From contig NW_026262604.1 in NCBI RefSeq assembly GCF_021869535.1, forward strand, positions 1,488,001 through 1,552,000: a DNA stretch of 64,000 bases, read 5' to 3'. Positions 1 to 64,000 of the stretch are shown one piece after another. Position 1 is the first letter of the stretch; the number at the start of each line of letters is the position of its first letter. The position numbers and the translations under genes were made by a program. The notes under the pieces were generated by a model. The model did no database searches, was not told where the DNA came from, and saw only the letters and a list, made by a program, of their open reading frames with translations. The stretch comes from Mytilus californianus. Taxonomy: Eukaryota.

Positions 1-212
1 CAATATAATCTCATAATCATTAATTATTTTTTTAAACAAGATAATCAAATAACCCAAAATTAAGTCCCAGATTATCAAATAATCCTGAAATATTTCGTCT
101 GGTAATCAAATAATCACTATAAAAACGACCAAGTAATCACATTATCAAAAACCCCATGATGGAGGCTCTTTTATATAGAGCTAGACATATAGGATTTTTT
201 TTAAATACATAC

Positions 213-396
213 CGAGTCAATTCCTGCTATAAACAAAGACATAATAACGCTATTGATTTTATCATCCGTCATTCTTGTGTCATTAATTAGCGAGTATATG
301 AAGTTCGGTTCGTCCTGAAGATACTGATCGAGTTTACCTTCTCTTTGTAATTTTTCTAACATTTTTCTTTGGTCTGATATCTCTTGCCTACCTATC
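213..396 (-). CDS. Cytochrome P450 coding exon 5 (I-helix)
   Basis: ATTTTAG|G then IGRQEISDQRKMLEKLQREGKLDQYLQDEPNFIYSLINDTRMTDDKINSVIMSLFIAGIDS|GTATGT. AGxD(S/T) I-helix motif with a phase-0 intron. The K-helix and heme exons must lie left of the window. Confidence 0.93.
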
Positions 397-2919
397 CTAA
401 AATATAAGATGAATGTTAATAGTCTTTTGTTAAATTATATTTTATTCAATGCTAGACTTGGAAGATCTTTAAAAACAATGATTTACACTCTCATCATAAT
501 TTATATTCGATATCAAAAGGTATTATTTTCAATTTTTTGCGCATGCGCAAATGCGTATCTGTACTAAATACCGATCACTTGTAATAGAACCACCTCCCTC
601 TTTCACAACATGCACAAACCGGCAAAATAGTAAGAATATCACAAGGTGGCATGGGGAGGACCATTTGATTTTCGAGATGGGGGTGTGGGGAGAAGAATTT
701 TGAAAATGAATCTCCTGGCCTGGTTAAAATTGAGAAGTAATGTTGTCCAAGACTTGGTTAAAAGGAATATTCTGCAAAACAAAATACAGCATTTAATTGT
801 GTATAACAGCGTCAGAACCACAAAAAATAACATGCACAGGTAGAATATTACATCCGGAAAAATCCTCCTGGTCCCTCCAGATTTTTAAATGGTCGTCCAC
901 CAATAAAATTATAGCATAGTCGAAGAAAAAATAATACTTTGTCAAAAAGAAGAGATAAAATGATGCATGTAATAAACAGTCCACAAACAAACTACACAAA
1001 CCGGAAACAGAAAATCGAAGAAAGAATTAATACTTTAACAAAAAGAAAACCGATAAAAAGATAAACAACAGTCCGCATATACACTGTCCATTAACCCAAG
1101 ATTGAGTAACACCAAACACACCTAAAACAGTGAGTGAATTCAGTGGATTCTAAAGGTTATCCCTTAGTTCAACACTTTTTGAACATTTTTGTTTATTGTA
1201 ATTCATTTTGAATAATAATTTATTCATGAATACAATTGGTTGGGCATCAAACAGGTTAAGCCTATTAAGGTCTTTCTACGAGGCCAAAATACGTTCGAAT
1301 GATAATGTATTTAAAACTAGATATGTACACGAATGGCCCCGCTCGCAAAGAGAGAAGAACGAATATAACTAATATTTGATATTCTGGGGAGGGGGTAGGG
1401 GACAGGAGGATTTTTTGTGGATTTATTATTCATCTTATTCTATTATTTCAGCTCTCACCAGGCCATCATATTCATATTCAAAATCCTCATGTCCCCCACC
1501 CCCACCCCAAACAAAAATATCAAGGGGTCTTCCCTTTATTAAACACAGGTTTAAATTGATTGGTTGTTGGTTGCTTATTTTTAACATCCAGTGACAAATA
1601 TTTCATGCATGTTCATGAAAATTCGAGTTTAAAATATTCATATTCCTTACTTGGTACAGGCATTTCCTTATGTAGAAAATGGTGGGTTAAACCCGACAAC
1701 AGACACAAAGCACAGAAATAAGTGTAATTGCAGTTACTGCAAGTTTGTTCAAAACTAATTGCAACTAACACTGAAATAAATCTAATTCTCCCAGACTAAA
1801 ATATAAATCAGTACACAACTTGGCCAACGGGTTTAGTCTTAAACAGTCTGAGAAACGACATAATCATGTTTACCTTAGCTCCTATACATGCAAATACATT
1901 TTTTTTTAATTATACATGCATATACAATTAAGGTTTTCGAAAAGTGGTGGTTCGAAGGTATTGACCATCGAAATTTTGCAATAGAAATAATAGTTAGGAC
2001 CAACAGATTTTCTTCACGGAACACCAGGGAAAAAAGATTTTGAAAACTCACGAGCACAGCGATTGCGTCCAACCAATATTCTTTGCTTTTACACTTATTG
2101 TATTATTAGATCAATGCCAAAACTAGTACACTATAAGTCATGCCTACCAAATGAACTGACGTATCATATTTTTTTTAGTAAATTATTGTAAACTTCATTT
2201 ATTTCATCCAAAATAAAGAAAAAATCTGCTATGTTCGACGGCAAATTGAATTTTTGTTTCATTGCTTCTTCTACAGAACATCTCCAGAAGAGGTCCTGAT
2301 TCATTTTTTTGAACTCTTCACCATTTAATTTCAATATTTCTCAAACGATCACAATTTGCAGTTCGCTTGTCGTAGTTTCGTCAAATGAACGTATTTTCGT
2401 CATATTTGATATAACTTTTAATCAAAAACTTTCGACAATTTCGATTAAAATGATAGAACTTTATTCATAACATTCAGAAATGTTTTCACGAGTCAAACAG
2501 GTGCTTCCTTTACGATGAACTGCGCATGCGTGAAAGTATTCTTATGAATTTAAAGACACTAAAACGTAAAAAACGAAATAATTAAGTATCAAACTAAACG
2601 AGAGAGGCAAGTATAGTTCTTATTTAGCAAATTTAATTTAAAAAAGTGATAATTTCCTGCATTTTTTAAACACGAACCAATCCGTAGATGAATCCGGATT
2701 CATTCTAAATTTATTATCCACTTGTCACTTCCCGTTTTCATTTCATTTGGAAATCGAAAGTATATGTGATCTATTCATGACAAATTTACAATTTATAGTC
2801 ATTAGAATTGTTCCAATAAGGATTTGTACAAATCCTTGGTTCCAACTTTAAGTTAATATTAGTTGTTTTTTTTTTCTTTTTCTTGTAACGATCTTTTGAG
2901 TTAATCCAATTACGACTGA

Positions 2920-3296
2920 TTTTTACAGTTTGTTCTTATGTTGTACTGTTACATCACTGTTCCAGTTTAGGGAAGGGTTGAGCGCTCACAAACATATTTA
3001 ACTTGTCACATTCTTTATGTGCGACAGTCTGTCCCAAGTCAGGAACCTGTAATTCAGTGGTTGTTGTTCATGTTGTTGGTTCACGTCTGTCGACTCATGT
3101 TTGATTTTTTTGTAAATTGTTTTGTTATATATAATTAGGACTTAGTTTTTCGTTTGAATTGTTTCAAATTTTTCATGTCGGGGCCTTTGATAGCCGACTA
3201 TACGGTATGGGTATTTTTCACTGTTGAAGGCCGAACGGTCGCCTATAATTGCTGACACCCACTTCATTTGAACTCTGGTTGAATCATACCACATCT
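2920..3296 (+). repeat. Abundant interspersed repeat (CCCAAGTCAGG...CATACCACATCT family)
   Basis: The same core recurs at 5488-5836, as fragments near 11110, 20300 and 54060, in every unit of the 36.8-50.5 kb array, and inverted at 34.5 kb. Class not determined. Confidence 0.75.
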
Positions 3297-4569
3297 CTAA
3301 ACTCGTGTTTCCCTAGCGGGGGGATTTTGAATGTGAATACGGTGGCCTGGTAAGAGCTGAAAAATAGGCATGCTTAGCGACAGATTAAAATGAATAAAAA
3401 ATCCTCCTGCCCCTCCCCTCCACAGAATATCAAATAGTCGTCCCCTTACTGTTATATTTTCCGTGTAGTTCTTATATTTATCCAGCTTATAGTCCCAACA
3501 GGGATATCCTACTTAGACTGCCATACCATAAAATCGATTATCATACAGCTCCCATTCAATTATAACAGAAACTGACATTTTCTGGCTCACTACCGAAGAA
3601 CAAAAAACACGCCCTTGGTTCGTTAACAACCAGCAGAGCGGAACGAAACGTAAACTCGATCTGCAACTCGTCACAGTAGACTGGCATACTAATAATCAGC
3701 TCAATATGTGAAGGCGTTGAGAAAAAAAAGTCCGTATAAATGTTCTTTGCGGAATAACAGAATGACGGACAAGTGCAAAACTATATGGCCCCGACCACTA
3801 AGATGCGGGGCCATAAAAACTTATACCACCGTCGTTACTGAACGCTACGTTAATCTAAATTTTACTTCCCACGAGAAAAACGACGGGTGCCAATTTTGAA
3901 CAAAAACTACTTACATTTTCCGGAGCACTTGAGTTTACACGCGTTTTTTTTTTGTAAGATTCGTGTTGCTCATGCAGTATTTAATATTCTGTGTAACGGT
4001 ATGTACTTGTTGTTTGTCTTTACGTCGTTTGTTTCTTGCCATGGTGTTGTCACCTGTTTTTCTCTTGTTTAGAATTATTTTTGTTTATCAATATATCATA
4101 AAAAGGATAGAAGGAATAATCTAACATTTTGTACAGCACAGACGACCGGAGCATCTTAACCATTAACACCTGACTTTTCTGAAAAATAGACGTTTAAACA
4201 TAGGCGAACAACAACCAACAACACGTGTTCCATATCGCCCGTATAGGTCAAGGCGCAAATTGTGGTTCCTATCATCCATTTTTTGCATGTTTATAATTCC
4301 ACCTTAGCCAAAGATCATATGTCGTAAAAGAAAAAAAATCTAAACGTTTTAGGTCCGTCTTCAACCTGACCTGTCTTTGCTTTTGCTTTTGCTCCGGAAG
4401 TCACTTTCGCAACAAATAGATTTATTTTGATCCCACCTTTACATCCTTGTTAACCTCATACAAACGTGATATAAGAATGTTAACACAATACACAATCAGG
4501 GCATTGTTTATAAATTGGTGATGCATGCATATATTTCAAAATTACCCAAAATATACATAAAATATTTAC

Positions 4570-4759
4570 CTATGAATATCCAAATATGTCTTTTCGAATC
4601 TTTTATAAAGTTTGGTTCTGAATAGTTTGTATGTCTTGAAAGGCATGGTAAACGATGTCTGGAAATCAATGAAGAATTTTGTGATAAGAATTACAATTTC
4701 TGTATCTGAATTACTTTCCAAATACCCAAGTCTTCTGTTAAAACAAAGCATCGCCACAC
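4570..4759 (-). CDS. Cytochrome P450 coding exon 4 (E/F-G region)
   Basis: TTTTGCAG|GT completes Ser, then VAMLCFNRRLGYLES...TKLYKRFEKTYLDIH. Donor AG|GTAAAT. 190 nt, in phase. Confidence 0.9.
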
Positions 4760-5390
4760 CTGCAAAAAATAAAACAAGGGTATACTACTCATATATCGGT
4801 ATTGTAACCGTAAGGATGTTCGCTACTCTGATTCAAAATAACAAACTTTTTAAAAAGACTTTTATAAAATGAGAGAACTTATAGAACGGAACTAAAGAGG
4901 CAGAAAAATGCAAGGACCGTGTGCTTGTTTTTGAGATAAAAGCCATTGAAAATTTGGCGGGAAATGCATCTCTTTAGATTTTTCTTACATCTAACATTGA
5001 CACCTTTTTTATGTCAAAAACTATGAAAAAATATCAAGGATTTTATCAGATTTTCAAAAAATGGCTTTTAAAACTACATGTTATAAAGTGATGAAAAAAA
5101 AGTAGACGTTAGCGGCCAAAATTTTGAATGGCATCATATGGATTAAACCAGAGGACTCCGAATATCTGAAAAAAGTCAAAAACAAGAGAAGCGAACATCC
5201 TTAATATGAATACGTAACTTTGATAAAAAGAAATTAACTCTTCGTCCGCTACTCTATTGTCAAGGTTACGATTTAGAAACATTTCCAACGAAAAATCTTA
5301 CGAGAATTTTAAATGTTTTTAAATATATGTAACATAAAAAAGAAGATAGTTGTTTAAATTAAAAGATAGACGAAAGGTTGGGTGGATTGG

Positions 5391-5427
<37 letters not shown>

Positions 5428-5487
5428 ACAAATATTACAAACATAAATTAAAGCACATGTTAATACGAGAATAATATTAAATATGCT

Positions 5488-5836
5488 TTGTTACACCACT
5501 GTCCCAGGTTATGGGAGGGTTGAGCGCTCACAAACATGTTTAACTCCGTTACATTCTTTATGTGCCTGTCTCAAGTCAGTAGCTTAAAATTCAGTGGTTG
5601 TCGTTGGTTCATGTCTGTCATATTTATTTTTCGTCAATTATTTTGTAATAAACTAGGCTGTTAGTTTTTTTAAATTGAAATGTTTCATATTTTTCATGTC
5701 GGGGCCTTTTATTGCCGACTATACGGTATGCTTTTTTCTCATTGTCGAAGGCCGTACAGTTGTTTATAATTGCTTACACCCACTTCATATGAACTTTGTT
5801 GGATGGATGTCTCATTGGCAATCATACCACATCTCC
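5488..5836 (+). repeat. Second copy of the same interspersed repeat family
   Basis: Co-linear with 2940-3296 (ccactgtcccaggtt...gagcgctcacaaacatgtttaac...aatcataccacatct). Confidence 0.75.
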
Positions 5837-6723
5837 TTAGTTTTATTTTGTACTAGATCTATACGCTGCGACGAATTTTTAGTTTCTAGTTCAAAAGGTA
5901 ACAATACTCAGGGAGACGGATCGCTCAAACCGAACACATTAATGAGAATCGGAGATTGCCAGTCTCTGCTCTTGCTCCAAATATCCGCATGCTTAGCGAT
6001 AAGCAGCAAATACTCATTCTCAAGTCATTAGTTGGTCCCGGATGGGGATTGAATCAACTTCCACTTGACAAATATTCTGCAATTAGTACATTTCGAAAGC
6101 ATCGCGTTTGAAAATTAACACATATCAGAATAACGTGCGTGATCGCTTTATGGGAAATCCTTCCACAATACGCAGTGTTGAAATTTGAATTTCAGCAAAT
6201 AACCTATGATAAATTTAAAAACTATTTAGATATTAATAATTCTTAAAGAGGCAAAATCTTAGATAGTCTATGCTCCTTTTGTTGATATCATTCTGAGATC
6301 GAGCAAAAAGTATAATCTTGAGATGTTGCCCTTTACAGAAATAAAATAATTTTTACTGTATTTTCAAACACAGTTTCTTGTCCATGAAGGATCGAAGGAA
6401 CTAAGTCCGATGATTATAGGGGGTATGTATGGGATTTACAGAATAGAGAATAATCATAGGACAATACTACCAAAACATGGGTTAGAACAATAAAGAATCG
6501 AGAAAAATAGGCATGAAAATAAAGAAGAGACAAATTGGGTATTAAAATATAAAGAACAAAGAATAATTGGCAAGAATTATCAAGAAAATTAACCTTAAAT
6601 TCAAAGAACACACCAAATGCAGACCCTTTTTATACATAAGAGATTTTTGTTTAGACTGTTTATGGAGTTTTAGAATCAGAAAACAAATGTCACTTATAAA
6701 TGAAGATATGCATGCATACTAAC

Positions 6724-6902
6724 TTTCAGTTGTATAATTCAGCAGTTCTTTAAGCAGATCGTCTACACTTCCTTTCTTTCGCAACTTCTCAACAAAGTCA
6801 TTCGTAACTTTTTCGATCAACGGCACATAATTAGCAACAACTGCTGGTCGAAGCATCTTTTCTTGTGATGGTTTTCTGAGAGCAGCCCATTCATCGCCTT
6901 GT
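6724..6902 (-). CDS. Cytochrome P450 coding exon 3 (C-helix WxxxR)
   Basis: Missed by the ORF track. TTCAG|A CAA GGC GAT GAA TGG gives QGDEWAALRKPSQEKMLRPAVVANYVPLIEKVTNDFVEKL...YTTE. Donor GTTAGT. 179 nt, in phase. Confidence 0.93.
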
Positions 6903-7791
6903 CTGAATTAAAATGAGCACATTTATGAGAGTATGGATAGGGGTCCTTCATTTATGTATTCTTTGATAGTTTAGATCTTTTTTCTCAATTCTTTTTTTTT
7001 TACTCTTATTATATTCTATTCTTTATTTCTTACCTATTTTTTCTCTATTCCTTATAGTTTTGCCCTTTATTCTTCACTGTGTACCCTGTAAACCCCACTG
7101 GCCCCATCCAGACTCTATTTTATATATATGTCGCATTATAGCTGAATGTGAAATTGGAGTGCGTCTAATTATTTTGCCATAAAATGTTCAAATTATTTGG
7201 ACAGATAATTGTCCTTATTTTATGTTTTCAACAATATATCTATTTAAAAATATTCATTTACGGATACAATCCTCCCCCAACATTGTTTGCGAGGGTATAA
7301 AAAGAAAATGTTGGAAATTCTTGATTCAAATGTAGTTTTTGTGGACGCATGCACATTGACTGCGTAAAGTTATTCCAGCAGACGATAATAATTTCGAAAC
7401 TGCGTTTTCAACACTAATGCGCATCTATGAAACAAAAAGAGCGTAATATTATTTTGCATGTTATGCTTTTTTGTCGAATACTAAAAGAAATCTACGAGCT
7501 AGCATGATAAAAAATCATACATTATCGAGTAAAAATATTGATTTTAACAGAAGGTTCTCCTTTTGTTTTATTTAAGCATTTTTGGTTTTTGTATTTCATT
7601 TGACCTTCTAACTTGTTTGATTCGAGCGTCACCGATGAGTCTTTTGTAGACGAATCGCGCGTCTGACGGCCGTACAAAATTATAAGCCTGGTATCGTTGA
7701 TTCAGTGGTAGCCGACCGTGCGAGGGCTTTACAGCCAGTCAAGGTCGTTAAAAACCCCAATAAGTTGATTGGTGTTTTTTTTTCTACTTAC

Positions 7792-8017
7792 AGTGTTCCA
7801 AGATCTCTCGGTACACCACTTCTGTCATGGAAAGTCTCACTAAGGTCTAACCCAACCCGAAGGTGTTCCTTGAAAGGAAACTGGAAAACTGTTTTGGCAT
7901 AATCCGGATGGTATACATAAACTATGTAATCTTTCCCCATCCGTATTTTAACAATGTCGCCATACTTGTCACGTGCGTTGCTTAAGACATCAAGTAAATC
8001 ATCAGGAACGTATTTTG
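7792..8017 (-). CDS. Cytochrome P450 coding exon 2
   Basis: Acceptor TTTTGTAG (8019-8018). KYVPDDLL...DKYGDIVKIRMGKDYIVYVYHPDYAKTVFQ...LGT. Donor CT|GTAAGT. 226 nt, phases 1/2 match the neighbouring exons. Confidence 0.93.
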
Positions 8018-8119
8018 CTACAAAACAAACATTAAAAAGATACATGTGGTTACATTTCAACGTACTATAACAGAAAAATGTGCATTCATATTTTTAGTCC
8101 TCGGTGGCCGATTGATTGA

Positions 8120-8390
8120 CAGGGGTTGTTTGATTTATGTCCAGTGGCAAATATATCATGCATGTTCGGGACGTGAACCAATTAATAATACTACAATAGA
8201 TAGGTCCTGTAATAGGCATCGACCGTGATGACAGGCGGGAAATTTGAACCGACTCTAGAATATTTGGGCATATTGGATATGAACAGAAATTTAGCCTTGC
8301 AACAGACCCACTTTGACGATGATTTACTGTCGGTCGGACTGAAAAGGCCAGGGGTCGACCACATTTCTTTATCTCAACAGCCCTTGAGGT
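8120..8390 (-). mobile_element. Degenerate copy of the (CAAT)n-tailed SINE family
   Basis: ccagtggcaaatat...catgttc.ggacg...gaaatttagccttgcaacag...tttactgtcggtcgga matches the 53.4-59.8 kb copies, with internal deletions. Confidence 0.65.
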
Positions 8391-8444
8391 GACCAGAAAA
8401 ATATATTGTGCTGCAACGTTTGTTTTACGAAAATGTTAATGTGT

Positions 8445-10856
8445 TTAGTTTAATTAGTTTAAACATATTTTGTTGTACAAAACAAATGGATTAGACACAA
8501 GTTTTTCAACTTAGTTCTGTCTTCTCCATAATATACATGAGTATACATTATATTTATATTGCACATTACATAAATTTGTAATTTTCTAATAAGCATGAAG
8601 GCATGAAAAATAATTAAATAAATAACATTAATTGTTATTACAATATTTATAAACAAGAAAATAATAGAAACGGCTCAATGGATATCAAACGTTTTAATTT
8701 TGAATAATCAAACACACCCAAGGTGTATACCAAACGATCGGTCGAAAGGGAAAACACCTACTGATATGCGTGTGTTTTCAATGACATTCTATTTACATGT
8801 ATAATTTGTAAATATTAACGTGCAATATATATTATTGTGATACGGATATTAAATTCTGACGTTAAAAATACAGATAAAGAGTTGACAAGAACATAGATTT
8901 AATGTAAGTATCCTTTTTGTATTAACTTAATAATTGAAATCCATTGAGACGTAACACTATGTTAACCGTTTATGAACAGCAAATCGATCATTCGAACAAT
9001 GCAACGTCTGTACTGTAGTAAATAAAACAATAACAAGCAAGGTTGTTATCAAAGTGAGAAACGTTGTGTTTCTTTTATATATTTATGTACTGAAGAAAAT
9101 ATTACAAAATTGTGATTTGTATCCAAGTTATCATTACCAAACAATAACAAATCAATTGTAACAGGAATGTCTAAGTGGGTCAGTTCAATAAGCATAACAT
9201 TCCCTTGCGATGCAAAGTTATTGCAATATAATAAATAGTGTTCAACACTTTCACTAATGTAACCACATGCACAATATGAATCCTGTACTAAATTGGCCTT
9301 GTATAAATCCGCACTAAGTGCACTGCACTTATTGCGAAGCCTTACATGTAATATAGATAATAATTTATCTCCATAAAAATAGTACCTAGGAGGTTTTACA
9401 TTATGAAAATACAATTGTTGCAACTGTAACTTGAAAGGAGAGAAAGTAGGAATTTGACGAATATGCAAATCTAATTTATTCCACAATGTAATAGAAGATG
9501 GAAAATAAGACTGTTGATAAACTGATAGACGGTTCGATGGTATATTTATGTTATGTCTTTTTCGCAGGTTATAATTAGTAGTATCTGATACATACGGAGG
9601 AACCAATGCTTGTAAATAATCCGGTGTTTGGTTATTTACAATTTTATAAAACATGGTCAATTTTTTAACTTCCCTTCCTACACTTAATTTCTCCCATCCC
9701 GTCTCTATATAAATAGAGTTAATACTAGCATAACATGGTAAACCGGTAACTATACGTGCCGCTTCAATCTGAATCTTTTTTAACCGTTCGGAATTAATTT
9801 GCCCACAGTTGTCCCAAACTTCAGATGAATATTCCAAAATGAGACGAATAAAAATCATATAAATCTTTTCAAGATATTCCCTTTTTAGTTTAAATTTTTG
9901 TTTCCTCAGTACGTTTACTTGTTTTGACATCTTCTCTATCAGTTTATCAACATGTTTATTCCATTTACAGTCACCACTAAAAATAATACCTAAATGCTTA
10001 TGTGTATCTACAGGAGCTATTGAGACTCCACCAAAATCAAAAGTATGGACGTTCTGCATATTCCTAGTATTAAAAATCATGATATCTGTTTTATTAGGAT
10101 TAAATTTTAAATAAGCCTCCACTTTTCAGACCAATTTTGCAAATTATCTAGATCAATATTTATTAAAGTGTTTAGACGTGTAACATCAAGTGCAGTATGG
10201 CCAATAGATGTGTCATCAGCAAAAAGTCTACTGAACCCACTTAGATCATCTGCAATGTCATTTATATAAACCAAGAATAATAATGGACCAAGTACCGACC
10301 ACTGGGGCACACCAGCTCTTAAGCAGCCCATTGTGGACAGTAAATCTTTCATAACCACTCTTTGTGACCGTCCCGATAAGTAACTTTTCAACCAACATAA
10401 TAAATCCCCATTAATGCCCTATTTTTCGAGTTTATATAAAAGACCTTTGATCCAAACTGTATCAAAAGCTTTACTTATATCCACAAATGTTATACTAGTA
10501 ATTTGCTTGTCGTTTAATGCCTTTACAATATTATTAGACAACTCGATCAACTGGTGGGTAGTAGAATATCCGGGAGTGAATCCCGATTGAAACTTGTATA
10601 ATAGGTTATGTGAATGCAAATGATTAAAAATATTTTTGAAAACTATTTTTTCAAGAAGTTTGCTAACACAAGATAATAAAGAGACAGGTCTATAATTTGA
10701 GGGCAAAGATTTATCACCACTTTTAAATAATGAAATAACATGTGCAATTTTCCACTGGTTTGGGAATATTTTATCCCGTAATGACCTATTGAATAATAAA
10801 CATAATGGTTTTGAAATTTGATTTCTGACAGCAAGTTACATTCTGTTGCTTATAAT
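8445..10856 (-). mobile_element. 5'-truncated non-LTR retrotransposon (CR1/L2-group LINE) in a P450 intron
   Basis: RT motifs NYRPVSLLS, QSGF, DISKAFDTV, PQ(W)SVLGPLLF, FADDT and a C-terminal CACG...EHYLLYC. In-frame stop at 10419-10421 and a frameshift near 10110. (TAAAC)-like tail. 12-bp TSD ATGTTAATGTGT at 8433-8444 and 10857-10868. Confidence 0.92.
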
Positions 10857-11304
10857 ATGTTAATGTGTGTAAAATATCTTTTCATATTAGGTTTTGGTTC
10901 GTATCAATTTTGCCCAAAAAATGTCCTTAACATTTACATTTAGCCCTTCTACGGTGGTGGTCAATGACCACCCACGAGGGCATATTAGGTGAAAATATAT
11001 GTGTTGTAACATAAGCCAGATTTGCTGCAACAAATAATCAAGATTATTTTAAACTAATCATATATCAATAAAATTAACATGATTTGACCTGTAATGGTTT
11101 ACTTTTATAAATTTTGACTTGGATGGAGAGTTGTCTCATTGGCACTCATACCACATCTTCTTATATCTATTTATGAAATTAAAATTTACGAATGACATTT
11201 TTTTAAGTCACAGGAGCTATCAAATGACGCACTCTTGTTCTTTTTGCACATTTATATAACTTCAAAACAACAATTAGTTCCTTAAGAAGGTTAACATAAC
11301 TTAC

Positions 11305-11518
11305 TAAAAGGTTTAAAATGGAATGCTGTTCCTAAAAAAGGAATATTGTATAATCCTTTTGGTCCAGGAATTTGACTAAAAGGTTTTACTTCAGTTGAAC
11401 CTGGATCAGAAACTTCACCTACTTCGGCAGCTGATGTTGTCGATGCTCGATGTGACACTGTAGTTATACGCAAACGTAGGTCCCGGATCCCTCGGCTACA
11501 TAATCTCAATGACCACAT
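11305..11518 (-). CDS. Mitochondrial-clan cytochrome P450, first coding exon (targeting peptide + proline-rich motif)
   Basis: MWSLRLCSRGIRDLRLRITTVSHRAST... is Arg/Ser-rich (mitochondrial-type leader), followed by KPFSQIPGPKGLYNIPFLG. Donor A|GTAAGT at 11304, phase 1. Acceptor TTTTCAG 14 nt upstream of the ATG. Confidence 0.93.
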
Positions 11519-12773
11519 CTTAATGTCTTAATCTGAAAACGGTAGGGCTATTCAATATAAATAATCTTTATTGCAAAATTACACCCATATGGGTCAAGCA
11601 ATACAAACAAACAATGGAACAATTGAATACAATTCAATGCAATACAGCATAATAGAACATACTTTAAGAAAGAGGTCAATTTACAAATTTATGTCAAAAA
11701 CACAATCATAAACTTGTCTGACTTGGGTCTGACCCCCTCAGCTTTAAAAACGGCTTAATAAAGACTCCAATATGACAAACATATTCAGGGGTGAGGTTAG
11801 GAATGTAGTAATTAATGATCGCGATTGGGTCAGCTGTTTCTGTTTTACCCATGAGATCATACCAAGTCTGTAATGGGTTCTTCTTACAGACTCCAATCTT
11901 ATTTTACCAGGATTCAGTGTAACTTTTCAGCCGAAGTTGGTTCTCCCTGGCTTTCACCACAAATTGAAAATGAAGAAGAATATAGTAAATAGCGGAAAGT
12001 GGCGTTAAACACTAATAGGCAATCAATCTTACTATTAAGTCTTCTCGCCATATTTAGTTTTTTCTAAAAAAAATATTCTGATTCACAATTCGAAAGAAAA
12101 AAAATATTCTGGTCAAGCAGATGACAAAAAAAAATATTTCCTGAATCCAGATTTTCCCCATATCTTATATATATATATAGTGTTAAATTTTTGAAAGAAA
12201 TAATTTGGTTGATAGCGTCGAAAAACTAAATAAAAATTCTGACTCAGAAAAAAAACCATAACACCCCCCTGAAGTTAAATGGTTGTTCCCTTAAGACAGT
12301 TAATTTTCTTGTCACAATATTTTGGAATTTTTAATTAACTATATAAAACAAAAATATAGATTCTATATAAATGTATTTCACAATTAAACTGGTATGAAGT
12401 ATTATAACACCTATAAAAAGTGTACATAACATGTTTGGTGTTTATTCAATACAAATATAAACAATGTTTTATTGTACATGTTGTAATTTATGTATATTTA
12501 TATCGTATACACACAACTGCTGACGTCATATTTTGCTATTTCTACACGTTTATATAATATAGATAACTAGGTCGTACAATTTGTATATAATTAACCTGAA
12601 TTTTACAGATAAGTGAATGGAATGGTAAAGTTTACAGTGAATGAAACATTTGAGTTTAAAATATTATAAAAATTCTTTATCGGTTTAGTTTCATCCAATG
12701 AAAATCATTATCATTAATTTGCATAAATATTGATTAACTGACAGATAAAAGTTAGATTGTTAGTAAAACTTAC

Positions 12774-12850
12774 CTGGATGTTATGAATGTACTGACCTTA
12801 GCATGTTCCATATGTTGACCTGACTGATCGCCGGTAATTGACCGTTATGG
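12774..12850 (-). other. Candidate non-coding 5' UTR exon of the P450
   Basis: Strong donor CAG|GTAAGT at 12774/12773 would pair with the acceptor at 11534-11533 just upstream of the ATG. The 5' boundary is a guess. Confidence 0.4.
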
Positions 12851-13280
12851 TGTAGTTTATAAAATAGTAGCTTTTTTAAAAAACTTGCCGTCTAATAGCT
12901 GATTATATTGAAAATTGTTTTTACCATTGTAGTTTCATCCATTTAGAATGGTCCTTTTCACAAATTACGTAGTGTTGAATTTTATAAGTGTGAAACGAAA
13001 TAAAACCAAATGAAACATAATGGACAGAAGGGAAAGAAATGGAGCAATCAAAGATAATAATAAAAAAAAAAAACAACAATGCCACGGAATTGTTTAGTGG
13101 TGACCTTTAAAGGCAAATAAAAAATGAATGAAAGATATCGAAAAATATATTCGCTCCATAAATAAATTGTTGTGTATACCAACCCATAAGCATACCACGT
13201 CAACATCAATAAACAAAGTTTGCTTCATATATATGTGAAAGTTTAACGGTCTGGGCTATTATGCATACAACCACTTTAAT

Positions 13281-13285
13281 TATAT

Positions 13286-13332
<47 letters not shown>

Positions 13333-14082
13333 CGTCAGTCCGTCATTCCGTCAGTCCGTCAGTCCTGTTTCTTGTCATCGCAACTCCTCTCAGACCACAC
13401 AACAGAATTTCACGAAACCTTTTTTAATAATAAGGACATACTATGTAGTTGTGCATATCGACAGGAAATTACGATTCAATTCTTTTTCTAGGAGTTACGC
13501 CCCTTTGAATTTATTTACTTTAATGTACTACTGCAACAGTTTGTCATCGCAACTCCTCTCAAACCACACAACAGAATTTCATGAAACTTTTTCAGATATA
13601 TAATAAGGACATACTACGTAGATGTGCATATCGACAGGAAATTACGATTCAATTTTTTTTCCAGGAGTTACGCCCCTTTGAACTTATTTGCCCAATATAC
13701 TACTGCAACCTTTTGTCATCGCAACTCCTCTCAAACCACACAACAGAATTTCATGAAACCTTTTCAGATAATAAGGACATACTACGTAGATGTGCATATC
13801 GACAGGAAATTACGATTCAATTTTTTTTCCAGGAGTTACGCCCCTTTGAACTTATTTTCCCAATATACTACTGCAACCTTTTGTCATCGCAACTCCTCTC
13901 AAACCACACAACAGAATTTCATGAAACTGTGTAGATAATAAGGACATACTATGTAGATGTGCATATTGACAGGAAATTATGATTCGATTTTTTTTTCTGA
14001 TACAATTTTTTTTCTTGATTTTATTTTATTTCTCCAATGACAATGTGGGGACGTGGGGTATGTGAGCGCGCTCACTAAGGTT
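13281..14082 (+). mobile_element. Non-autonomous Helentron/DINE-like (HINE) element with internal ~170-bp tandem repeats
   Basis: 5' palindrome TATATCCC.CGCAACGAGTTGCG.AGGGTATA, then a (GTCC/GTCA)n microsatellite. About 3.6 repeats starting 13372, 13541, 13713, 13881. 3' hairpin GTGAGCGCGCTCAC. Flanked by CTTTAATTA on both sides. Confidence 0.75.
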
Positions 14083-15299
14083 CTTTAATTAAGATATCCG
14101 ATTGTAGTACTAATTTATCGTATGATATGTAGAAAATTACGTCCGATCGGAACAAATCTTAGCTCAAGTACTAGTAGTTTCATGCATATCAGCCCTGATG
14201 CCTAATGGTGTCAGGGACTAAAACGAGAGGATTTGTTTTTTTTATATCAAAGAAAGCCTCTTATGATCGGATTAGGTCTTTCATACGATATGAAACAAAC
14301 GAGCATCGTTCGTTAAAGGATCTCTCATGCTTTATTACTTTCTGCAAAATTTGGTTCACATTCGCTGTGTAAATCGGCCTATTATCAGATTTGGGTTACT
14401 GGGTTGTATGGTCTGTTGTTTGACTGTTATAGTTGGACTTTACCAACAGCACACCTTACGGACTTAGGGGGATGAGTAAGGGCCTGAAAACAGTTATAAC
14501 AAACACAGTGAAGTAGGTTTTAGAACTTGTATCTTCAAAAGCGCATGAGAAAGTCATGTATAATTAATAACAATATAATAGTATATAATGCAAATAATAG
14601 AAACATCTAATTCATATAATTTTACAATATAATTGATCAATTAATATCTTTGGTACACACACTTTACGTTAATGCATGAGCATATGCATTTTAACTGACG
14701 AACACGGATGCTTATAATATTTCTTATAAATAAAAGCTTATTTAGCATTCAAATATATGAGCAAGATGCGGACTAAATCTTAAATGTATGAGCATAATGC
14801 AAGACCTAATATTTGAACCTAACGGAGCATAAAGAATGTGCTGAACAGCATAAAGTATTGAATGCATAATATCTAAACAATGGACATGAATAAACATGTT
14901 GAATTCTTTTATCTTTCGAATTATAAACATGGTAGAGCAAATATTGCGCTTGTAAAAACTTAAACTATATAAAACCTATAATCAATTCCGACAATGAGCA
15001 TTGGTTGAGAAATATTCGAAATCGAGACAAACTTATCATTACGAAACTAATCGTGAATATTCAAATAATATAAATATTAAACAATATAATATGAAATGGG
15101 GAAACTAGCTTTTTAAATATATATGCTTGCTTTGTATAAAAAATTCATAACTCGTAATAATATAGGACTAAACGACAAGAATAGTTTACGATAAATAATT
15201 ACTTATTAAATTAACCTTCACATGTGAAAATTACGCATAACGCGTTTATTACATAATCAACATCTTATCCTTGCGGAACTGACCTTAATTCTTATTAAG

Positions 15300-17556
15300 C
15301 AGAGGCGGATCCAGGGGGTGGTCACCCGGTGCCGGTGACCACCCCCTGGGTTTGCAAAAATGGTGCACCATGTACCCAAAAATTGTGAACCTTGAACATT
15401 TTGAAAAACAAATTCTTTGATTAAATCAATTTTTCTATCGTAATCACCAGTCATAAAGTTGTCATTACTTACCTTAAGACGAAATACATGTACCTTGACA
15501 TGTATGTTTACACAATGAACATGTCATCAACGATCGCTAATTACTTGGTCGATTTCTTCGATGTTAAGGTGTAAAAATGAAGAGACAGTCCTCAATCTTA
15601 GATGTTTTTAGCAGGTAATTCATACTTTTTACATTACGTTTATCTAAATTTTTAAAGTTTGTATAATAACTTTTCTCGACCAATAATGTTTTTTTACTGT
15701 GGTGCCAAAATTCAAATATAATTTTAAAGTTTTTAAGTCACATAAATATTCTATATTGAATACCCCCGTTTCTATCATCTGTTTGTCTAAAAGTTCCGAT
15801 CATTCCAATTTTTTAGTAACTTATACCCTCTTTCCTTCAGGAAACGCCACAAATCAGCCCCTCTGAAGTACCAACGACTTGTAATGGACCTAGCATTGAT
15901 ACGAACAAAAGTGATCAGATTAAATAAACAACCCCCGACTTACATATAAGTACAAACGACATTGGTTTTGTAAAGCAATCAACACGTATATTAACAAACG
16001 AAGAGAAATTTAATTTGATAAGAAATCATTTCAAACCCGGAATACACTATAGGGGGCCAGCTGAAGGACGCCTCCGGGTGCGGGAGTTTCTCGCTGCATT
16101 GAAGACCCATTGGTGGCCTTCGGCTGTTGTCTGCTCTATGGTCGGGTTGTTGTCTCTTTGACACATTCCCCATTTCCATTCTCAATTTTATAACTTTCAC
16201 ATAAAAATATATGCAGGAAAGAACAGACTGTTTCAGCTGAATTGACTGAATCGCTATGATCGGCTAGTGTACTCAGCTTCAAAAGAAGGAGCTTACTGCA
16301 TATACTATGCTCTGTTTGGGGTTGATAATTTGGGGACATTATCATGAAAATTCAAACCTGGAATACACTATAGGGGGCCAGCTGAAGGACGCCTCCGGGT
16401 GCGGGAGTTTCTCGCTGCATTGAAGACCCATTGGTGGCCTTCGGCTGTTGTCTGCTCAATGGTCGGGTTGTTGTCTCTTTGACACATTCCCCATTTCCAT
16501 TCTCAATTTTATAACTTTCACATAAAAATATATGCAGGAAAGAACAGACTGTTTCAGCTGAATTGACTGAATCGCTATGATGGGCTAGTGTACTCAGCTT
16601 CAAAAGAAGGAGCTTACTGCATATACTATGCTCTGTTAGGGGTTGATAATTTGGGGACATTATCATGCAAACAACTAACAGATATGGCACATGCAAGTAC
16701 AAGACTTAACGATCATTTCGGCCGTGATGAAAAATCATGTAAAAAAAGTAATACTGAAGCTAGAGCAAAAGCTCAACTTTTTCTTGACAACATTGAGCAA
16801 AGGACTACTGATATGCAAACATTTATTGATAGAGTAATGAATGAACGTATAAAAGCAAACAGAACTGTTTTGAAATCTATATGTAAGTGTGTTTTGCTTT
16901 GTGGCAAGCACAATCTTCCATTAAGGGGCCATAGGGATGATGCAAAACATGTTTCGGACAGAAGTTTCAATTCCGGGAATTTTCAAGCACTGATTGACTT
17001 CCGTGTAGAGTCTGGGGACTCTGTTCATAGAACCTTAAACCGTTTCTTGATTTTTATAACTCTGACTTGCCTAGTCCATGTAGAATTTCTTCGGAAGTAG
17101 ATAGGTGGTTGCATTTCTGGAAACATACCAAAGATACATTGCCAAAGTCAGCTGCTGAAACCATTATGAAATGCAACAAACTTGATTATCCGAACATTTA
17201 TGCTATTCTCAAAATTGTTTGCACAATGAGTGTAACAAGTTGTGAATGTGAGCGTTCGAATAGTGAGCTCGGGTTACTAAAAACATTTTTACGTGCAACA
17301 ATGGGCCAGGATCGACTAAATAGACTTGCACTGATGCACGTGCATTTCAATTTAGATTTAGGATTTGATGTGATCGTTGACATGTTTGCACGCAGACATC
17401 CAAGAAAAATGAAATTAGAATCAATTTTATAAATCATGTGTAACTTGTGTATTCTATAGTTGTAACTATTTTCATGATATCAATAAAAAAAATTGAATTT
17501 TAATTTAAGATTTCAAAAGGTGATCACCCCCTGACAAATTCCTGGATCCGCCCCTG
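15300..17556 (+). mobile_element. Internally deleted hAT (Tip100/Zaphod-like) DNA transposon
   Basis: TIR CAGAGGCGGATCCAGG / CCTGGATCCGCCCCTG. Transposase pieces: TTF-type finger (LVYSASKEGAYC), LPLRGHRDD...NSGNFQALIDFRVESGD, and the dimerisation domain YPNIYAILKI...CECERSNS...TMGQDRLNRLALMHVH. Middle of the transposase is missing. Confidence 0.9.
16030..16675. repeat. Tandem duplication (~320 bp x2) inside the hAT, each copy carrying a short interspersed-repeat insertion
   Basis: 16031-16350 is nearly identical to 16352-16670. The inserted ggggccagctgaaggacgcc...ccattctcaatttta is the inverse of 34296-34435. Confidence 0.85.
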
Positions 17557-20500
17557 TTAAGTATGAACAAGCGATAAGTTAAATTATCCTTTCCAACATG
17601 CGAGCGTAAAACTAAATTTTATAACGCGTTTAAAAATACCCTTGAGTACAGAAAGTTTGTGTAGAATAAACCAACCTTTTTTTTTAACATATATACATCT
17701 ATTTACACTGATCGAGAAACAACAATTTGATCTTAACTTCTTTACTTGCAGAACTCATAGATATTTAATTTCAACTTACTAAATGAAATGGAAACGAAAC
17801 TTTACGAAGTTTCATGATTCAATTGAATAAAATAATGAAAGAAACATATTAACTTTGAATAATTAAAATACTTGACTCACCTGAAAACGGTTATAACAAA
17901 CACAGTGAAGTAGGTTTTAGAACTTGTATCTTCAAAAGCGAATGAGAAAGTGCCACTTTTGAGACCGAAATTCACTTGTTCGATTTTGCGTTACTGTTTC
18001 AGGTTCGACCAATCAGATTCGTTAAACACCTGAGCCACTTAGTTACCCTGATAATTTGGGGTAAAAAGGGGCGTGGAAATACCTTTGCTGGACAGGACAA
18101 AGAACCCTAATTGACCAGGTTACCTAGACATATGTTGTTTACACAACAACTTGTTTGTGTTTAAAGGACAATAGACTTAGTAAAAAACATGTCTAATTGT
18201 GTCCACTTAGCTTCTCGCTAAACGGTTACATCCTGGTTTGCCCACTTTTAATTACCCCAATTATCAAATGGTTATATAAACAAAAAAGACAAAAGGTTTA
18301 TTGATTGGAAAATTGTATAGTCTGTTCCAGTTGTGTTGCTATTTAATATATAGATATAAGAATATAGATACATATATCTCTGTAAAAATTTATTGGATAA
18401 GTTCGTTTGCAATTGATGCATATTAAAATGTATTTTTTTCTTCCTATATTTGGTTGTGAAATTTTCATTGAATTGATTCTTTGAAGGAGATAACTGATGA
18501 AAATAAATAATAAATTGATTTTAATATATTTTTCAATAGCACTGAAACAACTAACATTGGCAATATTACATAAATATCATTAGCACTGAAATTTATCATT
18601 AATAATGCATTGAATGTAGTATGAATTCTATCGCCATCTTGGATAGTAAAATAGCAGAGAACAATAGGCATCATGATAGGTCCATATTTTTAATCAAGTC
18701 AGCAAAATGTAATGCAGGGATGCAATTAACTAATGCGATTTTTCATTTTAATGAACAAATTTATAAGATTTTAACTTATACATTGTGTAAATACTAATAT
18801 TTTTACAAACGTAGATTATTTTTGCTTGATTTTCAAAGTTTTTAAATTGGCATATTAAGGGTGGTAACTCTGGAAATAGTACATTTTCTAAAAGAATCTA
18901 CATGAAATTTTGCTATTTTATGTTTTAGCAAGAACAAACGAATGGTGACACTATCTTTTCTTTTGATATTCTGAAAGCATTTTCTAAAAGCTATCTTCTC
19001 GTATTTTATTTTACAATTCTATCATTAAGTTTATCTTCTACTCACATAATGATGCTTTTTCCTGTATAATCCATACACAATGTGTCATTTTGTCACAACC
19101 TGTAGCTTGAGAAAAAGGCATCATCTGTGTCTCATGAACACATTCCCCGTTTATTTTATTTAGCATGAAAAAGTTATAGATATCCTTTTTCTCAAATTTT
19201 AAATATTTATTTCACTCTAACCTAAACAAATTTGTTTTCATAAATTAAGATAAAGATGAATAGATAGAAATCTGAACACAATTATTGTCCTTTGTTAGTT
19301 TATAAATATTTTTTTTTTTTTATTTTATTTTATAATCCCATTTAAAATTGGTATGACATGTATCTCTTTTTTAATGTACTTATAGTTTTTATTATAATAT
19401 TTTGTCCTTTTTAAATCTCAATATTAATAATCTTATAAAATTTATCTCTTTTCTAATTATATTCATAGTTTTTGTTTTAATATTTTCCCTTTTTAAGTCT
19501 CACTATTGAATCAATTTTCAATCAAAAATATGTATTCTTTATAAGATTTTACAGGTGAATTACAGGTAAATAATATGCCTTAATTAAAGAAACAGACTTT
19601 AACTGTTAAAACAACAATTCCCCCTATGTTTATATATGCAAGTGATTAAAAGTGGGCAAACTAGGATGACACCCGCTAAACATCTTAAATTGATAAAAAT
19701 AATGCCAACAAAGAGAAAATCTAAAGTGACAAATGCCAAAGTAAATATCTGTTAAATTTGAACTTCTTATCTTAAATATATCGAAAATATAAAAATGATT
19801 TCCTTCAACAATAATGAACGAATATAAAACAAAAATACGTTTAATCAATACTGCAGCTTCGAAATGGACTTTAGATAAATAAAATATCTTAAACTTATTC
19901 CTTTTTGCTGAAAACTAAATTTTCACAAAAATATAAAATGAGGTCTAAAATGACTCCATGACACTATCATAATATTTTTTAAAATGCGTCTGTTACCGTG
20001 GTTCTGTGTTTAAAATCGAAAATACACTAATCTGCTTTTGAACTTAGAATGGCACTTAATGAATGTTATGAACATATTGCCAAATTTTTTTATTCCCCCC
20101 CCAAAAAAAAACTGTCGCAGGGGCCAAAAAATTTCATGATTTTGTCTCTCTGCACGGTTATATAAAAAATGTTCCTTGTTCAATTTTAAGGATGCTTTGT
20201 GCTTTTTGAATCATTCGGTCCATTCTATAATTTGAGGTAAAACACGTATACATTAAACTTTTATGTCCATATGACAAAATCAAAAGTTCAACACATCAAA
20301 CGAATGGATAAGAACTGTTATATTCCTGACTTGGTACAGACATTTTCTTATGTAGAAAATGGTGGATTAAACCTGGTTTTTATAGAGAAATTCGATCAGC
20401 TGACCATTATAAAAATATGTATCAATGCTTACTCTAGCGCACACAGCAGCACAGGTGTTTTTTCCGCTACGACATCAAAAAAACCTCTTTGAAGTCTGCT

Positions 20501-20624
20501 GAAAAGGAACCCCGCACAAAGACAAGTTATAAAAGACATTAGTATTATTCACTGCAATTCCTGTCTGAAAAAGAAAACAAACAGACTCACCTTAATTTCT
20601 TTTCAACCCCCCCCCCCCTTTTGA

Positions 20625-21245
20625 TTCTACCTGATTGTCAGCTTTACGTAGCCGGAACGTTTAGAAATCATGAAATTGTCAAAGTCGTTTCCGACACAAT
20701 TGTTAATGACTCTGATACGGATGTGATTGTTCTGTGTGTACATTACTATACAAACAAATGACACATACAAACGAGTTGTGGGTGCAGACGGGGAACATTA
20801 ACAGTGTAACATGTGTATAGGACTGGAAAAAAATTCATTTGCCTATTTACCAACTATGGAGGGACCTGATGGGGGGGGGGGGGGGGGGGGGGTCTCATCA
20901 ATAAATTTCCATGATCACGGATAACGATAATATAAAAAAAAAAATCTGTAAAAAAACGGATCACGATAGCGAAAATGCGCCGATCACGAAGAACGAAAAT
21001 AACCCACTAGGCCCCTCACTATGAAGTTGCCATTCCAAACTATTTGTAAACAGTTGCCTTTTGTACAAGCTCTTACCGTATGAGACACAACTTATTCTCT
21101 GTTTGGAGTAGTAGGTAAGAAATCAGTCTAAAGGACTTTGAATGATACGCACTATGATTTCAGTGGTTTTCGGGACTTCCGACAAAGACGAAGCCCGTGT
21201 ATGTGTACGAAAGTTAATTTCAAAGCTTTATGATCAGATACAAAA
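20625..21245 (+). pseudogene. Degenerate XPG/PIN-like nuclease fragment typical of Academ-type DNA transposons, split by a poly-G MITE (~20850-21020)
   Basis: LPDCQLYVAGTF...DSDTDVIVLCVHYY...ELWVQTG, then remnants of CKQLP...VQAL...LFGV.GKKSV...ARVCVRKLISKLYDQ. Multiple frameshifts. The Academ assignment is from memory of the family. Confidence 0.5.
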
Positions 21246-21959
21246 ATATTTCACCGTGATATGAATAAAAAATGAAATTCCCAATCATATTCATTGACAG
21301 ATGAACCAGAATAAAGTCCTTGCTGAATTCTGTTGTTTGGACCTCTTTAATGGTATTGGCTTTATTGTAATTGTTTGCGAGGTATTTATTGGTTTTTATA
21401 TATCACGTTCAAGGTAGTAGACTTCAAGTAAAAACAATATTTGTCATTCTTTCCAGAGTTTGAATGTCACCAGGCAAGGTGACTATTGTAATATTAATAG
21501 AATATGTGTTGATCTTGGATTATGGAACAAGTGTTTGAAAACCGTCAATATTCATATCAATGACAATTTGAAAGTTTATTTTTACATTTTCGAGATAACT
21601 CATTGTTAATTGATTTTAAAAGCTGTCTGTATCTGAAATTTAACATAAATTGCTACATTTATCGTTACATTTAGAAAAAAATATAGAAGAACAAAATTTA
21701 CATATTATTTGATCTTTGACATAATTTTATGCAAAACTGTTACCACATTTCTTTTTGACGATATTGATATTTGGAAAGTAATTATTTTGACGAATCCAAT
21801 AATATATAATATAGCCATATATTATGTTTGACAAATAAATTCTGAAAATATCAAGTCTGGTCACCGTACTATCAATTTAGTCTACTGAATCGACGTTAAC
21901 CGACACACCACCTGTCCCATCAATCCAAACGGAAAAGAAAAAAAAAACGGTCGTACGTA

Positions 21960-22395
21960 AATTTCAGGATAGTTGGATCAAAGAATTTTCTTGGTTGCAA
22001 TATGATCAAAATAAGGCAGTAAAGACTTGTAGGTTTTGCCAAACACTACCAAATATTGCTGGTTCAACTTCAACACAGAGATAAGGAAGGATCCGGAACC
22101 TGAACTACACCCACTGGCCCTCAGATGATGAAATTGAGGAATCAGAATGAACAACTTAAACTCACCTGTTTAATAAAATTAATATAATGTTGAATATAAA
22201 ATTTATGTTACAGTTGATTTATACAAACTATTTTCTACACTCGACAGCATAAAAGCACAGAACAAAAACTTGAACACTTTTATTTCACAAGGGTTGTTTA
22301 GCTGGAAAAAATGTAGACAACCTGAAATTATTTCCTGGCCTCTGAAATTTTGATTTGGCCACTAAATTTTCATGTCTGGTGGTCAGTTGGCAACT
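21960..22395 (+). pseudogene. hAT transposase N-terminal zinc-finger remnant
   Basis: SWIKEFSWLQYDQNKAVKTCRFCQTLPNIAGST, followed by ggccactaaatttt-type subterminal sequence. Confidence 0.45.
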
Positions 22396-22478
22396 CTATT
22401 TTAGAAGCTACTTTTAAGGATACTATTAGTCATGCTCTTCATTGTGACGACAAATAAAGATTGTAAAGTTAAGATAAC

Positions 22479-23210
22479 TGTCAGAATTAGAGTTTCTGTA
22501 TCTTTGGGATCTACGGTCCTCCAACCAGTTTTCAGAATTAGAGTTTCTGTATCTTTGGGATCTACGGTCCTCCAACCTGTTTTCAGAATTAGAGTTTCTG
22601 TATCTTTGGGATCTACGGTCCTCCAACCAGTTGTCAGAATTAGAGTTTCTGTATCTTTGGGATCTACGGTCCTCCAACCAGTTGTCAGAATTAGAGTTTC
22701 TGTATCTTTGGGATCTACGGTCCTCCAACCAGTTGTCAGAATTAGAGTTTCTGTATCTTTGGGATCTACGGTCCTCCAACCAGTTTTCAGAATTAGAGTT
22801 TCTGTATCTTTGGGATCTACGGTCCTCCAACCTGTTTTCAGAATTAGAGTTTCTGTATCTTTGGGATCTACGGTCCTCCAACCTGTTTTCAGAATTAGAG
22901 TTTCTGTATCTTTGGGATCTACGGTCCTCCAACCAGTTGTCAGAATTAGAGTTTCTGTATCTTTGGGATCTACGGTCCTCCAACCAGTTGTCAGAATTAG
23001 AGTTTCTGTATCTTTGGGATCTACGGTCCTCCAACCAGTTTTCAGAATTAGAGTTTCTGTATCTTTGGGATCTACGGTCCTCCAACCTGTTTTCAGAATT
23101 AGAGTTTCTGTATCTTTGGGATCTACGGTCCTCCAACCTGTTTTCAGAATTAGAGTTTCTGTATCTTTGGGATCTACGGTCCTCCAACCAGTTGTCAGAA
23201 TTAGAGTTTC
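22479..23210 (-). repeat. Tandem array of 14 x 51-bp units made of the LTR U5 end + PBS + leader
   Basis: Unit AGAAACTCTAATTCTGA(C/A)AAC(T/A)GGTTGGAGGACCGTAGATCCCAAAGATAC matches 23686-23732. The array ends exactly at TGACA (22479). Confidence 0.92.
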
Positions 23211-23269
23211 GGTGTATTTGCTTGGAATTGGTCTTATACCAATGGGATCTATACCTTGACGACTTGTGA

Positions 23270-23645
23270 TGTCTTTAATCGATGTTAACGATACTTTATA
23301 CTTATTGTCCAAGACATTAAACCATTCCCTGGCTATGCCTGTCAGGTGGAACGGGAGAATCAAGATGGCTGACACCTCAGGCATGCCCTGTAATGTTACA
23401 AATGCCATAAACATGGCCCAGAATTCTGTGGCATTGCCCCTACCACTAAACGACTCGAAATTCACATGGTATCTGTGACCATGGTTACTAGCAAAACCTG
23501 GTGGTGGTGGTATTATGTGTGGCCCAGTGTTCACAGTGTTAGATGAGGAACCTGCTGTGGCTGTTGGTAATGGGGCTGTGTTGACTATCTCTTCCGGTTG
23601 TTCATTGTCTGTGGCATTAGTGGTAGCATTATTTGGTGCAGGCAT
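23270..23645 (-). pseudogene. gag: Ty3/Gypsy gag N-terminal fragment
   Basis: MPAPNN...FESFSGRGNATEFWAMFMAFVTLQG...ILPFHLTGIAREWFNVL...SLTSIKD is a capsid-like motif. It begins ~70 nt after the LTR end/PBS and is truncated by a jump back into U5. Confidence 0.8.
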
Positions 23646-23713
23646 ATTGATGTTCTTTGATCTCAACCAGTACATACGTTAATTCTTTGGGATCTTTCAG
23701 TCCTCCAACCAGT

Positions 23714-25608
23714 TGTCAGAATTAGAGTTTCTGTGTGTTTGCTTGGAATTGGTCTTATACCAATGGGATCTATACCTTGACGACTTGTGATGTCTGGAGC
23801 CAAGGCCTGAAACAATATTCAATAAAACTTGAAATAGTTTTATGTCTTTATTTCCAAAGAGCGCATGTAAAAGTCTAATTATAATAGCAGTTATAATATA
23901 AAATGACAAACAATATTCATAAGTATAAATCAATATAATAATGCAAGTATAATTCCATTAGATAATGCAATAGACCTATCATAATTAAATATTTCATAAA
24001 TATTCTGAAACATGAACATAATGTGTATCGCAATACTTAATGTATGAGCAACATCTCATTTCTTTTGCATAAATATTCTAAACATTCAAATATAAACATG
24101 GTAGAGCATTTTTAAGGTATTTGGTTAAACTTTATTCTAAACACTGAGAATTAAATAAAGGAATAATATAAACGTCTTTCTTATGAAACTCCAATTCAAA
24201 CAATGAGGTTACTTATCTAACCATATCTCCGTTAAGGGGGAATAACTCTTTTTTTAATCTGTTAAGGAGGAATAACTCTTTTTTAATCTGTTAAGGGGTA
24301 ATAACTCTTTACACAATAAAAAAAAGGGGGGGGGGGGCAATTGTAGAATAGAAACTTTTCTATCATGAAATCTTGTTACGCAATGAAATATATATAATAC
24401 TTTGTTGTGGGGAACTAGCTATAGAATATGTCTTACATGTATACTTGCTAAAAATAAGTTTACGCAATAACGTGCTATTTATAGAAAAATAACAAACCAT
24501 GCGTTTGCTGACAATAACATGTCAAATAAACTGCACATCAAGAAATCATGCCTAAAAGGCTTTCGAATTATAAAACCTTACCATTGAAAACATTATAACT
24601 TCAATGCAATAGTGAATTTAAGGTGAATTATTATTTCTTATTTCTTGTCAGTGCGACAAAACAGGCGGATGTTATAAATAACTATAAAAACATAAAATAA
24701 GTATACCATTTTCCGATCAGAACCAAAAACTTTTCTTTAAAAAACACATTATTTACAACTATTTACAATTATAGCATAAAGAAAATATCTTGATAATTAA
24801 CTTCTTTATAAAGATAATAAAAGATGAAAACTCTTATTAAATAAAATAACTATGAAAGTGCTGAAGATTTTACAAAAGGAAAATAAACCTATTTCTATTC
24901 AAAAAGAATAAAGCATTAGCAAATTAATAATTTTATCAGAAGTTACTTTTAGGTTATGAAAACCTTTAAACAAAATGCTTAAGATTATATTTAACAAAAT
25001 AAAATTAACTTTGCTTACCTGAAACAATATTCAATAAAACTTGAAATAGTTTTATGTCTTTATTTCCAAAGAGCGCATGTAAAAGTGGCGCTTTTTGGAA
25101 ATAACTTTTTAGATTCGAATTTGTGGACTGTTTCAGGTTTGTCCAATCAAAATTAACATTTAATCAAAAACCATGACAACTTTAGTCTAATTGACAGAAA
25201 ATGGGTAGGGTCATAAGTGACGCTTAAGACTAAAAAATATCTTAATTACTTATGTAATCCCGCTATCAATGTTTACTCTATACCCTATTTGAGCCGGATA
25301 TTAACAATAGAAACAATCCGAAAAAAACCTTATTACATGTCGGCTTCACTTTAAAAATCATATCTGTCAACACATTCTGACCATTGTCCGATATCTTCTT
25401 ACGTAATCTATATACAACACAATAAGGCTTACTAAAAGGAAATATGTTTGTGTGAAAATCAAAACTAAAGCTATTAAAATGTCTGTCCAGAATTGAAATA
25501 AAATGTTTAACTAAAATAATTTGCTTTAAACTTAGAACTTTTCCAATTTTTACTGAAATTAAGAATTTCACAAAAATAATAAAATCTGTTCAAAATGATA
25601 CCATGACA
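23714..25608 (-). mobile_element. Long terminal repeat (LTR1, 1895 bp) of the env-bearing Gypsy element
   Basis: Termini TGTCA...TGACA. Preceded by a PPT (AAGTAAGGGGGAG, ~25610-25622) and followed by AC-TGGTTGGAGG (PBS-like) and gag. Confidence 0.85.
25080..25155 (-). promoter_or_regulatory. Putative LTR core promoter (ATTGG/CCAAT box, conserved AACCTGAAACAGT, Inr-like CCACTTT with +1 at 25086)
   Basis: The same motif order and spacing occur at 17945-18015 in the divergent LTR. The TSS is inferred, not observed. Confidence 0.55.
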
Positions 25609-26084
25609 ACTCCCCCTTACTTCAGTTGATTTCGACCCGAAATCTTGACATATTCCTGTAAAATACTAAGTAAAGTAGGGGTTAGTCAATTACACATACA
25701 TGATAACTGTGTATTGTTCCATACATACAAAAGTAAACATACAAAATATATATACATACCTAAATATTCAATAATTGATCATAAACACAGGTCCTGAGTT
25801 ACAAGGTCTTTAATTCAAAACAATAAATGCATCTAACTATTTCTGAAAAAAGTTGTCTAAAAAAATACCTTATCACTTAAAACAATTTGGAAAATATTCA
25901 AGAGGTTGAGGATTCAGCACTACTTATGGAATAGAACTAATTATTCGGTGAAATGAAATATATTAGACAAAAATTACTGCAGAAATACAGTTTAATTTAA
26001 GATGTTAAAATTCATTATTAAAATCTAATAGTTGAACAATTAAAAAGAAATCATAAGAACAATTTGCTTTTAAAATAAAATTGA

Positions 26085-28274
26085 TTATTCTAAATGTGGA
26101 AATAAGGAAACAGAAGTTTGATTTGAAGCTTGTTGCACTTTTTGAATAGTTCGTGGTGGATTCAAAACTGAAGCAAACCCTTGATGTGTAACTAATACAT
26201 AAGAATCAAATGTCTGAGCTAATATTTTGTTAATTCTATGCCTTTTAAATACATTAAGATCAATTGTAGTAGGAATGTTCACAGTCTTGTTGGTAAGCTT
26301 GTTTGTAATAACAAATGATGAAATAATAACATATAATTTACTCTGATGAAAGGATGAAATTGATATATCATCTACAGAAGGTATACTGTCGTAATATGAT
26401 GGACACACAGATAAGCTAAGCAATGGTACTGTAACACAGTCAGCACCTGATGTAATCTCTAAGTAAATGGTGGTGCATTTGGACTTTCTTGATCGATACA
26501 AAAAACAAATCAGTACAGATAAAAATATGAATACAATTACACTCAAAATCACTGAGGCATGTAGCCAAGAAAATTGAGAAGCAAAAAATGTCTCTAGTTC
26601 TGATGCACTTGTAGTAGGTGGTGTGAGTTTCTTATATATAAATGATGGTATTTCTTGAGATTTTACTTTTGAGACTTGTTGTATGATGTGGAGGATAATT
26701 GCTTATCACTAAAATATTCTTGCAACAATGCTAAATTTACAGGATATTGAACTGACACTTCTTGTGTGTTGTTGTAACATTGGACTAATCTTGGTGATAA
26801 ATATAATGATTTTGTGGAAAGTGAACACTTGCATGGTAAACTGACAACACAATCTTTGCATCCTGGAAGGAGATTTTGCTTGTTGTGACAATTAATAGCA
26901 AGCTTATCACTTTGATACACCAATACTGATGTGGAGCTCAATTCAATGATGTCATGTGTTAAATGATTTTCCAAAAATCTGAAATTGCACAGGCTTTTGA
27001 CCTGCTTCTTGTCATTGTTGAATAGTGCAATGGTGCATTGTTTAACATGCGATGGGACAAGTGCAATATTGAAACTGCATGTGATAACACTTACATGCTG
27101 GCAATTAGTTAATTGGTTAGAAGATAAGGGGAGATAATAATCATGCTGGTGGGTAAGAGCAAGAAAATCTGGTAAATCAAGCAGTTTAGTTGCATGCTTC
27201 AGAGTGTTATTTACTGGAACAGGTAGAGAAATTACTTTAAAAAGCTGAAGAGGTTGTGAATGTGATGAAACTGGAAATCTGAGTGTTAGGTATAGGATGG
27301 AGTGGTTACGCATAAACATAAAGTTACGGTTAGTATAGTAGAAGGAAGGATGTAACTGTGTTAGATAGAATCCTGGATACGATTTTGTTGATATTCCTTG
27401 AACCTTATGGAGTGCATGTGTTAGGGTTTGTTTTAGCAATAATAGTGGTGAGACTCTGCCCATGACAAGGCTTTGCACTGCGGCTTGGAACTGGTCCAAA
27501 TTTCTTCGTAATATATTGCCTGTATTAGTGAGGTTAATGAGTATTTGGAAAATATTAAACATGGATTGCTGTAAGGTAACTAATGACAAGTTCATTGAAT
27601 GAGCCAATGTGGCTATCTCTTTTGAATTGATTTGAATTCCAGACATCAGATTGGTTGTCCTATTGTCCATTACTGACATATAGGATGATAAGTGGTCACC
27701 ATGCTGGTGTAGAACGTCAGATAATAATTCAGTTCTCTTATTGAGTGCGTTTATGTGTCTAGCAAGTAAATTTACATCACTCATTGTTGATGTACCAAAA
27801 AGACCTTTAGCAAGTGAGCCAATGAATGGTAAAAATGAACGAATATTTCGTTTTGATGACAAAATAGTACTGTGAGGAATTAAAGTATGAATGGCTTTAA
27901 TTGTATCTAATAAGTGCATTTCTGTAGTTTTATGTAAATAACTTATAAAATTTACATTGCGTTAAATGTATTACAATCATGAACATGTGTTTGTCTCTGA
28001 CATAAAGGTAACTCTTCTGATAAATGAATGTTATGGGGAATTTGAACCTTAAATGTATGAAGCCATGATTCTTTGGCTAAAACAGGTTTGCCTCTTCTTT
28101 AAAGATGACCCCATAATTAATTATTTGGATTATGTCTTTTTCTACAGTATAATCAGCACCAACTTGAACAAAACACAGGACCACCATTAGAAAGTACATC
28201 AGCCCATGCCAACTAGCCACGAATTTACCTACAAATATATTAAACAAGGGAAAAATTAGATGTGATGAAATCAA
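26085..28274 (-). pseudogene. env: Envelope-like (class I, baculovirus-F/errantivirus-type) glycoprotein ORF, frameshifted
   Basis: Hydrophobic signal (LMYFLMVVLCFVQVGA), NYGVIF, basic cleavage site KRNIR|S followed by fusion-peptide-like SFLPFIGSLAKGLFGT, heptad region and Cys-rich ectodomain. TM segment VILSVIVFIFLSVLICFLY then RSRK. Breaks near 28077, 27950 and 26660. Lies between integrase and the PPT. Confidence 0.8.
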
Positions 28275-28688
28275 GGTGAAAGTATGCAGGCCTTACATAC
28301 AATCTAGCACTATGGATCAACAGAGAATCTGTTTAGGTTTAATTCAACACATCAAATTTCTACCTTACAAAAAAAAAATAAAACCTAAAAGTCTGCCGGC
28401 ATGGCTAGCTAGTTAGCAGTGAATTGAATAATACTGTCAATGGGACTATCCTTCGATGTCAAGTAACTTGGAACTGATAATACATTTTACTGAGTACTGG
28501 AACTGAGTACGGACTTTAAGATAATGAGTACTAATGAGTTCACTTATTGATGAGTACTAACTTGTACGATTACATACTTGTGCAATATAAAGTGATATGA
28601 ACTAAAATCTCAAATCATTAAACTTAATTTGAATGATAAAAAACTTGTCTTAAATAACGCATGAATACTACATGTACTATGAGCAAAA

Positions 28689-30790
28689 CTAGTTTTTTAC
28701 TCTTTTGAAGAAAGATTTCTTTCTTTTGCCTTTCTGGGTAAATCTCAGATTTATTTCCTCTAACATGGGAGGGTCAAAACTAGTATCTGGTTCCCATGTG
28801 CGTGTCTTATCAAGCCATTCTACTCTCATGAACCTTTTACCATTGCAAAATTTACCTCTTTTAATTTGATGAAAATTAAATGTTTGATTATCAATACGAG
28901 GCTGATTTGTTTGATTTTCTATAACATTTTCTTGATTAACATTATTTTCAGGTTGTAAGTTAACATTTGGCAGTTCATCAAGAGGTTCTGAATTATCTGC
29001 AGTGTTTTCAGGTTCCTCTTGCACTTGTGTTTGTGCTTGAGGAGCTACATTTGCATTTTGATCTGGTGCATTGTTTTGGTGTTGTTGTACCTCAAACCGT
29101 TTGCGATGAATATTTGGGTCATAGTAGCGCCTAAGATTTGTGGCATTTATCAATGATTTCAATTCTTTATTATTAGATATTTCTTTCAATTTGTATGTGA
29201 AGTTTTGACCTTTTTCCATAATGCGATAAGGACCAGCATGTTTGTCATGTAATTTGCGAGACTGACCTTTAGGGACTTTATTTGTAGTAATCAAAACTTG
29301 GTCTCCAACAGAAAAATCAGGAATATTTGATTTAAGGTCATGTCTTTCTTTATCTTTTTCTTTTTGTTGCGCATCTTTTTGTTTTGCAATTTCATGCGCA
29401 ATTTTTAAATTTGCCAAAAAGCCTTCTATATAATCTTTGACATCTTGACATAAATTGTCTTTTGGTTCTAATGCTACATCAAAAGGAAGTCGCATTTCTT
29501 CTCCAAACATCATATAGAAGGGTGAATATCCTGTTGTATTGCAGGATGGTGATTTTCTATATGCCATCATTATAAAAGGGAGAAGGGTAGGCCAATTTGA
29601 CTGGTCCTTATCACAATATGCTCTTAAACATGCTGCTAATGTGCTATTTTGACGTTCAACAGTACCATTTGTATTTGCATGATATCAACTTGAATGGTGT
29701 TGTTTAACCTAGAAAACTTCACAAATTGCTTTGATAACCTTTGTCATGAACGATTGACCTCTATCACTAAATAAAATTTTAGGACTGCCAAAACGGGCAA
29801 AAACTTCTGAGCATAATATGGTTGCTACCTCTTTTGCTGTTTGTGTTTTCATAGGGAAAGCTTCTGTCCAACGAGTGAAAGAATCAACTACTACTAAGAC
29901 ATGTTCAAAACCTTGTGGTGTTTTTGACAAAGGACCTAGTATATCAACATGCCAACGATGAAATCTACCAACATGAGGCATTGGAGACAAAGGTGGTTTG
30001 TTGGGGTTGTAATTTCTTTTGGCACGTTGACACCTATCGCAAGTTTTTATGTATTGATTTACATTTGCATGCATTTTTGGCCAATAATATTTTTCCATCA
30101 TAGAAGAATAGACCTTATCAGCACCTAAGCGGCCTCCGCCTAGTAAGGAGTCATGATATGAGTGGAGAGCCTCTTCTCTAAGACAAGTTGGCAATGCTAT
30201 CTGTTTAATTTGTCTTAGTTCCTTAGGTAACTTCCTACATCTTCTCTGATATAAATAATATAAAAATACCATTAGAAATAGAGTAATACGGGCTTTCAGA
30301 TACAATTGCACGTCTGAGTTTCTCATCCTCAGGAAGTTCCCTATCTTGCAGATATTTAATGATATCAGAAAAATCAGGACATTGTTTTTGTCTTTCAAAC
30401 AGAGAGATAGGATTAGCTAAGTTTTCAGGAAGTTGATCAGCTTCTAGGGCAGATATTATAGGACAGTTTTCAGGAGATTCATCATCATAGTAAAAGGTAG
30501 TGTAAGTTTGCCAACCATTTGGTAGGCAGTCAGATTCAGAATCTGGCTCAGAATCTTGTCTAGCGTTTGTTACAGATCGTATAGCCGGTGCCTTATCATA
30601 TGGCCTACGGCTTAAACAGTCTGCAACTACATTGCGTTTGCCTGGTCTATGAATGATATCATAGTCTAAGTCTTGTAACTTTAGTGCCCAACGTTCTAGT
30701 CTCCTTGATAATTTGGCAGTTTTTAACCAAGTGAGTGCTCTGTGATCAGTTACTATAGTGAAGTGAGAGTTAGCCAAATAAGGACGGTAG
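28689..30790 (-). pseudogene. pol: Gypsy pol: RNase H C-terminus, tether and integrase
   Basis: HFTIVTDHRALTWL...RWALKLQDLDYDIIHRPGKRNVVADCLSR. Integrase zinc-binding region ...YYWPKM...CDRCQ, core WHVDILGPL...VVVDSFTRW...SDRGQSF, TGYSPF and GPY motif. Several frameshifts. Confidence 0.93.
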
Positions 30791-32939
30791 CACTACAAAA
30801 GTCAAAAAGTCTGAAAAGACCAGTTTTTGTCTGAATTTGCATGAATTTTTACTCGACATTCTTAATTTGTCTGAATAATTTAAAAAAATTCTTGACATAG
30901 TATGAATTTGTCTAATAAGGTTCTTGATTTTTCTTGACAAGTGTCTTGACAGTATGAACATTGTCTTAAAATTTCTCGACACTTCCTGTATCATCTGATA
31001 AGAGTCTGGATTAGTCTCGACCAATTCTTGACTGTCTTAAATTTGTCTCGATCTGTCTTGACATATTCTTGACATTCTTACTAATGTCTGAATATGTCTC
31101 GACATATTCTTGACATTCTAAATAATGTCTGAATATGTCTCAACACATTCTTGACAGTCTTAAAAATGTCTTGACACTATCTCAACAGTATAAATTTCGC
31201 CTGAAATGTGAACAGACTTATTCTGCACTGTTTATGACATTCTATTGCTGTTATATACTCCTTTTTATTATGGCTTAACTAAACTTTGAAGAATCAAGGA
31301 TTAATTTGGTATATATAGTAAGATACCCTTTTGGTGCAACTAAGTTGTAATACCCTGAATAATCCCCCATATAGTTTAATTTTGATTTATTTTTATTAAA
31401 CATTTAAGTAATTGTTTTCACTTGGAATATAAGTAGAAGGTATTGACAAACAGCATTTAGATTTTTGCCGTTCGCAAAACTGCCAGTCAAATTTGCTTTA
31501 CTAAAATAGGTGTCTTGTATCTCTTTTGGACCCCACAATTCATCTTTTGGGTTTGTGTAGCTAAAAAAAGAGGGGGGGGGGGGGTGGGGGTGGGGGTGGG
31601 GCTTTCGTTTAGGTCAAAGAATTTGTTCCCATCTTGATTCAAAAACCTTATTCATTTTTTAGAACAACCCAAAAACATTTTTTATTCAAATTTGAGTGTT
31701 GAATTTTATAATTTTTTATCAAAAATAAATATTAATAAATAATAAAAAAACTCCTTCCTGAAAAGAAAAAAATGTTTAGATCTATATTATGCATGTTTGT
31801 TTGAGAACCATTTCTATAGAAATCATTGATGGGACCCATTATAAATACATTTTTTTTATTATTCCTGGAGTAGATAATAATTTTCTCTTAATCTTTGGGA
31901 ATTATTCAATTTGTTTTTATGTTAAAATAATTAACTTCATAATTTTGATGAGGAATATCCATTTCAATTCAATTTGTTTTCATCAAAATGATGATTTTCA
32001 TTTTCATCTATCAACAAACTTTTGTAGTGGCATGGTCGGTCAACTGATAAGTTGTATGGCTGATTACAGGTAAAGTTATAACTTCTATTTGACAGTTGCG
32101 TGTACTCTGGGGTGTGGAATACCTTAATTTTATGGGGAACATCCTGTCCATGTGTAATACTTGATATATTCCAACAGATGACATTACACAAATTTTTCTT
32201 CTGTTAAATGAATGATTTGTATATCATCATAATTTGCTATTTATATAAACCACATTTTTGTATAATAATTATTTACCATATCAACATTGAATATTATGAA
32301 TGTAGAATGAAATATGTCTACAGTATAATTGGTTTGAATCATTTAATTTATAAGATTTAGGAATCAAAATTTGTAATTATTTAAAAACCCACATTGAAAT
32401 TGTTTTATATCAACACAACCACATTTGAATTATTTTATACTTTAGATTTCATAGCCATATTTGCATTTGTAAAAATATTTATATACCCAAATTTTTAATT
32501 ATTTTACATGCCCAACTTTTATTTTTGTTGTAAAGAAGTGTAACTTGAAACAACAGTATATCATATAAAGAGAAATAAAGATTAAAGTTATATCATGAAT
32601 ATTGGTCATGATTTGTAAAACTCAGAACTGTCAAGTAAATTTAAGACACGATTCAAAATGTTCAGAATATGTCAAGCCATACTGAGAAAAAATATGAATG
32701 TCGAGAATATGTCGAGAAATTTCAAGACAGTTTTCAAATGTCAAGAATTTGTCAAGAAATTTTAAGACCATATTCAGAATGTCGAGAATATGTCGAGTAA
32801 ATTTCATACAAATTTAATATAAATGAGAATTTGTCAAGAAAAATTAAGACACAAGTCATACTTTTGGAGAATGTCGAGTAAAAGTTCATGCAAATTAAGA
32901 CAAAAACTGGTCTTTTCAGACTTTTAGACTTCTGTAGTG
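30791..32939. mobile_element. Non-autonomous CACTA (CMC-EnSpm) element inserted in RNase H
   Basis: Termini CACTACA...TGTAGTG with ~70-bp imperfect TIRs. 3-bp TSD TAG (30788-30790, 32940-32942). Many CTTGACA/CTCGACA subterminal repeats, inverted between the two ends. Excision restores ...GVESYRPYLANSHF. Confidence 0.92.
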
Positions 32940-34295
32940 TAGGATTCAACGCCTCTAATTATGGCTAAACACTCTTTTTCAGAAGTATAGTACTTTTTCT
33001 CAGCATCACTCAGCGCTTTACCACCATAAGCGACAACATACTCTCTATTTTGATCATCTTTCTGTCCCAAAACATAGCCTATTGCTTGATCATATGCATC
33101 ACAAGTTAAAATAAAAGACCTATTTGGATCTGGGTAAGATAGAATTGGTGAAGAAAGTAAAGCCTTTTTCATTGTTTCAAATGCTTGTTGACATTTAGGA
33201 GTCCAGTTAAAAGGTGCATTTTTGCGCAGCAATGCTGTCAAAGGAGACACAATATCTGAATGACCTTTAATAAAACGACGGTAGTAGTTAGCCATACCTA
33301 AAAAAATCTGACCTGTTTAACTGTTTTTGGAACAGGGAACTCACTAACTGCACTCGTTTTTTCTAAGTCAACCTGAACTCCATTTTTGGAAATGATGTGG
33401 CCTAAAAATTTGACTTGCTTAACGGCAAAATTACATTTTGTTGGCTGTAGACGTAAATTTGCCTGTTTTAACCTATCAAAAACTTGAGTAAGGTGTTCAA
33501 GATGTTCTTCAAAAGTATTGCTGAATATTAAGATGTCATCTATGTAGACTAACAAAAATTTCCAATTTAAACCTCTAAATATTTGAGTCATGAGACATTG
33601 AAAAGAAGTGGCTGCATTCATTAAGCCATAACTAAGGCGATTCCATTCATAAGCAACAGATTGTGTGACAAATGCACTTTTATGTTTTGTCTCTTCATCA
33701 AGTGGAATTTGCCAAAACGAACTTTTAAGGTCTAAATTTGTAAGGTAAAGAGGTTTTGCTTCTCCTAATGTGTCAAAAACACTTTCAATATGGGGTAAAG
33801 GAAAGTTCATAGGTACTGTGACCTTGTTGACCTTGCGATAATCTATCGCTAGGCGCCATGTACCTGTATTTTTCTTAGGAATCATTACTACTGGTGACAA
33901 CCAATCAGAATTAGACTCCTCTATAATATTATGTTTCAATAAATCTTGAATTTGGCTTTCCATTTCCCTTTTAACTTGAGGCGACTTTCTATAAAAATGT
34001 TGTTTTACAGGTCGTGCACCAGGGACAGATACAATTTTGTGTTTGTATACGTCTGTTTCACCTAATTCTGTTAAATTTGTGGCAAAGCTTGTTCTGTTTT
34101 CTTTCAAAAATGATTTTAACTTTGCTTTCTCTATTTCTGTTAAGTCAGATTGTGTTAAATCAAATTCTAGGTCAGATTCTGAGACTTTACTTGGTGTGTT
34201 TACTGATGAAACAGATGGAGAGCTTTCATCAAAGTTCTGTATGAGCTCAGTATTGACTTTTTCTACTTTTGCATTTTCTTGTGTGCTCTTAACCT
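32940..34295 (-). pseudogene. pol: Gypsy pol: reverse transcriptase and RNase H N-terminus
   Basis: WLSPVVMIPKK...WRLAIDYRKVN, LDLKSSFWQIPL, YGLMNA, YIDDILIFS, FLGHIIS. RNase H part [18 protein letters not shown]...SEKECLAI. Frameshift near 33297. Confidence 0.95.
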
Positions 34296-35279
34296 TAAAA
34301 TTGAGAATGGAAATGGGGAATTTGTCAAAGAGACAACAACCCGACAATAGAGCAGACAACAGCCGAAGGCCACCAATGGGTCTTCAATGCAGCGAGAAAA
34401 TCCCGCACCCGGAGGCGTCCTTCAGCTAGCCCCTAAACAAATATGTATACTAGTTCAGTGATAATGGACGTCATACTAAACTCCAAATTATACACAAGAA
34501 ACTAAAATTAAAAATGATACAAGACTAACAAAGGCCAGAGGCTCCTGACTTGGGACAGGCGCAAAAATGCGGCGGGGTTAAACATGTTTTTTGAGATCTC
34601 AACCCTCCCTCTATACCTCTAGCCAATGTAGAAAAAACAAACGCACAACAGTACGCACAGTAAAACTGAGTTTAAGAGAAGTCCGAGTCCGATGTCAGAA
34701 TAGGAAACAAAAGAACATAAACAAAATGACAATACATAAATAACAACAGACTACTAGCAGTTACTGACATGCCACCTCCAGACCTCAATTAAACTGATTG
34801 AAAGATTAGGTCTTCATCATATGAACATCAGGCACAATCCCTCCTGTTAGGGGTTTAGTATTATACCATCATAAAATATATGAGAAGAACATAACCCGTG
34901 TAATGCCAACAACTGGTTTTAGAATAAATATGTTTAATTCCGATGCAAAGACCCTATAAGTGAATCAATATTAAAGCTAAAATATGCAATCTTTAATGAC
35001 CTGACAACAGTATCGTAACTATATCCCTTCTTAATAAGTCTGTTTAAAGGTTTTGTTAGCTTTTGAGGTGAATACTGACATTTTTGTGCTTTGTAAAGAA
35101 TATCACCATACAAGCTTGGATGTGAAATACTCGAACGTATAAGATGTCTGCATGTTGAGTTGTATTTACGAATGATGTCCTTATACCGATGATAAAATTT
35201 AGTAAATGTTTTGATTAGTTTATGATATCGAAAACCCTTGTGTAATAATTTTTCAGTAATACATAAATTTCTCTCGCTA
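34296..35279 (-). mobile_element. ~980-bp interspersed repeat (SINE-like) inserted into pol between protease and RT
   Basis: Contains the CTCCTGACTTGGGACAGGC...GCGGGGTTAAACATG core of the abundant family. The pol sequence resumes on both sides (DKNVR...RAHK/AKVEKVN). Possible imperfect TSD AAGATT/AAGGTT. Confidence 0.75.
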
Positions 35280-35745
35280 AAATCTTACATTTTTGTCAGT
35301 TGGGTTAAGTAAACTTATATATGCTTTACCATTTTTAACAGTAACCAATGACTTTGCTGCTATTATGTTTAGATGCTCTATATTTGGAAGTGGCTCTAAA
35401 AGTACAGTTGAACCTGGTTGTTGATGTGAAACAGAGACACTAATTAAAGTTTGAGAAAATTTTGGTATTGTTACTGCCTTAAGAGTTCTTACTAAACCTT
35501 CACTTATACTAAGTTTACTTATTGTAGTAACTGTGTGATTTTCTACAATTTCTAAAGTATTGTTGTCAAAATTTAATTTTGCTTTGTTGTTTTTCAAAAA
35601 ATCAACACCTAGTATTAAAGAGTGGTGTAATGGTGGTAAAACATGTACTACAGTTTTGAATTTTCGATCTCCTATTTTAATTAGAATGTCTAATTTACCC
35701 AAAACTTTAACATGTTCACCATTAACAGCTATTACTTTAACATCT
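35277..35745 (-). pseudogene. pol: Gypsy aspartic protease, C-terminal half
   Basis: VKVIAVNGEHVKVLGKLDI...HSLILGVDFLKNNKAKLNFDNNTL. The catalytic DTG, gag and 5' LTR are absent (truncated at ~35745). Confidence 0.85.
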
Positions 35746-35747
35746 TA

Positions 35748-36823
35748 CACAAGTTATGAAAATATTCAAAGTCAATGAACCATGACTGAGTTACATGGCT
35801 AAACAATCTCCATGTAAATGAGATGTGGCAATGCTTATACAACTGCATACCAAATACCATCATGACCATTGACTTATCATAAGTTGTTCCCAAATCTAAA
35901 TACAAACATTAACTAGTAAACTATAGAAAAGTTTCAAAGTCAATAAGAGGGGGTGGGGCTATATAATCTCCATGGAAACGATACTTGCAAATGCCAATAA
36001 ATTTGCATACCAAATATCATTGACTTAACATTAGCAGTTCATCTTAAACTGATCTAATCACAAACTAATACATGTAAACTAAGATAAGTTTCAAAGTCAT
36101 TAGACTGTGACTGAGGGGTGAGGCCAAATATTCTCCATGGAAATGAGATGTGCCAATGCTTATACAACTGAATACCAATTAACATTGGCCTACCACTAAT
36201 GGTTCCCCTTGAATTGACCTAATCACAAACTAAAACATGATAACTCAGAAAAATTTTCAAAGTCAATAGACCATGTCTTAGGGGCGGAGCCAAATTATTT
36301 TCATGGAAATGAGATATGCCGATGCTTACACAACTACATACCAAATATCATTGATCTACCACTTGTGGTTCCCCATAAACTGACCTTAATCACAAACTAA
36401 TACATGTAAAATAAGCAAAAGTTTCAAAGTCAATAGACCATGACTAAGGGGACGGAGCTAAATTATCTCCATGGAAATGAGGTATGCCGATGCTTACACA
36501 ACTGCATACCAAATATCATTGACCTACCACTTGTGGTTCCCCATAAACTGACCTAATCACAAACTAATACATGTAAAATAAGCAAAATTTTCGAAGTCAA
36601 TAGACCATGACTGAGGGGCAAGGCCATATTATCTCCATTGAAATAAGATGTGCCAATGCTTATACAACTGCATACTAAATATGATTGACCTACCAATTGT
36701 GGTTCACCATAAACTAGACCTAATCACAAACTAATACATTGTTGACGCCGCCGTCGCCGCCGCCGACGCCGGAAACAGCATACCTATGTCTCGCTTTTTG
36801 ACTCAGTCAAGGCGAGACAAAAA
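35748..36823 (-). mobile_element. Second Helentron/HINE-like element (3'-truncated) with ~167-bp tandem repeats
   Basis: 5' TTTTTGTCTCGCCTTGACTGAGTCAAAAAGCGAGACA palindrome and (CGG)n microsatellite. About 6 repeats, marker CAAAGTCA at 35767, 35935, 36092, 36258, 36425, 36592. Confidence 0.75.
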
Positions 36824-39800
36824 TGCTTCTTTTTGGCCCCTTATTCCTACATGTTCAGGGAAATTAATCCCAAACTCAATCCAAGCCTTCCCATTGTTAT
36901 ATGAAACCTTGTGGTACAATGTCAGAGAGATCCATACAGTTACACACAAGTTATTGTTAACATTGTGATGTACTAGATGTTGAGTTTCATTTCTTTTTTA
37001 AATGTAAAAAAAAGGAACAATTAAGAAAAGAATTTTTAAATGAAAATAAATATTATAACTTAAAATGATATAGATAAATTAAAACATATTTTCAATCCTG
37101 AAACAAAACAGGACACTTACAAATTAGGCTCCTTTATAAAAAAGTCACTAAGACTGAGGGCAGGGAGTCCTTGATATAATTTGAATCTCTAATATATATA
37201 TATATATTGATTTAAAGAAAGACAAGAATTATAGTTCAAAGTATCTGCATTGTTTATTGTCATTGTTTATATGTAAACTGTATATCATGTATAATGTTTT
37301 AATCCATTGTCCCATTATGGGCGTAAAAGTGATTTTCAATAAAGTTTATAGTTTAAAGTTAATTTTTATTTTTTTTAATTCTTACTATATATTTAGCAAT
37401 AGAGAAGTCAGACTCCAGCCTCTGTAATTGGGCCTCTTTACGTTCAAGTTCCCTATGAATTTCCTCTGTGTTCAGACTCAGTCTTTAGATCTCTTCTTCC
37501 CTTGACATCAGCTGGAAATACAAAAGATAGGTTTAGCTAAACAGTCATTTAAGAATAAATGGGTAAAAATATGGATGAGATATTTTGTATAAAGCGATCT
37601 GCTACAGTCCCTTCATGACGCCAAATGATAAGAAATGCTCAATAAGCCCTTCGGGATGGTGAGCTAAAAAAAAATTACAGCTTATCATCTCAAGACAATC
37701 ATCATTTCTTAATACATAATTTTCAAGCATTTTGTTATCAGTAAATTAAAAGCAAACTAAATATTACTAGTATGTTATATACATATACACATTCATGGAT
37801 CTACAATCTGTCGATACCTGTATCTTGGCATTGCACAAGGTCATGTTTTTCTCCGACTGTTTATGACGTCTTTACACTAAATCCAGTGGATGTTGGATGT
37901 GTACGGATTGATAATTTAGTCTTAGCTGCATGATTTTTTTATTAGTTGTTAGTGGCTTTGAACTAGCTGTCAGTTAACTGCGAGTACTCTCAGATCGGTT
38001 CAGTGTCTTTTTGTTGTTGGGATGTACAAGTACCCGGCCTCGTCCACTTGTATTTTTGTTCATCTGATCAGTTAAGCCTTTTTCAACTGATTTTTATAGG
38101 AATCGTTCTTATGTTGTATTGTTATACCACTGTCCCAAGTTAGGGGAGGGTTGGGATCCCGCTAACATGTTTAACCCCGCCACATTATGTATGTATGTGC
38201 CTGTCCAAAGTCAGGAGCCTGTAATTCAGTGGTTGTCGCTTGTTTATGGGTTACATATTAGTTTTTCGTTCATTTATTTAAATAAATAAGGCCATTAGTT
38301 TTCTCGTTTGAATTGTTTAACATTGTCATTTCGGGGCCTTTTATAACTGACTATGTGGTATGGGCTTTGCTCATTTTTGAAGGCCGTTAGTTACCTATAG
38401 ATGTTAATTTCTGTGTCATTTTGGTCTCTTGTGGAGAGTTGTCTCATTTGCAATCATACCACATCTTCTTTTATATAAGTAAGGTAATCAAACATATCTA
38501 TAAAAGTTTTCTTTAAATGGAATTGGAGAACCTCCCTTACACTGCTTTTAAATTGTCTAAATTGTCCTTTAACCAGAAAAAAACCCTTGTTTCCCCCTTT
38601 TTTTGCCCCTATTGGCTAAATGTTGTGAGCCATAACCCCCATAACCCATCCTTGTGTAGTATGCAAACTTGTGGTATAATTTCAGAGAGTCATTTATACA
38701 CTTATTGTCTGTAAACAAGAAAAATGCTTCTTTTTGGTCCCTTATTCCTACATGTTCAGGGAAATTAATCCCAAACTCAATCCAAGCCTTCCCATTGTTA
38801 TATGAAACCTTGTGGTACAATGTCAGAGAGATCCATACAGTTACACACAAGTTATTGTTAACATTGTGATGTACTAGATAATGAGTTTCATTTCTTTTTT
38901 AAATGTAAAATAAATGAACAATTAAGAAAAGAATTTTTAAATGAAAATAAATATAATAACTTAAAATGATATAGATCAATTAAAACATATTTTCAATCCT
39001 GAAACAAAACAGGACACTTACAAATTAGGCTCCTTTGTAAAAGTTACTAAGACTGAGGGCAGGGAGTCCTTGATATAATTTGGATCTCTTATATATATAT
39101 TGACTTAAAGAAAGACAAGAATTATAGTTCAAAGTGTCTGCATTGTTTATTGTCATTGTTTATATGTAAACTGTATATCATGTATAATGTTTTAATCCAT
39201 TGGCCCATATGGGCGTAAAGTGATTTTCAATAAAGTTTTAAGTTTAAAGTTAATTTTAATATTTTTTTAATTCTTACTATATCTTCAGACTTTCTTCTTT
39301 AGCAATAGAGAAGTCGGACTCCAGCCTCTGTAATTGGGCCTCTTTATGTTCAAGTTCCCTATGAATTTCCTCTTGTGTTCAGACTCAGTCTTTGGATTTC
39401 TTCTTCCCTTGACATGAGCTGGAAATACAAAAGATAGGTTTAGCTAAACAGTCATTTAAGAATAAATGGGTAAAAATATGGATGAGACATTTTGTATAAA
39501 GCGATCTGCTACAGTCCCTTCATGACGCCAAGTGATGAGAAATGCTCAATTGGCCCTTTGGGATGGTGAGCTAAAAAAAATTACAGCTTATCATCTCAAG
39601 ACAATCATCATTTCTTAATACATAATTTTCAAGCATTTTGTTATCAGTAAATTAAAAGCAAACTAAATATTACTAGTATGTTATATACATATACACATTC
39701 ATGGATCTACAATCTGTCGATACCTGTATCTTGGCATTGCACAAGGTCATGTATTTCTCCGACTGTTTATGACGTCTTTACACTAAATCCAGTGGATGTT

Positions 39801-42800
39801 GGATGTGTACGGATTGATAATTTAGTCTGAGCTGCATGATTTTTTTTATTAGTTAGTGGCTTTGAACTAGCTGTCAGTTAACTGCGAGTACTCTCAGATC
39901 GGTTCAGTGTCTTTTTTTTTGTTGGGATGTACAAGTACCCGGCCTCGTCCACTTGTATTTTTGTTCATCTGATGAGTTAAGCCTTTTTCAACTGATTTTT
40001 TATAGGAATCGTTCTTATGTTGTATTGTTATACCACTGTTCCAGGTTAGGGGAGGGTTGGGATCCCGCTAACATGTTTAACCCCGCCACATTATGTATGT
40101 ATGTGCCTGTCCCAAGTCAGGAGCCTGTAATTCAGTGGTTGTCGCTTGTTTATGGGTTACATATTAGTTTTTCGTTCATTTATTTAAATAAATAAGGCCA
40201 TTAGTTTTCTCGTTTGAATTGTTTAACATTGTCATTTCGGGGCCTTTTATAGCTGACTATGTGGTATGGGCTTTGCTCATTTTTGAAGGCCGTTAGTTAC
40301 CTAAAGATGTTAATTTCTGTGTCATTTTGGTCTCTTGTGGAGAGTTGTCTCATTTGCAATCATACCACATCTTCTTTTATATAAGTAAGGTAATCAAACA
40401 TATCTATAAAAGTTTTCTTTAAATGGAATTGGAGAACCTCCCTTACACTGCTTTTACATTGTCTAAATTGTCCTTTAACCAGAAAAACCCTTGTTTTTCC
40501 CCTTTTTTTGCCCCTATTGGCTAAATGTTGTGAGCCATAACCCCCATAACCCATCCTTGTGTAGTATGCAAACTTGTGGTATAATTTCAGAGAGTCATTT
40601 ATACACTTATTGTCTGTAAACAAGAAAAATGCTTCTTTTTGGTCCCTTATTCCTACATGTTCAGGGAAATTAATCCCAAACTCAATCCAAGCCTTCCCAT
40701 TGTTATATGAAACCTTGTGGTACAATGTCAGAGAGATCCATACAGTTACACACAAGTTATTGTTAACATTGTGATGTACTAGATAATGAGTTTCATTTCT
40801 TTTTTAAATGTAAAATAAATGAACAATTAAGAAAAGAATTTTTAAATGAAAATAAATATAATAACTTAAAATGATATAGATCAATTAAAACATATTTTCA
40901 ATCCTGAAACAAAACAGGACACTTACAAATTAGGCTCCTTTGTAAAAGTTACTAAGACTGAGGGCAGGGAGTCCTTGATATAATTTGGATCTCTTATATA
41001 TATATTGACTTAAAGAAAGACAAGAATTATAGTTCAAAGTGTCTGCATTGTTTATTGTCATTGTTTATATGTAAACTGTATATCATGTATAATGTTTTAA
41101 TCCATTGGCCCATATGGGCGTAAAGTGATTTTCAATAAAGTTTTAAGTTTAAAGTTAATTTTAATATTTTTTTAATTCTTACTATATCTTCAGACTTTCT
41201 TCTTTAGCAATAGAGAAGTCGGACTCCAGCCTCTGTAATTGGGCCTCTTTATGTTCAAGTTCCCTATGAATTTCCTCTTGTGTTCAGACTCAGTCTTTGG
41301 ATTTCTTCTTCCCTTGACATGAGCTGGAAATACAAAAGATAGGTTTAGCTAAACAGTCATTTAAGAATAAATGGGTAAAAATATGGATGAGACATTTTGT
41401 ATAAAGCGATCTGCTACAGTCCCTTCATGACGCCAAGTGATGAGAAATGCTCAATTGGCCCTTTGGGATGGTGAGCTAAAAAAAATTACAGCTTATCATC
41501 TCAAGACAATCATCATTTCTTAATACATAATTTTCAAGCATTTTGTTATCAGTAAATTAAAAGCAAACTAAATATTACTAGTATGTTATATACATATACA
41601 CATTCATGGATCTACAATCTGTCGATACCTGTATCTTGGCATTGCACAAGGTCATGTATTTCTCCGACTGTTTATGACGTCTTTACACTAAATCCAGTGG
41701 ATGTTGGATGTGTACGGATTGATAATTTAGTCTGAGCTGCATGATTTTTTTTATTAGTTAGTGGCTTTGAACTAGCTGTCAGTTAACTGCGAGTACTCTC
41801 AGATCGGTTCAGTGTCTTTTTTTTTGTTGGGATGTACAAGTACCCGGCCTCGTCCACTTGTATTTTTGTTCATCTGATGAGTTAAGCCTTTTTCAACTGA
41901 TTTTTTATAGGAATCGTTCTTATGTTGTATTGTTATACCACTGTTCCAGGTTAGGGGAGGGTTGGGATCCCGCTAACATGTTTAACCCCGCCACATTATG
42001 TATGTATGTGCCTGTCCCAAGTCAGGAGCCTGTAATTCAGTGGTTGTCGCTTGTTTATGGGTTACATATTAGTTTTTCGTTCATTTATTTAAATAAATAA
42101 GGCCATTAGTTTTCTCGTTTGAATTGTTTAACATTGTCATTTCGGGGCCTTTTATAGCTGACTATGTGGTATGGGCTTTGCTCATTTTTGAAGGCCGTTA
42201 GTTACCTAAAGATGTTAATTTCTGTGTCATTTTGGTCTCTTGTGGAGAGTTGTCTCATTTGCAATCATACCACATCTTCTTTTATATAAGTAAGGTAATC
42301 AAACATATCTATAAAAGTTTTCTTTAAATGGAATTGGAGAACCTCCCTTACACTGCTTTTACATTGTCTAAATTGTCCTTTAACCAGAAAAACCCTTGTT
42401 TTTCCCCTTTTTTTGCCCCTATTGGCTAAATGTTGTGAGCCATAACCCCCATAACCCATCCTTGTGTAGTATGCAAACTTGTGGTATAATTTCAGAGAGT
42501 CATTTATACACTTATTGTCTGTAAACAAGAAAAATGCTTCTTTTTGGTCCCTCATTCCTACATGTTCAGGGAAATTAATCCCAAACTCAATCCAAGCCTT
42601 CCCATTGTTATATGAAACCTTGTGGTACAATGTCAGAGAGATCCATACAGTTACACACAAGTTATTGTTAACATTGTGATGTACTAGATGATGAGTTTCA
42701 TTTCTTTTTTAAATGTAAAATAAATGAACAATTAAGAAAAGAATTTTTAAATGAAAATAAATATAATAACTCAAAATGATAAGATAAATTAAAACATATT

Positions 42801-45800
42801 TTCAATCCTGAAACAAAACAGGACACTTACAAATTAGGCTCCTTTTTAAAAGTCACTAAGACTGAGGGCAGGGAGTCCTTGATATAATTTGGATCTCTTA
42901 TATATATATTGACTTCAAGAAAAACAAGAATTATAGTTCAAAGTGTCTGCATTGTTTGTTGCCATTGTTTATATGTAAACCGTATAACATGTATAATGTT
43001 TTAATCCATTGGCCCATATGGGCGTAAAGTGATTTTCAATAAAGTTTTAAGTTTAAAGTTAATTTTAATATTTTTTATATCTTACTATATCTTCAGACTT
43101 TCTTCTTTCTTCTTTAGCAATAGAGAAGTCAGACTCCAGCCTCTGTTATTGGGCCTCTTTATGTTCAAGTTCCCTATGAATCTCCTCTGTGTTCAGACTC
43201 AGTCTTTGGATCTCTTCTTCCCTTGACATCAGCTGGAAATACAAAAGATAGGTTTAGCTAAACAGTCATCTAAGAATAAATGGGTAAAAATATGGATGAG
43301 ATATTTTGTATAAAGCGATCTGCTACAGTCCCTTCATGACGCCAAGTGATAAGAAATGCTCAATTGGCCCTTCGGGATGGTGAGCTAAAAAAAATTACAG
43401 CTTATCATCTCAAGACAATCATCATTTCTTAATACATAATTTTCAAGCATTTTGTTATCAGTAAATTAAAAGCAAACTAAATATTACTAGTATGTTATAT
43501 ACATATACACATTCAAGGATCTACAATCTGTCGATACCTGTATCTTGGCATTGCACAAGGTCATGTTTTTCTCCGACTGTTTCTGACGTCTTTACACTAA
43601 ATCCAGTGGATGTTGGATGTGTACGGATTGATAATTTAGTCTTAGCTGCATGATTTTTTTATTAGTTGTTAGTGGCTTTGAACTAGCTGTCAGTTAACTG
43701 CGAGTACTCTCAGATCTGTTCAGTGTCTTTTTGTTGTTTGGATGTACAAGTACCCGGCCTCGTCCACTTGTATTTTTGTTCATCTGATGAGTTAAGCCTT
43801 TTTCAACTGATTTTTATAGGAATCGTTCTTATGTTGTATTGTTATACCACTGTCCCAGGTTAGGGGAGGGTTGGGATCCCGCTAACATGTTTAACCCCGC
43901 CACATTATGTATGTATGTGCCTGTCCAAAGTCAGGAGCCTGTAATTCAGTGGTTGTCGCTTGTTTATGGGTTACATATTAGTTTTTCGTTCATTTATTTA
44001 AATAAATAAGGCCATTAGTTTTCTCGTTTGAATTGTTTAACATTGTCATTTCGGGGCCTTTTATAGCTGACTATGTGGTATGGGCTTTGCTCATTTTTGA
44101 AGGCCGTTAGTTACCTATAGATGTTAATTTCTGTGTCATTTTGGTCTCTTGTGGAGAGTTGTCTCATTTGCAATCATACCACATCTTCTTTTATATAAGT
44201 AAGGTAATCAAACATATCTATAAAAGTTTTCTTTAAATGGAATTGGAGAACCTCCCTTACACTGCTTTTAAATTGTCTAAATTGTCCTTTAACCAGAAAA
44301 ACCCTTGTTTTCCCCCTTTTTTTGCCCCTATTGGCTAAATGTTGTGAGCCATAACCCCCATAACCCATCCTTGTGTAGTATGCAAACTTGTGGTATAATT
44401 TCAGAGAGTCATTTATACACTTATTGTCTGTAAACAAGAAAAATGCTTCTTTTTGGTCCCTTATTCCTACATGTTCAGGGAAATTAATCCCAAACTCAAT
44501 CCAAGCCTTCCCATTGTTATATGAAACCTTGTGGTACAATGTCAGAGAGATCCATACAGTTACACACAAGTTATTGTTAACATTGTGATGTACTAGATAA
44601 TGAGTTTCATTTCTTTTTTAAATGTAAAATAAATGAACAATTAAGAAAAGAATTTTTAAATGAAAATAAATATAATAACTTAAAATGATATAGATCAATT
44701 AAAACATATTTTCAATCCTGAAACAAAACAGGACACTTACAAATTAGGCTCCTTTGTAAAAGTTACTAAGACTGAGGGCAGGGAGTCCTTGATATAATTT
44801 GGATCTCTTATATATATATTGACTTAAAGAAAGACAAGAATTATAGTTCAAAGTGTCTGCATTGTTTATTGTCATTGTTTATATGTAAACTGTATATCAT
44901 GTATAATGTTTTAATCCATTGGCCCATATGGGCGTAAAGTGATTTTCAATAAAGTTTTAAGTTTAAAGTTAATTTTAATATTTTTTTAATTCTTACTATA
45001 TCTTCAGACTTTCTTCTTTAGCAATAGAGAAGTCGGACTCCAGCCTCTGTAATTGGGCCTCTTTATGTTCAAGTTCCCTATGAATTTCCTCTTGTGTTCA
45101 GACTCAGTCTTTGGATTTCTTCTTCCCTTGACATGAGCTGGAAATACAAAAGATAGGTTTAGCTAAACAGTCATTTAAGAATAAATGGGTAAAAATATGG
45201 ATGAGACATTTTGTATAAAGCGATCTGCTACAGTCCCTTCATGACGCCAAGTGATGAGAAATGCTCAATTGGCCCTTTGGGATGGTGAGCTAAAAAAAAT
45301 TACAGCTTATCATCTCAAGACAATCATCATTTCTTAATACATAATTTTCAAGCATTTTGTTATCAGTAAATTAAAAGCAAACTAAATATTACTAGTATGT
45401 TATATACATATACACATTCATGGATCTACAATCTGTCGATACCTGTATCTTGGCATTGCACAAGGTCATGTATTTCTCCGACTGTTTATGACGTCTTTAC
45501 ACTAAATCCAGTGGATGTTGGATGTGTACGGATTGATAATTTAGTCTGAGCTGCATGATTTTTTTATTAGTTAGTGGCTTTGAACTAGCTGTCAGTTAAC
45601 TGCGAGTACTCTCAGATCGGTTCAGTGTCTTTTTTTTGTTGGGATGTACAAGTACCCGGCCTCGTCCACTTGTATTTTTGTTCATCTGATGAGTTAAGCC
45701 TTTTTCAACTGATTTTTTATAGGAATCGTTCTTATGTTGTATTGTTATACCACTGTTCCAGGTTAGGGGAGGGTTGGGATCCCGCTAACATGTTTAACCC

Positions 45801-48800
45801 CGCCACATTATGTATGTATGTGCCTGTCCCAAGTCAGGAGCCTGTAATTCAGTGGTTGTCGCTTGTTTATGGGTTACATATTAGTTTTTCGTTCATTTAT
45901 TTAAATAAATAAGGCCATTAGTTTTCTCGTTTGAATTGTTTAACATTGTCATTTCGGGGCCTTTTATAGCTGACTATGTGGTATGGGCTTTGCTCATTTT
46001 TGAAGGCCGTTAGTTACCTAAAGATGTTAATTTCTGTGTCATTTTGGTCTCTTGTGGAGAGTTGTCTCATTTGCAATCATACCACATCTTCTTTTATATA
46101 AGTAAGGTAATCAAACATATCTATAAAAGTTTTCTTTAAATGGAATTGGAGAACCTCCCTTACACTGCTTTTACATTGTCTAAATTGTCCTTTAACCAGA
46201 AAAACCCTTGTTTTTCCCCTTTTTTTGCCCCTATTGGCTAAATGTTGTGAGCCATAACCCCCATAACCCATCCTTGTGTAGTATGCAAACTTGTGGTATA
46301 ATTTCAGAGAGTCATTTATACACTTATTGTCTGTAAACAAGAAAAATGCTTCTTTTTGGTCCCTCATTCCTACATGTTCAGGGAAATTAATCCCAAACTC
46401 AATCCAAGCCTTCCCATTGTTATATGAAACCTTGTGGTACAATGTCAGAGAGATCCATACAGTTACACACAAGTTATTGTTAACATTGTGATGTACTAGA
46501 TGATGAGTTTCATTTCTTTTTTAAATGTAAAATAAATGAACAATTAAGAAAACAATTTTTAAATGAAAATAAATATAATAACTCAAAATGATAAGATAAA
46601 TTAAAACATATTTTCAATCCTGAAACAAAACAGGACACTTACAAATTAGGCTCCTTTTTAAAAGTCACTAAGACTGAGGGCAGGGAGTCCTTGATATAAT
46701 TTGGATCTCTTATATATATATTGACTTCAAGAAAAACAAGAATTATAGTTCAAAGTGTCTGCATTGTTTGTTGCCATTGTTTATATGTAAACCGTATAAC
46801 ATGTATAATGTTTTAATCCATTGGCCCATATGGGCGTAAAGTGATTTTCAATAAAGTTTTAAGTTTAAAGTTAATTTTAATATTTTTTATATCTTACTAT
46901 ATCTTCAGACTTTCTTCTTTCTTCTTTAGCAATAGAGATGTCAGACTCCAGCCTCTGTTATTGGGCCTCTTTATGTTCAAGTTCCCTATGAATCTCCTCT
47001 GTGTTCAGACTCAGTCTTTGGATCTCTTCTTCCCTTGACATCAGCTGGAAATACAAAAGATAGGTTTAGCTAAACAGTCATCTAAGAATAAATGGGTAAA
47101 AATATGGATGAGATATTTTGTATAAAGCGATCTGCTACAGTCCCTTCATGACGCCAAGTGATAAGAAATGCTCAATTGGCCCTTCGGGATGGTGAGCTAA
47201 AAAAAATTACAGCTTATCATCTCAAGACAATCATCATTTCTTAATACATAATTTTCAAGCATTTTGTTATCAGTAAATTAAAAGCAAACTAAATATTACT
47301 AGTATGTTATATACATATACACATTCATGGATCTACAATCTGTCGATACCTGTATCTTGGCATTGCACAAGGTCATGTTTTTCTCCGACTGTTTCTGACG
47401 TCTTTACACTAAATCCAGTGGATGTTGGATGTGTACGGATTGATAATTTAGTCTTAGCTGCATGATTTTTTTATTAGTTGTTAGTGGCTTTGAACTAGCT
47501 GTCAGTTAACTGCGAGTACTCTCAGATCTGTTCAGTGTCTTTTTGTTGTTTGGATGTACAAGTACCCGGCCTCGTCCACTTGTATTTTTGTTCATCTGAT
47601 GAGTTAAGCCTTTTTCAACTGATTTTTATAGGAATCGTTCTTATGTTGTATTGTTATACCACTGTCCCAGGTTAGGGGAGGGTTGGGATCCCGCTAACAT
47701 GTTTAACCCCGCCACATTATGTATGTATGTGCCTGTCCAAAGTCAGGAGCCTGTAATTCAGTGGTTGTCGCTTGTTTATGGGTTACATATTAGTTTTTCG
47801 TTCATTTATTTAAATAAATAAGGCCATTAGTTTTCTCGTTTGAATTGTTTAACATTGTCATTTCGGGGCCTTTTATAGCTGACTATGTGGTATGGGCTTT
47901 GCTCATTTTTGAAGGCCGTTAGTTACCTATAGATGTTAATTTCTGTGTCATTTTGGTCTCTTGTGGAGAGTTGTCTCATTTGCAATCATACCACATCTTC
48001 TTTTATATAAGTAAGGTAATCAAACATATCTATAAAAGTTTTCTTTAAATGGAATTGGAGAACCTCCCTTACACTGCTTTTAAATTGTCTAAATTGTCCT
48101 TTAACCAGAAAAACCCTTGTTTTTCCCCTTTTTTTGCCCCTATTGGCTAAATGTTGTGAGCCATAACCCCCATAACCCATCCTTGTGTAGTATGCAAACT
48201 TGTGGTATAATTTCAGAGAGTCATTTATACACTTATTGTCTGTAAACAAGAAAAATGCTTCTTTTTGGTCCCTTATTCCTACATGTTCAGGGAAATTAAT
48301 CCCAAACTCAATCCAAGCCTTCCCATTGTTATATGAAACCTTGTGGTACAATGTCAGAGAGATCCATACAGTTACACACAAGTTATTGTTAACATTGTGA
48401 TGTACTAGATAATGAGTTTCATTTCTTTTTTAAATGTAAAATAAATGAACAATTAAGAAAAGAATTTTTAAATGAAAATAAATATAATAACTTAAAATGA
48501 TATAGATCAATTAAAACATATTTTCAATCCTGAAACAAAACAGGACACTTACAAATTAGGCTCCTTTGTAAAAGTTACTAAGACTGAGGGCAGGGAGTCC
48601 TTGATATAATTTGGATCTCTTATATATATATTGACTTAAAGAAAGACAAGAATTATAGTTCAAAGTGTCTGCATTGTTTATTGTCATTGTTTATATGTAA
48701 ACTGTATATCATGTATAATGTTTTAATCCATTGGCCCATATGGGCGTAAAGTGATTTTCAATAAAGTTTTAAGTTTAAAGTTAATTTTAATATTTTTTTA

Positions 48801-50545
48801 ATTCTTACTATATCTTCAGACTTTCTTCTTTAGCAATAGAGAAGTCGGACTCCAGCCTCTGTAATTGGGCCTCTTTATGTTCAAGTTCCCTATGAATTTC
48901 CTCTTGTGTTCAGACTCAGTCTTTGGATTTCTTCTTCCCTTGACATGAGCTGGAAATACAAAAGATAGGTTTAGCTAAACAGTCATTTAAGAATAAATGG
49001 GTAAAAATATGGATGAGACATTTTGTATAAAGCGATCTGCTACAGTCCCTTCATGACGCCAAGTGATGAGAAATGCTCAATTGGCCCTTTGGGATGGTGA
49101 GCTAAAAAAAATTACAGCTTATCATCTCAAGACAATCATCATTTCTTAATACATAATTTTCAAGCATTTTGTTATCAGTAAATTAAAAGCAAACTAAATA
49201 TTACTAGTATGTTATATACATATACACATTCATGGATCTACAATCTGTCGATACCTGTATCTTGGCATTGCACAAGGTCATGTATTTCTCCGACTGTTTA
49301 TGACGTCTTTACACTAAATCCAGTGGATGTTGGATGTGTACGGATTGATAATTTAGTCTGAGCTGCATGATTTTTTTATTAGTTAGTGGCTTTGAACTAG
49401 CTGTCAGTTAACTGCGAGTACTCTCAGATCGGTTCAGTGTCTTTTTTTTGTTGGGATGTACAAGTACCCGGCCTCGTCCACTTGTATTTTTGTTCATCTG
49501 ATGAGTTAAGCCTTTTTCAACTGATTTTTTATAGGAATCGTTCTTATGTTGTATTGTTATACCACTGTTCCAGGTTAGGGGAGGGTTGGGATCCCGCTAA
49601 CATGTTTAACCCCGCCACATTATGTATGTATGTGCCTGTCCCAAGTCAGGAGCCTGTAATTCAGTGGTTGTCGCTTGTTTATGGGTTACATATTAGTTTT
49701 TCGTTCATTTATTTAAATAAATAAGGCCATTAGTTTTCTCGTTTGAATTGTTTAACATTGTCATTTCGGGGCCTTTTATAGCTGACTATGTGGTATGGGC
49801 TTTGCTCATTTTTGAAGGCCGTTAGTTACCTAAAGATGTTAATTTCTGTGTCATTTTGGTCTCTTGTGGAGAGTTGTCTCATTTGCAATCATACCACATC
49901 TTCTTTTATATAAGTAAGGTAATCAAACATATCTATAAAAGTTTTCTTTAAATGGAATTGGAGAACCTCCCTTACACTGCTTTTACATTGTCTAAATTGT
50001 CCTTTAACCAGAAAAACCCTTGTTTTCCCCCTTTTTTTGCCCCTATTGGCTAAATGTTGTGAGCCATAACCCCCATAACCCATCCTTGTGTAGTATGCAA
50101 ACTTGTGGTATAATTTCAGAGAGTCATTTATACACTTATTGTCTGTAAACAAGAAAAATGCTTCTTTTTGGTCCCTCATTCCTACATGTTCAGGGAAATT
50201 AATCCCAAACTCAATCCAAGCCTTCCCATTGTTAAATGAAACCGTGTGGTACAATGTCAGAGAGATCCATACAGTTACACACAAGTTATTGTTAACATTG
50301 TGATGTTCTAGATGATGAGTTTCATTTCTTTTTTAAATGTAAAATAAATGAACAATTAAGAAAATAATTTTTAAATGAAAATAAATATAATAACTTAAAA
50401 TGATATAGATAAATTAAAACATATTTTCAATCCTGAAACAAAACAGGACACTTACAAATTAAGGTCCTTTTTAAAAGTCACTAAGACTGAGGGCAGGGAG
50501 TCCTTGGTATAATTTGGATCTCTTAATATATATATATATATATAC
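36819..50545. repeat. Tandem array of ~1.9-kb units (~7.2 copies) with a 3.8-kb higher-order dimer
   Basis: An identical short ORF ends at 36968, 38869, 40774, 42679, 44588, 46491, 48400 and 50303 (periods 1901-1909). Two unit variants alternate with period 3812 from 42.5 kb. Confidence 0.97.
43086..43232 (-). pseudogene. Captured 147-nt coiled-coil exon (representative copy; present in each full array unit)
   Basis: TTTTGTATTTCCAG|LMSREEEIQRLSLNTEEIHRELEHKEAQ*QRLESDFSIAKEERRKSEDI|GTAAG. Every copy has a stop or indel. Confidence 0.7.
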
Positions 50546-51021
50546 CAGTCATTACCTTTAAATTCTTTACAGGAATGTGCTGTTGCCTGAAGAGGTTGGT
50601 CTGATGATGTGTTGGTTTCATTGACACTAACATACGCCTGAACATCCATCCATACTTGATCGCCAATTTAAGTTTTAGTGGGCGTGATATTGCTGGTTTT
50701 GGTATACTAGTATAAATTAGCCCTGTCAAAGGGAAGTTTTCTTGATTTGTGCACTATTTGCTTTGATGGGGTAGCTATGATTAGGAATGGATGTATGGTT
50801 GTATGTCTCCCATCAACAACGTGGTTGCTGCACACATATGCATGTTTTTTTTACATTAGCAACGGTATAATCTTTCCTGCCACAAGCTTTTACCCTTTGT
50901 AGAGTTTCTGCAATCTTGTTTTTGGCTTTGGTATAGGGAAGAATTCCACTCCTGACATATGAGGTTTATGCTTGTACCGATCATCGTTGTTGCATGTTCC
51001 CCAAACACAACGTTTTACCAT
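50545..51021 (-). pseudogene. THAP zinc-finger gene remnant (likely transposon-borne), truncated at the array
   Basis: MVKRCVWGTC...FFPIPKPK...(W)VKACGR...YVCSNH, the C2CH THAP pattern, with two frameshifts. Confidence 0.8.
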
Positions 51022-51339
51022 TGTTTGTAACTTTGTTTATATTTTCGCGGAAAAAAACTTGTCGGGTATCACGTGACGTTGGCCGCCTACGGTACGCATA
51101 ACCGCTTACATCAAATTTGATGTGGGGTCGACTATTGTAAGGATCTACCAATCAGAAAACGCATGTGAGTACCAATAATAGACCTCTTGAAGTTTTCGAT
51201 TTTATGTGTATTGTTAGGGTTGGTGTCTTCCTGAAAAATACGGTCTCATTTTGTTCAGAATTGCAAAAAATAACTGTCCGTAAACTTTTCTATTTCAGAT
51301 TAAAAGTATCCACATATTTAAGGCCATATTTTTAGACAG

Positions 51340-51520
51340 TTACTACATCATATATGTCAAGATTTGTTCTGTGGAGGATGTAAAAGTCAGACGATTAGCC
51401 TGCACAATAAGTGACATCTGATAAGAAAGCTATATAACTAGTGGAAGTCAAGGAGAAGGACTTGATTTAAGAGGCAGTGATTTCGATATAATGATTATTT
51501 TAAGTGTGATCAATGGACAT
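51340..51520 (+). pseudogene. Mab21/cGAS-like nucleotidyltransferase (cGLR) fragment
   Basis: ...ICQ...SVEDVKVRRL...YITSGSQGEGLDLRGSDFDIM is the GS...DxD catalytic motif, with two stops just upstream. Weaker remnants (ILSY.LKTMI, FVEKNIF) lie at ~52900-53160. Confidence 0.7.
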
Positions 51521-53394
51521 CTCAAGCACAACCATGGATATACAGACGACGTTTAACATATCCATCAACGGAATCATTTAAAAAATAACCCCATGTGGTG
51601 TCTTATGTGTTCCGATTGGTAATCAAGGATCCTGCAACGATATTCTCCAATTCCCGTAGCAGAAAACTGATTAAAGACATGTCAATCATCTAAAGGCTAC
51701 CTCTTCATGTAATTTAGCTATAGCGATTTTTTTAAACTGTATTTAAACCGGTTTTTTAATTATCCCTCAAGTGTTTTTGAAATGAAATTACTTCGATTGA
51801 GATTTTAAGATATCTAATAAATCAGTCAAAACTAAAATAACCAAAATTTCCTTTGAATTTATAATTGAATTTCGTGACTTTTTAAGTAACTCTTTAAAAT
51901 ATGGATGTAATATCAGACCTTATTACAGGTATTGGACATAGTCATGTTGTTATAGATCATATAAAAAAGACAGATATATTTAGAATCCATATAGATATAT
52001 TAAAATGTCCGAGAACTTCGTGATGTAACTGCTCAGATTCACTTTCAGACGAAGCCTAAACCATTACACAAACTTATAATAAAAATACACGCAACTATAA
52101 AACTTTTATTTTCGAAATAAGAGGCGACATTATTGGAGCTGCAGGGAGTTTAAGGACTGGAGATGCTATTCCTCTACACGCTGTCTGTGGAACTTTTCTG
52201 AAACAACGCGTGGATTCAAGCCATCAGCAATTAAAAGAGCTGAAAACAGAAGCAGATGCATTCTCTTACTCTATGCGGATTTTAAAAATTCACTTTTATA
52301 AGTTTATAATTCACCAACTTGGAATGTTAAACAATATTTTATCTGAATTTAAACAGAGCTCAAAAATAGTGTTATTAAGAGTTTTGTGCAGATAATGCGA
52401 TCTTGAAGATTTAAGTGAGGATTATCTTTTCTTCAATTGATCGAAAGAACTTGTATTTTTCATTTCTTTCCAAGCAAGTTTTAATAAAATAATTATGAAT
52501 TTTTCGGATTAATTTTAGCTAGAATCCATGAAAAGGTTGTAGGTTTCAGTCCTTTGGAGACTCCAAAGAAGTTTTATTTTTAATCCCTTGTTTTTGTTAT
52601 TGGAGGGGTGTTTTGTTTAAACGTTAAAAGCTTAGGAAAAAGGAGGTGACAAGACTGTAATTCACGAGACTTTATTCTATAAATATCGATAAAACCTTAT
52701 AATTTCCTCCATTTTTTCGTTTAAATGGCAAGCAACATAGTTTCTCAACAATCTGTAAACATGGGCGGGGAAACCGAATTCCGTGTTTAATTTGTACAAA
52801 CAGTTCTTAGGGTAAAGGAAGCATGCTCAGTATTTTTTACTTGGATCTGTATGACAAAAAAATTGTGAAAACCCGATTTTATAGAATTTGTTAAAGACTG
52901 GAAGAGTTAGATCTGCTATTATCTATCAGAGATCTGGATTCTTTGACAAAGAGCCTAAGCAGTTGTGTTCCAAGAGCAGTTAACCATTCATACACTAATC
53001 ATAAGCACAGTCACAGCTTTTTGTATAATGATTTTATTTTTAAATAAAATTATTCTTTCCTACCTGTTTAAAAACGATGATTTGCTTTAATAATTTGTAG
53101 AAAAGAACATATTTATCAGGGGTAAAGGTTATGAAATTGTAGATCTAAAGCTTTGTATAAGAACAATATATCATACTAGCCAAAAGACTGGATATGGACA
53201 CTGCAGTGAGACATTAAATACCAAATGGAAATACTCATTACAGTAGAATAAACTATTTATTGCTGATCTACATCTTCAATAAAAAGACTTGTACCATAAC
53301 CAAAAGTTACAAGAAGCCAACTTCAGTAGTTCTCTAACCTCACACGCACATAATAATTCACAAGGTCAACTTTAGTAGTTCGCTTAATGATTAA

Positions 53395-53830
53395 GATTGA
53401 TTGATTGATTGATTGATTGTTGGTTGCTTAACGTTCAGTGGCAAATATTTCATGCATATTCAGGACGAGAACAAGTTAACAATAAATACAATAGGTAGGT
53501 TCTGTAAAAGGGGCGTCCGGGATGAAGGGCGGAGAAATTTAGACTGCCACGGGAAATGAGGGTTTATTGGATAGGGACAGAAATTTAGCCTTGCAACAGG
53601 TCACCTACGGACCCCTCAAAGAGTTGTTACAAGGGTTCTTAACGTGCAAAGAACGTGGCACTCTCTTTACACGAGGCATCGGATTAAACGTCCCCATTCT
53701 GACCGGACGTGGCTGCAAATTTGTACATCCCGCACAGCCAAACGGACGCCGCACTTTAGCGAGGGTTTTACCGCCGGTCGGAGGAAGACCAATGGTGACC
53801 ATATTTCTATTCCCCAGTCACCCTTGGGGG
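53395..53830 (-). mobile_element. SINE with (CAAT)n tail, copy 1
   Basis: ~430 bp, 5' CCCCAAGGGTGACTGGGG and 3' GGACGTTAAGCAACCAA(CAAT)n. High identity to the copies at 54600, 58481 and 59296. Confidence 0.85.
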
Positions 53831-54599
53831 TTAAAGATTAAGAGTATGGCGTATTAAAACAAGACACGTCACGTGTAATTGTTAATTTGACATCGGTGCT
53901 GGAACCCCCAGATCGATCACCATCAACGATCTGATACTGTTTAAGATATGTTGTCAGGCAGGACAACATCAAAAAACAAAACTTGAAAATTATTTAGTTG
54001 GAAACATCAGACAGCGTGAGAGAAAAAGGCAAAGAAGAAATATCAGGAAAAGACATGTGTAATCCATTGCACGGACTATACGATATAAACTGCCATATTC
54101 CTGAATTGGTACAGGACACTGGAAGAAATGGAAAGTTGAACCTGGTTTTATGGCTAGCCAAACCTCCCGCTTAAATGGGAATGTTAAAATGTGGACTGTT
54201 GTAAACCCCATTTTTTACACTTTTACCTATAATGTCTGTTTTGTTCCCACATTGTTGACAATATATTATAGAATTTTAGCGACTGTCATAAAGTGAATTA
54301 TCTAGCTGTAAAATCAAGTTTAAATTCACCAATTTCTACAATAGGAAATGACTGTACAAAGTCATTAATATGACTTTTCTTTTCCATTCGTTTGATGTGT
54401 ATTAGCTTTTGAGTTTGCCATTTGATAGGTACAGTATTTTTAACTGTAATTTATAATCAAAGTTAAATTAAAGTTTAAGTTTATATAACTATCTATTATA
54501 GTAGGCAAAGAAGACACAATTTATCATAGGTAAATCGGGAGGTATTAACTAATGATTAAACGAAAATGTTCATTAACTAGGCACTAATGACGCCATCAT

Positions 54600-55022
54600 A
54601 TTGATTGATTGATTGTTGGTTGCTTAACGTCCAGTGGCAAATATTTCATGAATATTCAGGACGAGAACAAATTAACAATAAATACAATAGGTAGGTTCTG
54701 TAATAGGGGCGTCCGTGATTAAGGTCGGAGAAATTTAGACCACGGGAAATGAGGGTATATTGGATAGAAACTGAAACGTAGCCTTGCAACAGGTCACCTA
54801 CAGACCCCTCAAAGAGTTGTTGCAAGGGTTCTTAACGTGCAAAGAGCGTGGCACTCTCTTTACGCGAGGCATAGGATTTAACGTCCCCATTCTGACCGGA
54901 CGTGGCTGCAAATTTGTACATCCCGCACAGCCAAACGGACGCCCCACTTTAGCAAGGGTTTTACTGCCGGTCGGAGGAAGACCAATGGTGACCATACTTC
55001 TATTCCCCAGTCACCCTTTGGG
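54600..55022 (-). mobile_element. SINE copy 2
   Basis: Co-linear with copy 1, same 5' boundary. Confidence 0.85.
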
Positions 55023-55834
55023 ATTCTATGTCGGTCGAAAGATTAAATCAATTGCATGAACAATTCCATATATGAAACACTGCGAATATGACTAACTTGG
55101 ATAATGTGCTATATCAACGACCGTGCACACACAGGAAATGCCACTATATACAAAACTCTGCACATTACATACATTCTATAAAGACACAAGCATTATCTAC
55201 AATACAAACATGTGCATTATAGTTGCAACATTGACTCAATCAACCAAATACTGACTTTTTAAAGTTTTAACTGTCAAATTGGCTACATGAAAGTTATAAT
55301 CCTATACTAAAGTACAAATTGACGCATTGAACAAAGATTCTACTGTTGCCATCTCTTCAGATTCCACCACAATAAAGCTCTTAACATGTCAAAGCAAATG
55401 ATAAACAACGGTCATCTTGCAGACTTCAAACTTGGTACAGGCTTCTTATGTAGAAATAGGTAACTTTACCCTGGTTTCATAGCAGCCAAATCCTGACTCT
55501 TGAATGACCGTTGCTTAAAATTCCATTACATTGCAAATTGACACCCAGGTGTGATCACATTAAACAGACATGTTAATAGATAAAAATGTTCAACAGGAGA
55601 ACAGTAGTCGACACCAGTCCTGTAACATCAAATATTGCCGTACAATTTCAATCTTCAAATGTTCAACAAAAACACGAAAGACACTGTACATGTATACAAC
55701 AAATGTAAGAACAATGTCGAAAATTAATGTGATCAATATCAACACACAACAACTACTACATTACAAGCTAAAATTTAGAATAAAAAAAATTGTGTTTTCA
55801 AAATCAAGTTTATTAATTCATTTTTGTTTTCCAG

Positions 55835-56673
55835 GCCACAGTTTATGTGAAGGTTCTGAAATTGAATGAGACAAAACCAGTGCAGACCAGATATGGACCG
55901 AGATTCATCCAGAAAGGCGTAGTAGGTGATAACACTGACGCATGTAACATCACCATCAGGAAAAGCCATATTGGAAGTGTCCAGGGAAACGTTTCTATAG
56001 GATAGAAGATTGCATCTCCAGCTATTACAATGAAGAATTGAGTTTAAACACAACCAACGCAACAAAAAGTAATGAAAGCGGGACGAAAGATACCAGAGGG
56101 ACAGTCAAACTCATAGATCGAAAACAAACTGACAACGCCATGGCCAAAAATATAAAAGACAAACAGACAAATAATAGTACAGATGACACAACATAGAAAA
56201 CTAAAGACTGAGCAACACGAACCCCACCAAAAACTGGGGGTGATCTCAGGTGCTCCGGAAGGGTAAGCAGATCCTGCTGAAAAAGAGCCATTCGGAGAAG
56301 AAATAACAGATTCACCACTACTCATTCATTTGAACTCGCCCAAATTGCAGTATCTAAAGCCAAAAAATGTTCAAACATCAACTGTTTAAAAAACATCAAT
56401 TTTGAAACGCCAGATGTAACAATGAGATGCCTTCATTGCAACATGAAGCAAAAGGTGTCCAACCTGACATCAACTACAGCACTCTAGAAGACAAAAACCA
56501 ACACAACCTTCAGTCTGTACGACACAGAACTGCAAGACTTCCTGAAACATCAGAATAATGCATCTCTATTCGAAGATCCTGATCTTCTGGAAGATTTTAT
56601 GTTGCAAATTAAATCTTTTATCATCCAACATGATAATAAGAACAACATCTTTAAAATCTCAAGACCCTTGTAA
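55835..56673 (+). pseudogene. RPA1-like OB-fold / zinc-ribbon protein pseudo-exon
   Basis: Acceptor TTTTGTTTTCCAG| then ATVYVKVLKLNETKPVQTRYG...KGVVGDNTDACNITI, ...KCSNINC...RCLHCNMKQK...DLLEDFML...RPL*. Frameshifts, a stop and a repeat insertion at ~56075-56278. Confidence 0.6.
56075..56278. repeat. Interspersed repeat (GGGACGAAAGATACCAGAGGG...GTAAGCAGATCCTGCT family)
   Basis: Near-identical copy at 57298-57497; inverted fragments at ~58150-58215 and ~3915-4070. Confidence 0.8.
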
Positions 56674-57869
56674 ACACAAATTCTACCAATGGAAACAATT
56701 TTATCATATTCATATTAATCAGACTAGCTACATAACAAATAGTCTTATATTTAGATGACTTTCCACTAACAGAAATTGTTAAATGAAACACATTTTGACA
56801 GTATGAAATACTTCATTTTCTTTTATGCATCATATCGTATGACAAAAACTGACAATTTCAATATATATATAGTTATCAAAAGAAAAAAAATCTGTTTCAC
56901 TTTCTCATTATTGTCAACAAGACTTCATTACAAGCAGTATTTGCATTTAAAAGTTCCCTGATTTTTCACAAATAAAACCATAAAATGATTTTCTGTGGAC
57001 CGAATTATTAAGAAAATTTATGGACCAAATATATATTGTTGACAGAATTTGGTTGTCTGATGTGAATGTTTTTTTAAAAGAATGCTGTTGAACGAAAAAA
57101 CCCTTTAATTTTTTGTTAGAACCTTTATCATGATTACAAATAAAATACAAATAGTATTTTTTATTTGATTAATCAGACCATAAAATCTTAGAAATTATAG
57201 TTTCATGTTTATATTTTTACAAGGTATACTTAAAATACTATAGTAATAGTATTGGTATTGTTAACGTTGCAACTTGCTTGCATGTAATATTTAAAAGAGG
57301 GACGAAAGATACCAGAGGGACAGTCAAACTCATAGATAGAAAACAAACTGACAACGCCATGGCCAAAAATAAAAAGACAAACAGACAAATAATAGTACAG
57401 ATGACACAACATAGAAAACTAAAGACTAAGCTACACTAACCCCACCAATAACTGGGGGTGATCTTAGGTGCTCCGGAAGGGTAAGCAGATCCTGCTCCAT
57501 ATGTTTAAGTTGGGCCAAATGACAATATGCATGTACATTTCAGTTACCCAACATACAGTTGTTCAAACCCCTTGATCCTAGAACTTGAACACTCTCCTAT
57601 AGCTAACTTGTCAATCCAAACTTGCAAGGTGTATATGAACCACAAATATATTTTTATTGAGCCTTAACATAAAATTACAATTTTTTCCCAGGTTCCAAAG
57701 ACTACCAATCTGATCCCTTAAAATAAAGCATAAATATTTGAACCTGCAATAATGAAATTGCATAAAGTATTAATCTTCCAATTTTCAGTGACATTCATGT
57801 CTAAATCTGACAAAAATGTACAAAAAAATTAAAATAATATTGGTACGAAATATATCACTCTATAATAGA

Positions 57870-58003
57870 CTGATTGATTTATTGCTTGGTGCTTAACGTC
57901 CAGTGCACAGTCCAAACGGACGCCCCGCTTTGGCAAGCGTTTTACTGCCGGTCGGATGAAGACGATGTGACCATACTTCTATTCCCCAGTCACTCTTGAG
58001 GGG
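57870..58003 (-). mobile_element. SINE copy 3 (internally deleted)
   Basis: Keeps the head (58003-57905) and tail; the middle is deleted. Confidence 0.75.
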
Positions 58004-58480
58004 TAGTGCATACTGAGACGTAGTCCTCCAGTAAATGTCTCTGATTAATGGCCAGGCTAAGTTTTATTGGAAGTCGTTTCGTTTGTTCGTTCTCGTCGTC
58101 CTGCATACTGACTTTTACATAAGATATCAAAATAAATATTCAGATATAGCCATGGCGGTGTCAGTTTATTTTCGATCTATTAGTTTGAATGTCCCTCTAG
58201 TATCTTTCGCCCCTCTTTAAGATCAATCATGGTACTAGACACGAGAACACAGCTTTATTTCACGTCTCACGCATGCGTTAACAAGCGATCCAAAGATACA
58301 ACCTCAATTTTATTTATCTCAATGTAGTAAGATGACATTGGTTGCTGGACATTCGAAAAAAATAAAAAAAAAAAACAATCCAAAACAATGTCGATTTAAT
58401 TATAACATTTTAGTTTCACTCCTCAACGAAAATTATGAAAAAAAAGAAGAAATGGCCTGTGTGATGCAAGCTTAAAACCA

Positions 58481-58902
58481 GATTGATTGATTGTTGGTTG
58501 CTTAACGTCCAGTGGCAAATATTTCATGCATATTCAGGACGAGAACAAGTTCACAATAAATACAATAGGTAGGTTCTGTAATAGATTAAGGGATTATGGT
58601 CGGAGAAATTTAGACTGACACGGGAAATGAGGGTATATTGGATAGGGGCAGAAATTTAGCCTTGCAACAGGTCACCTACGGACCCCTCAAAGAGTTGTTG
58701 CAAGGGTTCTTAACGTGCAAAGAGCGTGGCACTCTCTTAACACGAGGCATCGGATTTAACGTCCCCATTCTGACCGGACGTGGCTGCAAATTTGTACATC
58801 CCGCACAGCCAAACGGACGCCCCACTTTAGCACGGGTTTTACTGCCGGTCGGAGGAAGACCAATGATGACCATACTTCTATTCCCCAGTCACCCTTGGGG
58901 GT
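58481..58902 (-). mobile_element. SINE copy 4
   Basis: 14-bp TSD GCTTAAAACCAGAT at 58470-58483 and 58903-58916. Confidence 0.9.
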
Positions 58903-59295
58903 GCTTAAAACCAGATACACTAGGTTGTAAAATAGTTGATTTTCAAATTAATTATAACCTGCGTTTAAGACCCATAGGTGGCCTTCGGTTGTTATCTGCT
59001 CTTTGGTCGGGTTGTTGTCTTCTTGACATATTCCCCATTGAAAATATTGTTGTGTGTGAACTTTTGTCACAAACAAACCATCGGTGACTTACAGAAAAAT
59101 ACGAAGGGAAACTATGTATTGTTAATCAGATGTTACCTCGTCTTGGTAATGCGAACAAAAGTAAATAATTGTTTTTGAAAATATTTGAACAGCCCGTAAC
59201 CAATCTATGAAGCAGATAGGATACATGAACTTATCAGCAATAGGAATTAGAAAATATTAAAAAGTCTTCGCTTCGCCATATATGCATGCTCTAGA

Positions 59296-59759
59296 TTGAT
59301 TGATTGATTGTTGGTTGCTTAACATCAAGTGACAAATATTTCATGCATGTTCAGGACGATTGATTGATTGTTGGTTGCTTAACGTCCAGTGGCAAATATT
59401 TCATGCACATTCAGGACGAGAACAAATTAACGATAAATACAATAGGTAGGGATTAAGGTCGGGGAAATTTTGACTGCCACTAGAAAATTAAGGTATATTG
59501 GATAGGGACAGAAACTTTGCCTTACAACAGGCCACCTACGGACCCCTCAAAGAGTTGTAGCAAAGGTTCTAAACGTGCAGAGAGCGTGGCATTTTCTTGA
59601 CACGAGGCATCGGATTTAACGTCCCCATTCTGGCCCGACGTGGCTGCGTACTTGATACATTCCGCACAGCCAAACGGACGCCCCACTTTGGCAAGGGTTT
59701 TACTTCCGGTCGGAAGAAGACCAATTGACCATATTTCTATTCCCAGTCACCCTTGGGGT
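59296..59759 (-). mobile_element. SINE copy 5 (tail duplicated)
   Basis: 14-bp TSD ATGCTCTAGATTGA at 59286-59299 and 59760-59773. Confidence 0.88.
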
Positions 59760-60504
59760 ATGCTCTAGATTGAACTTGAGCACGAGTTGATATCACATCC
59801 TGATTAAATGTTTGTACCATATTCATACAAAGGTTGGAGACAAGTTAAGATTGATTGGTTCAATGGGAAACTGAAGAATCTAAGGAGGGTAAAACAAATT
59901 TTCTCTGCAGCAAGGCTAGGCTTTCAGATTTATCAGATTAAATTCAGACAGATGTGAAGAAGATTTTGTGTATTGAGCATGTTATTCTTAATGTAACTTT
60001 AAGAATAAGTACACTAAGTGTCAATGAATGTTAAAAATTATGGGAAATACATTTAATCTTTAAGCTTTTATTTTCATGCGACAGCTTTCTTATTGTCTAC
60101 CATAGAATAATTGCGAAACCTTTTCGAAATATTGGGTTAACGTCGATCTTTAACTAAGTACTCTATTTGGCCTTGGCTTTTAAATGTTTGATTCGTGAGT
60201 CTTAGACAAGACAAGCCTCCTGCGTACACAAGTATTCGCCCTTATATCCTCAATGAGTTTATTTCTAAGTTTTAAAATGATTTTATATAAAGTGCATCCT
60301 CATTCAAAGAAATAAATATCTCGTCACTGTATTGGGACATGTTGATCCGTAACTTTCAGACCTGCGACTTTCGGTCCTACGTTCGCTGAGGGTAGAACAT
60401 AAATAGGTAAAACGAGCTCCTGGTTTATTTAGTTGTAACTGCCAGTTGAAACAGATCTGTTCATAAAAAACATTTCAAAACACCGATCGAACACCCGATA
60501 TTCA

Positions 60505-61320
60505 TTCATTTCAAAATAATAGACAATATTTTATTGGCACAAACGCATTTACAATAAATGGTAATGCCCGAATGGATAAACAATTTACATGGTAGTAAAA
60601 TACAAACAACTATATATTTGTGAATAAAAAATTAAAGGTATAATGAAAATCTATTGCAATACATTACTTCTTGCATTTAAACAACTTGTTACGAAAGAGG
60701 AAGATAGTTTAGTGCCGTATAAGATTTATTATTAAGTATAAGATTTATTTTATTTTTACCGCACAATGTGGTTATAATTTTGAACATTTTTAATACAAAA
60801 GTCTCTCTAATACTGGAGTAACCTCTGCAGTGTAGCAGCGTGTGCTGTTTATTTTCAATTTCGCCACTTTTACAGATTTCACAAATTCTTTGATCTCTGG
60901 GCACTTTTAGATATCTTCCTCTTTCAAAGGCAAGGTTATGAGCACTAACTCTTAATTTACACAATGGTGATCGATCTGATCTATTTCTTAAAGCATCAAC
61001 ATAACCTGCCCGTTCACTCATTTTGTAAACACTCTGGAAAAATGTTAATTTTGGGGATGCTGAAATATTTGCATGTTGTTCCTAAAAACTCTGATCAATT
61101 AGTCTTTGTTTTATAAAACCAAAAAGGGGTTTAATAGTAAGGTTAAAGTTTGACAAATATGATAAACCTAAATTTTGAATAATAATATTTAACCTTTTAA
61201 CCCATGGGTTGCATTTTTGTAGCATTTGGTGAACTAAACTTCCTTCTGAAGTGATTAAATGATCCCAGAATTTAATACTAGATAACATTATCCTATTTTT
61301 CTATGGCAGTCAATTCTTCT
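60505..61320 (-). mobile_element. 3' fragment of an L2/Daphne-type LINE
   Basis: SSIKFWDHL...; LCKLRVSAHNLAFERGRY...RICEICKSGEIENKQHTLLHC (CCHC knuckle); AATAAA and a short (TGAA)n tail at ~60505-60525. Confidence 0.8.
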
Positions 61321-61983
61321 TTTTACGATATTACTAAATACATCGAAAATGTGTTGCTCCGTCAGTGTACGTAAAATGACAAAATTTGTCATTTCATTTC
61401 ATTGTACATAGAAAGATATTTCAGTGTACTTATATTGACAAAATTATTTTCATTTCATTGCGTTGTATTGTAGACTAAGAAAGAATCATATCGTACTGTA
61501 AATGAAATACAGAAGTTAGCGCAAATTTTCAATGTACTTAAAATGGAAATTATTTTTCATTTCATTGTACAGAAAGATTGTAAATTATTCAGTTACACTG
61601 GCAGAAGAACTTATAATGACAGAATTATTTTGAATTCGTTGTGTTGTGTTTACAGACAAAGAAAGATTGTAAAATGTAAAGTCATTATGTACTGTAAAAG
61701 AAATGCATAAGTTTAGTGCATAATTTCACTCTTGATTAATAAAACAATTACAGTTAAATCATTTCCGAGGTATATTCGACCAACGTGGAGCAGTAAATGG
61801 CTTTAAACGATACTGTGACGAAGTCTAAAAAGTGTGGTACTGTGTGTACTGGGGTATTATGTTCGTGCGATGGTAATGTTATAATCTCCATTCGATACAG
61901 TATAGGCTTGTCTCTTGACGTTAACCCAACACAGTCGATGAATGCCAAGTACATGCACTTTTTACAAGATAATCCAGTGGTTA

Positions 61984-62576
61984 TGGTAACGTGTAAGTCC
62001 TGGACACCTTGGTCACGTAAAAGTTTATGGATCCCTGTATAGTTAGACAATTTGCTTAAATAAATCACACTGTAAGGTTGATATTTGTATTAGCATCAAA
62101 CATATAACAAAGTTCACAATAATAACAGATAGTAAAAGATATTCCACTCCGTAGACTTTATACTACAACTTAACTTCTCGACTAACTACTCAAATCACCT
62201 GTCTCTGATTCTCCGATCCTTCCTTATGACTCTCTCTCTCTCCTTTTATACCACAACTCCATTCTAGATCTTTCCAATAATCTGATGAAATATGTAAACT
62301 AAACGATAATAAACTCTCTGATGAAATGTTTCTGATGTAACACTTGTATATGAAATATAACACTAGGGCACCAGTAATAGGGCACTAGTGCGAATGACCT
62401 AAATAAACATCTGGCATAAGCCATTAACCTAAATACGTTGTTAGTCACAAAAGGAATGTATTACTTTTAGAATGATCCTGATGAAATCATGAAAATGCTG
62501 ACTATAAGAGTCAAGTAAATGATAATAACATAACTAGATGAATTATAAAACATTGCTGAGGACAAAATTCATCACA
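61984..62576 (-). mobile_element. 3' LTR (~590 bp) of a second Gypsy element
   Basis: PPT-like AGTAGGGGGC(T)G then TGTGATG. Internal TATAAAAG followed by (AG)n. Ends ...CGTTACCA. The partner LTR is outside the window. Confidence 0.6.
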
Positions 62577-63224
62577 CAGCCCCCTACTAAGCATTGAACT
62601 TTCACTGTTCAATAAAAATATAATGCGTAACAAAAATGCGCATATAACAATGTGAAAAGTACTCAAAATATTCAAAAACAGATATATCTGAGTTGCCCGC
62701 ATATGTGCGATAATACTTGGGACGGTTAAACTTTTAACTTTGAAAAATATATATAAAAAAAAATCAACCTTAGAAAAATATAAAAACACAACCTGAACAC
62801 AAATATGACTTGACTAGATTATACATACATCTTGCTTAGTGTACCAAAAAAAAAAAAGAAATTGGACACAGAGCACACAAACACAATTTGGCACTTTTAA
62901 AATAAATGGCACAAGACTGCGATTATCTTTTTCGCATAATAATATTAAAAAAAAACAACATAAAATGACTATACCTATACAATCATGACTGGATATATTT
63001 ATCAAAAGTTAGAGACAATGTCTAGCTCCAGAGGTAGGGCTGTATACTGAAAAATAGGCACCAGCAAAAGGGCTATCAAAAATGACATTTAATACAATAA
63101 TATTTAGATGAGGGTACCAGTATTATGACCTTCACATTAATAAAATAAAAATACTTAAAATCTGTAAATTACATGTACAAAACAAAAATAACTGCATTAA
63201 TGTTATATCGTGTCTACCAGTATT

Positions 63225-63917
63225 CTAGTCTGACTCAATATCCTCATCACTGTCTTCGTCAACCACTCGTACCTTAACTGTGGATGGAACCTTCCTGATT
63301 TCTTCTAGGTGAGCGAACACCTCATCTGCCGAATTGATAACAAAATCCTCCCAGTTGAAATTGTTCATGTCTATATGGCTGCTAGTTGCCATCCTTTGTT
63401 CTCGCACAGTCACAAGTTCTCCTTTGTCATGATCCCAAAAGGTCTTTTTAATAAGATTCAATGAGATTATATCAACTTTCATCTCTTTCTGTCCGGCTGA
63501 CGTACCATTGTTATTTATGTCTTGAATAACTTCATTTACCTCGTGTTTAACCTTCTTTGAACTGCTCGGGCCAGCGGAATTAGCTTCTACTGTTACTTTT
63601 ATTTCCTTTCCCTCAGTTTTGACATTCCTTTCCTGGGCTACCTCGCACTTGACCACCCCTCGAACGGGATCTAGTTTCTCTCTGGGAATTAAATCAAACG
63701 TAGCATTTGAAACAAATCCTTTTGCTTCCGACTCACTGTATTTGTGTGTACAGCAAAGATGTACTTGTAGATACTCGCGTCTATAAAAATATCTGCGACA
63801 ACCAATTTCAGGACACACAGTTGCTCTGACATTTTCCTCATGATGTCAATTAATGTGTCTATTCAAATTACGTTTGTTTGCAAACTGTTTACCACAATCG
63901 GGACACAGAACTGGCAT
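63225..63917 (-). pseudogene. Extra ORF with two C2H2 zinc fingers downstream of a Gypsy integrase tail; one premature stop
   Basis: MPVLCPDCGKQFANKRNLNRHIN*HH...CPEIGCRRYFYRREYLQVHLCCTH, TGA at 63846-63848. Immediately upstream in frame is KRTVKLPPHLADFV, the RxxxxPxxxxD(Y/F)V motif typical of Gypsy integrase C-termini. Confidence 0.7.
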
Positions 63918-64000
63918 TTTCACAACTTCTTTTGTCAATTCAAGAACAAAATCTGCCAAATGTGGTGGAAGTTTTACTGTCCTTTTCCAAAATCTTTGCG

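Follow-up and report, generated by a model that had tools for sequence, protein, structure and literature searches.

Retroelements are expected to lose introns, because their template is processed RNA. A segment on the minus strand of a 64,000-nucleotide stretch of the Mytilus californianus genome (assembly GCF_021869535.1, contig NW_026262604.1, positions 1,488,001 to 1,552,000; hereafter the window) raises the question of how a long terminal repeat (LTR) could carry an intron-like kilobase between two nearly identical copies of a short repeat. We asked whether this segment (LTR2) is an LTR, whether its layout is shared with other elements, and which replication scheme could maintain it. Positions are numbered from the first letter of the window, and the features of the locus are summarized in Table 1.

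Structure and homology of LTR2

A repeat search and a self-BLAST of the window revealed a 72-nt direct repeat (14483-14554 and 17880-17951; 70/72 identical, E=5e-29). It starts with ACTTTC and ends with TTTTCAG; the upstream copy is followed by GTGAGT and the downstream copy by GCCCTT. The last shared G is the first base of both continuations, so the unit proper is 71 nt. The start-to-start distance is 3397 nt; by arithmetic alone, subtraction of a nested hAT element (2257 nt) and its 5-bp target duplication gives 1135 nt, as stated in the earlier note. The promoter motifs GATTGG and AACCTGAAACAGT lie at -62/-63 and -53/-54, respectively, from the repeat start in both LTR2 and a second LTR of the window, LTR1. 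An 18-nt block of the intron-like segment matches at 15/18 positions, while the repeats of LTR1 and LTR2 match at 51/73.

The earlier note placed this LTR at 14368-18230 with a single nested transposon, and these bounds require correction. Position 18230 lies inside the terminal inverted repeat of a second nested element. The LTR starts at 19963 (TGTCATGG, homologous to the LTR1 start) and ends at 14383 (..TCTGATA, homologous to the ..TCTGACA end of LTR1). The termini are TGT..ATA, one change from the TGT..ACA of LTR1, and a 4-bp target duplication is present. No polypurine tract was found upstream and no primer-binding site downstream, as expected of a solo LTR.

Table 1. Features of LTR2, LTR1 and the adjacent retroelement genes in the window
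Positions	Strand	Feature	Details
14383..19963	-	LTR2, solo LTR of a Ty3/gypsy-type element	About 1.86 kb of LTR sequence proper; holds two nested DNA transposons
19964..19967	-	Target-site duplication, upstream copy	ATAG
14379..14382	-	Target-site duplication, downstream copy	ATAG
19674..19963	-	LTR2 U3, distal piece	Aligns to LTR1 25608-25303
18224..19673	.	Nested non-autonomous element, hAT-like by duplication length	1450 bp; 32-nt terminal inverted repeats; 8-bp target duplication GTTTAGCG
17952..18223	-	LTR2 U3, promoter-proximal piece	GATTGG (CCAAT box, -63) and AACCTGAAACAGT (-54)
17881..17951	-	LTR2 upstream repeat copy	Proposed exon 1 and R, from the transcription start (A of CA) to the 5′ splice site
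17875..17880	-	Proposed 5′ splice site	CAG|GTGAGT
14555..17880	-	LTR2 intron-like segment X	About 1064 nt of its own (73% A+T), interrupted by the nested hAT element
15300..17556	+	Nested hAT transposon remnant	Inverted repeats beginning CAGRGGCGGATCC; target duplication TTAAG; internal 321-nt tandem duplication; Dimer_Tnp_hAT E=3.8e-12
14484..14554	-	LTR2 downstream repeat copy	Ends in the proposed 3′ splice site (..TTTTCAG|G); proposed R at the RNA 3′ end
14383..14483	-	LTR2 U5-like tail	101 nt, 55% A+T
23714..25608	-	LTR1	U3 25608-25087, repeat 25086-25019, X 25018-23875, repeat 23874-23807, tail 23806-23714
25610..25623	-	Polypurine tract	Just upstream of LTR1
23700..23711	-	Primer-binding-site-like TGGTTGGAGGAC	Two bases after LTR1
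28701..35741	-	pol (protease, reverse transcriptase, RNase H, integrase) of the element upstream of LTR1	Broken; outer bounds from tblastn
26283..28220	-	env, homologue of F-type envelope fusion proteins	Broken
23271..23675	-	gag, 5′ fragment downstream of LTR1	Truncated

To test homology, the three pieces of LTR2 were aligned separately to LTR1. They align colinearly along its whole length (186/251, 399/558 and 544/772 identical, i.e. 70-74%), with scores of 105, 152 and 181 against shuffle maxima of 84, 66 and 96. LTR1 is a true LTR, with a polypurine tract and env on one side and a primer-binding site and gag on the other. The gag fragment is homologous to the gag start of an M. edulis locus (L002) and to Pinctada gag. 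The Pfam matches of pol on the minus strand (RVT_1, RT_RNaseH(_2), Integrase_H2C2, rve, SH3_Tf2-1 and a weak gag-asp_protease) follow the order protease-RT-RNase H-integrase. The longest env ORF piece had no Pfam hit at E<=0.01, but it matched an M. edulis “envelope fusion protein” (95%) and many homologues carrying PF12259. These env findings apply to the owner of LTR1; since LTR2 is solo, it cannot be told whether its owner carried env.

No LTR pair occurs in the window itself, and no paired copy of the LTR2 family was obtained. However, L002 has the LTR1 family as a 5′/3′ LTR pair (95.5-97.5% identical in the two aligned blocks) with a 4-bp target duplication (GTAC) and the same primer-binding site as LTR1. 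LTR pairs with the same internal layout were found in M. coruscus (locus L003, 97.7%) and Pinctada (locus L004, 97.5%), both also with a polypurine tract and a primer-binding site (TGGTGGAG.. in L003, L004 and L011, the last a locus of unknown host). The interpretation of LTR2 as an LTR in the earlier note is thus supported.

Conservation of the layout and concerted evolution of the repeats

Five sequence-diverged lineages, including the gastropod Haliotis, share the layout, which supports the suggestion of the earlier note that it is an inherited feature of a lineage. The order is a U3 promoter (495-567 nt), the unit (67-71 nt; 56 nt in Haliotis), an AT-rich segment X of 0.6-1.7 kb beginning with GT, a second copy of the unit ending in a pyrimidine tract plus AG, a tail of 93-113 nt and the primer-binding site. 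In the bivalve LTRs X is 73-80% A+T, against 52-68% for the tail. AATAAA is at unit position 23-24 in three bivalve lineages (23 in LTR1) and position 12 in Haliotis, but is absent from both copies of the LTR2 unit, so that family would need another signal. Beyond the LTR1/LTR2 pair no shared motifs of note were found in X.

The two units evolve in concert. Within an LTR they match at 68/68, 69/71 (LTR2), 67/67 (65/69 in one LTR), 68/68 and 55/56 positions, generally 97-100%, while between lineages they match at only 33-51 of ~70 (48-70%). Between the M. californianus and M. edulis copies of the LTR1 family, U3, X and tail are 95.0, 94.7 and 94.6% identical, whereas both units are 68/68. One exception should be noted: in L003 one of the four copies differs by 4 positions, although the LTR pair is 97.7% identical.

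The limits of the unit are consistent with a transcription start and a splice junction, as read from DNA alone. TATAAA lies at -33 in L003 and -30 in Haliotis, and GATTGG at -58 to -63 in LTR1, LTR2 and Pinctada; the unit begins with A, mostly after C. The upstream copy is followed by GTAAGC, GTGAGT, GTTAGT, GTAACT/GTAAAT or GTAAGA, and all units end Y-rich plus AG. Branch-point-like YTNAY motifs were recognized by eye 14-30 nt before the AG. Folding of the five repeat units gave energies within the range of shuffled sequences (z from -1.3 to +0.3), so no structured element is indicated.

An intron-less form was also identified. In M. edulis L009 (same family as L003, U3 94.9% identical) the 5′ LTR has one unit, with the upstream context of copy 1 and the downstream context of copy 2. 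This form is predicted by the model proposed below, but could equally come from DNA recombination between the two copies. L010 and L011 (hosts unknown) have plain LTRs of 700 and 967 nt, each with one R-like stretch (CCAAT, AATAAA, then a pyrimidine tract plus AG about 40 nt later) and no X. They may be long-standing intron-less relatives, but an env tree (neighbour joining, no support values, midpoint root) places them in another cluster, so neither gain nor loss can be called. In Ruditapes (L005) the contig ends just after env and the upstream repeats could not be resolved into an LTR. Logan contigs carrying env or gag relatives stop at the LTR start or inside gag; one of them (L008) ends 31 nt into a CACTT.. 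string resembling a unit start, which we do not use as evidence. A search of Rfam with 13000-27000 (E<=1) gave no match, and ARAGORN detected no tRNA in the window that could identify the primer.

A proposed replication mechanism and its alternatives

We hypothesize, with moderate confidence, that the unit is the first exon, running from the transcription start to a 5′ splice site, and also serves as the retroviral R. In the 5′ LTR the leader would be spliced from the upstream copy to the AG at the end of the downstream copy, so that the full-length RNA begins unit-tail-PBS. In the 3′ LTR the poly(A) signal inside the upstream copy would be skipped, likely because the adjacent 5′ splice site binds U1 snRNP, and the RNA would be cleaved and polyadenylated inside the downstream copy, which removes the acceptor and lets X survive at the 3′ end. 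Minus-strand strong-stop DNA, a copy of tail plus exon 1, would transfer to the downstream copy at the RNA 3′ end, and synthesis would run back through X, the upstream copy and U3. Every new LTR would therefore be U3-unit-X-unit-tail, with its downstream unit freshly copied from exon 1. This would explain why the copies evolve in concert, why the repeat starts exactly at the RNA 5′ end and stops exactly at the exon junction, and why exon 1 must carry a branch point, a pyrimidine tract and an AG at its own 3′ end. If polyadenylation instead used the upstream copy, or the two copies recombined, the progeny LTR would be the plain U3-unit-tail form, which cannot regain X.

Homogenization by a strand transfer, as proposed in the earlier note, remains an inference without RNA evidence, although it is the only simple replication scheme we could find that explains both the concerted evolution and the exact limits of the repeat. 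The note did not state that it works only if the 5′ leader is spliced. Moreover, the 5′ and 3′ LTRs have the same sequence, so their different handling has to come from context (cap proximity, exon definition), which is assumed. A post hoc hint is that the base before the downstream copy is G in 4 of 5 lineages, although G is ~13% locally; a copied cap would give this.

An alternative that we consider possible but unlikely is that unit-X-unit acts as a 1.2-kb R, copied faithfully without leader splicing, while gene conversion or selection keeps the units alike and X may or may not be spliced for expression. This needs no difference between the 5′ and 3′ LTR, and the unit is indeed under strong constraint. 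It gives, however, no copying of one unit onto the other; the divergence of units between lineages, set against their identity within LTRs, excludes selection on a fixed sequence, and gene conversion would not set sharp limits at a start site and at a GT in five lineages. Strand transfer from an unspliced leader onto the terminal copy would add a second X, and no LTR with three units was seen. Less probable still is a separate promoter for the downstream copy, which would then be the only R, with the upstream copy and X merely part of a long U3. TATA-like strings do lie 20-33 nt before the downstream copy in LTR1, LTR2 and Pinctada, so a second start site cannot be excluded, and RNA started there would have the same sequence as the spliced leader. 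Yet such strings are expected by chance in AT-rich X, L003 and Haliotis have no TATA at this place, and the canonical TATA and CCAAT boxes sit before the upstream copy, which would be free to diverge but does not and whose conserved GT would have no role.

An old DNA-level accident, either insertion of a foreign X into R with a long target duplication or a local duplication, is very doubtful. A direct repeat flanking an insert is the classic mark of an insertion, but no known transposon makes 56-72-bp duplications, X has no terminal repeats or coding capacity, and simple inheritance cannot keep the copies identical while the rest of the LTR diverges beyond BLAST recognition. Finally, promoter motifs and a GT-AG segment also resemble the 5′ end of a host gene, but this reading is refuted by the TG..CA-type ends, the target duplication, the homology to LTR1 and the LTR pairs in three other genomes.

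Relation to known retroelements and significance

Envelope-carrying Ty3/gypsy elements of non-insect metazoans (“ancient errantiviruses”; eLife 2026, PMC13524379) have the same pol domain order, an F-type envelope gene after pol and a tRNA primer-binding site, and are present in Mollusca; that survey does not mention introns, splicing or internal repeats in LTRs. In foamy viruses the major splice donor lies inside R, close to the poly(A) signal, and U1 snRNP bound there suppresses LTR polyadenylation (PMC3694450). Their LTRs have one R and no acceptor, and the intron is the coding region, whereas here the matching acceptor and a second R copy would lie in the same LTR. Penelope-like elements keep a spliceosomal intron a few tens of bases after the start site inside the terminal repeat, and its loss hurts expression in Penelope (PMC2377424), which offers a reason why X-bearing LTRs persist. 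That intron is 75 bp with no duplicated exon, and those elements have an RT fused to a GIY-YIG endonuclease, no integrase and no true LTR cycle; the rve integrase and true LTRs of the element described here show that it is not Penelope-like. DIRS/Ngaro elements, with split direct repeats, have a tyrosine recombinase and no target duplication, in contrast to the DDE integrase and 4-bp duplications found here. In the Drosophila TART element (PMC1636488) two direct repeats appear to be kept identical by the replication cycle, as is proposed here, but TART is a non-LTR telomeric element whose repeats are kilobases long, lie in the two UTRs and have no splice-site limits. We found no published description of the present layout, although most subscription journals were not covered and this absence is weak evidence.

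These LTRs are 1.3-1.9 kb long, and several kilobases with nested inserts, so a mollusc survey that capped LTR length at 1500 bp would have missed them (PMC6238403). LTR finders may mistake the internal repeat for tiny LTRs.

Penelope-like elements were set apart partly because they keep an intron (PMC2377424). Here a true LTR element appears to keep a kilobase intron in the LTR itself, across bivalves and a gastropod, with a duplicated first exon whose copies evolve in concert. It is somewhat more likely than not that a clade of mollusc envelope-carrying retroelements replicates in this way, through a leader-spliced genomic RNA and with R carried twice. This would be a previously undescribed answer to two old problems, namely which of two identical LTRs polyadenylates and how an intron is kept through reverse transcription. 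The full-length RNA would have been spliced, and so may use the ordinary export route, while the RNA 5′ end and exon junction would be recorded in DNA. It would also mean that every solo LTR of this clade plants a promoter, a first exon and a strong splice donor in the host genome, which could feed chimeric host transcripts.

Extent of LTR2 and its repeated unit

The analyzed window, which contains no N, is part of contig JAKFGE010000012.1 of the Mytilus californianus reference genome (GCA_021869535.1; PMC9710001). All features of interest lie on the minus strand. Related loci (designated L002-L018) are host-genome or read-assembly contigs reached through the proteins encoded in the window and their homologues. 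Nested insertions were never cut out of the sequences, and the pieces that they separate were compared apart. The coordinates of the distinguished features are summarized in the following table.

Coordinates of features in the window and in related loci
Locus	Position	Feature
Window	19963-14383	LTR2, solo LTR (minus strand)
Window	19967-19964 and 14382-14379	ATAG, the four bases outside each end of LTR2
Window	17880-17951 and 14483-14554	72-nt direct repeat of LTR2, 70/72 identical
Window	18224-19673	1450-bp nested element with terminal inverted repeats, flanked by the 8-bp duplication GTTTAGCG
Window	15300-17556	Nested hAT remnant with inverted repeats and a 5-bp duplication
Window	16030-16671	Exact 321-nt tandem duplication (98%) inside the nested hAT remnant
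Window	19963-19707	LTR2 piece aligned to LTR1 25608-25303, 74% identity
Window	18213-17630	LTR2 piece aligned to LTR1 25351-24672, 72% identity
Window	15273-14412	LTR2 piece aligned to LTR1 24586-23730, 70% identity
Window	25086-25018 and 23874-23806	68/69-nt direct repeat of LTR1, 100% identical
Window	23714-35741	pol-env and polypurine tract on one side of LTR1, primer-binding site and gag start on the other
Window	22328-23341 (core 22481-23210)	51-nt tandem array, about 14-20 copies, 98% alike
Window	23179-23274	96-nt copy (98%) of the junction between the end of LTR1 and the primer-binding site
Window	13372-13995	168-nt tandem repeat, 3.7 copies, 92% alike, just downstream of solo LTR2
Window	36677-51000 and 36004-36739	Satellite of about 1.9-kb units in at least 8 copies, preceded by a 166-nt tandem array
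Window; L002	16053-16190, 16374-16511, 58959-59039; L002 12050-12938	Dispersed repeat family of up to about 0.9 kb
Window	9049-10122 (-) and 63225-63818 (-)	ORFs of 357 and 197 aa with no Pfam match
L003	6691-6692, 7842, 13315-13318, 14469	Base just before the unit in the four copies of one element
L004	12708-12758 and 14100-14150; 362-2877	51-nt sequence recurring after the 3′ LTR; tandem array with a period of ~362 nt
L010	3391-4085 / 12708-13407	Plain LTRs
L011	2937-3903 / 12644-13610	Plain LTRs

The direct repeat reported in the earlier note was confirmed (E=5e-29). Read on the minus strand, it starts with ACTTTC and ends with TTTTCAG, after which the upstream copy continues with GTGAGT and the downstream copy with GCCCTT. 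The shared last G belongs to both continuations, so the unit proper is 71 nt. LTR1 contains the equivalent repeat, whose upstream copy is followed by GTAAGC. Other details of the earlier note also hold: the promoter block GATTGG..AACCTGAAACAGT is placed at the same distance from the repeat in both LTRs, an 18-nt block of the intron-like segment is shared at 15/18 positions, and AATAAA is present in the LTR1 unit but absent from the LTR2 unit. The corrected spacing of 1135 nt follows by arithmetic alone from the bounds of the nested hAT element (3397-2257-5).

The bounds of LTR2, in contrast, required correction. Position 18230, which the earlier note took as its start, falls inside the terminal inverted repeat of the 1450-bp nested element, and upstream of this element the LTR continues to a point where the sequence TGTCATGG.. 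is homologous to the first 60 nt of LTR1. The second nested element is a hAT remnant with a Dimer_Tnp_hAT hit (E=3.8e-12), inverted repeats and the 5-bp duplication. The three LTR2 pieces align to LTR1 in order, together spanning nearly all of it, with all three scores well above those of shuffled sequences. The LTR2 end ..AATCTGATA matches the LTR1 end ..AATTCTGACA. There is no polypurine tract before LTR2 and no primer-binding site after it. LTR2 is therefore a solo LTR of about 1.86 kb with a 4-bp target duplication.

LTR identity and the element adjacent to LTR1

Neither LTR has a partner within the window. LTR1 is preceded by a polypurine tract, which follows a pol-env region, and is followed two bases later by TGGTTGGAGGAC and the start of gag. 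The env ORF piece is homologous to F-type envelope fusion proteins of Mytilus, Pinctada, Ruditapes and Haliotis. In M. edulis (locus L002) the same family forms an element with a complete 5′ LTR, the same primer-binding site, a 3′ LTR whose upstream third is replaced by another repeat, and a 4-bp duplication GTAC. The replacing sequence is a copy of the dispersed repeat family, of which two partial copies lie in the duplicated part of the nested hAT, and one further copy lies inside the pol region of the LTR1 owner.

Comparison with intact relatives revealed that pol of the LTR1 owner is broken by at least four frame changes and four in-frame stops, and holds about 3 kb of inserted DNA, while env has at least two frame changes and one stop. 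The gag sequence after LTR1 is only a 5′ fragment. The arrangement pol-env-LTR-gag means either two elements in tandem sharing one LTR or a permuted copy; in M. coruscus, locus L003 shows a similar gag/integrase-repeats-LTR arrangement upstream of its 5′ LTR. The unit of the 51-nt tandem array is a copy of the junction between the end of LTR1 and the primer-binding site (58-nt matches to 23684-23741 at 88-91%), and the 96-nt copy of that junction leads into the array. The 424-aa ORF across this array is an artefact of the repeat. The satellite begins just upstream of the broken pol region, and its alternating unit subtypes (81% against 100% in one segment) suggest a 3.8-kb higher-order period.

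Conserved layout and concerted evolution of the unit

The layout of these LTRs is a lineage trait, which supports the proposal of the earlier note that it was inherited. M. coruscus L003 has an LTR pair with no BLAST similarity to LTR1 or LTR2, yet with the same plan. The same is true of the plan of Pinctada imbricata L004, an element with long gag, pol and env reading frames, and in Haliotis rubra (locus L006) this plan lies just after env.

Layout of the LTRs (X, the segment between the two copies of the unit)
Locus	U3 (nt)	Unit (nt)	X (nt)	Tail (nt)	After upstream copy	Unit ends
LTR1	522	68	1144	93	GTAAGC	TTGTTTCAG
LTR2	~554	71	~1064	101	GTGAGT	..GTTTTCAG
L003	495-499	67	1084	104-113	GTTAGT	ACATTTCAG
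L004	515-567	68	577-586	101	GTAACT / GTAAAT	CAATTTTAG
L006	not defined	56	1746	not defined	GTAAGA	TGTTTCAAG

AATAAA sits at unit position 23-24 in LTR1, L003 and L004, and at position 12 in Haliotis. A TATAAA lies 30-33 nt before the upstream copy in L003 and Haliotis, while a GATTGG lies 58-63 nt before it in LTR1, LTR2 and Pinctada. The unit always starts with A, mostly after C. In the bivalves X is 73-80% A+T, and the tail 52-68%. In Pinctada, the 51 nt that follow the polypurine tract (starting with TTGTCATG, like an LTR start) recur 100% identical right after the 3′ LTR and are missing from the 5′ LTR, which instead abuts the tandem array; this is possibly an LTR-LTR junction remnant.

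Within an LTR the two units are 97-100% identical, whereas between lineages they share only 33-51 of about 70 positions. Selection for one fixed sequence cannot give that pattern, so one copy must be renewed from the other. The unit is also more constrained than its surroundings: between the M. californianus and M. edulis copies of the LTR1 family, U3, X and tail are about 95% identical, yet both units are 68/68, although at 5% divergence about 7 differences are expected over 136 nt.

Replication models and retention of the intron-like segment

We went through the possible replication schemes, inferring all of them from DNA. If the RNA ends after the upstream copy and the leader is unspliced, the layout is copied but the units are never homogenised. 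With an unspliced leader and an RNA ending in the downstream copy, faithful pairing again gives no homogenisation, while transfer of the full strong-stop DNA to the terminal copy would add a second X, which was never seen. If transcription starts at the downstream copy, the upstream copy becomes part of U3 and is free to drift. Of the schemes considered, only one works, i.e. a spliced leader at the 5′ end (unit joined to tail) with polyadenylation inside the downstream copy at the 3′ end. Renewal of the unit by strand transfer, as inferred in the earlier note, is thus the best available model, but it is unproven.

In this scheme the new downstream unit is a copy of exon 1 in every cycle, the limits of the repeat are set at the RNA 5′ end and the exon junction, and X is kept because cleavage inside the downstream copy removes the acceptor of the 3′ LTR. 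It would further explain the odd fact that a first exon ends in a branch-point-like motif, a pyrimidine tract and AG, since its copy has to serve as the acceptor. The same U-rich stretch lies where a poly(A) downstream element is expected. Silencing of the poly(A) signal of the upstream copy by the adjacent donor has a precedent in foamy viruses (PMC3694450). The base before the downstream unit is G in 4 of 5 lineages, where G is about 13%, as a copied cap would give; however, this observation is post hoc, and LTR1 and LTR2 are not independent. In L003 the base just before the unit differs among the four copies of one element (C, G, G after a 4-nt duplication, C), forming a small hot spot at the proposed RNA 5′-end position.

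Envelope-carrying Ty3/gypsy elements have been described in molluscs (PMC13524379), but without any mention of LTR introns or repeats, and a survey of mollusc LTRs capped LTR length at 1500 bp (PMC6238403). Searches for an intron in an LTR found nothing relevant, although the literature that could be searched is incomplete. What appears to be new is therefore the layout of the LTR, and not the type of element that carries it.

The scheme predicts one-unit LTRs, either when the upstream poly(A) site is used or by recombination. Such a form was found in M. edulis locus L009, which belongs to the L003 family (U3 94.9% identical). Its 5′ LTR reads TATA box, unit, then directly the tail and the primer-binding site, with no X, but its 3′ LTR is cut short, so that the route of loss cannot be told. 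Related env-carrying elements from unknown hosts (ENA assemblies L010 and L011) have plain LTRs with one R-like stretch that still ends in a pyrimidine tract plus AG about 40 nt after AATAAA; L010 is flanked by an 18-nt direct repeat rather than 4 bp. In Penelope, removal of the LTR intron abolished reporter expression without lowering RNA (PMC2377424). Loss of X by either of the predicted routes is irreversible, and its persistence in five lineages therefore argues that it benefits the element.

Follow-up and report, generated by a model that had tools for sequence, protein, structure and literature searches.

Gypsy elements that carry an F-type env gene occur across animals, and the accessible text of a recent catalogue describes a chromodomain clade of such elements in Mollusca, Annelida and Cnidaria, together with five Mytilus ENV_F elements (Chary and Hayashi, PMC13524379). 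Because these elements have been catalogued in bivalves, Mytilus included, an env-bearing element as such is already known, in line with the remark of an earlier note on the present locus that env alone would not be new (PMC13524379, accessible text). Introns inside LTRs have been claimed, in the accessible part of a preprint on maize LTR retrotransposons, as the first evidence of their kind, often with a short middle exon (bioRxiv 10.64898/2026.05.08.723830). Complex insertions have been ascribed to template switching between co-packaged RNAs in the accessible text of another study (Sabot and Schulman, PMC1950507).

Here, we describe an element in a window of 64,000 nucleotides from Mytilus californianus (assembly GCF_021869535.1, contig NW_026262604.1, positions 1,488,001 to 1,552,000 of the forward strand; the window is this entire stretch, and coordinates below refer to it). 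It is probably one decayed copy of a Ty3/gypsy element that has a chromodomain and an F-type env and moved recently. Its LTR contains a duplicated short repeat whose splice signals mark an intron, likely rebuilt in every replication cycle.

Organization of the element and its relatives

On the minus strand, from 35735 to 22479, protease, reverse transcriptase (RT), RNase H and integrase are encoded in the gypsy order, followed by pieces of env, a polypurine tract and an LTR, exactly the succession that the earlier note had read from the sequence. The RT matched Pfam RVT_1 with E 1.8e-37, and RNase H and the integrase H2C2/rve and SH3 domains were matched as well; the aspartyl protease match (E 0.0016) is below the cut-off. 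The protease region (35281..35735, minus strand, weak Pfam match) begins where the element is truncated upstream and is separated from the RT (33301..34297, minus; YIDD motif, frame break near 33310) by a foreign retroposon-like fragment (34298..35280) that, by sequence comparison, recurs elsewhere in the window. RNase H is split into a 5' part (32940..33316, minus) and a 3' part with a bridge (30238..30790, minus) by a second foreign insertion (30791..32939) with CACTA...TAGTG ends, terminal inverted repeats and a TAG target duplication, which we take to be a CACTA-like DNA transposon. The integrase (28692..30416, minus; H2C2, rve and SH3 by Pfam) is in pieces and ends in a chromodomain-like tail that is divergent and has no Pfam Chromo match in the window copy; in relatives, Chromo was detected behind the integrase in 5 of 6, above the cut-off in 4. 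The window copy is dead, having lost its 5' end at 35735, acquired two insertions in pol and frame breaks across pol and env, and suffered the 322-bp env deletion discussed below. Three other features of the window can be mentioned: a 166-bp tandem repeat (36004-36739, 4.4 copies) adjoins the truncated 5' end, 7-8 tandem units of about 1.9 kb, mostly 97-100% alike, occupy 36677-50453, and another element (56075-58218), whose inverted ends are separated by about 2 kb, is similar in size to the insertion at 30791-32939.

Behind the env pieces come the polypurine tract (25610..25622, minus) and a long LTR of 1895 nt, TGTCA...TGACA (23714..25608, minus), and then a sequence resembling a primer-binding site (PBS), TGGTTGGAGGAC (23700..23711, minus). 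The putative PBS is a TGG motif 2 nt past the LTR that differs from copy to copy; no tRNA was matched to it, and a PBS pattern search gave 24 matches compared to 30 in the control. Target duplications of 4 bp flank 6 of the 9 two-LTR insertions inspected (C1b, C154b, C132a, C121, L074/L075, L078/L086) and are absent at the other three (C2, C35, L076/L080). Two proviruses of the window family (L031/L032 and L035/L036) have AGT in front of the 5' LTR and, unlike most inspected copies, no 4-bp target duplication.

The earlier note treated the interval 22479..35745 as a single element, which holds for the part from protease to LTR. The interval as a whole is a complex insertion, because the env-side LTR is followed by the PBS, part of gag, a further LTR-end fragment and a 51-bp array. 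The gag part (23275..23675, minus) comprises 134 codons of the 5' region, and a full-length relative matches Retrotrans_gag (E 1.1e-7). It is joined to an LTR-end fragment and PBS of a different sub-lineage, with an array of the 51-bp LTR-end/PBS unit (14.3 copies) that ends at TGACA (22479..23274, minus, for fragment and array); the second LTR end resembles one sub-lineage at 99.2% and another at 86.8%. The jump from gag to the second LTR end would fit a switch of template between two RNAs packaged together. Elsewhere, the window family has non-coding derivatives (LTR, interior of about 2.1 kb, LTR) that occur singly or in tandem (L074-L080, L086, L096-L100); the tandem arrays have a period of about 3.94 kb with long LTRs and 2.75 kb with short ones.

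The env piece has at least 98 matches in its own genome (G000), this count being a lower bound, and 19 of the 98 fall within frames that stay open for 780 codons or more. Gypsy pol is located upstream of env in 9 of the 10 sampled loci, showing that env is linked to this pol in other copies too, and LTR pairs are at least 99.5% identical in 8 of the 10 sampled copies. Given the stop-free env frames and the near-identical LTR pairs, we conclude that the clade moved recently; judging from the sequences, the family might be infectious. Named relatives comprise 142 proteins from Mytilus, oysters, clams, scallops and abalone.

Several loci depart from the common layout. L005/L049-L050, whose LTRs are 99.9% identical, lacks pol and has a single frame of 976 codons in which gag-like sequence continues into env; Retrotrans_gag and env are combined in several mollusc database proteins as well. 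A short-LTR env element (L041-L042, L051) lies within a 76-bp satellite, with a second match 27 kb away in which env is nearly the same. Two divergent gypsy elements (L209, L210) have another long ORF behind pol, of 736 codons in the first and 409 in the second, that does not match the window env.

The fusion protein and its tail

The window env consists of an N-terminal portion (27933..28292, minus) with a signal-like hydrophobic stretch (KD 2.0), an F2-like part and frame breaks; an RxxR site and fusion-peptide-like segment, RNIR/SFLPFIGSLAKGLFGT (27791..27850, minus); an F1-like ectodomain with heptads and a Cys-rich region that ends at the 322-bp deletion (26684..27961, minus); and a second transmembrane (TM) helix with a conserved beta domain of about 110 aa and predicted matrix-like fold (26151..26585, minus). 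The signal peptide, RxxR site, fusion-peptide-like segment and Cys-rich region noted earlier are thus all present, and 74 of the 77 relatives have [RK]xxR ahead of the fusion peptide. Pfam gave no match for the window's own env pieces; with unbroken natural env frames from other copies, Baculo_F was above the cut-off in 2 of the 6 env proteins scanned. For a natural 808-residue env frame aligned with 76 relatives, a fold was predicted with a mean pLDDT of 78.9, and the top PDB match of this model is RSV F (E 4.8e-11). The class I fusion fold (Baculo_F or F) that the earlier note had proposed to check accordingly withstands the comparison, and the Baculo_F match, the RSV F fold and the linkage to pol support the classification as an env-bearing gypsy family. 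In BFVD, the best matches of the model are glycoproteins of chu-related viruses, baculovirus F and a protein of 801 residues from an abalone herpesvirus (A0A145VUZ2). This uncharacterised protein matches the env model over 816 columns (E 3e-24), and exchange of env between mollusc herpesviruses and these elements is possible. Against PDB sequences, the env profile produced only weak heptad matches to coronavirus spikes (best E 0.0008), which we read as coiled-coil similarity.

The single TM helix reported in the earlier note is true of the damaged window copy, because the deletion, at 26683/26684, removed the first helix. As the state of the family it has to be discarded, given that TM1 is present in 75 and TM2 in all 77 relatives. 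A domain of at least 90 residues follows TM2 in 77 of 77, at an overall identity of 28-76%. Basic residues are found after both helices (in 77 and 66 of the 77, respectively) and acidic residues before both. Under the positive-inside rule for membrane helices, this charge pattern indicates that the chain re-enters the lumen between TM1 and TM2. The intervening segment has a hydrophobic core in 61 of the 77 relatives and, by a heuristic, a small-residue site before a conserved PxF motif in 65, which suggests a candidate internal signal peptide between the helices.

The tail domain has no Pfam match, its profile found 0 PDB sequences at E<=10, and the ESM Atlas gave leads that were all under 0.8; in a library of 1.84 billion, 725 tail relatives were detected. 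Among solved structures, the best match of the predicted tail fold is the matrix protein BDV-M. When structures were searched with the tail only, glycoproteins of chu-related RNA viruses topped the list, and these match over the F part too. On balance, structural modelling favours a predicted matrix-like domain behind the second TM helix of env. The polyprotein would then consist of signal, F2, F1 and TM1, followed by the internal signal, a short ectodomain rich in Ser/Thr, TM2 and, in the cytosol, a domain resembling Mononegavirales matrix proteins. This domain would lie along the membrane and connect F with the Gag particles as they bud. We consider it less likely that env is instead a cell-bound fusogen or weakly constrained relic, that the tail is an ordinary beta domain resembling matrix proteins by convergence and that the elements spread only inside cells, given both the retention of the tail in every relative across that range of overall identity and the recurrence of the same fold at the top of the list in glycoproteins that also match the F part. 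If an errantivirus env does include a matrix-like domain, this would suggest a way for gypsy particles to engage a fusogen that they have borrowed.

The duplicated repeat and a probable LTR intron

The window LTR contains two identical segments of 68 nt spaced 1212 nt apart. The first, R1 (25019..25086, minus), begins at an initiator-like CCACTTT, contains AATAAA and is followed by the putative donor GTAAGC; the second, R2 (23807..23874, minus), is preceded by a G, and its final AG is a used splice acceptor, after which exon-like sequence extends to the LTR end. The two delimit a putative GT...AG intron (23807..25018, minus) with an inner donor at 24581. In an RNA set of 51 reads, mostly sense if the library stranding is usual, three reads with three different starts and one contig join 24581 to 23807 at GT..AG, so the acceptor at the end of R2 is used in RNA. 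The earlier note named the combination of env with a spliced LTR as the unusual part, rightly as far as the LTR is concerned; the LTR in the window is the long, intron-containing form and not a spliced one.

Such a repeat pair, 54-74 nt long with AG/GT after copy 1 and AG after copy 2, was found in 13 divergent families: 10 with env (F1-F9 and L229) and 2 without it in G000, and one metagenome contig (L184) in which env is 30% identical. By stretches, it is present in 10 of 20, including L060 and L063, where the copies lie beyond a 500-nt distance filter. Within an LTR, R1 and R2 are 97-100% identical; between 8 families, the identity is 46-75%. In each of the 12 families compared, and also in L229, copy 1 is followed by a donor-like GT(A/G/T)AG or GTATG. 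The repeat starts at, or no more than 3 nt from, a (T/G)CA site of the initiator type, and 4 of the 12 families have a TATA box about 30 nt upstream; AATAAA is absent from R in 3 of the 12. Among F1 LTRs, 16 are full long forms and 8 are short forms that lack exactly the spacer, and short forms also exist in F2 and F4.

All own-genome cases of this LTR belong to one clade of the RNase H-integrase tree (SH-aLRT 98; a quick method applied to 45 rows, namely loci of this analysis with L228 left out), and none of the 15 own-genome gypsy rows outside the clade has the repeat pair. The tree label 'noenv' should be read with the caveat that L229 does have env and that the label is uninformative for L231 and L202. 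Among 15 metagenome and IMG-VR loci, most of which end close behind env, only L184 has the pair. Two env-less gypsy families inside the env-bearing clade (L194, L196 and L230; L203, L212, L227 and L228) retain the duplicated-R LTR, a placement that suggests loss of env. The LTR trait is therefore not tied to env.

Retroelements normally lose introns on being copied through RNA. We judge it quite probable, going by sequence patterns, that the LTR intron is self-renewing. The argument for active rebuilding is that the identity has exact limits at donor and initiator, that R1 and R2 change in concert, that G precedes R2 and that the acceptor at the R2 end is used in RNA. In 31 long LTRs from 4 families, 7 sites differ between lineages yet are common to R1 and R2, and changes in R2 alone are private to single LTRs; further concerted sites occur in the pairs L194/L230 and L203/L227. 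In the L082/L084 provirus, a variant is present in R1 only, in both LTRs, and this is the intermediate that the rebuilding model predicts. Of 19 family-by-boundary forms, 11 have a G immediately before R2, compared to a background of 13% (binomial P 5e-6; 0.01 at a 30% background); this G sits at shifting offsets within one family, and the other 8 forms lack it.

Under the rebuilding model, transcription would begin at R1, and the 5' end would be spliced from the end of R1 to the end of R2, removing about 28 upstream ATGs before gag. In the 3' LTR, RNA would read through R1 and be cut and polyadenylated inside R2, ahead of the acceptor; the 3' intron copy would be unspliceable because the cut and poly(A) fall before the acceptor. 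The poly(A) signal of R1 would be suppressed by the adjacent donor, with parallels in HIV and foamy viruses. Strong-stop DNA, comprising exon 2 and R1, often with a cap-derived extra base, would jump onto R2 and copy the intron, R1 and U3, so that each new LTR would consist of U3, R1, intron, a fresh copy of R1 and exon 2. Reverse transcriptases that copy the cap would leave such an extra base, the G mark. Short LTRs would arise from jumps onto R1 or by deletion between the repeats.

Less variation in R than in its flanks between F1 copies (1.0-1.2% compared to 3.5%) and coverage of the intron by RNA reads are also what would be seen if the RNA were packaged unspliced and had a long R reaching from R1 to R2, with the intron serving mRNA only and the repeats kept alike by selection and occasional gene conversion; identical LTRs in one provirus are expected under both models. 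We nevertheless regard the long R as rather improbable because it leaves unexplained why, in 13 families, the identity has its limits precisely at initiator and donor, why an extra G occurs at varying offsets before R2 and why 7 sites are concerted. It is very improbable that template slippage produced the repeat pair as a partial LTR duplication without any role in splicing and that the short LTRs are plain recombination products, for although the window family does yield slippage products (the 51-bp array and the gag/LTR junction) and the short LTRs equal a recombination product, this reading is at odds with the donor-like motif in every family, the acceptor used in RNA and a spacer that has no similarity to U3, which also rules out the spacer as a second U3. 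Intron rebuilding through a duplicated R, if real, would be a simple route by which an LTR element can splice its 5' end and still pass the intron on; it would be recorded in the sequence as concerted repeats and an extra G, and it predicts exact RNA ends.

Comparison with known systems

The insect errantiviruses gypsy and ZAM, which have short LTRs and a single TM helix with a short tail, share with the molluscan family the Baculo_F match and the RxxR site with a fusion peptide. According to PMC13524379, in its accessible text, they form a separate pol clade. The 'ancient' env-F errantiviruses of the same catalogue have in common with the molluscan family the gag-pol-env order, a furin site and fusion peptide in an F-type env, a chromodomain after the integrase and bivalve hosts (PMC13524379, accessible text). 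In one Mytilus element of its supplement file 2, the LTR length (about 670 nt) and the PBS are those of the short form of F4, whereas the PBS of the window family equals none of the four that the accessible files give for Mytilus elements (the fifth is listed without one). In the accessible text of that catalogue, the ectodomain lies between the signal and one TM helix, and a second TM helix, a matrix-like tail and an LTR intron are not described; its main text contains neither 'matrix' nor 'cytoplasm' nor 'splic', and 'intron' once.

The maize transcripts likewise have introns inside LTRs, and the inner donor in the window fits their middle-exon pattern; they are, however, non-coding and LTR-contained, and the accessible part of the preprint mentions neither a duplicated R nor regeneration of the intron (bioRxiv 10.64898/2026.05.08.723830). 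Like the complex insertions that share an LTR, as presented in the accessible text of PMC1950507, the window interval has an internal region-LTR-internal region layout from two sub-lineages; the difference is that its second unit stops within gag and ends in the 51-bp LTR-end/PBS array. A literature search, with Repbase reports and subscription papers outside its scope, yielded the maize preprint as the only work relevant to an LTR intron or duplicated R (the accessible texts of PMC10886601 and PMC12440569 have no bearing on an LTR intron with a duplicated R) no matrix domain in env or in chu glycoproteins and no usable source on a cap-derived G. Two family traits were thus not encountered in print within that search: the likely self-renewing LTR intron and the predicted matrix-like domain behind a second TM helix in env.

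Jingchuviral (chu-related) glycoproteins are among the best BFVD matches of the whole env model and stand first in the tail-only search. The matrix-like tail would point to a hidden matrix protein in these glycoproteins and would bear on the origin of env. More broadly, we advance, as a tentative proposal that somewhat less than even odds would favour, that a molluscan endogenous retrovirus clade keeps a 5'-UTR intron through reverse transcription by means of a duplicated R, the acceptor being rebuilt each cycle from the spliced 5' end, and encodes behind F a membrane-tethered homologue of Mononegavirales matrix proteins shared with chu-related RNA viruses; retroelements and negative-strand RNA viruses would then have exchanged an F+M module for budding. 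The likeness to Mononegavirales matrix proteins (BDV-M, VP40) resides in BDV-M being the best solved match of the predicted tail. The mononegaviral M is a separate soluble gene product encoded upstream of G/F, whereas in env the fold is predicted to lie on the C-terminal side of F, with a TM helix as its tether.

Follow-up and report, generated by a model that had tools for sequence, protein, structure and literature searches.

How could an LTR retroelement maintain an intron inside its own LTR, when anything spliced out of the 5′ leader should be lost during reverse transcription? We addressed this question at an LTR of Mytilus californianus that carries two copies of a short segment around an intron-like spacer. 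The LTR lies in a 64,000-nt stretch of contig NW_026262604.1 (assembly GCF_021869535.1, positions 1,488,001 to 1,552,000), referred to here as the window, with coordinates counted from its first base. An earlier note, made from the sequence alone, had proposed that the repeat is a possible self-regenerating, spliced LTR. We asked whether the repeat exists, whether it recurs in related elements and which mode of replication could maintain it.

Anatomy of the LTR

The repeat described in the earlier note is real and lies exactly where it had been placed. On the minus strand, 25086-25018 and 23874-23806 are identical at 69 of 69 positions and are spaced 1212 nt start to start. A self-BLAST gave E = 4.5e-30 and no other such repeat in the LTR. 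The 69th shared base is the G that would be both the donor G and the first base of U5, so that the proximal (X) and distal (X′) copies proper are 68 nt. The features of the window are as follows (a slash marks a predicted boundary).

23714-25608, minus strand: LTR copy 1 (TGTCATGG...TCTGACA), 1895 bp, the 3′ LTR of a truncated upstream copy, directly followed by a primer-binding-site (PBS)-like sequence and a gag stump.
25610-25623, minus strand: polypurine tract (GAAGTAAGGGGGAG), one base before the LTR.
25087-25608, minus strand: segment A, the U3-like promoter part, 522 nt.
25143-25148, minus strand: GATTGG (inverted CCAAT) box, 57 nt upstream of X; a TATA-like CTAAAAAG lies about 26 nt upstream of X.
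25019-25086, minus strand: X, the proximal R-like copy, 68 nt; it starts at an Inr-like CC/ACTTT (..GCC/ACTTTT), holds AATAAA at 25064-25059 and ends TTTCAG.
23807-25018, minus strand: predicted GT-AG intron, 1212 nt, made of spacer B (25018-23875) plus X′; donor CAG/GTAAGC with the GT at 25018-25017, acceptor TTGTTTCAG/GCC with the AG at 23808-23807.
23807-23874, minus strand: X′, the distal R-like copy, identical to X, with AATAAA at 23852-23847; proposed 3′ R and poly(A) site of the genomic RNA.
23714-23806, minus strand: segment C, U5, 93 nt, ending ..TCTGACA at 23714, followed by AC and TGGTTGGAGGAC.. from 23711.
23694-23711, minus strand: TGG-type PBS-like sequence TGGTTGGAGGACTGAAAG, 2 nt after the LTR.
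23271-23678, minus strand: gag stump, the first 136 of 344 codons, 98% identical to the gag of L008 (a relative introduced below).
22328-23274, minus strand: second partial U5+PBS copy (23274-23164) running into about 14 tandem 51-bp units, each made of the last ~20 nt of U5, the PBS and ~11 nt of leader.
28695-35735, minus strand: pol of the upstream copy (protease, RT, RNase H, integrase in gypsy order), broken and lacking its first ~79 codons.
26088-27919, minus strand: env of the upstream copy, broken; relatives carry the baculovirus-F-type domain.
14383-19963, minus strand: LTR copy 2, a diverged solo LTR of a related family with the same anatomy, flanked by the 4-bp duplication ATAG (19967-19964 and 14382-14379).
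17881-17951, minus strand: X of copy 2, 71 nt, followed by CAG/GTGAGT, with a GATTGG box upstream.
14484-14554, minus strand: X′ of copy 2, 69/71 identical to its own X, ending TTTTCAG/G and followed by about 101 nt of U5.
15304-17554: hAT-type DNA transposon remnant nested in spacer B of copy 2, with terminal inverted repeats, a hAT dimerisation domain on the plus strand and a 321-bp internal tandem duplication.

The limits of LTR copy 1 were confirmed by the LTR pair of L008 and the 5′ LTR of L003, which align end to end with it. In one respect the context differs from that assumed in the earlier note, which took this LTR for a 5′ LTR in front of gag. Here it is preceded by env and a polypurine tract and is shared between a 5′-truncated upstream copy and a gag stump. 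The 424-aa ORF 22401-23675 is not a full gag, as only codons 1-136 are gag and the rest is a translation of the 51-bp array, from which its Pfam hits (BppL_N, DUF7302) also come.

The element is an envelope-carrying Ty3/gypsy element. Pfam hits to RVT_1, RT_RNaseH_2/RT_RNaseH, Integrase_H2C2, rve and SH3_Tf2-1 follow in this order on the minus strand, a protease motif is seen in an ORF, and L008 has a single 1380-aa pol frame. A search with the window env ORF, which itself had no Pfam hit, found 52 relatives, several of which are named ‘Envelope fusion protein’ or carry PF12259, and a transmembrane-like stretch lies in the second env piece. LTRs in direct orientation with TGTCA..TGACA ends are paired in L008, L004 and L005, and 4-bp target duplications are GTAC in L003 and ATAG around copy 2, whereas the window itself holds one shared and one solo LTR rather than a pair. 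PBS-like 18-mers beginning with TGG lie 0-2 nt after the 5′ LTRs (in L003, L008 and L005 in the arrangement of copy 1) and a purine tract precedes the 3′ LTRs (in L008 the same tract), but a tRNA search of the window returned no gene with which to compare them. No Rfam hit was found in 13000-37000. A sigma-70 promoter and terminator scan, which does not apply to a eukaryote, gave only chance-level matches (15 found, 13.6 expected).

The layout recurs in related elements

We found the A-X-B-X′-C layout in four lineages and four species: window copy 1 with the related sequences L003, L008 and L009; window copy 2; L004 (M. coruscus); and L005 (Pinctada). LTR pairs with this layout occur in M. californianus, M. 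edulis, M. coruscus and Pinctada. Segment lengths are stable (A 495-522 nt, X 67-71, B 577-1208, C about 87-113), although A, B and C no longer align between lineages. Within spacer B, only two short 20-21-nt matches of uncertain meaning were found between lineages, neither extending further. GT follows X in 4 of 4 repeat-bearing lineages (CAG/GTAAGC, CAG/GTGAGT, CAG/GTTAGT and TAG/GTAACT or GTAAAT) and follows the X-equivalent in 0 of 2 plain-LTR outgroups. X′ always ends in a T-rich tract plus YAG (..TTTCAG/ or ..TTTTAG/). Thus, consensus-like splice signals are conserved, although splicing itself is inferred from sequence alone.

The 5′ limit of the repeat falls at an Inr-like CA, 26-30 nt after a TATA or TATA-like box and about 57 nt after GATTGG. 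In an alignment of seven sequences the TGG of this box is invariant and the other three positions are near-invariant, and L004 has a canonical TATAAAAAG 30 nt before X. The CCAAT box and the TATA box at the canonical distance are found only upstream of X. However, AT-rich, TATA-like strings also precede X′ in every lineage, so that a second start site cannot be excluded from sequence alone.

The earlier note had set two comparative predictions, and both held. Both LTRs of young full-length relatives keep X, the spacer and X′ (LTR identity 99.7% in L008, 97.5% in L005 and 97.7% in L004), as does the solo LTR with its target-site duplication, indicating that the whole A-X-B-X′-C block is the replicated unit. 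Furthermore, X and X′ co-evolve within a copy: they are 97-100% identical within a lineage but only 54-72% between lineages, and L008 carries a private A-to-T change in both. Relatives mostly lacking the second repeat, which would have refuted the proposal, were not seen down to 47% Env identity. Two more distant relatives (Env 35-39%), L012 and L013, have a plain LTR in which GATTGG..AATAAA..YAG runs straight into U5, an arrangement collinear with the proposed spliced leader.

A possible mode of replication

The interpretation offered in the earlier note is thus partly supported, in its comparative aspects. What our analysis establishes is the anatomy, its conservation and the lockstep evolution of X and X′, whereas the start site, the splicing, the poly(A) site, the silencing of the proximal signal by U1 and the direction of the jump are inferred. 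In the explanation that we favour with moderate confidence, A holds the promoter and transcription would start at the first base of X. X carries a complete poly(A) signal, but as a 5′ splice site follows at once, the signal would be passed over, as U1 binding does in some retroviruses; such suppression of an LTR poly(A) site by U1 at a nearby donor has precedent in foamy viruses (PMC3694450). In the 5′ LTR the intron (B plus X′) would be spliced out, giving an RNA that begins X-U5-PBS-gag and removing the unprotected signal in X′. In the 3′ LTR the RNA would be cleaved within X′, upstream of or at its AG, so that the intron there cannot be spliced and the RNA ends ...A-X-B-X′. Minus-strand strong-stop DNA, the complement of X-U5, would then anneal to the terminal X′ and continue through B, X and A, and the usual plus-strand steps would give A-X-B-X′-C at both ends. 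In effect R would be X/X′, the ‘U3’ of the RNA would be A-X-B, the R at the RNA 5′ end would be supplied by a leader exon spliced onto U5, and X′ would be overwritten by X at every cycle. Reasoning through the standard two-jump scheme, we found that models with unspliced RNA, or with a start at X′, either lose B or never copy X into X′. Of the simple models compared, only the one proposed in the earlier note keeps the spacer and also overwrites X′ with X.

Several points weigh against this model. Logan and ENA contigs carrying family gag or env (L002, L007, L009, L010 and L011) gave no junction information, as they are collinear with genomic DNA or begin inside U5 and break where the 51-bp U5-PBS unit is repeated in the genome. 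Moreover, because X equals X′, a spliced X-U5 read is indistinguishable from genomic X′-U5 in most copies; X and X′ do differ by diagnostic bases in, for example, window copy 2 (2 differences), the L004 5′ LTR and the L008 3′ LTR. Packaging a spliced RNA as the genome is unusual for retroelements, and nothing in the sequence explains why splicing should win in the 5′ LTR and cleavage in the 3′ LTR. Window copy 2 has no canonical AATAAA in X or X′. No intron-less LTR of these families, the expected by-product of a jump to the proximal X, was seen among the only about 10 LTRs sampled. X has no significant RNA structure, with folding z-scores from -1.3 to +0.3 in four lineages, and a conserved hairpin in X is rejected. 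With regard to Tf1-type self-priming, the first bases of X are, by inspection only, not complementary to the PBS.

Alternative explanations

The main alternative, which we consider possible but unlikely, is that the genomic RNA is unspliced and R is the whole X-B-X′ block (about 0.7-1.3 kb) with an in-register first jump, the splice signals serving only to make subgenomic gag or env mRNAs, or X′ serving only as a poly(A) site not silenced by a donor. This would keep B and X′ in both LTRs, as observed, without packaging of spliced RNA, and since errantivirus env mRNAs are spliced from a leader exon upstream of gag (PMC12992720), the donor after X may exist for env. However, in-register transfer copies X to X and X′ to X′, and the two would then diverge like any other LTR sequence, whereas they remain 97-100% identical within lineages that differ by 28-46% from each other and share the private substitution in L008. 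The active poly(A) signal of X′ would also sit 0.6-1.2 kb into every unspliced 5′ end. We regard as improbable that X′ is the true R, with its own start site at the end of B, and X with its donor an upstream alternative first exon or the relic of an old LTR-in-LTR arrangement. The TATA-like strings before X′ would be compatible with this, and a start at X′ with a jump to the distal X′ would also regenerate the full LTR, but the positions of the CCAAT and TATA boxes argue against it, the 3′ end of B shows no similarity to A, and neither X nor X′ would ever be recopied from the other, leaving the concerted evolution unexplained.

Homogenisation without replication, by gene conversion in the host genome or by selection on shared signals, seems very unlikely. 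Both copies need the same signals (AATAAA, T-rich tract), and X changes somewhat less than A and B within the family (0-1.5% against about 5%), but selection on motifs does not keep 68 of 68 bases identical in each lineage while letting the whole segment drift to 55-70% identity between lineages, and gene conversion of a 68-nt tract would have to act independently in every insertion. A one-off duplication or an assembly artefact, which a single window could not exclude, is refuted by the same layout in a second LTR of the window and in five further assemblies or contigs from four species.

Implications

Textbook reverse transcription predicts that anything spliced out of the 5′ leader is lost from the progeny, and for that reason LTRs are assumed to be intron-free and to hold a single R. 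The layout described here appears to evade that rule by design, persisting across mussels and a pearl oyster while all the surrounding sequence turns over. In its boldest form, which we consider slightly more likely than not, a clade of bivalve envelope-carrying Ty3/gypsy elements uses a spliced RNA, with a 68-nt leader exon (R) joined to U5, as its replicating genome, the LTR intron surviving because it is copied from the unspliced 3′ end, where cleavage within the second R copy destroys the acceptor. This would be a new solution to the problem of ignoring a poly(A) site at the 5′ end and using it at the 3′ end, a third way besides cap proximity or RNA structure and U1 silencing alone, and would show that introns can persist inside LTRs. 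It would also provide a case in which the packaged genome is a spliced RNA, and a built-in ‘molecular clock reset’ between X and X′ that can be read directly from genome sequences. On a practical matter, LTR finders and U3/R/U5 predictors will misplace R in these families, and gene predictors may call the LTR intron as host gene structure.

Relation to known retroelements

Full-text literature searches found no description of a duplicated R around an LTR intron. Spliceosomal introns inside retrotransposon sequence are known from two settings: spliced LTR-contained transcripts of maize LTR retrotransposons, for which a preprint claims the first evidence for introns within LTRs (bioRxiv 10.64898/2026.05.08.723830), and introns in the internal region of Ogre and EVADE (PMC12786077). 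The maize transcripts, however, are non-coding RNAs confined to the LTR, and no duplicated R and no link to LTR regeneration is described. The element belongs with the envelope-carrying Ty3/gypsy elements, namely the insect errantiviruses (PMC12992720) and the ‘ancient errantiviruses’ reported in Mollusca and other phyla (PMC13524379), with which it shares gag, pol in gypsy order and an F-type env; in that group env is expressed from a spliced RNA with a short leader exon. Neither paper describes an intron or an R duplication inside the LTR, and the second has no occurrence of ‘splic’ and one irrelevant ‘intron’.

In foamy viruses the major splice donor lies inside R and U1 silences the 5′ LTR poly(A) site (PMC3694450). 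Deltaretroviruses also have a donor in R. As predicted for the mussel LTR, a donor inside the LTR next to the poly(A) signal gives a ready way to pass over the signal at the 5′ end, but in those viruses the acceptor lies outside the LTR, the genome is the unspliced RNA and R is not duplicated, whereas here the predicted donor lies downstream of AATAAA and the predicted acceptor lies in the same LTR. DIRS, Ngaro and PAT-like elements, with split or internal complementary repeats, likewise regenerate terminal repeats from an extra internal copy of terminal sequence, but they use a tyrosine recombinase and make no target duplication, whereas here there is a DDE integrase (rve) and 4-bp duplications, so that a DIRS-like element is rejected.

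With the canonical U3-R-U5 LTR and two-jump reverse transcription of retroviruses and LTR retrotransposons, the element shares TG..CA termini, a PBS-like sequence 2 nt after the 5′ LTR, a polypurine tract before the 3′ LTR, a 4-bp target duplication and, in the proposed model, a short repeat that starts at the transcription start, holds the poly(A) signal and mediates the first jump. The outgroups L012 and L013 fit the canonical form, with a single R per LTR and the expected start at the U3/R border. In the four repeat-bearing lineages, by contrast, the R-like segment occurs twice in each LTR, 0.6-1.2 kb apart, with a predicted splice donor following the first copy and a predicted acceptor ending the second, and the proposed start site lies far upstream of the functional U3/R border.

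The duplicated segment and its junctions

On the minus strand, window positions 25086-25018 and 23874-23806 are identical at 69 of 69 positions and lie 1212 nt apart, and aligning the window against itself by BLAST gives this match an E-value of 4.5e-30. The earlier note's observation of a perfect direct repeat within the LTR is thus confirmed, and the junctions that it described were all found as stated. Here, the proximal copy is named X and the distal copy X', and the LTR is divided into an upstream promoter-like part (A), X, a spacer (B), X' and U5 (C). The window (assembly GCA_021869535.1) contains no N and has a G+C content of 33%. Read on the minus strand, the features are:

25148-25143, minus strand, GATTGG box
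25086, minus strand, start of X, at CC|ACTTTT
25064-25059, minus strand, AATAAA in X
25018, minus strand, last position of the proximal repeat; X ends CAG|GTAAGC
23852-23847, minus strand, AATAAA in X'
23874-23806, minus strand, distal repeat; X' ends TTGTTTCAG|GCC
23714, minus strand, end of the 93 nt of U5 that follow X', at TCTGACA
directly after the LTR, minus strand, AC and TGGTTGGAGGACTGAAAG, a PBS-like sequence

Structure of the element in the window

Upstream of the LTR we found Pfam-supported RT, RNase H, integrase and Tf2-type SH3 domains in gypsy order, together with a protease-like ORF. These are followed by two ORFs of 418 and 155 aa, whose relatives are named 'Envelope fusion protein' or carry the baculovirus F domain PF12259, and by a purine tract at 25623-25610. 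So 25608-23714 is the 3' LTR of an envelope-carrying Ty3/gypsy element, a kind of element that has recently been reported in Mollusca (PMC13524379).

We counted the breaks in the upstream copy against the uninterrupted frames of L008, a relative at a second M. californianus locus. The gag gene is absent, as are the first ~79 codons of the pol frame. The pol frame is in five pieces, with two large insertions, four frame changes between pieces (two of them at the insertions) and two stop codons, while env is in two pieces, with one frame-changing indel, and is about 0.3 kb shorter than in L008. A 166/334-bp tandem repeat at 36004-36739 abuts the truncated 5' end of the element, and the region 36677-51000 holds about eight tandem copies of a 1.9-kb unit, 87-100% identical, each with a 131-aa minus-strand ORF without a Pfam hit.

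Downstream of the LTR come the putative PBS and the first 136 of 344 gag codons, followed by a second partial, 112-nt copy of U5 and PBS (23164-23274) and an array (22328-23341) of about 14 tandem 51-bp units, each made of the last ~20 nt of U5, the PBS and ~11 nt at the start of the leader. Together they create a spurious ORF of 424 aa, whereas L008 and L009, a contig of the same family, have normal gag at this point. The order across 23271-35735 is therefore pol-env-LTR-PBS-gag stump, that is a circularly permuted or tandem-like remnant and not a 5' LTR in front of an intact gag. About 0.87 kb of gag is missing between the two ends, which would fit a remnant of a one-LTR circle or of a tandem array broken in gag.

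A second LTR of the same layout

A diverged solo LTR lies at 19963-14383, flanked by the 4-bp duplication ATAG, and has the same anatomy:

upstream of X, a GATTGG box
17951-17881, minus strand, X (71 nt), followed by CAG|GTGAGT
between X and X', a long spacer holding a nested hAT-type remnant (15304-17554)
14554-14484, minus strand, X', ending TTTTCAG|G

The X and X' of this copy 2 differ at 2 of 71 positions, but are only about 71% identical to X of the first LTR (copy 1). The nested hAT-type transposon remnant has terminal inverted repeats and contains a 321-bp tandem duplication at 16030-16671. Just beyond the solo LTR, at 13372-13995, lies a 168-bp tandem repeat of 3.7 copies.

Related elements in other assemblies

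Using the env and gag proteins of the window as queries we reached the following loci, all of which are host-genome copies of this element's family:

L003 (M. edulis): same family; the 5' LTR is followed by a PBS-like sequence and gag, and the target duplication is GTAC
L008 (M. californianus, second locus, 8101-20479): full length, LTRs 99.7% identical, three uninterrupted long frames of 344, 1380 and 717 codons
L009 to L011: contigs of the same family
L004 (M. coruscus): Env 52% identical, LTR pair 97.7% identical
L005 (Pinctada imbricata): Env 47% identical, LTR pair 97.5% identical
L012 and L013 (ENA assemblies): Env 39% and 35% identical

Every LTR of L003, L004, L005 and L008 has the layout A-X-B-X'-C. 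Segment lengths are stable across lineages, although A, B and C give no BLAST alignment between lineages apart from the LTR start and the promoter boxes.

Segment lengths across lineages (nt)
A: 495-522
X: 67-71
B: 577-1208
C: about 87-113

In all four lineages with the repeat GT follows X (GTAAGC, GTGAGT, GTTAGT, GTAACT/GTAAAT) and X' ends in a T-rich tract plus YAG. L004 has a canonical TATAAAAAG 30 nt before X, and the window family has CTAAAAAG about 26 nt before X. By contrast, L012 and L013 have shorter LTRs (0.7-1.0 kb) with no internal repeat, in which GATTGG..AATAAA..YAG runs straight into U5 with no GT. This matches an A-X-C form, collinear with the proposed spliced leader, and is probably the older state.

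The individual loci showed further features. No matching target-site duplication was found around L008. The gag and pol frames are separated by a single in-frame stop in L008 (9998-15172), and also in L005 (4205-9421) and L009 (935-5998), which suggests read-through expression of pol. Between its two LTRs the M. coruscus element (L004 8014-12816) lacks gag and about two thirds of pol but keeps a full env frame, and is thus an internally deleted derivative that still has the full A-X-B-X'-C LTRs. The very first base or bases of X and X' vary among the four copies of this element (L004 6688-6700, 7840-7850, 13310-13325 and 14466-14475), with C or G before ACTGA and a 4-nt duplication before X of the 3' LTR. 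If X starts at the cap site, an extra G at X' could be a copied cap, but with only one element this is speculation. In L005, the 51 nt that precede the 3' LTR, including the purine tract, are repeated exactly just after it (12708-12758 and 14100-14150), followed by a weakly LTR-start-like sequence.

Concerted evolution of X and X'

If the duplication were old and the two copies independent, X and X' within a copy should differ at least as much as X does between lineages, but this is not what we observed. L008 also carries a private substitution just before AATAAA in X, in X' of the 5' LTR and in X' of the 3' LTR. Within the window family X changes less than A and B, 0-1.5% against about 5%, although this effect is modest.

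Mean pairwise identity of X and X' sequences (%)
Within the window family (45 pairs): 98.9
Within copy 2: 97.2
Within L004: 97.1
Within L005: 100
Between lineages: 54.5-70.7

A possible mechanism of LTR regeneration

To ask how such a layout could be maintained, we worked four models through the standard two-jump scheme of reverse transcription. With a start at X, no splicing and a 3' end at X, spacer B would be kept only if the jump follows full copying, X' would never be refreshed and its poly(A) signal would sit in the 5' end. With a start at X, no splicing and a 3' end at X' (a long R), B would be kept, but X would copy to X and X' to X'. With a start at X', B would be lost, or kept if the jump is to the distal X', and X and X' would stay independent. 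Only a spliced X-U5 leader combined with a 3' end in X', the model put forward in the earlier note, would both keep B and rewrite X' from X in every cycle. While the layout, its conservation and the concerted evolution of X and X' are shown by the sequences, the start site, the splicing, the poly(A) site and the strand transfer are inferred.

This model would also give each signal a role. The donor could silence the poly(A) signal in X, as happens in foamy viruses (PMC3694450), splicing would remove the unprotected signal of X' at the 5' end, and cleavage within X' at the 3' end would remove or precede the AG, so that the intron there is retained. We consider the model moderately likely, but it rests on sequence alone, without RNA evidence, and it requires a spliced RNA as the genome. 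In addition, no sequence feature explains why the two ends should be processed differently, copy 2 has no AATAAA, and no intron-less by-products appeared among the roughly 10 LTRs seen. The interpretation given in the earlier note is thus supported only in part, by comparative evidence.

Comparison with known systems

The element belongs to the envelope-carrying Ty3/gypsy elements, which are already known, but its LTR layout departs from the single R that defines canonical LTRs. Full-text literature searches found no description of this layout, and it is the layout that we regard as new. Among the nearest functional parallels, foamy viruses have a splice donor in R, but no acceptor in the LTR and no duplicated R. 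Deltaretroviruses also have a splice donor in R, but are not known to have an acceptor in the LTR or a duplicated R. Maize LTRs produce spliced transcripts confined to the LTR (bioRxiv 10.64898/2026.05.08.723830, a 2026 preprint), but those are non-coding RNAs with no described link to LTR regeneration. DIRS-type elements regenerate their ends from an internal copy, but use a tyrosine recombinase and not a DDE integrase.
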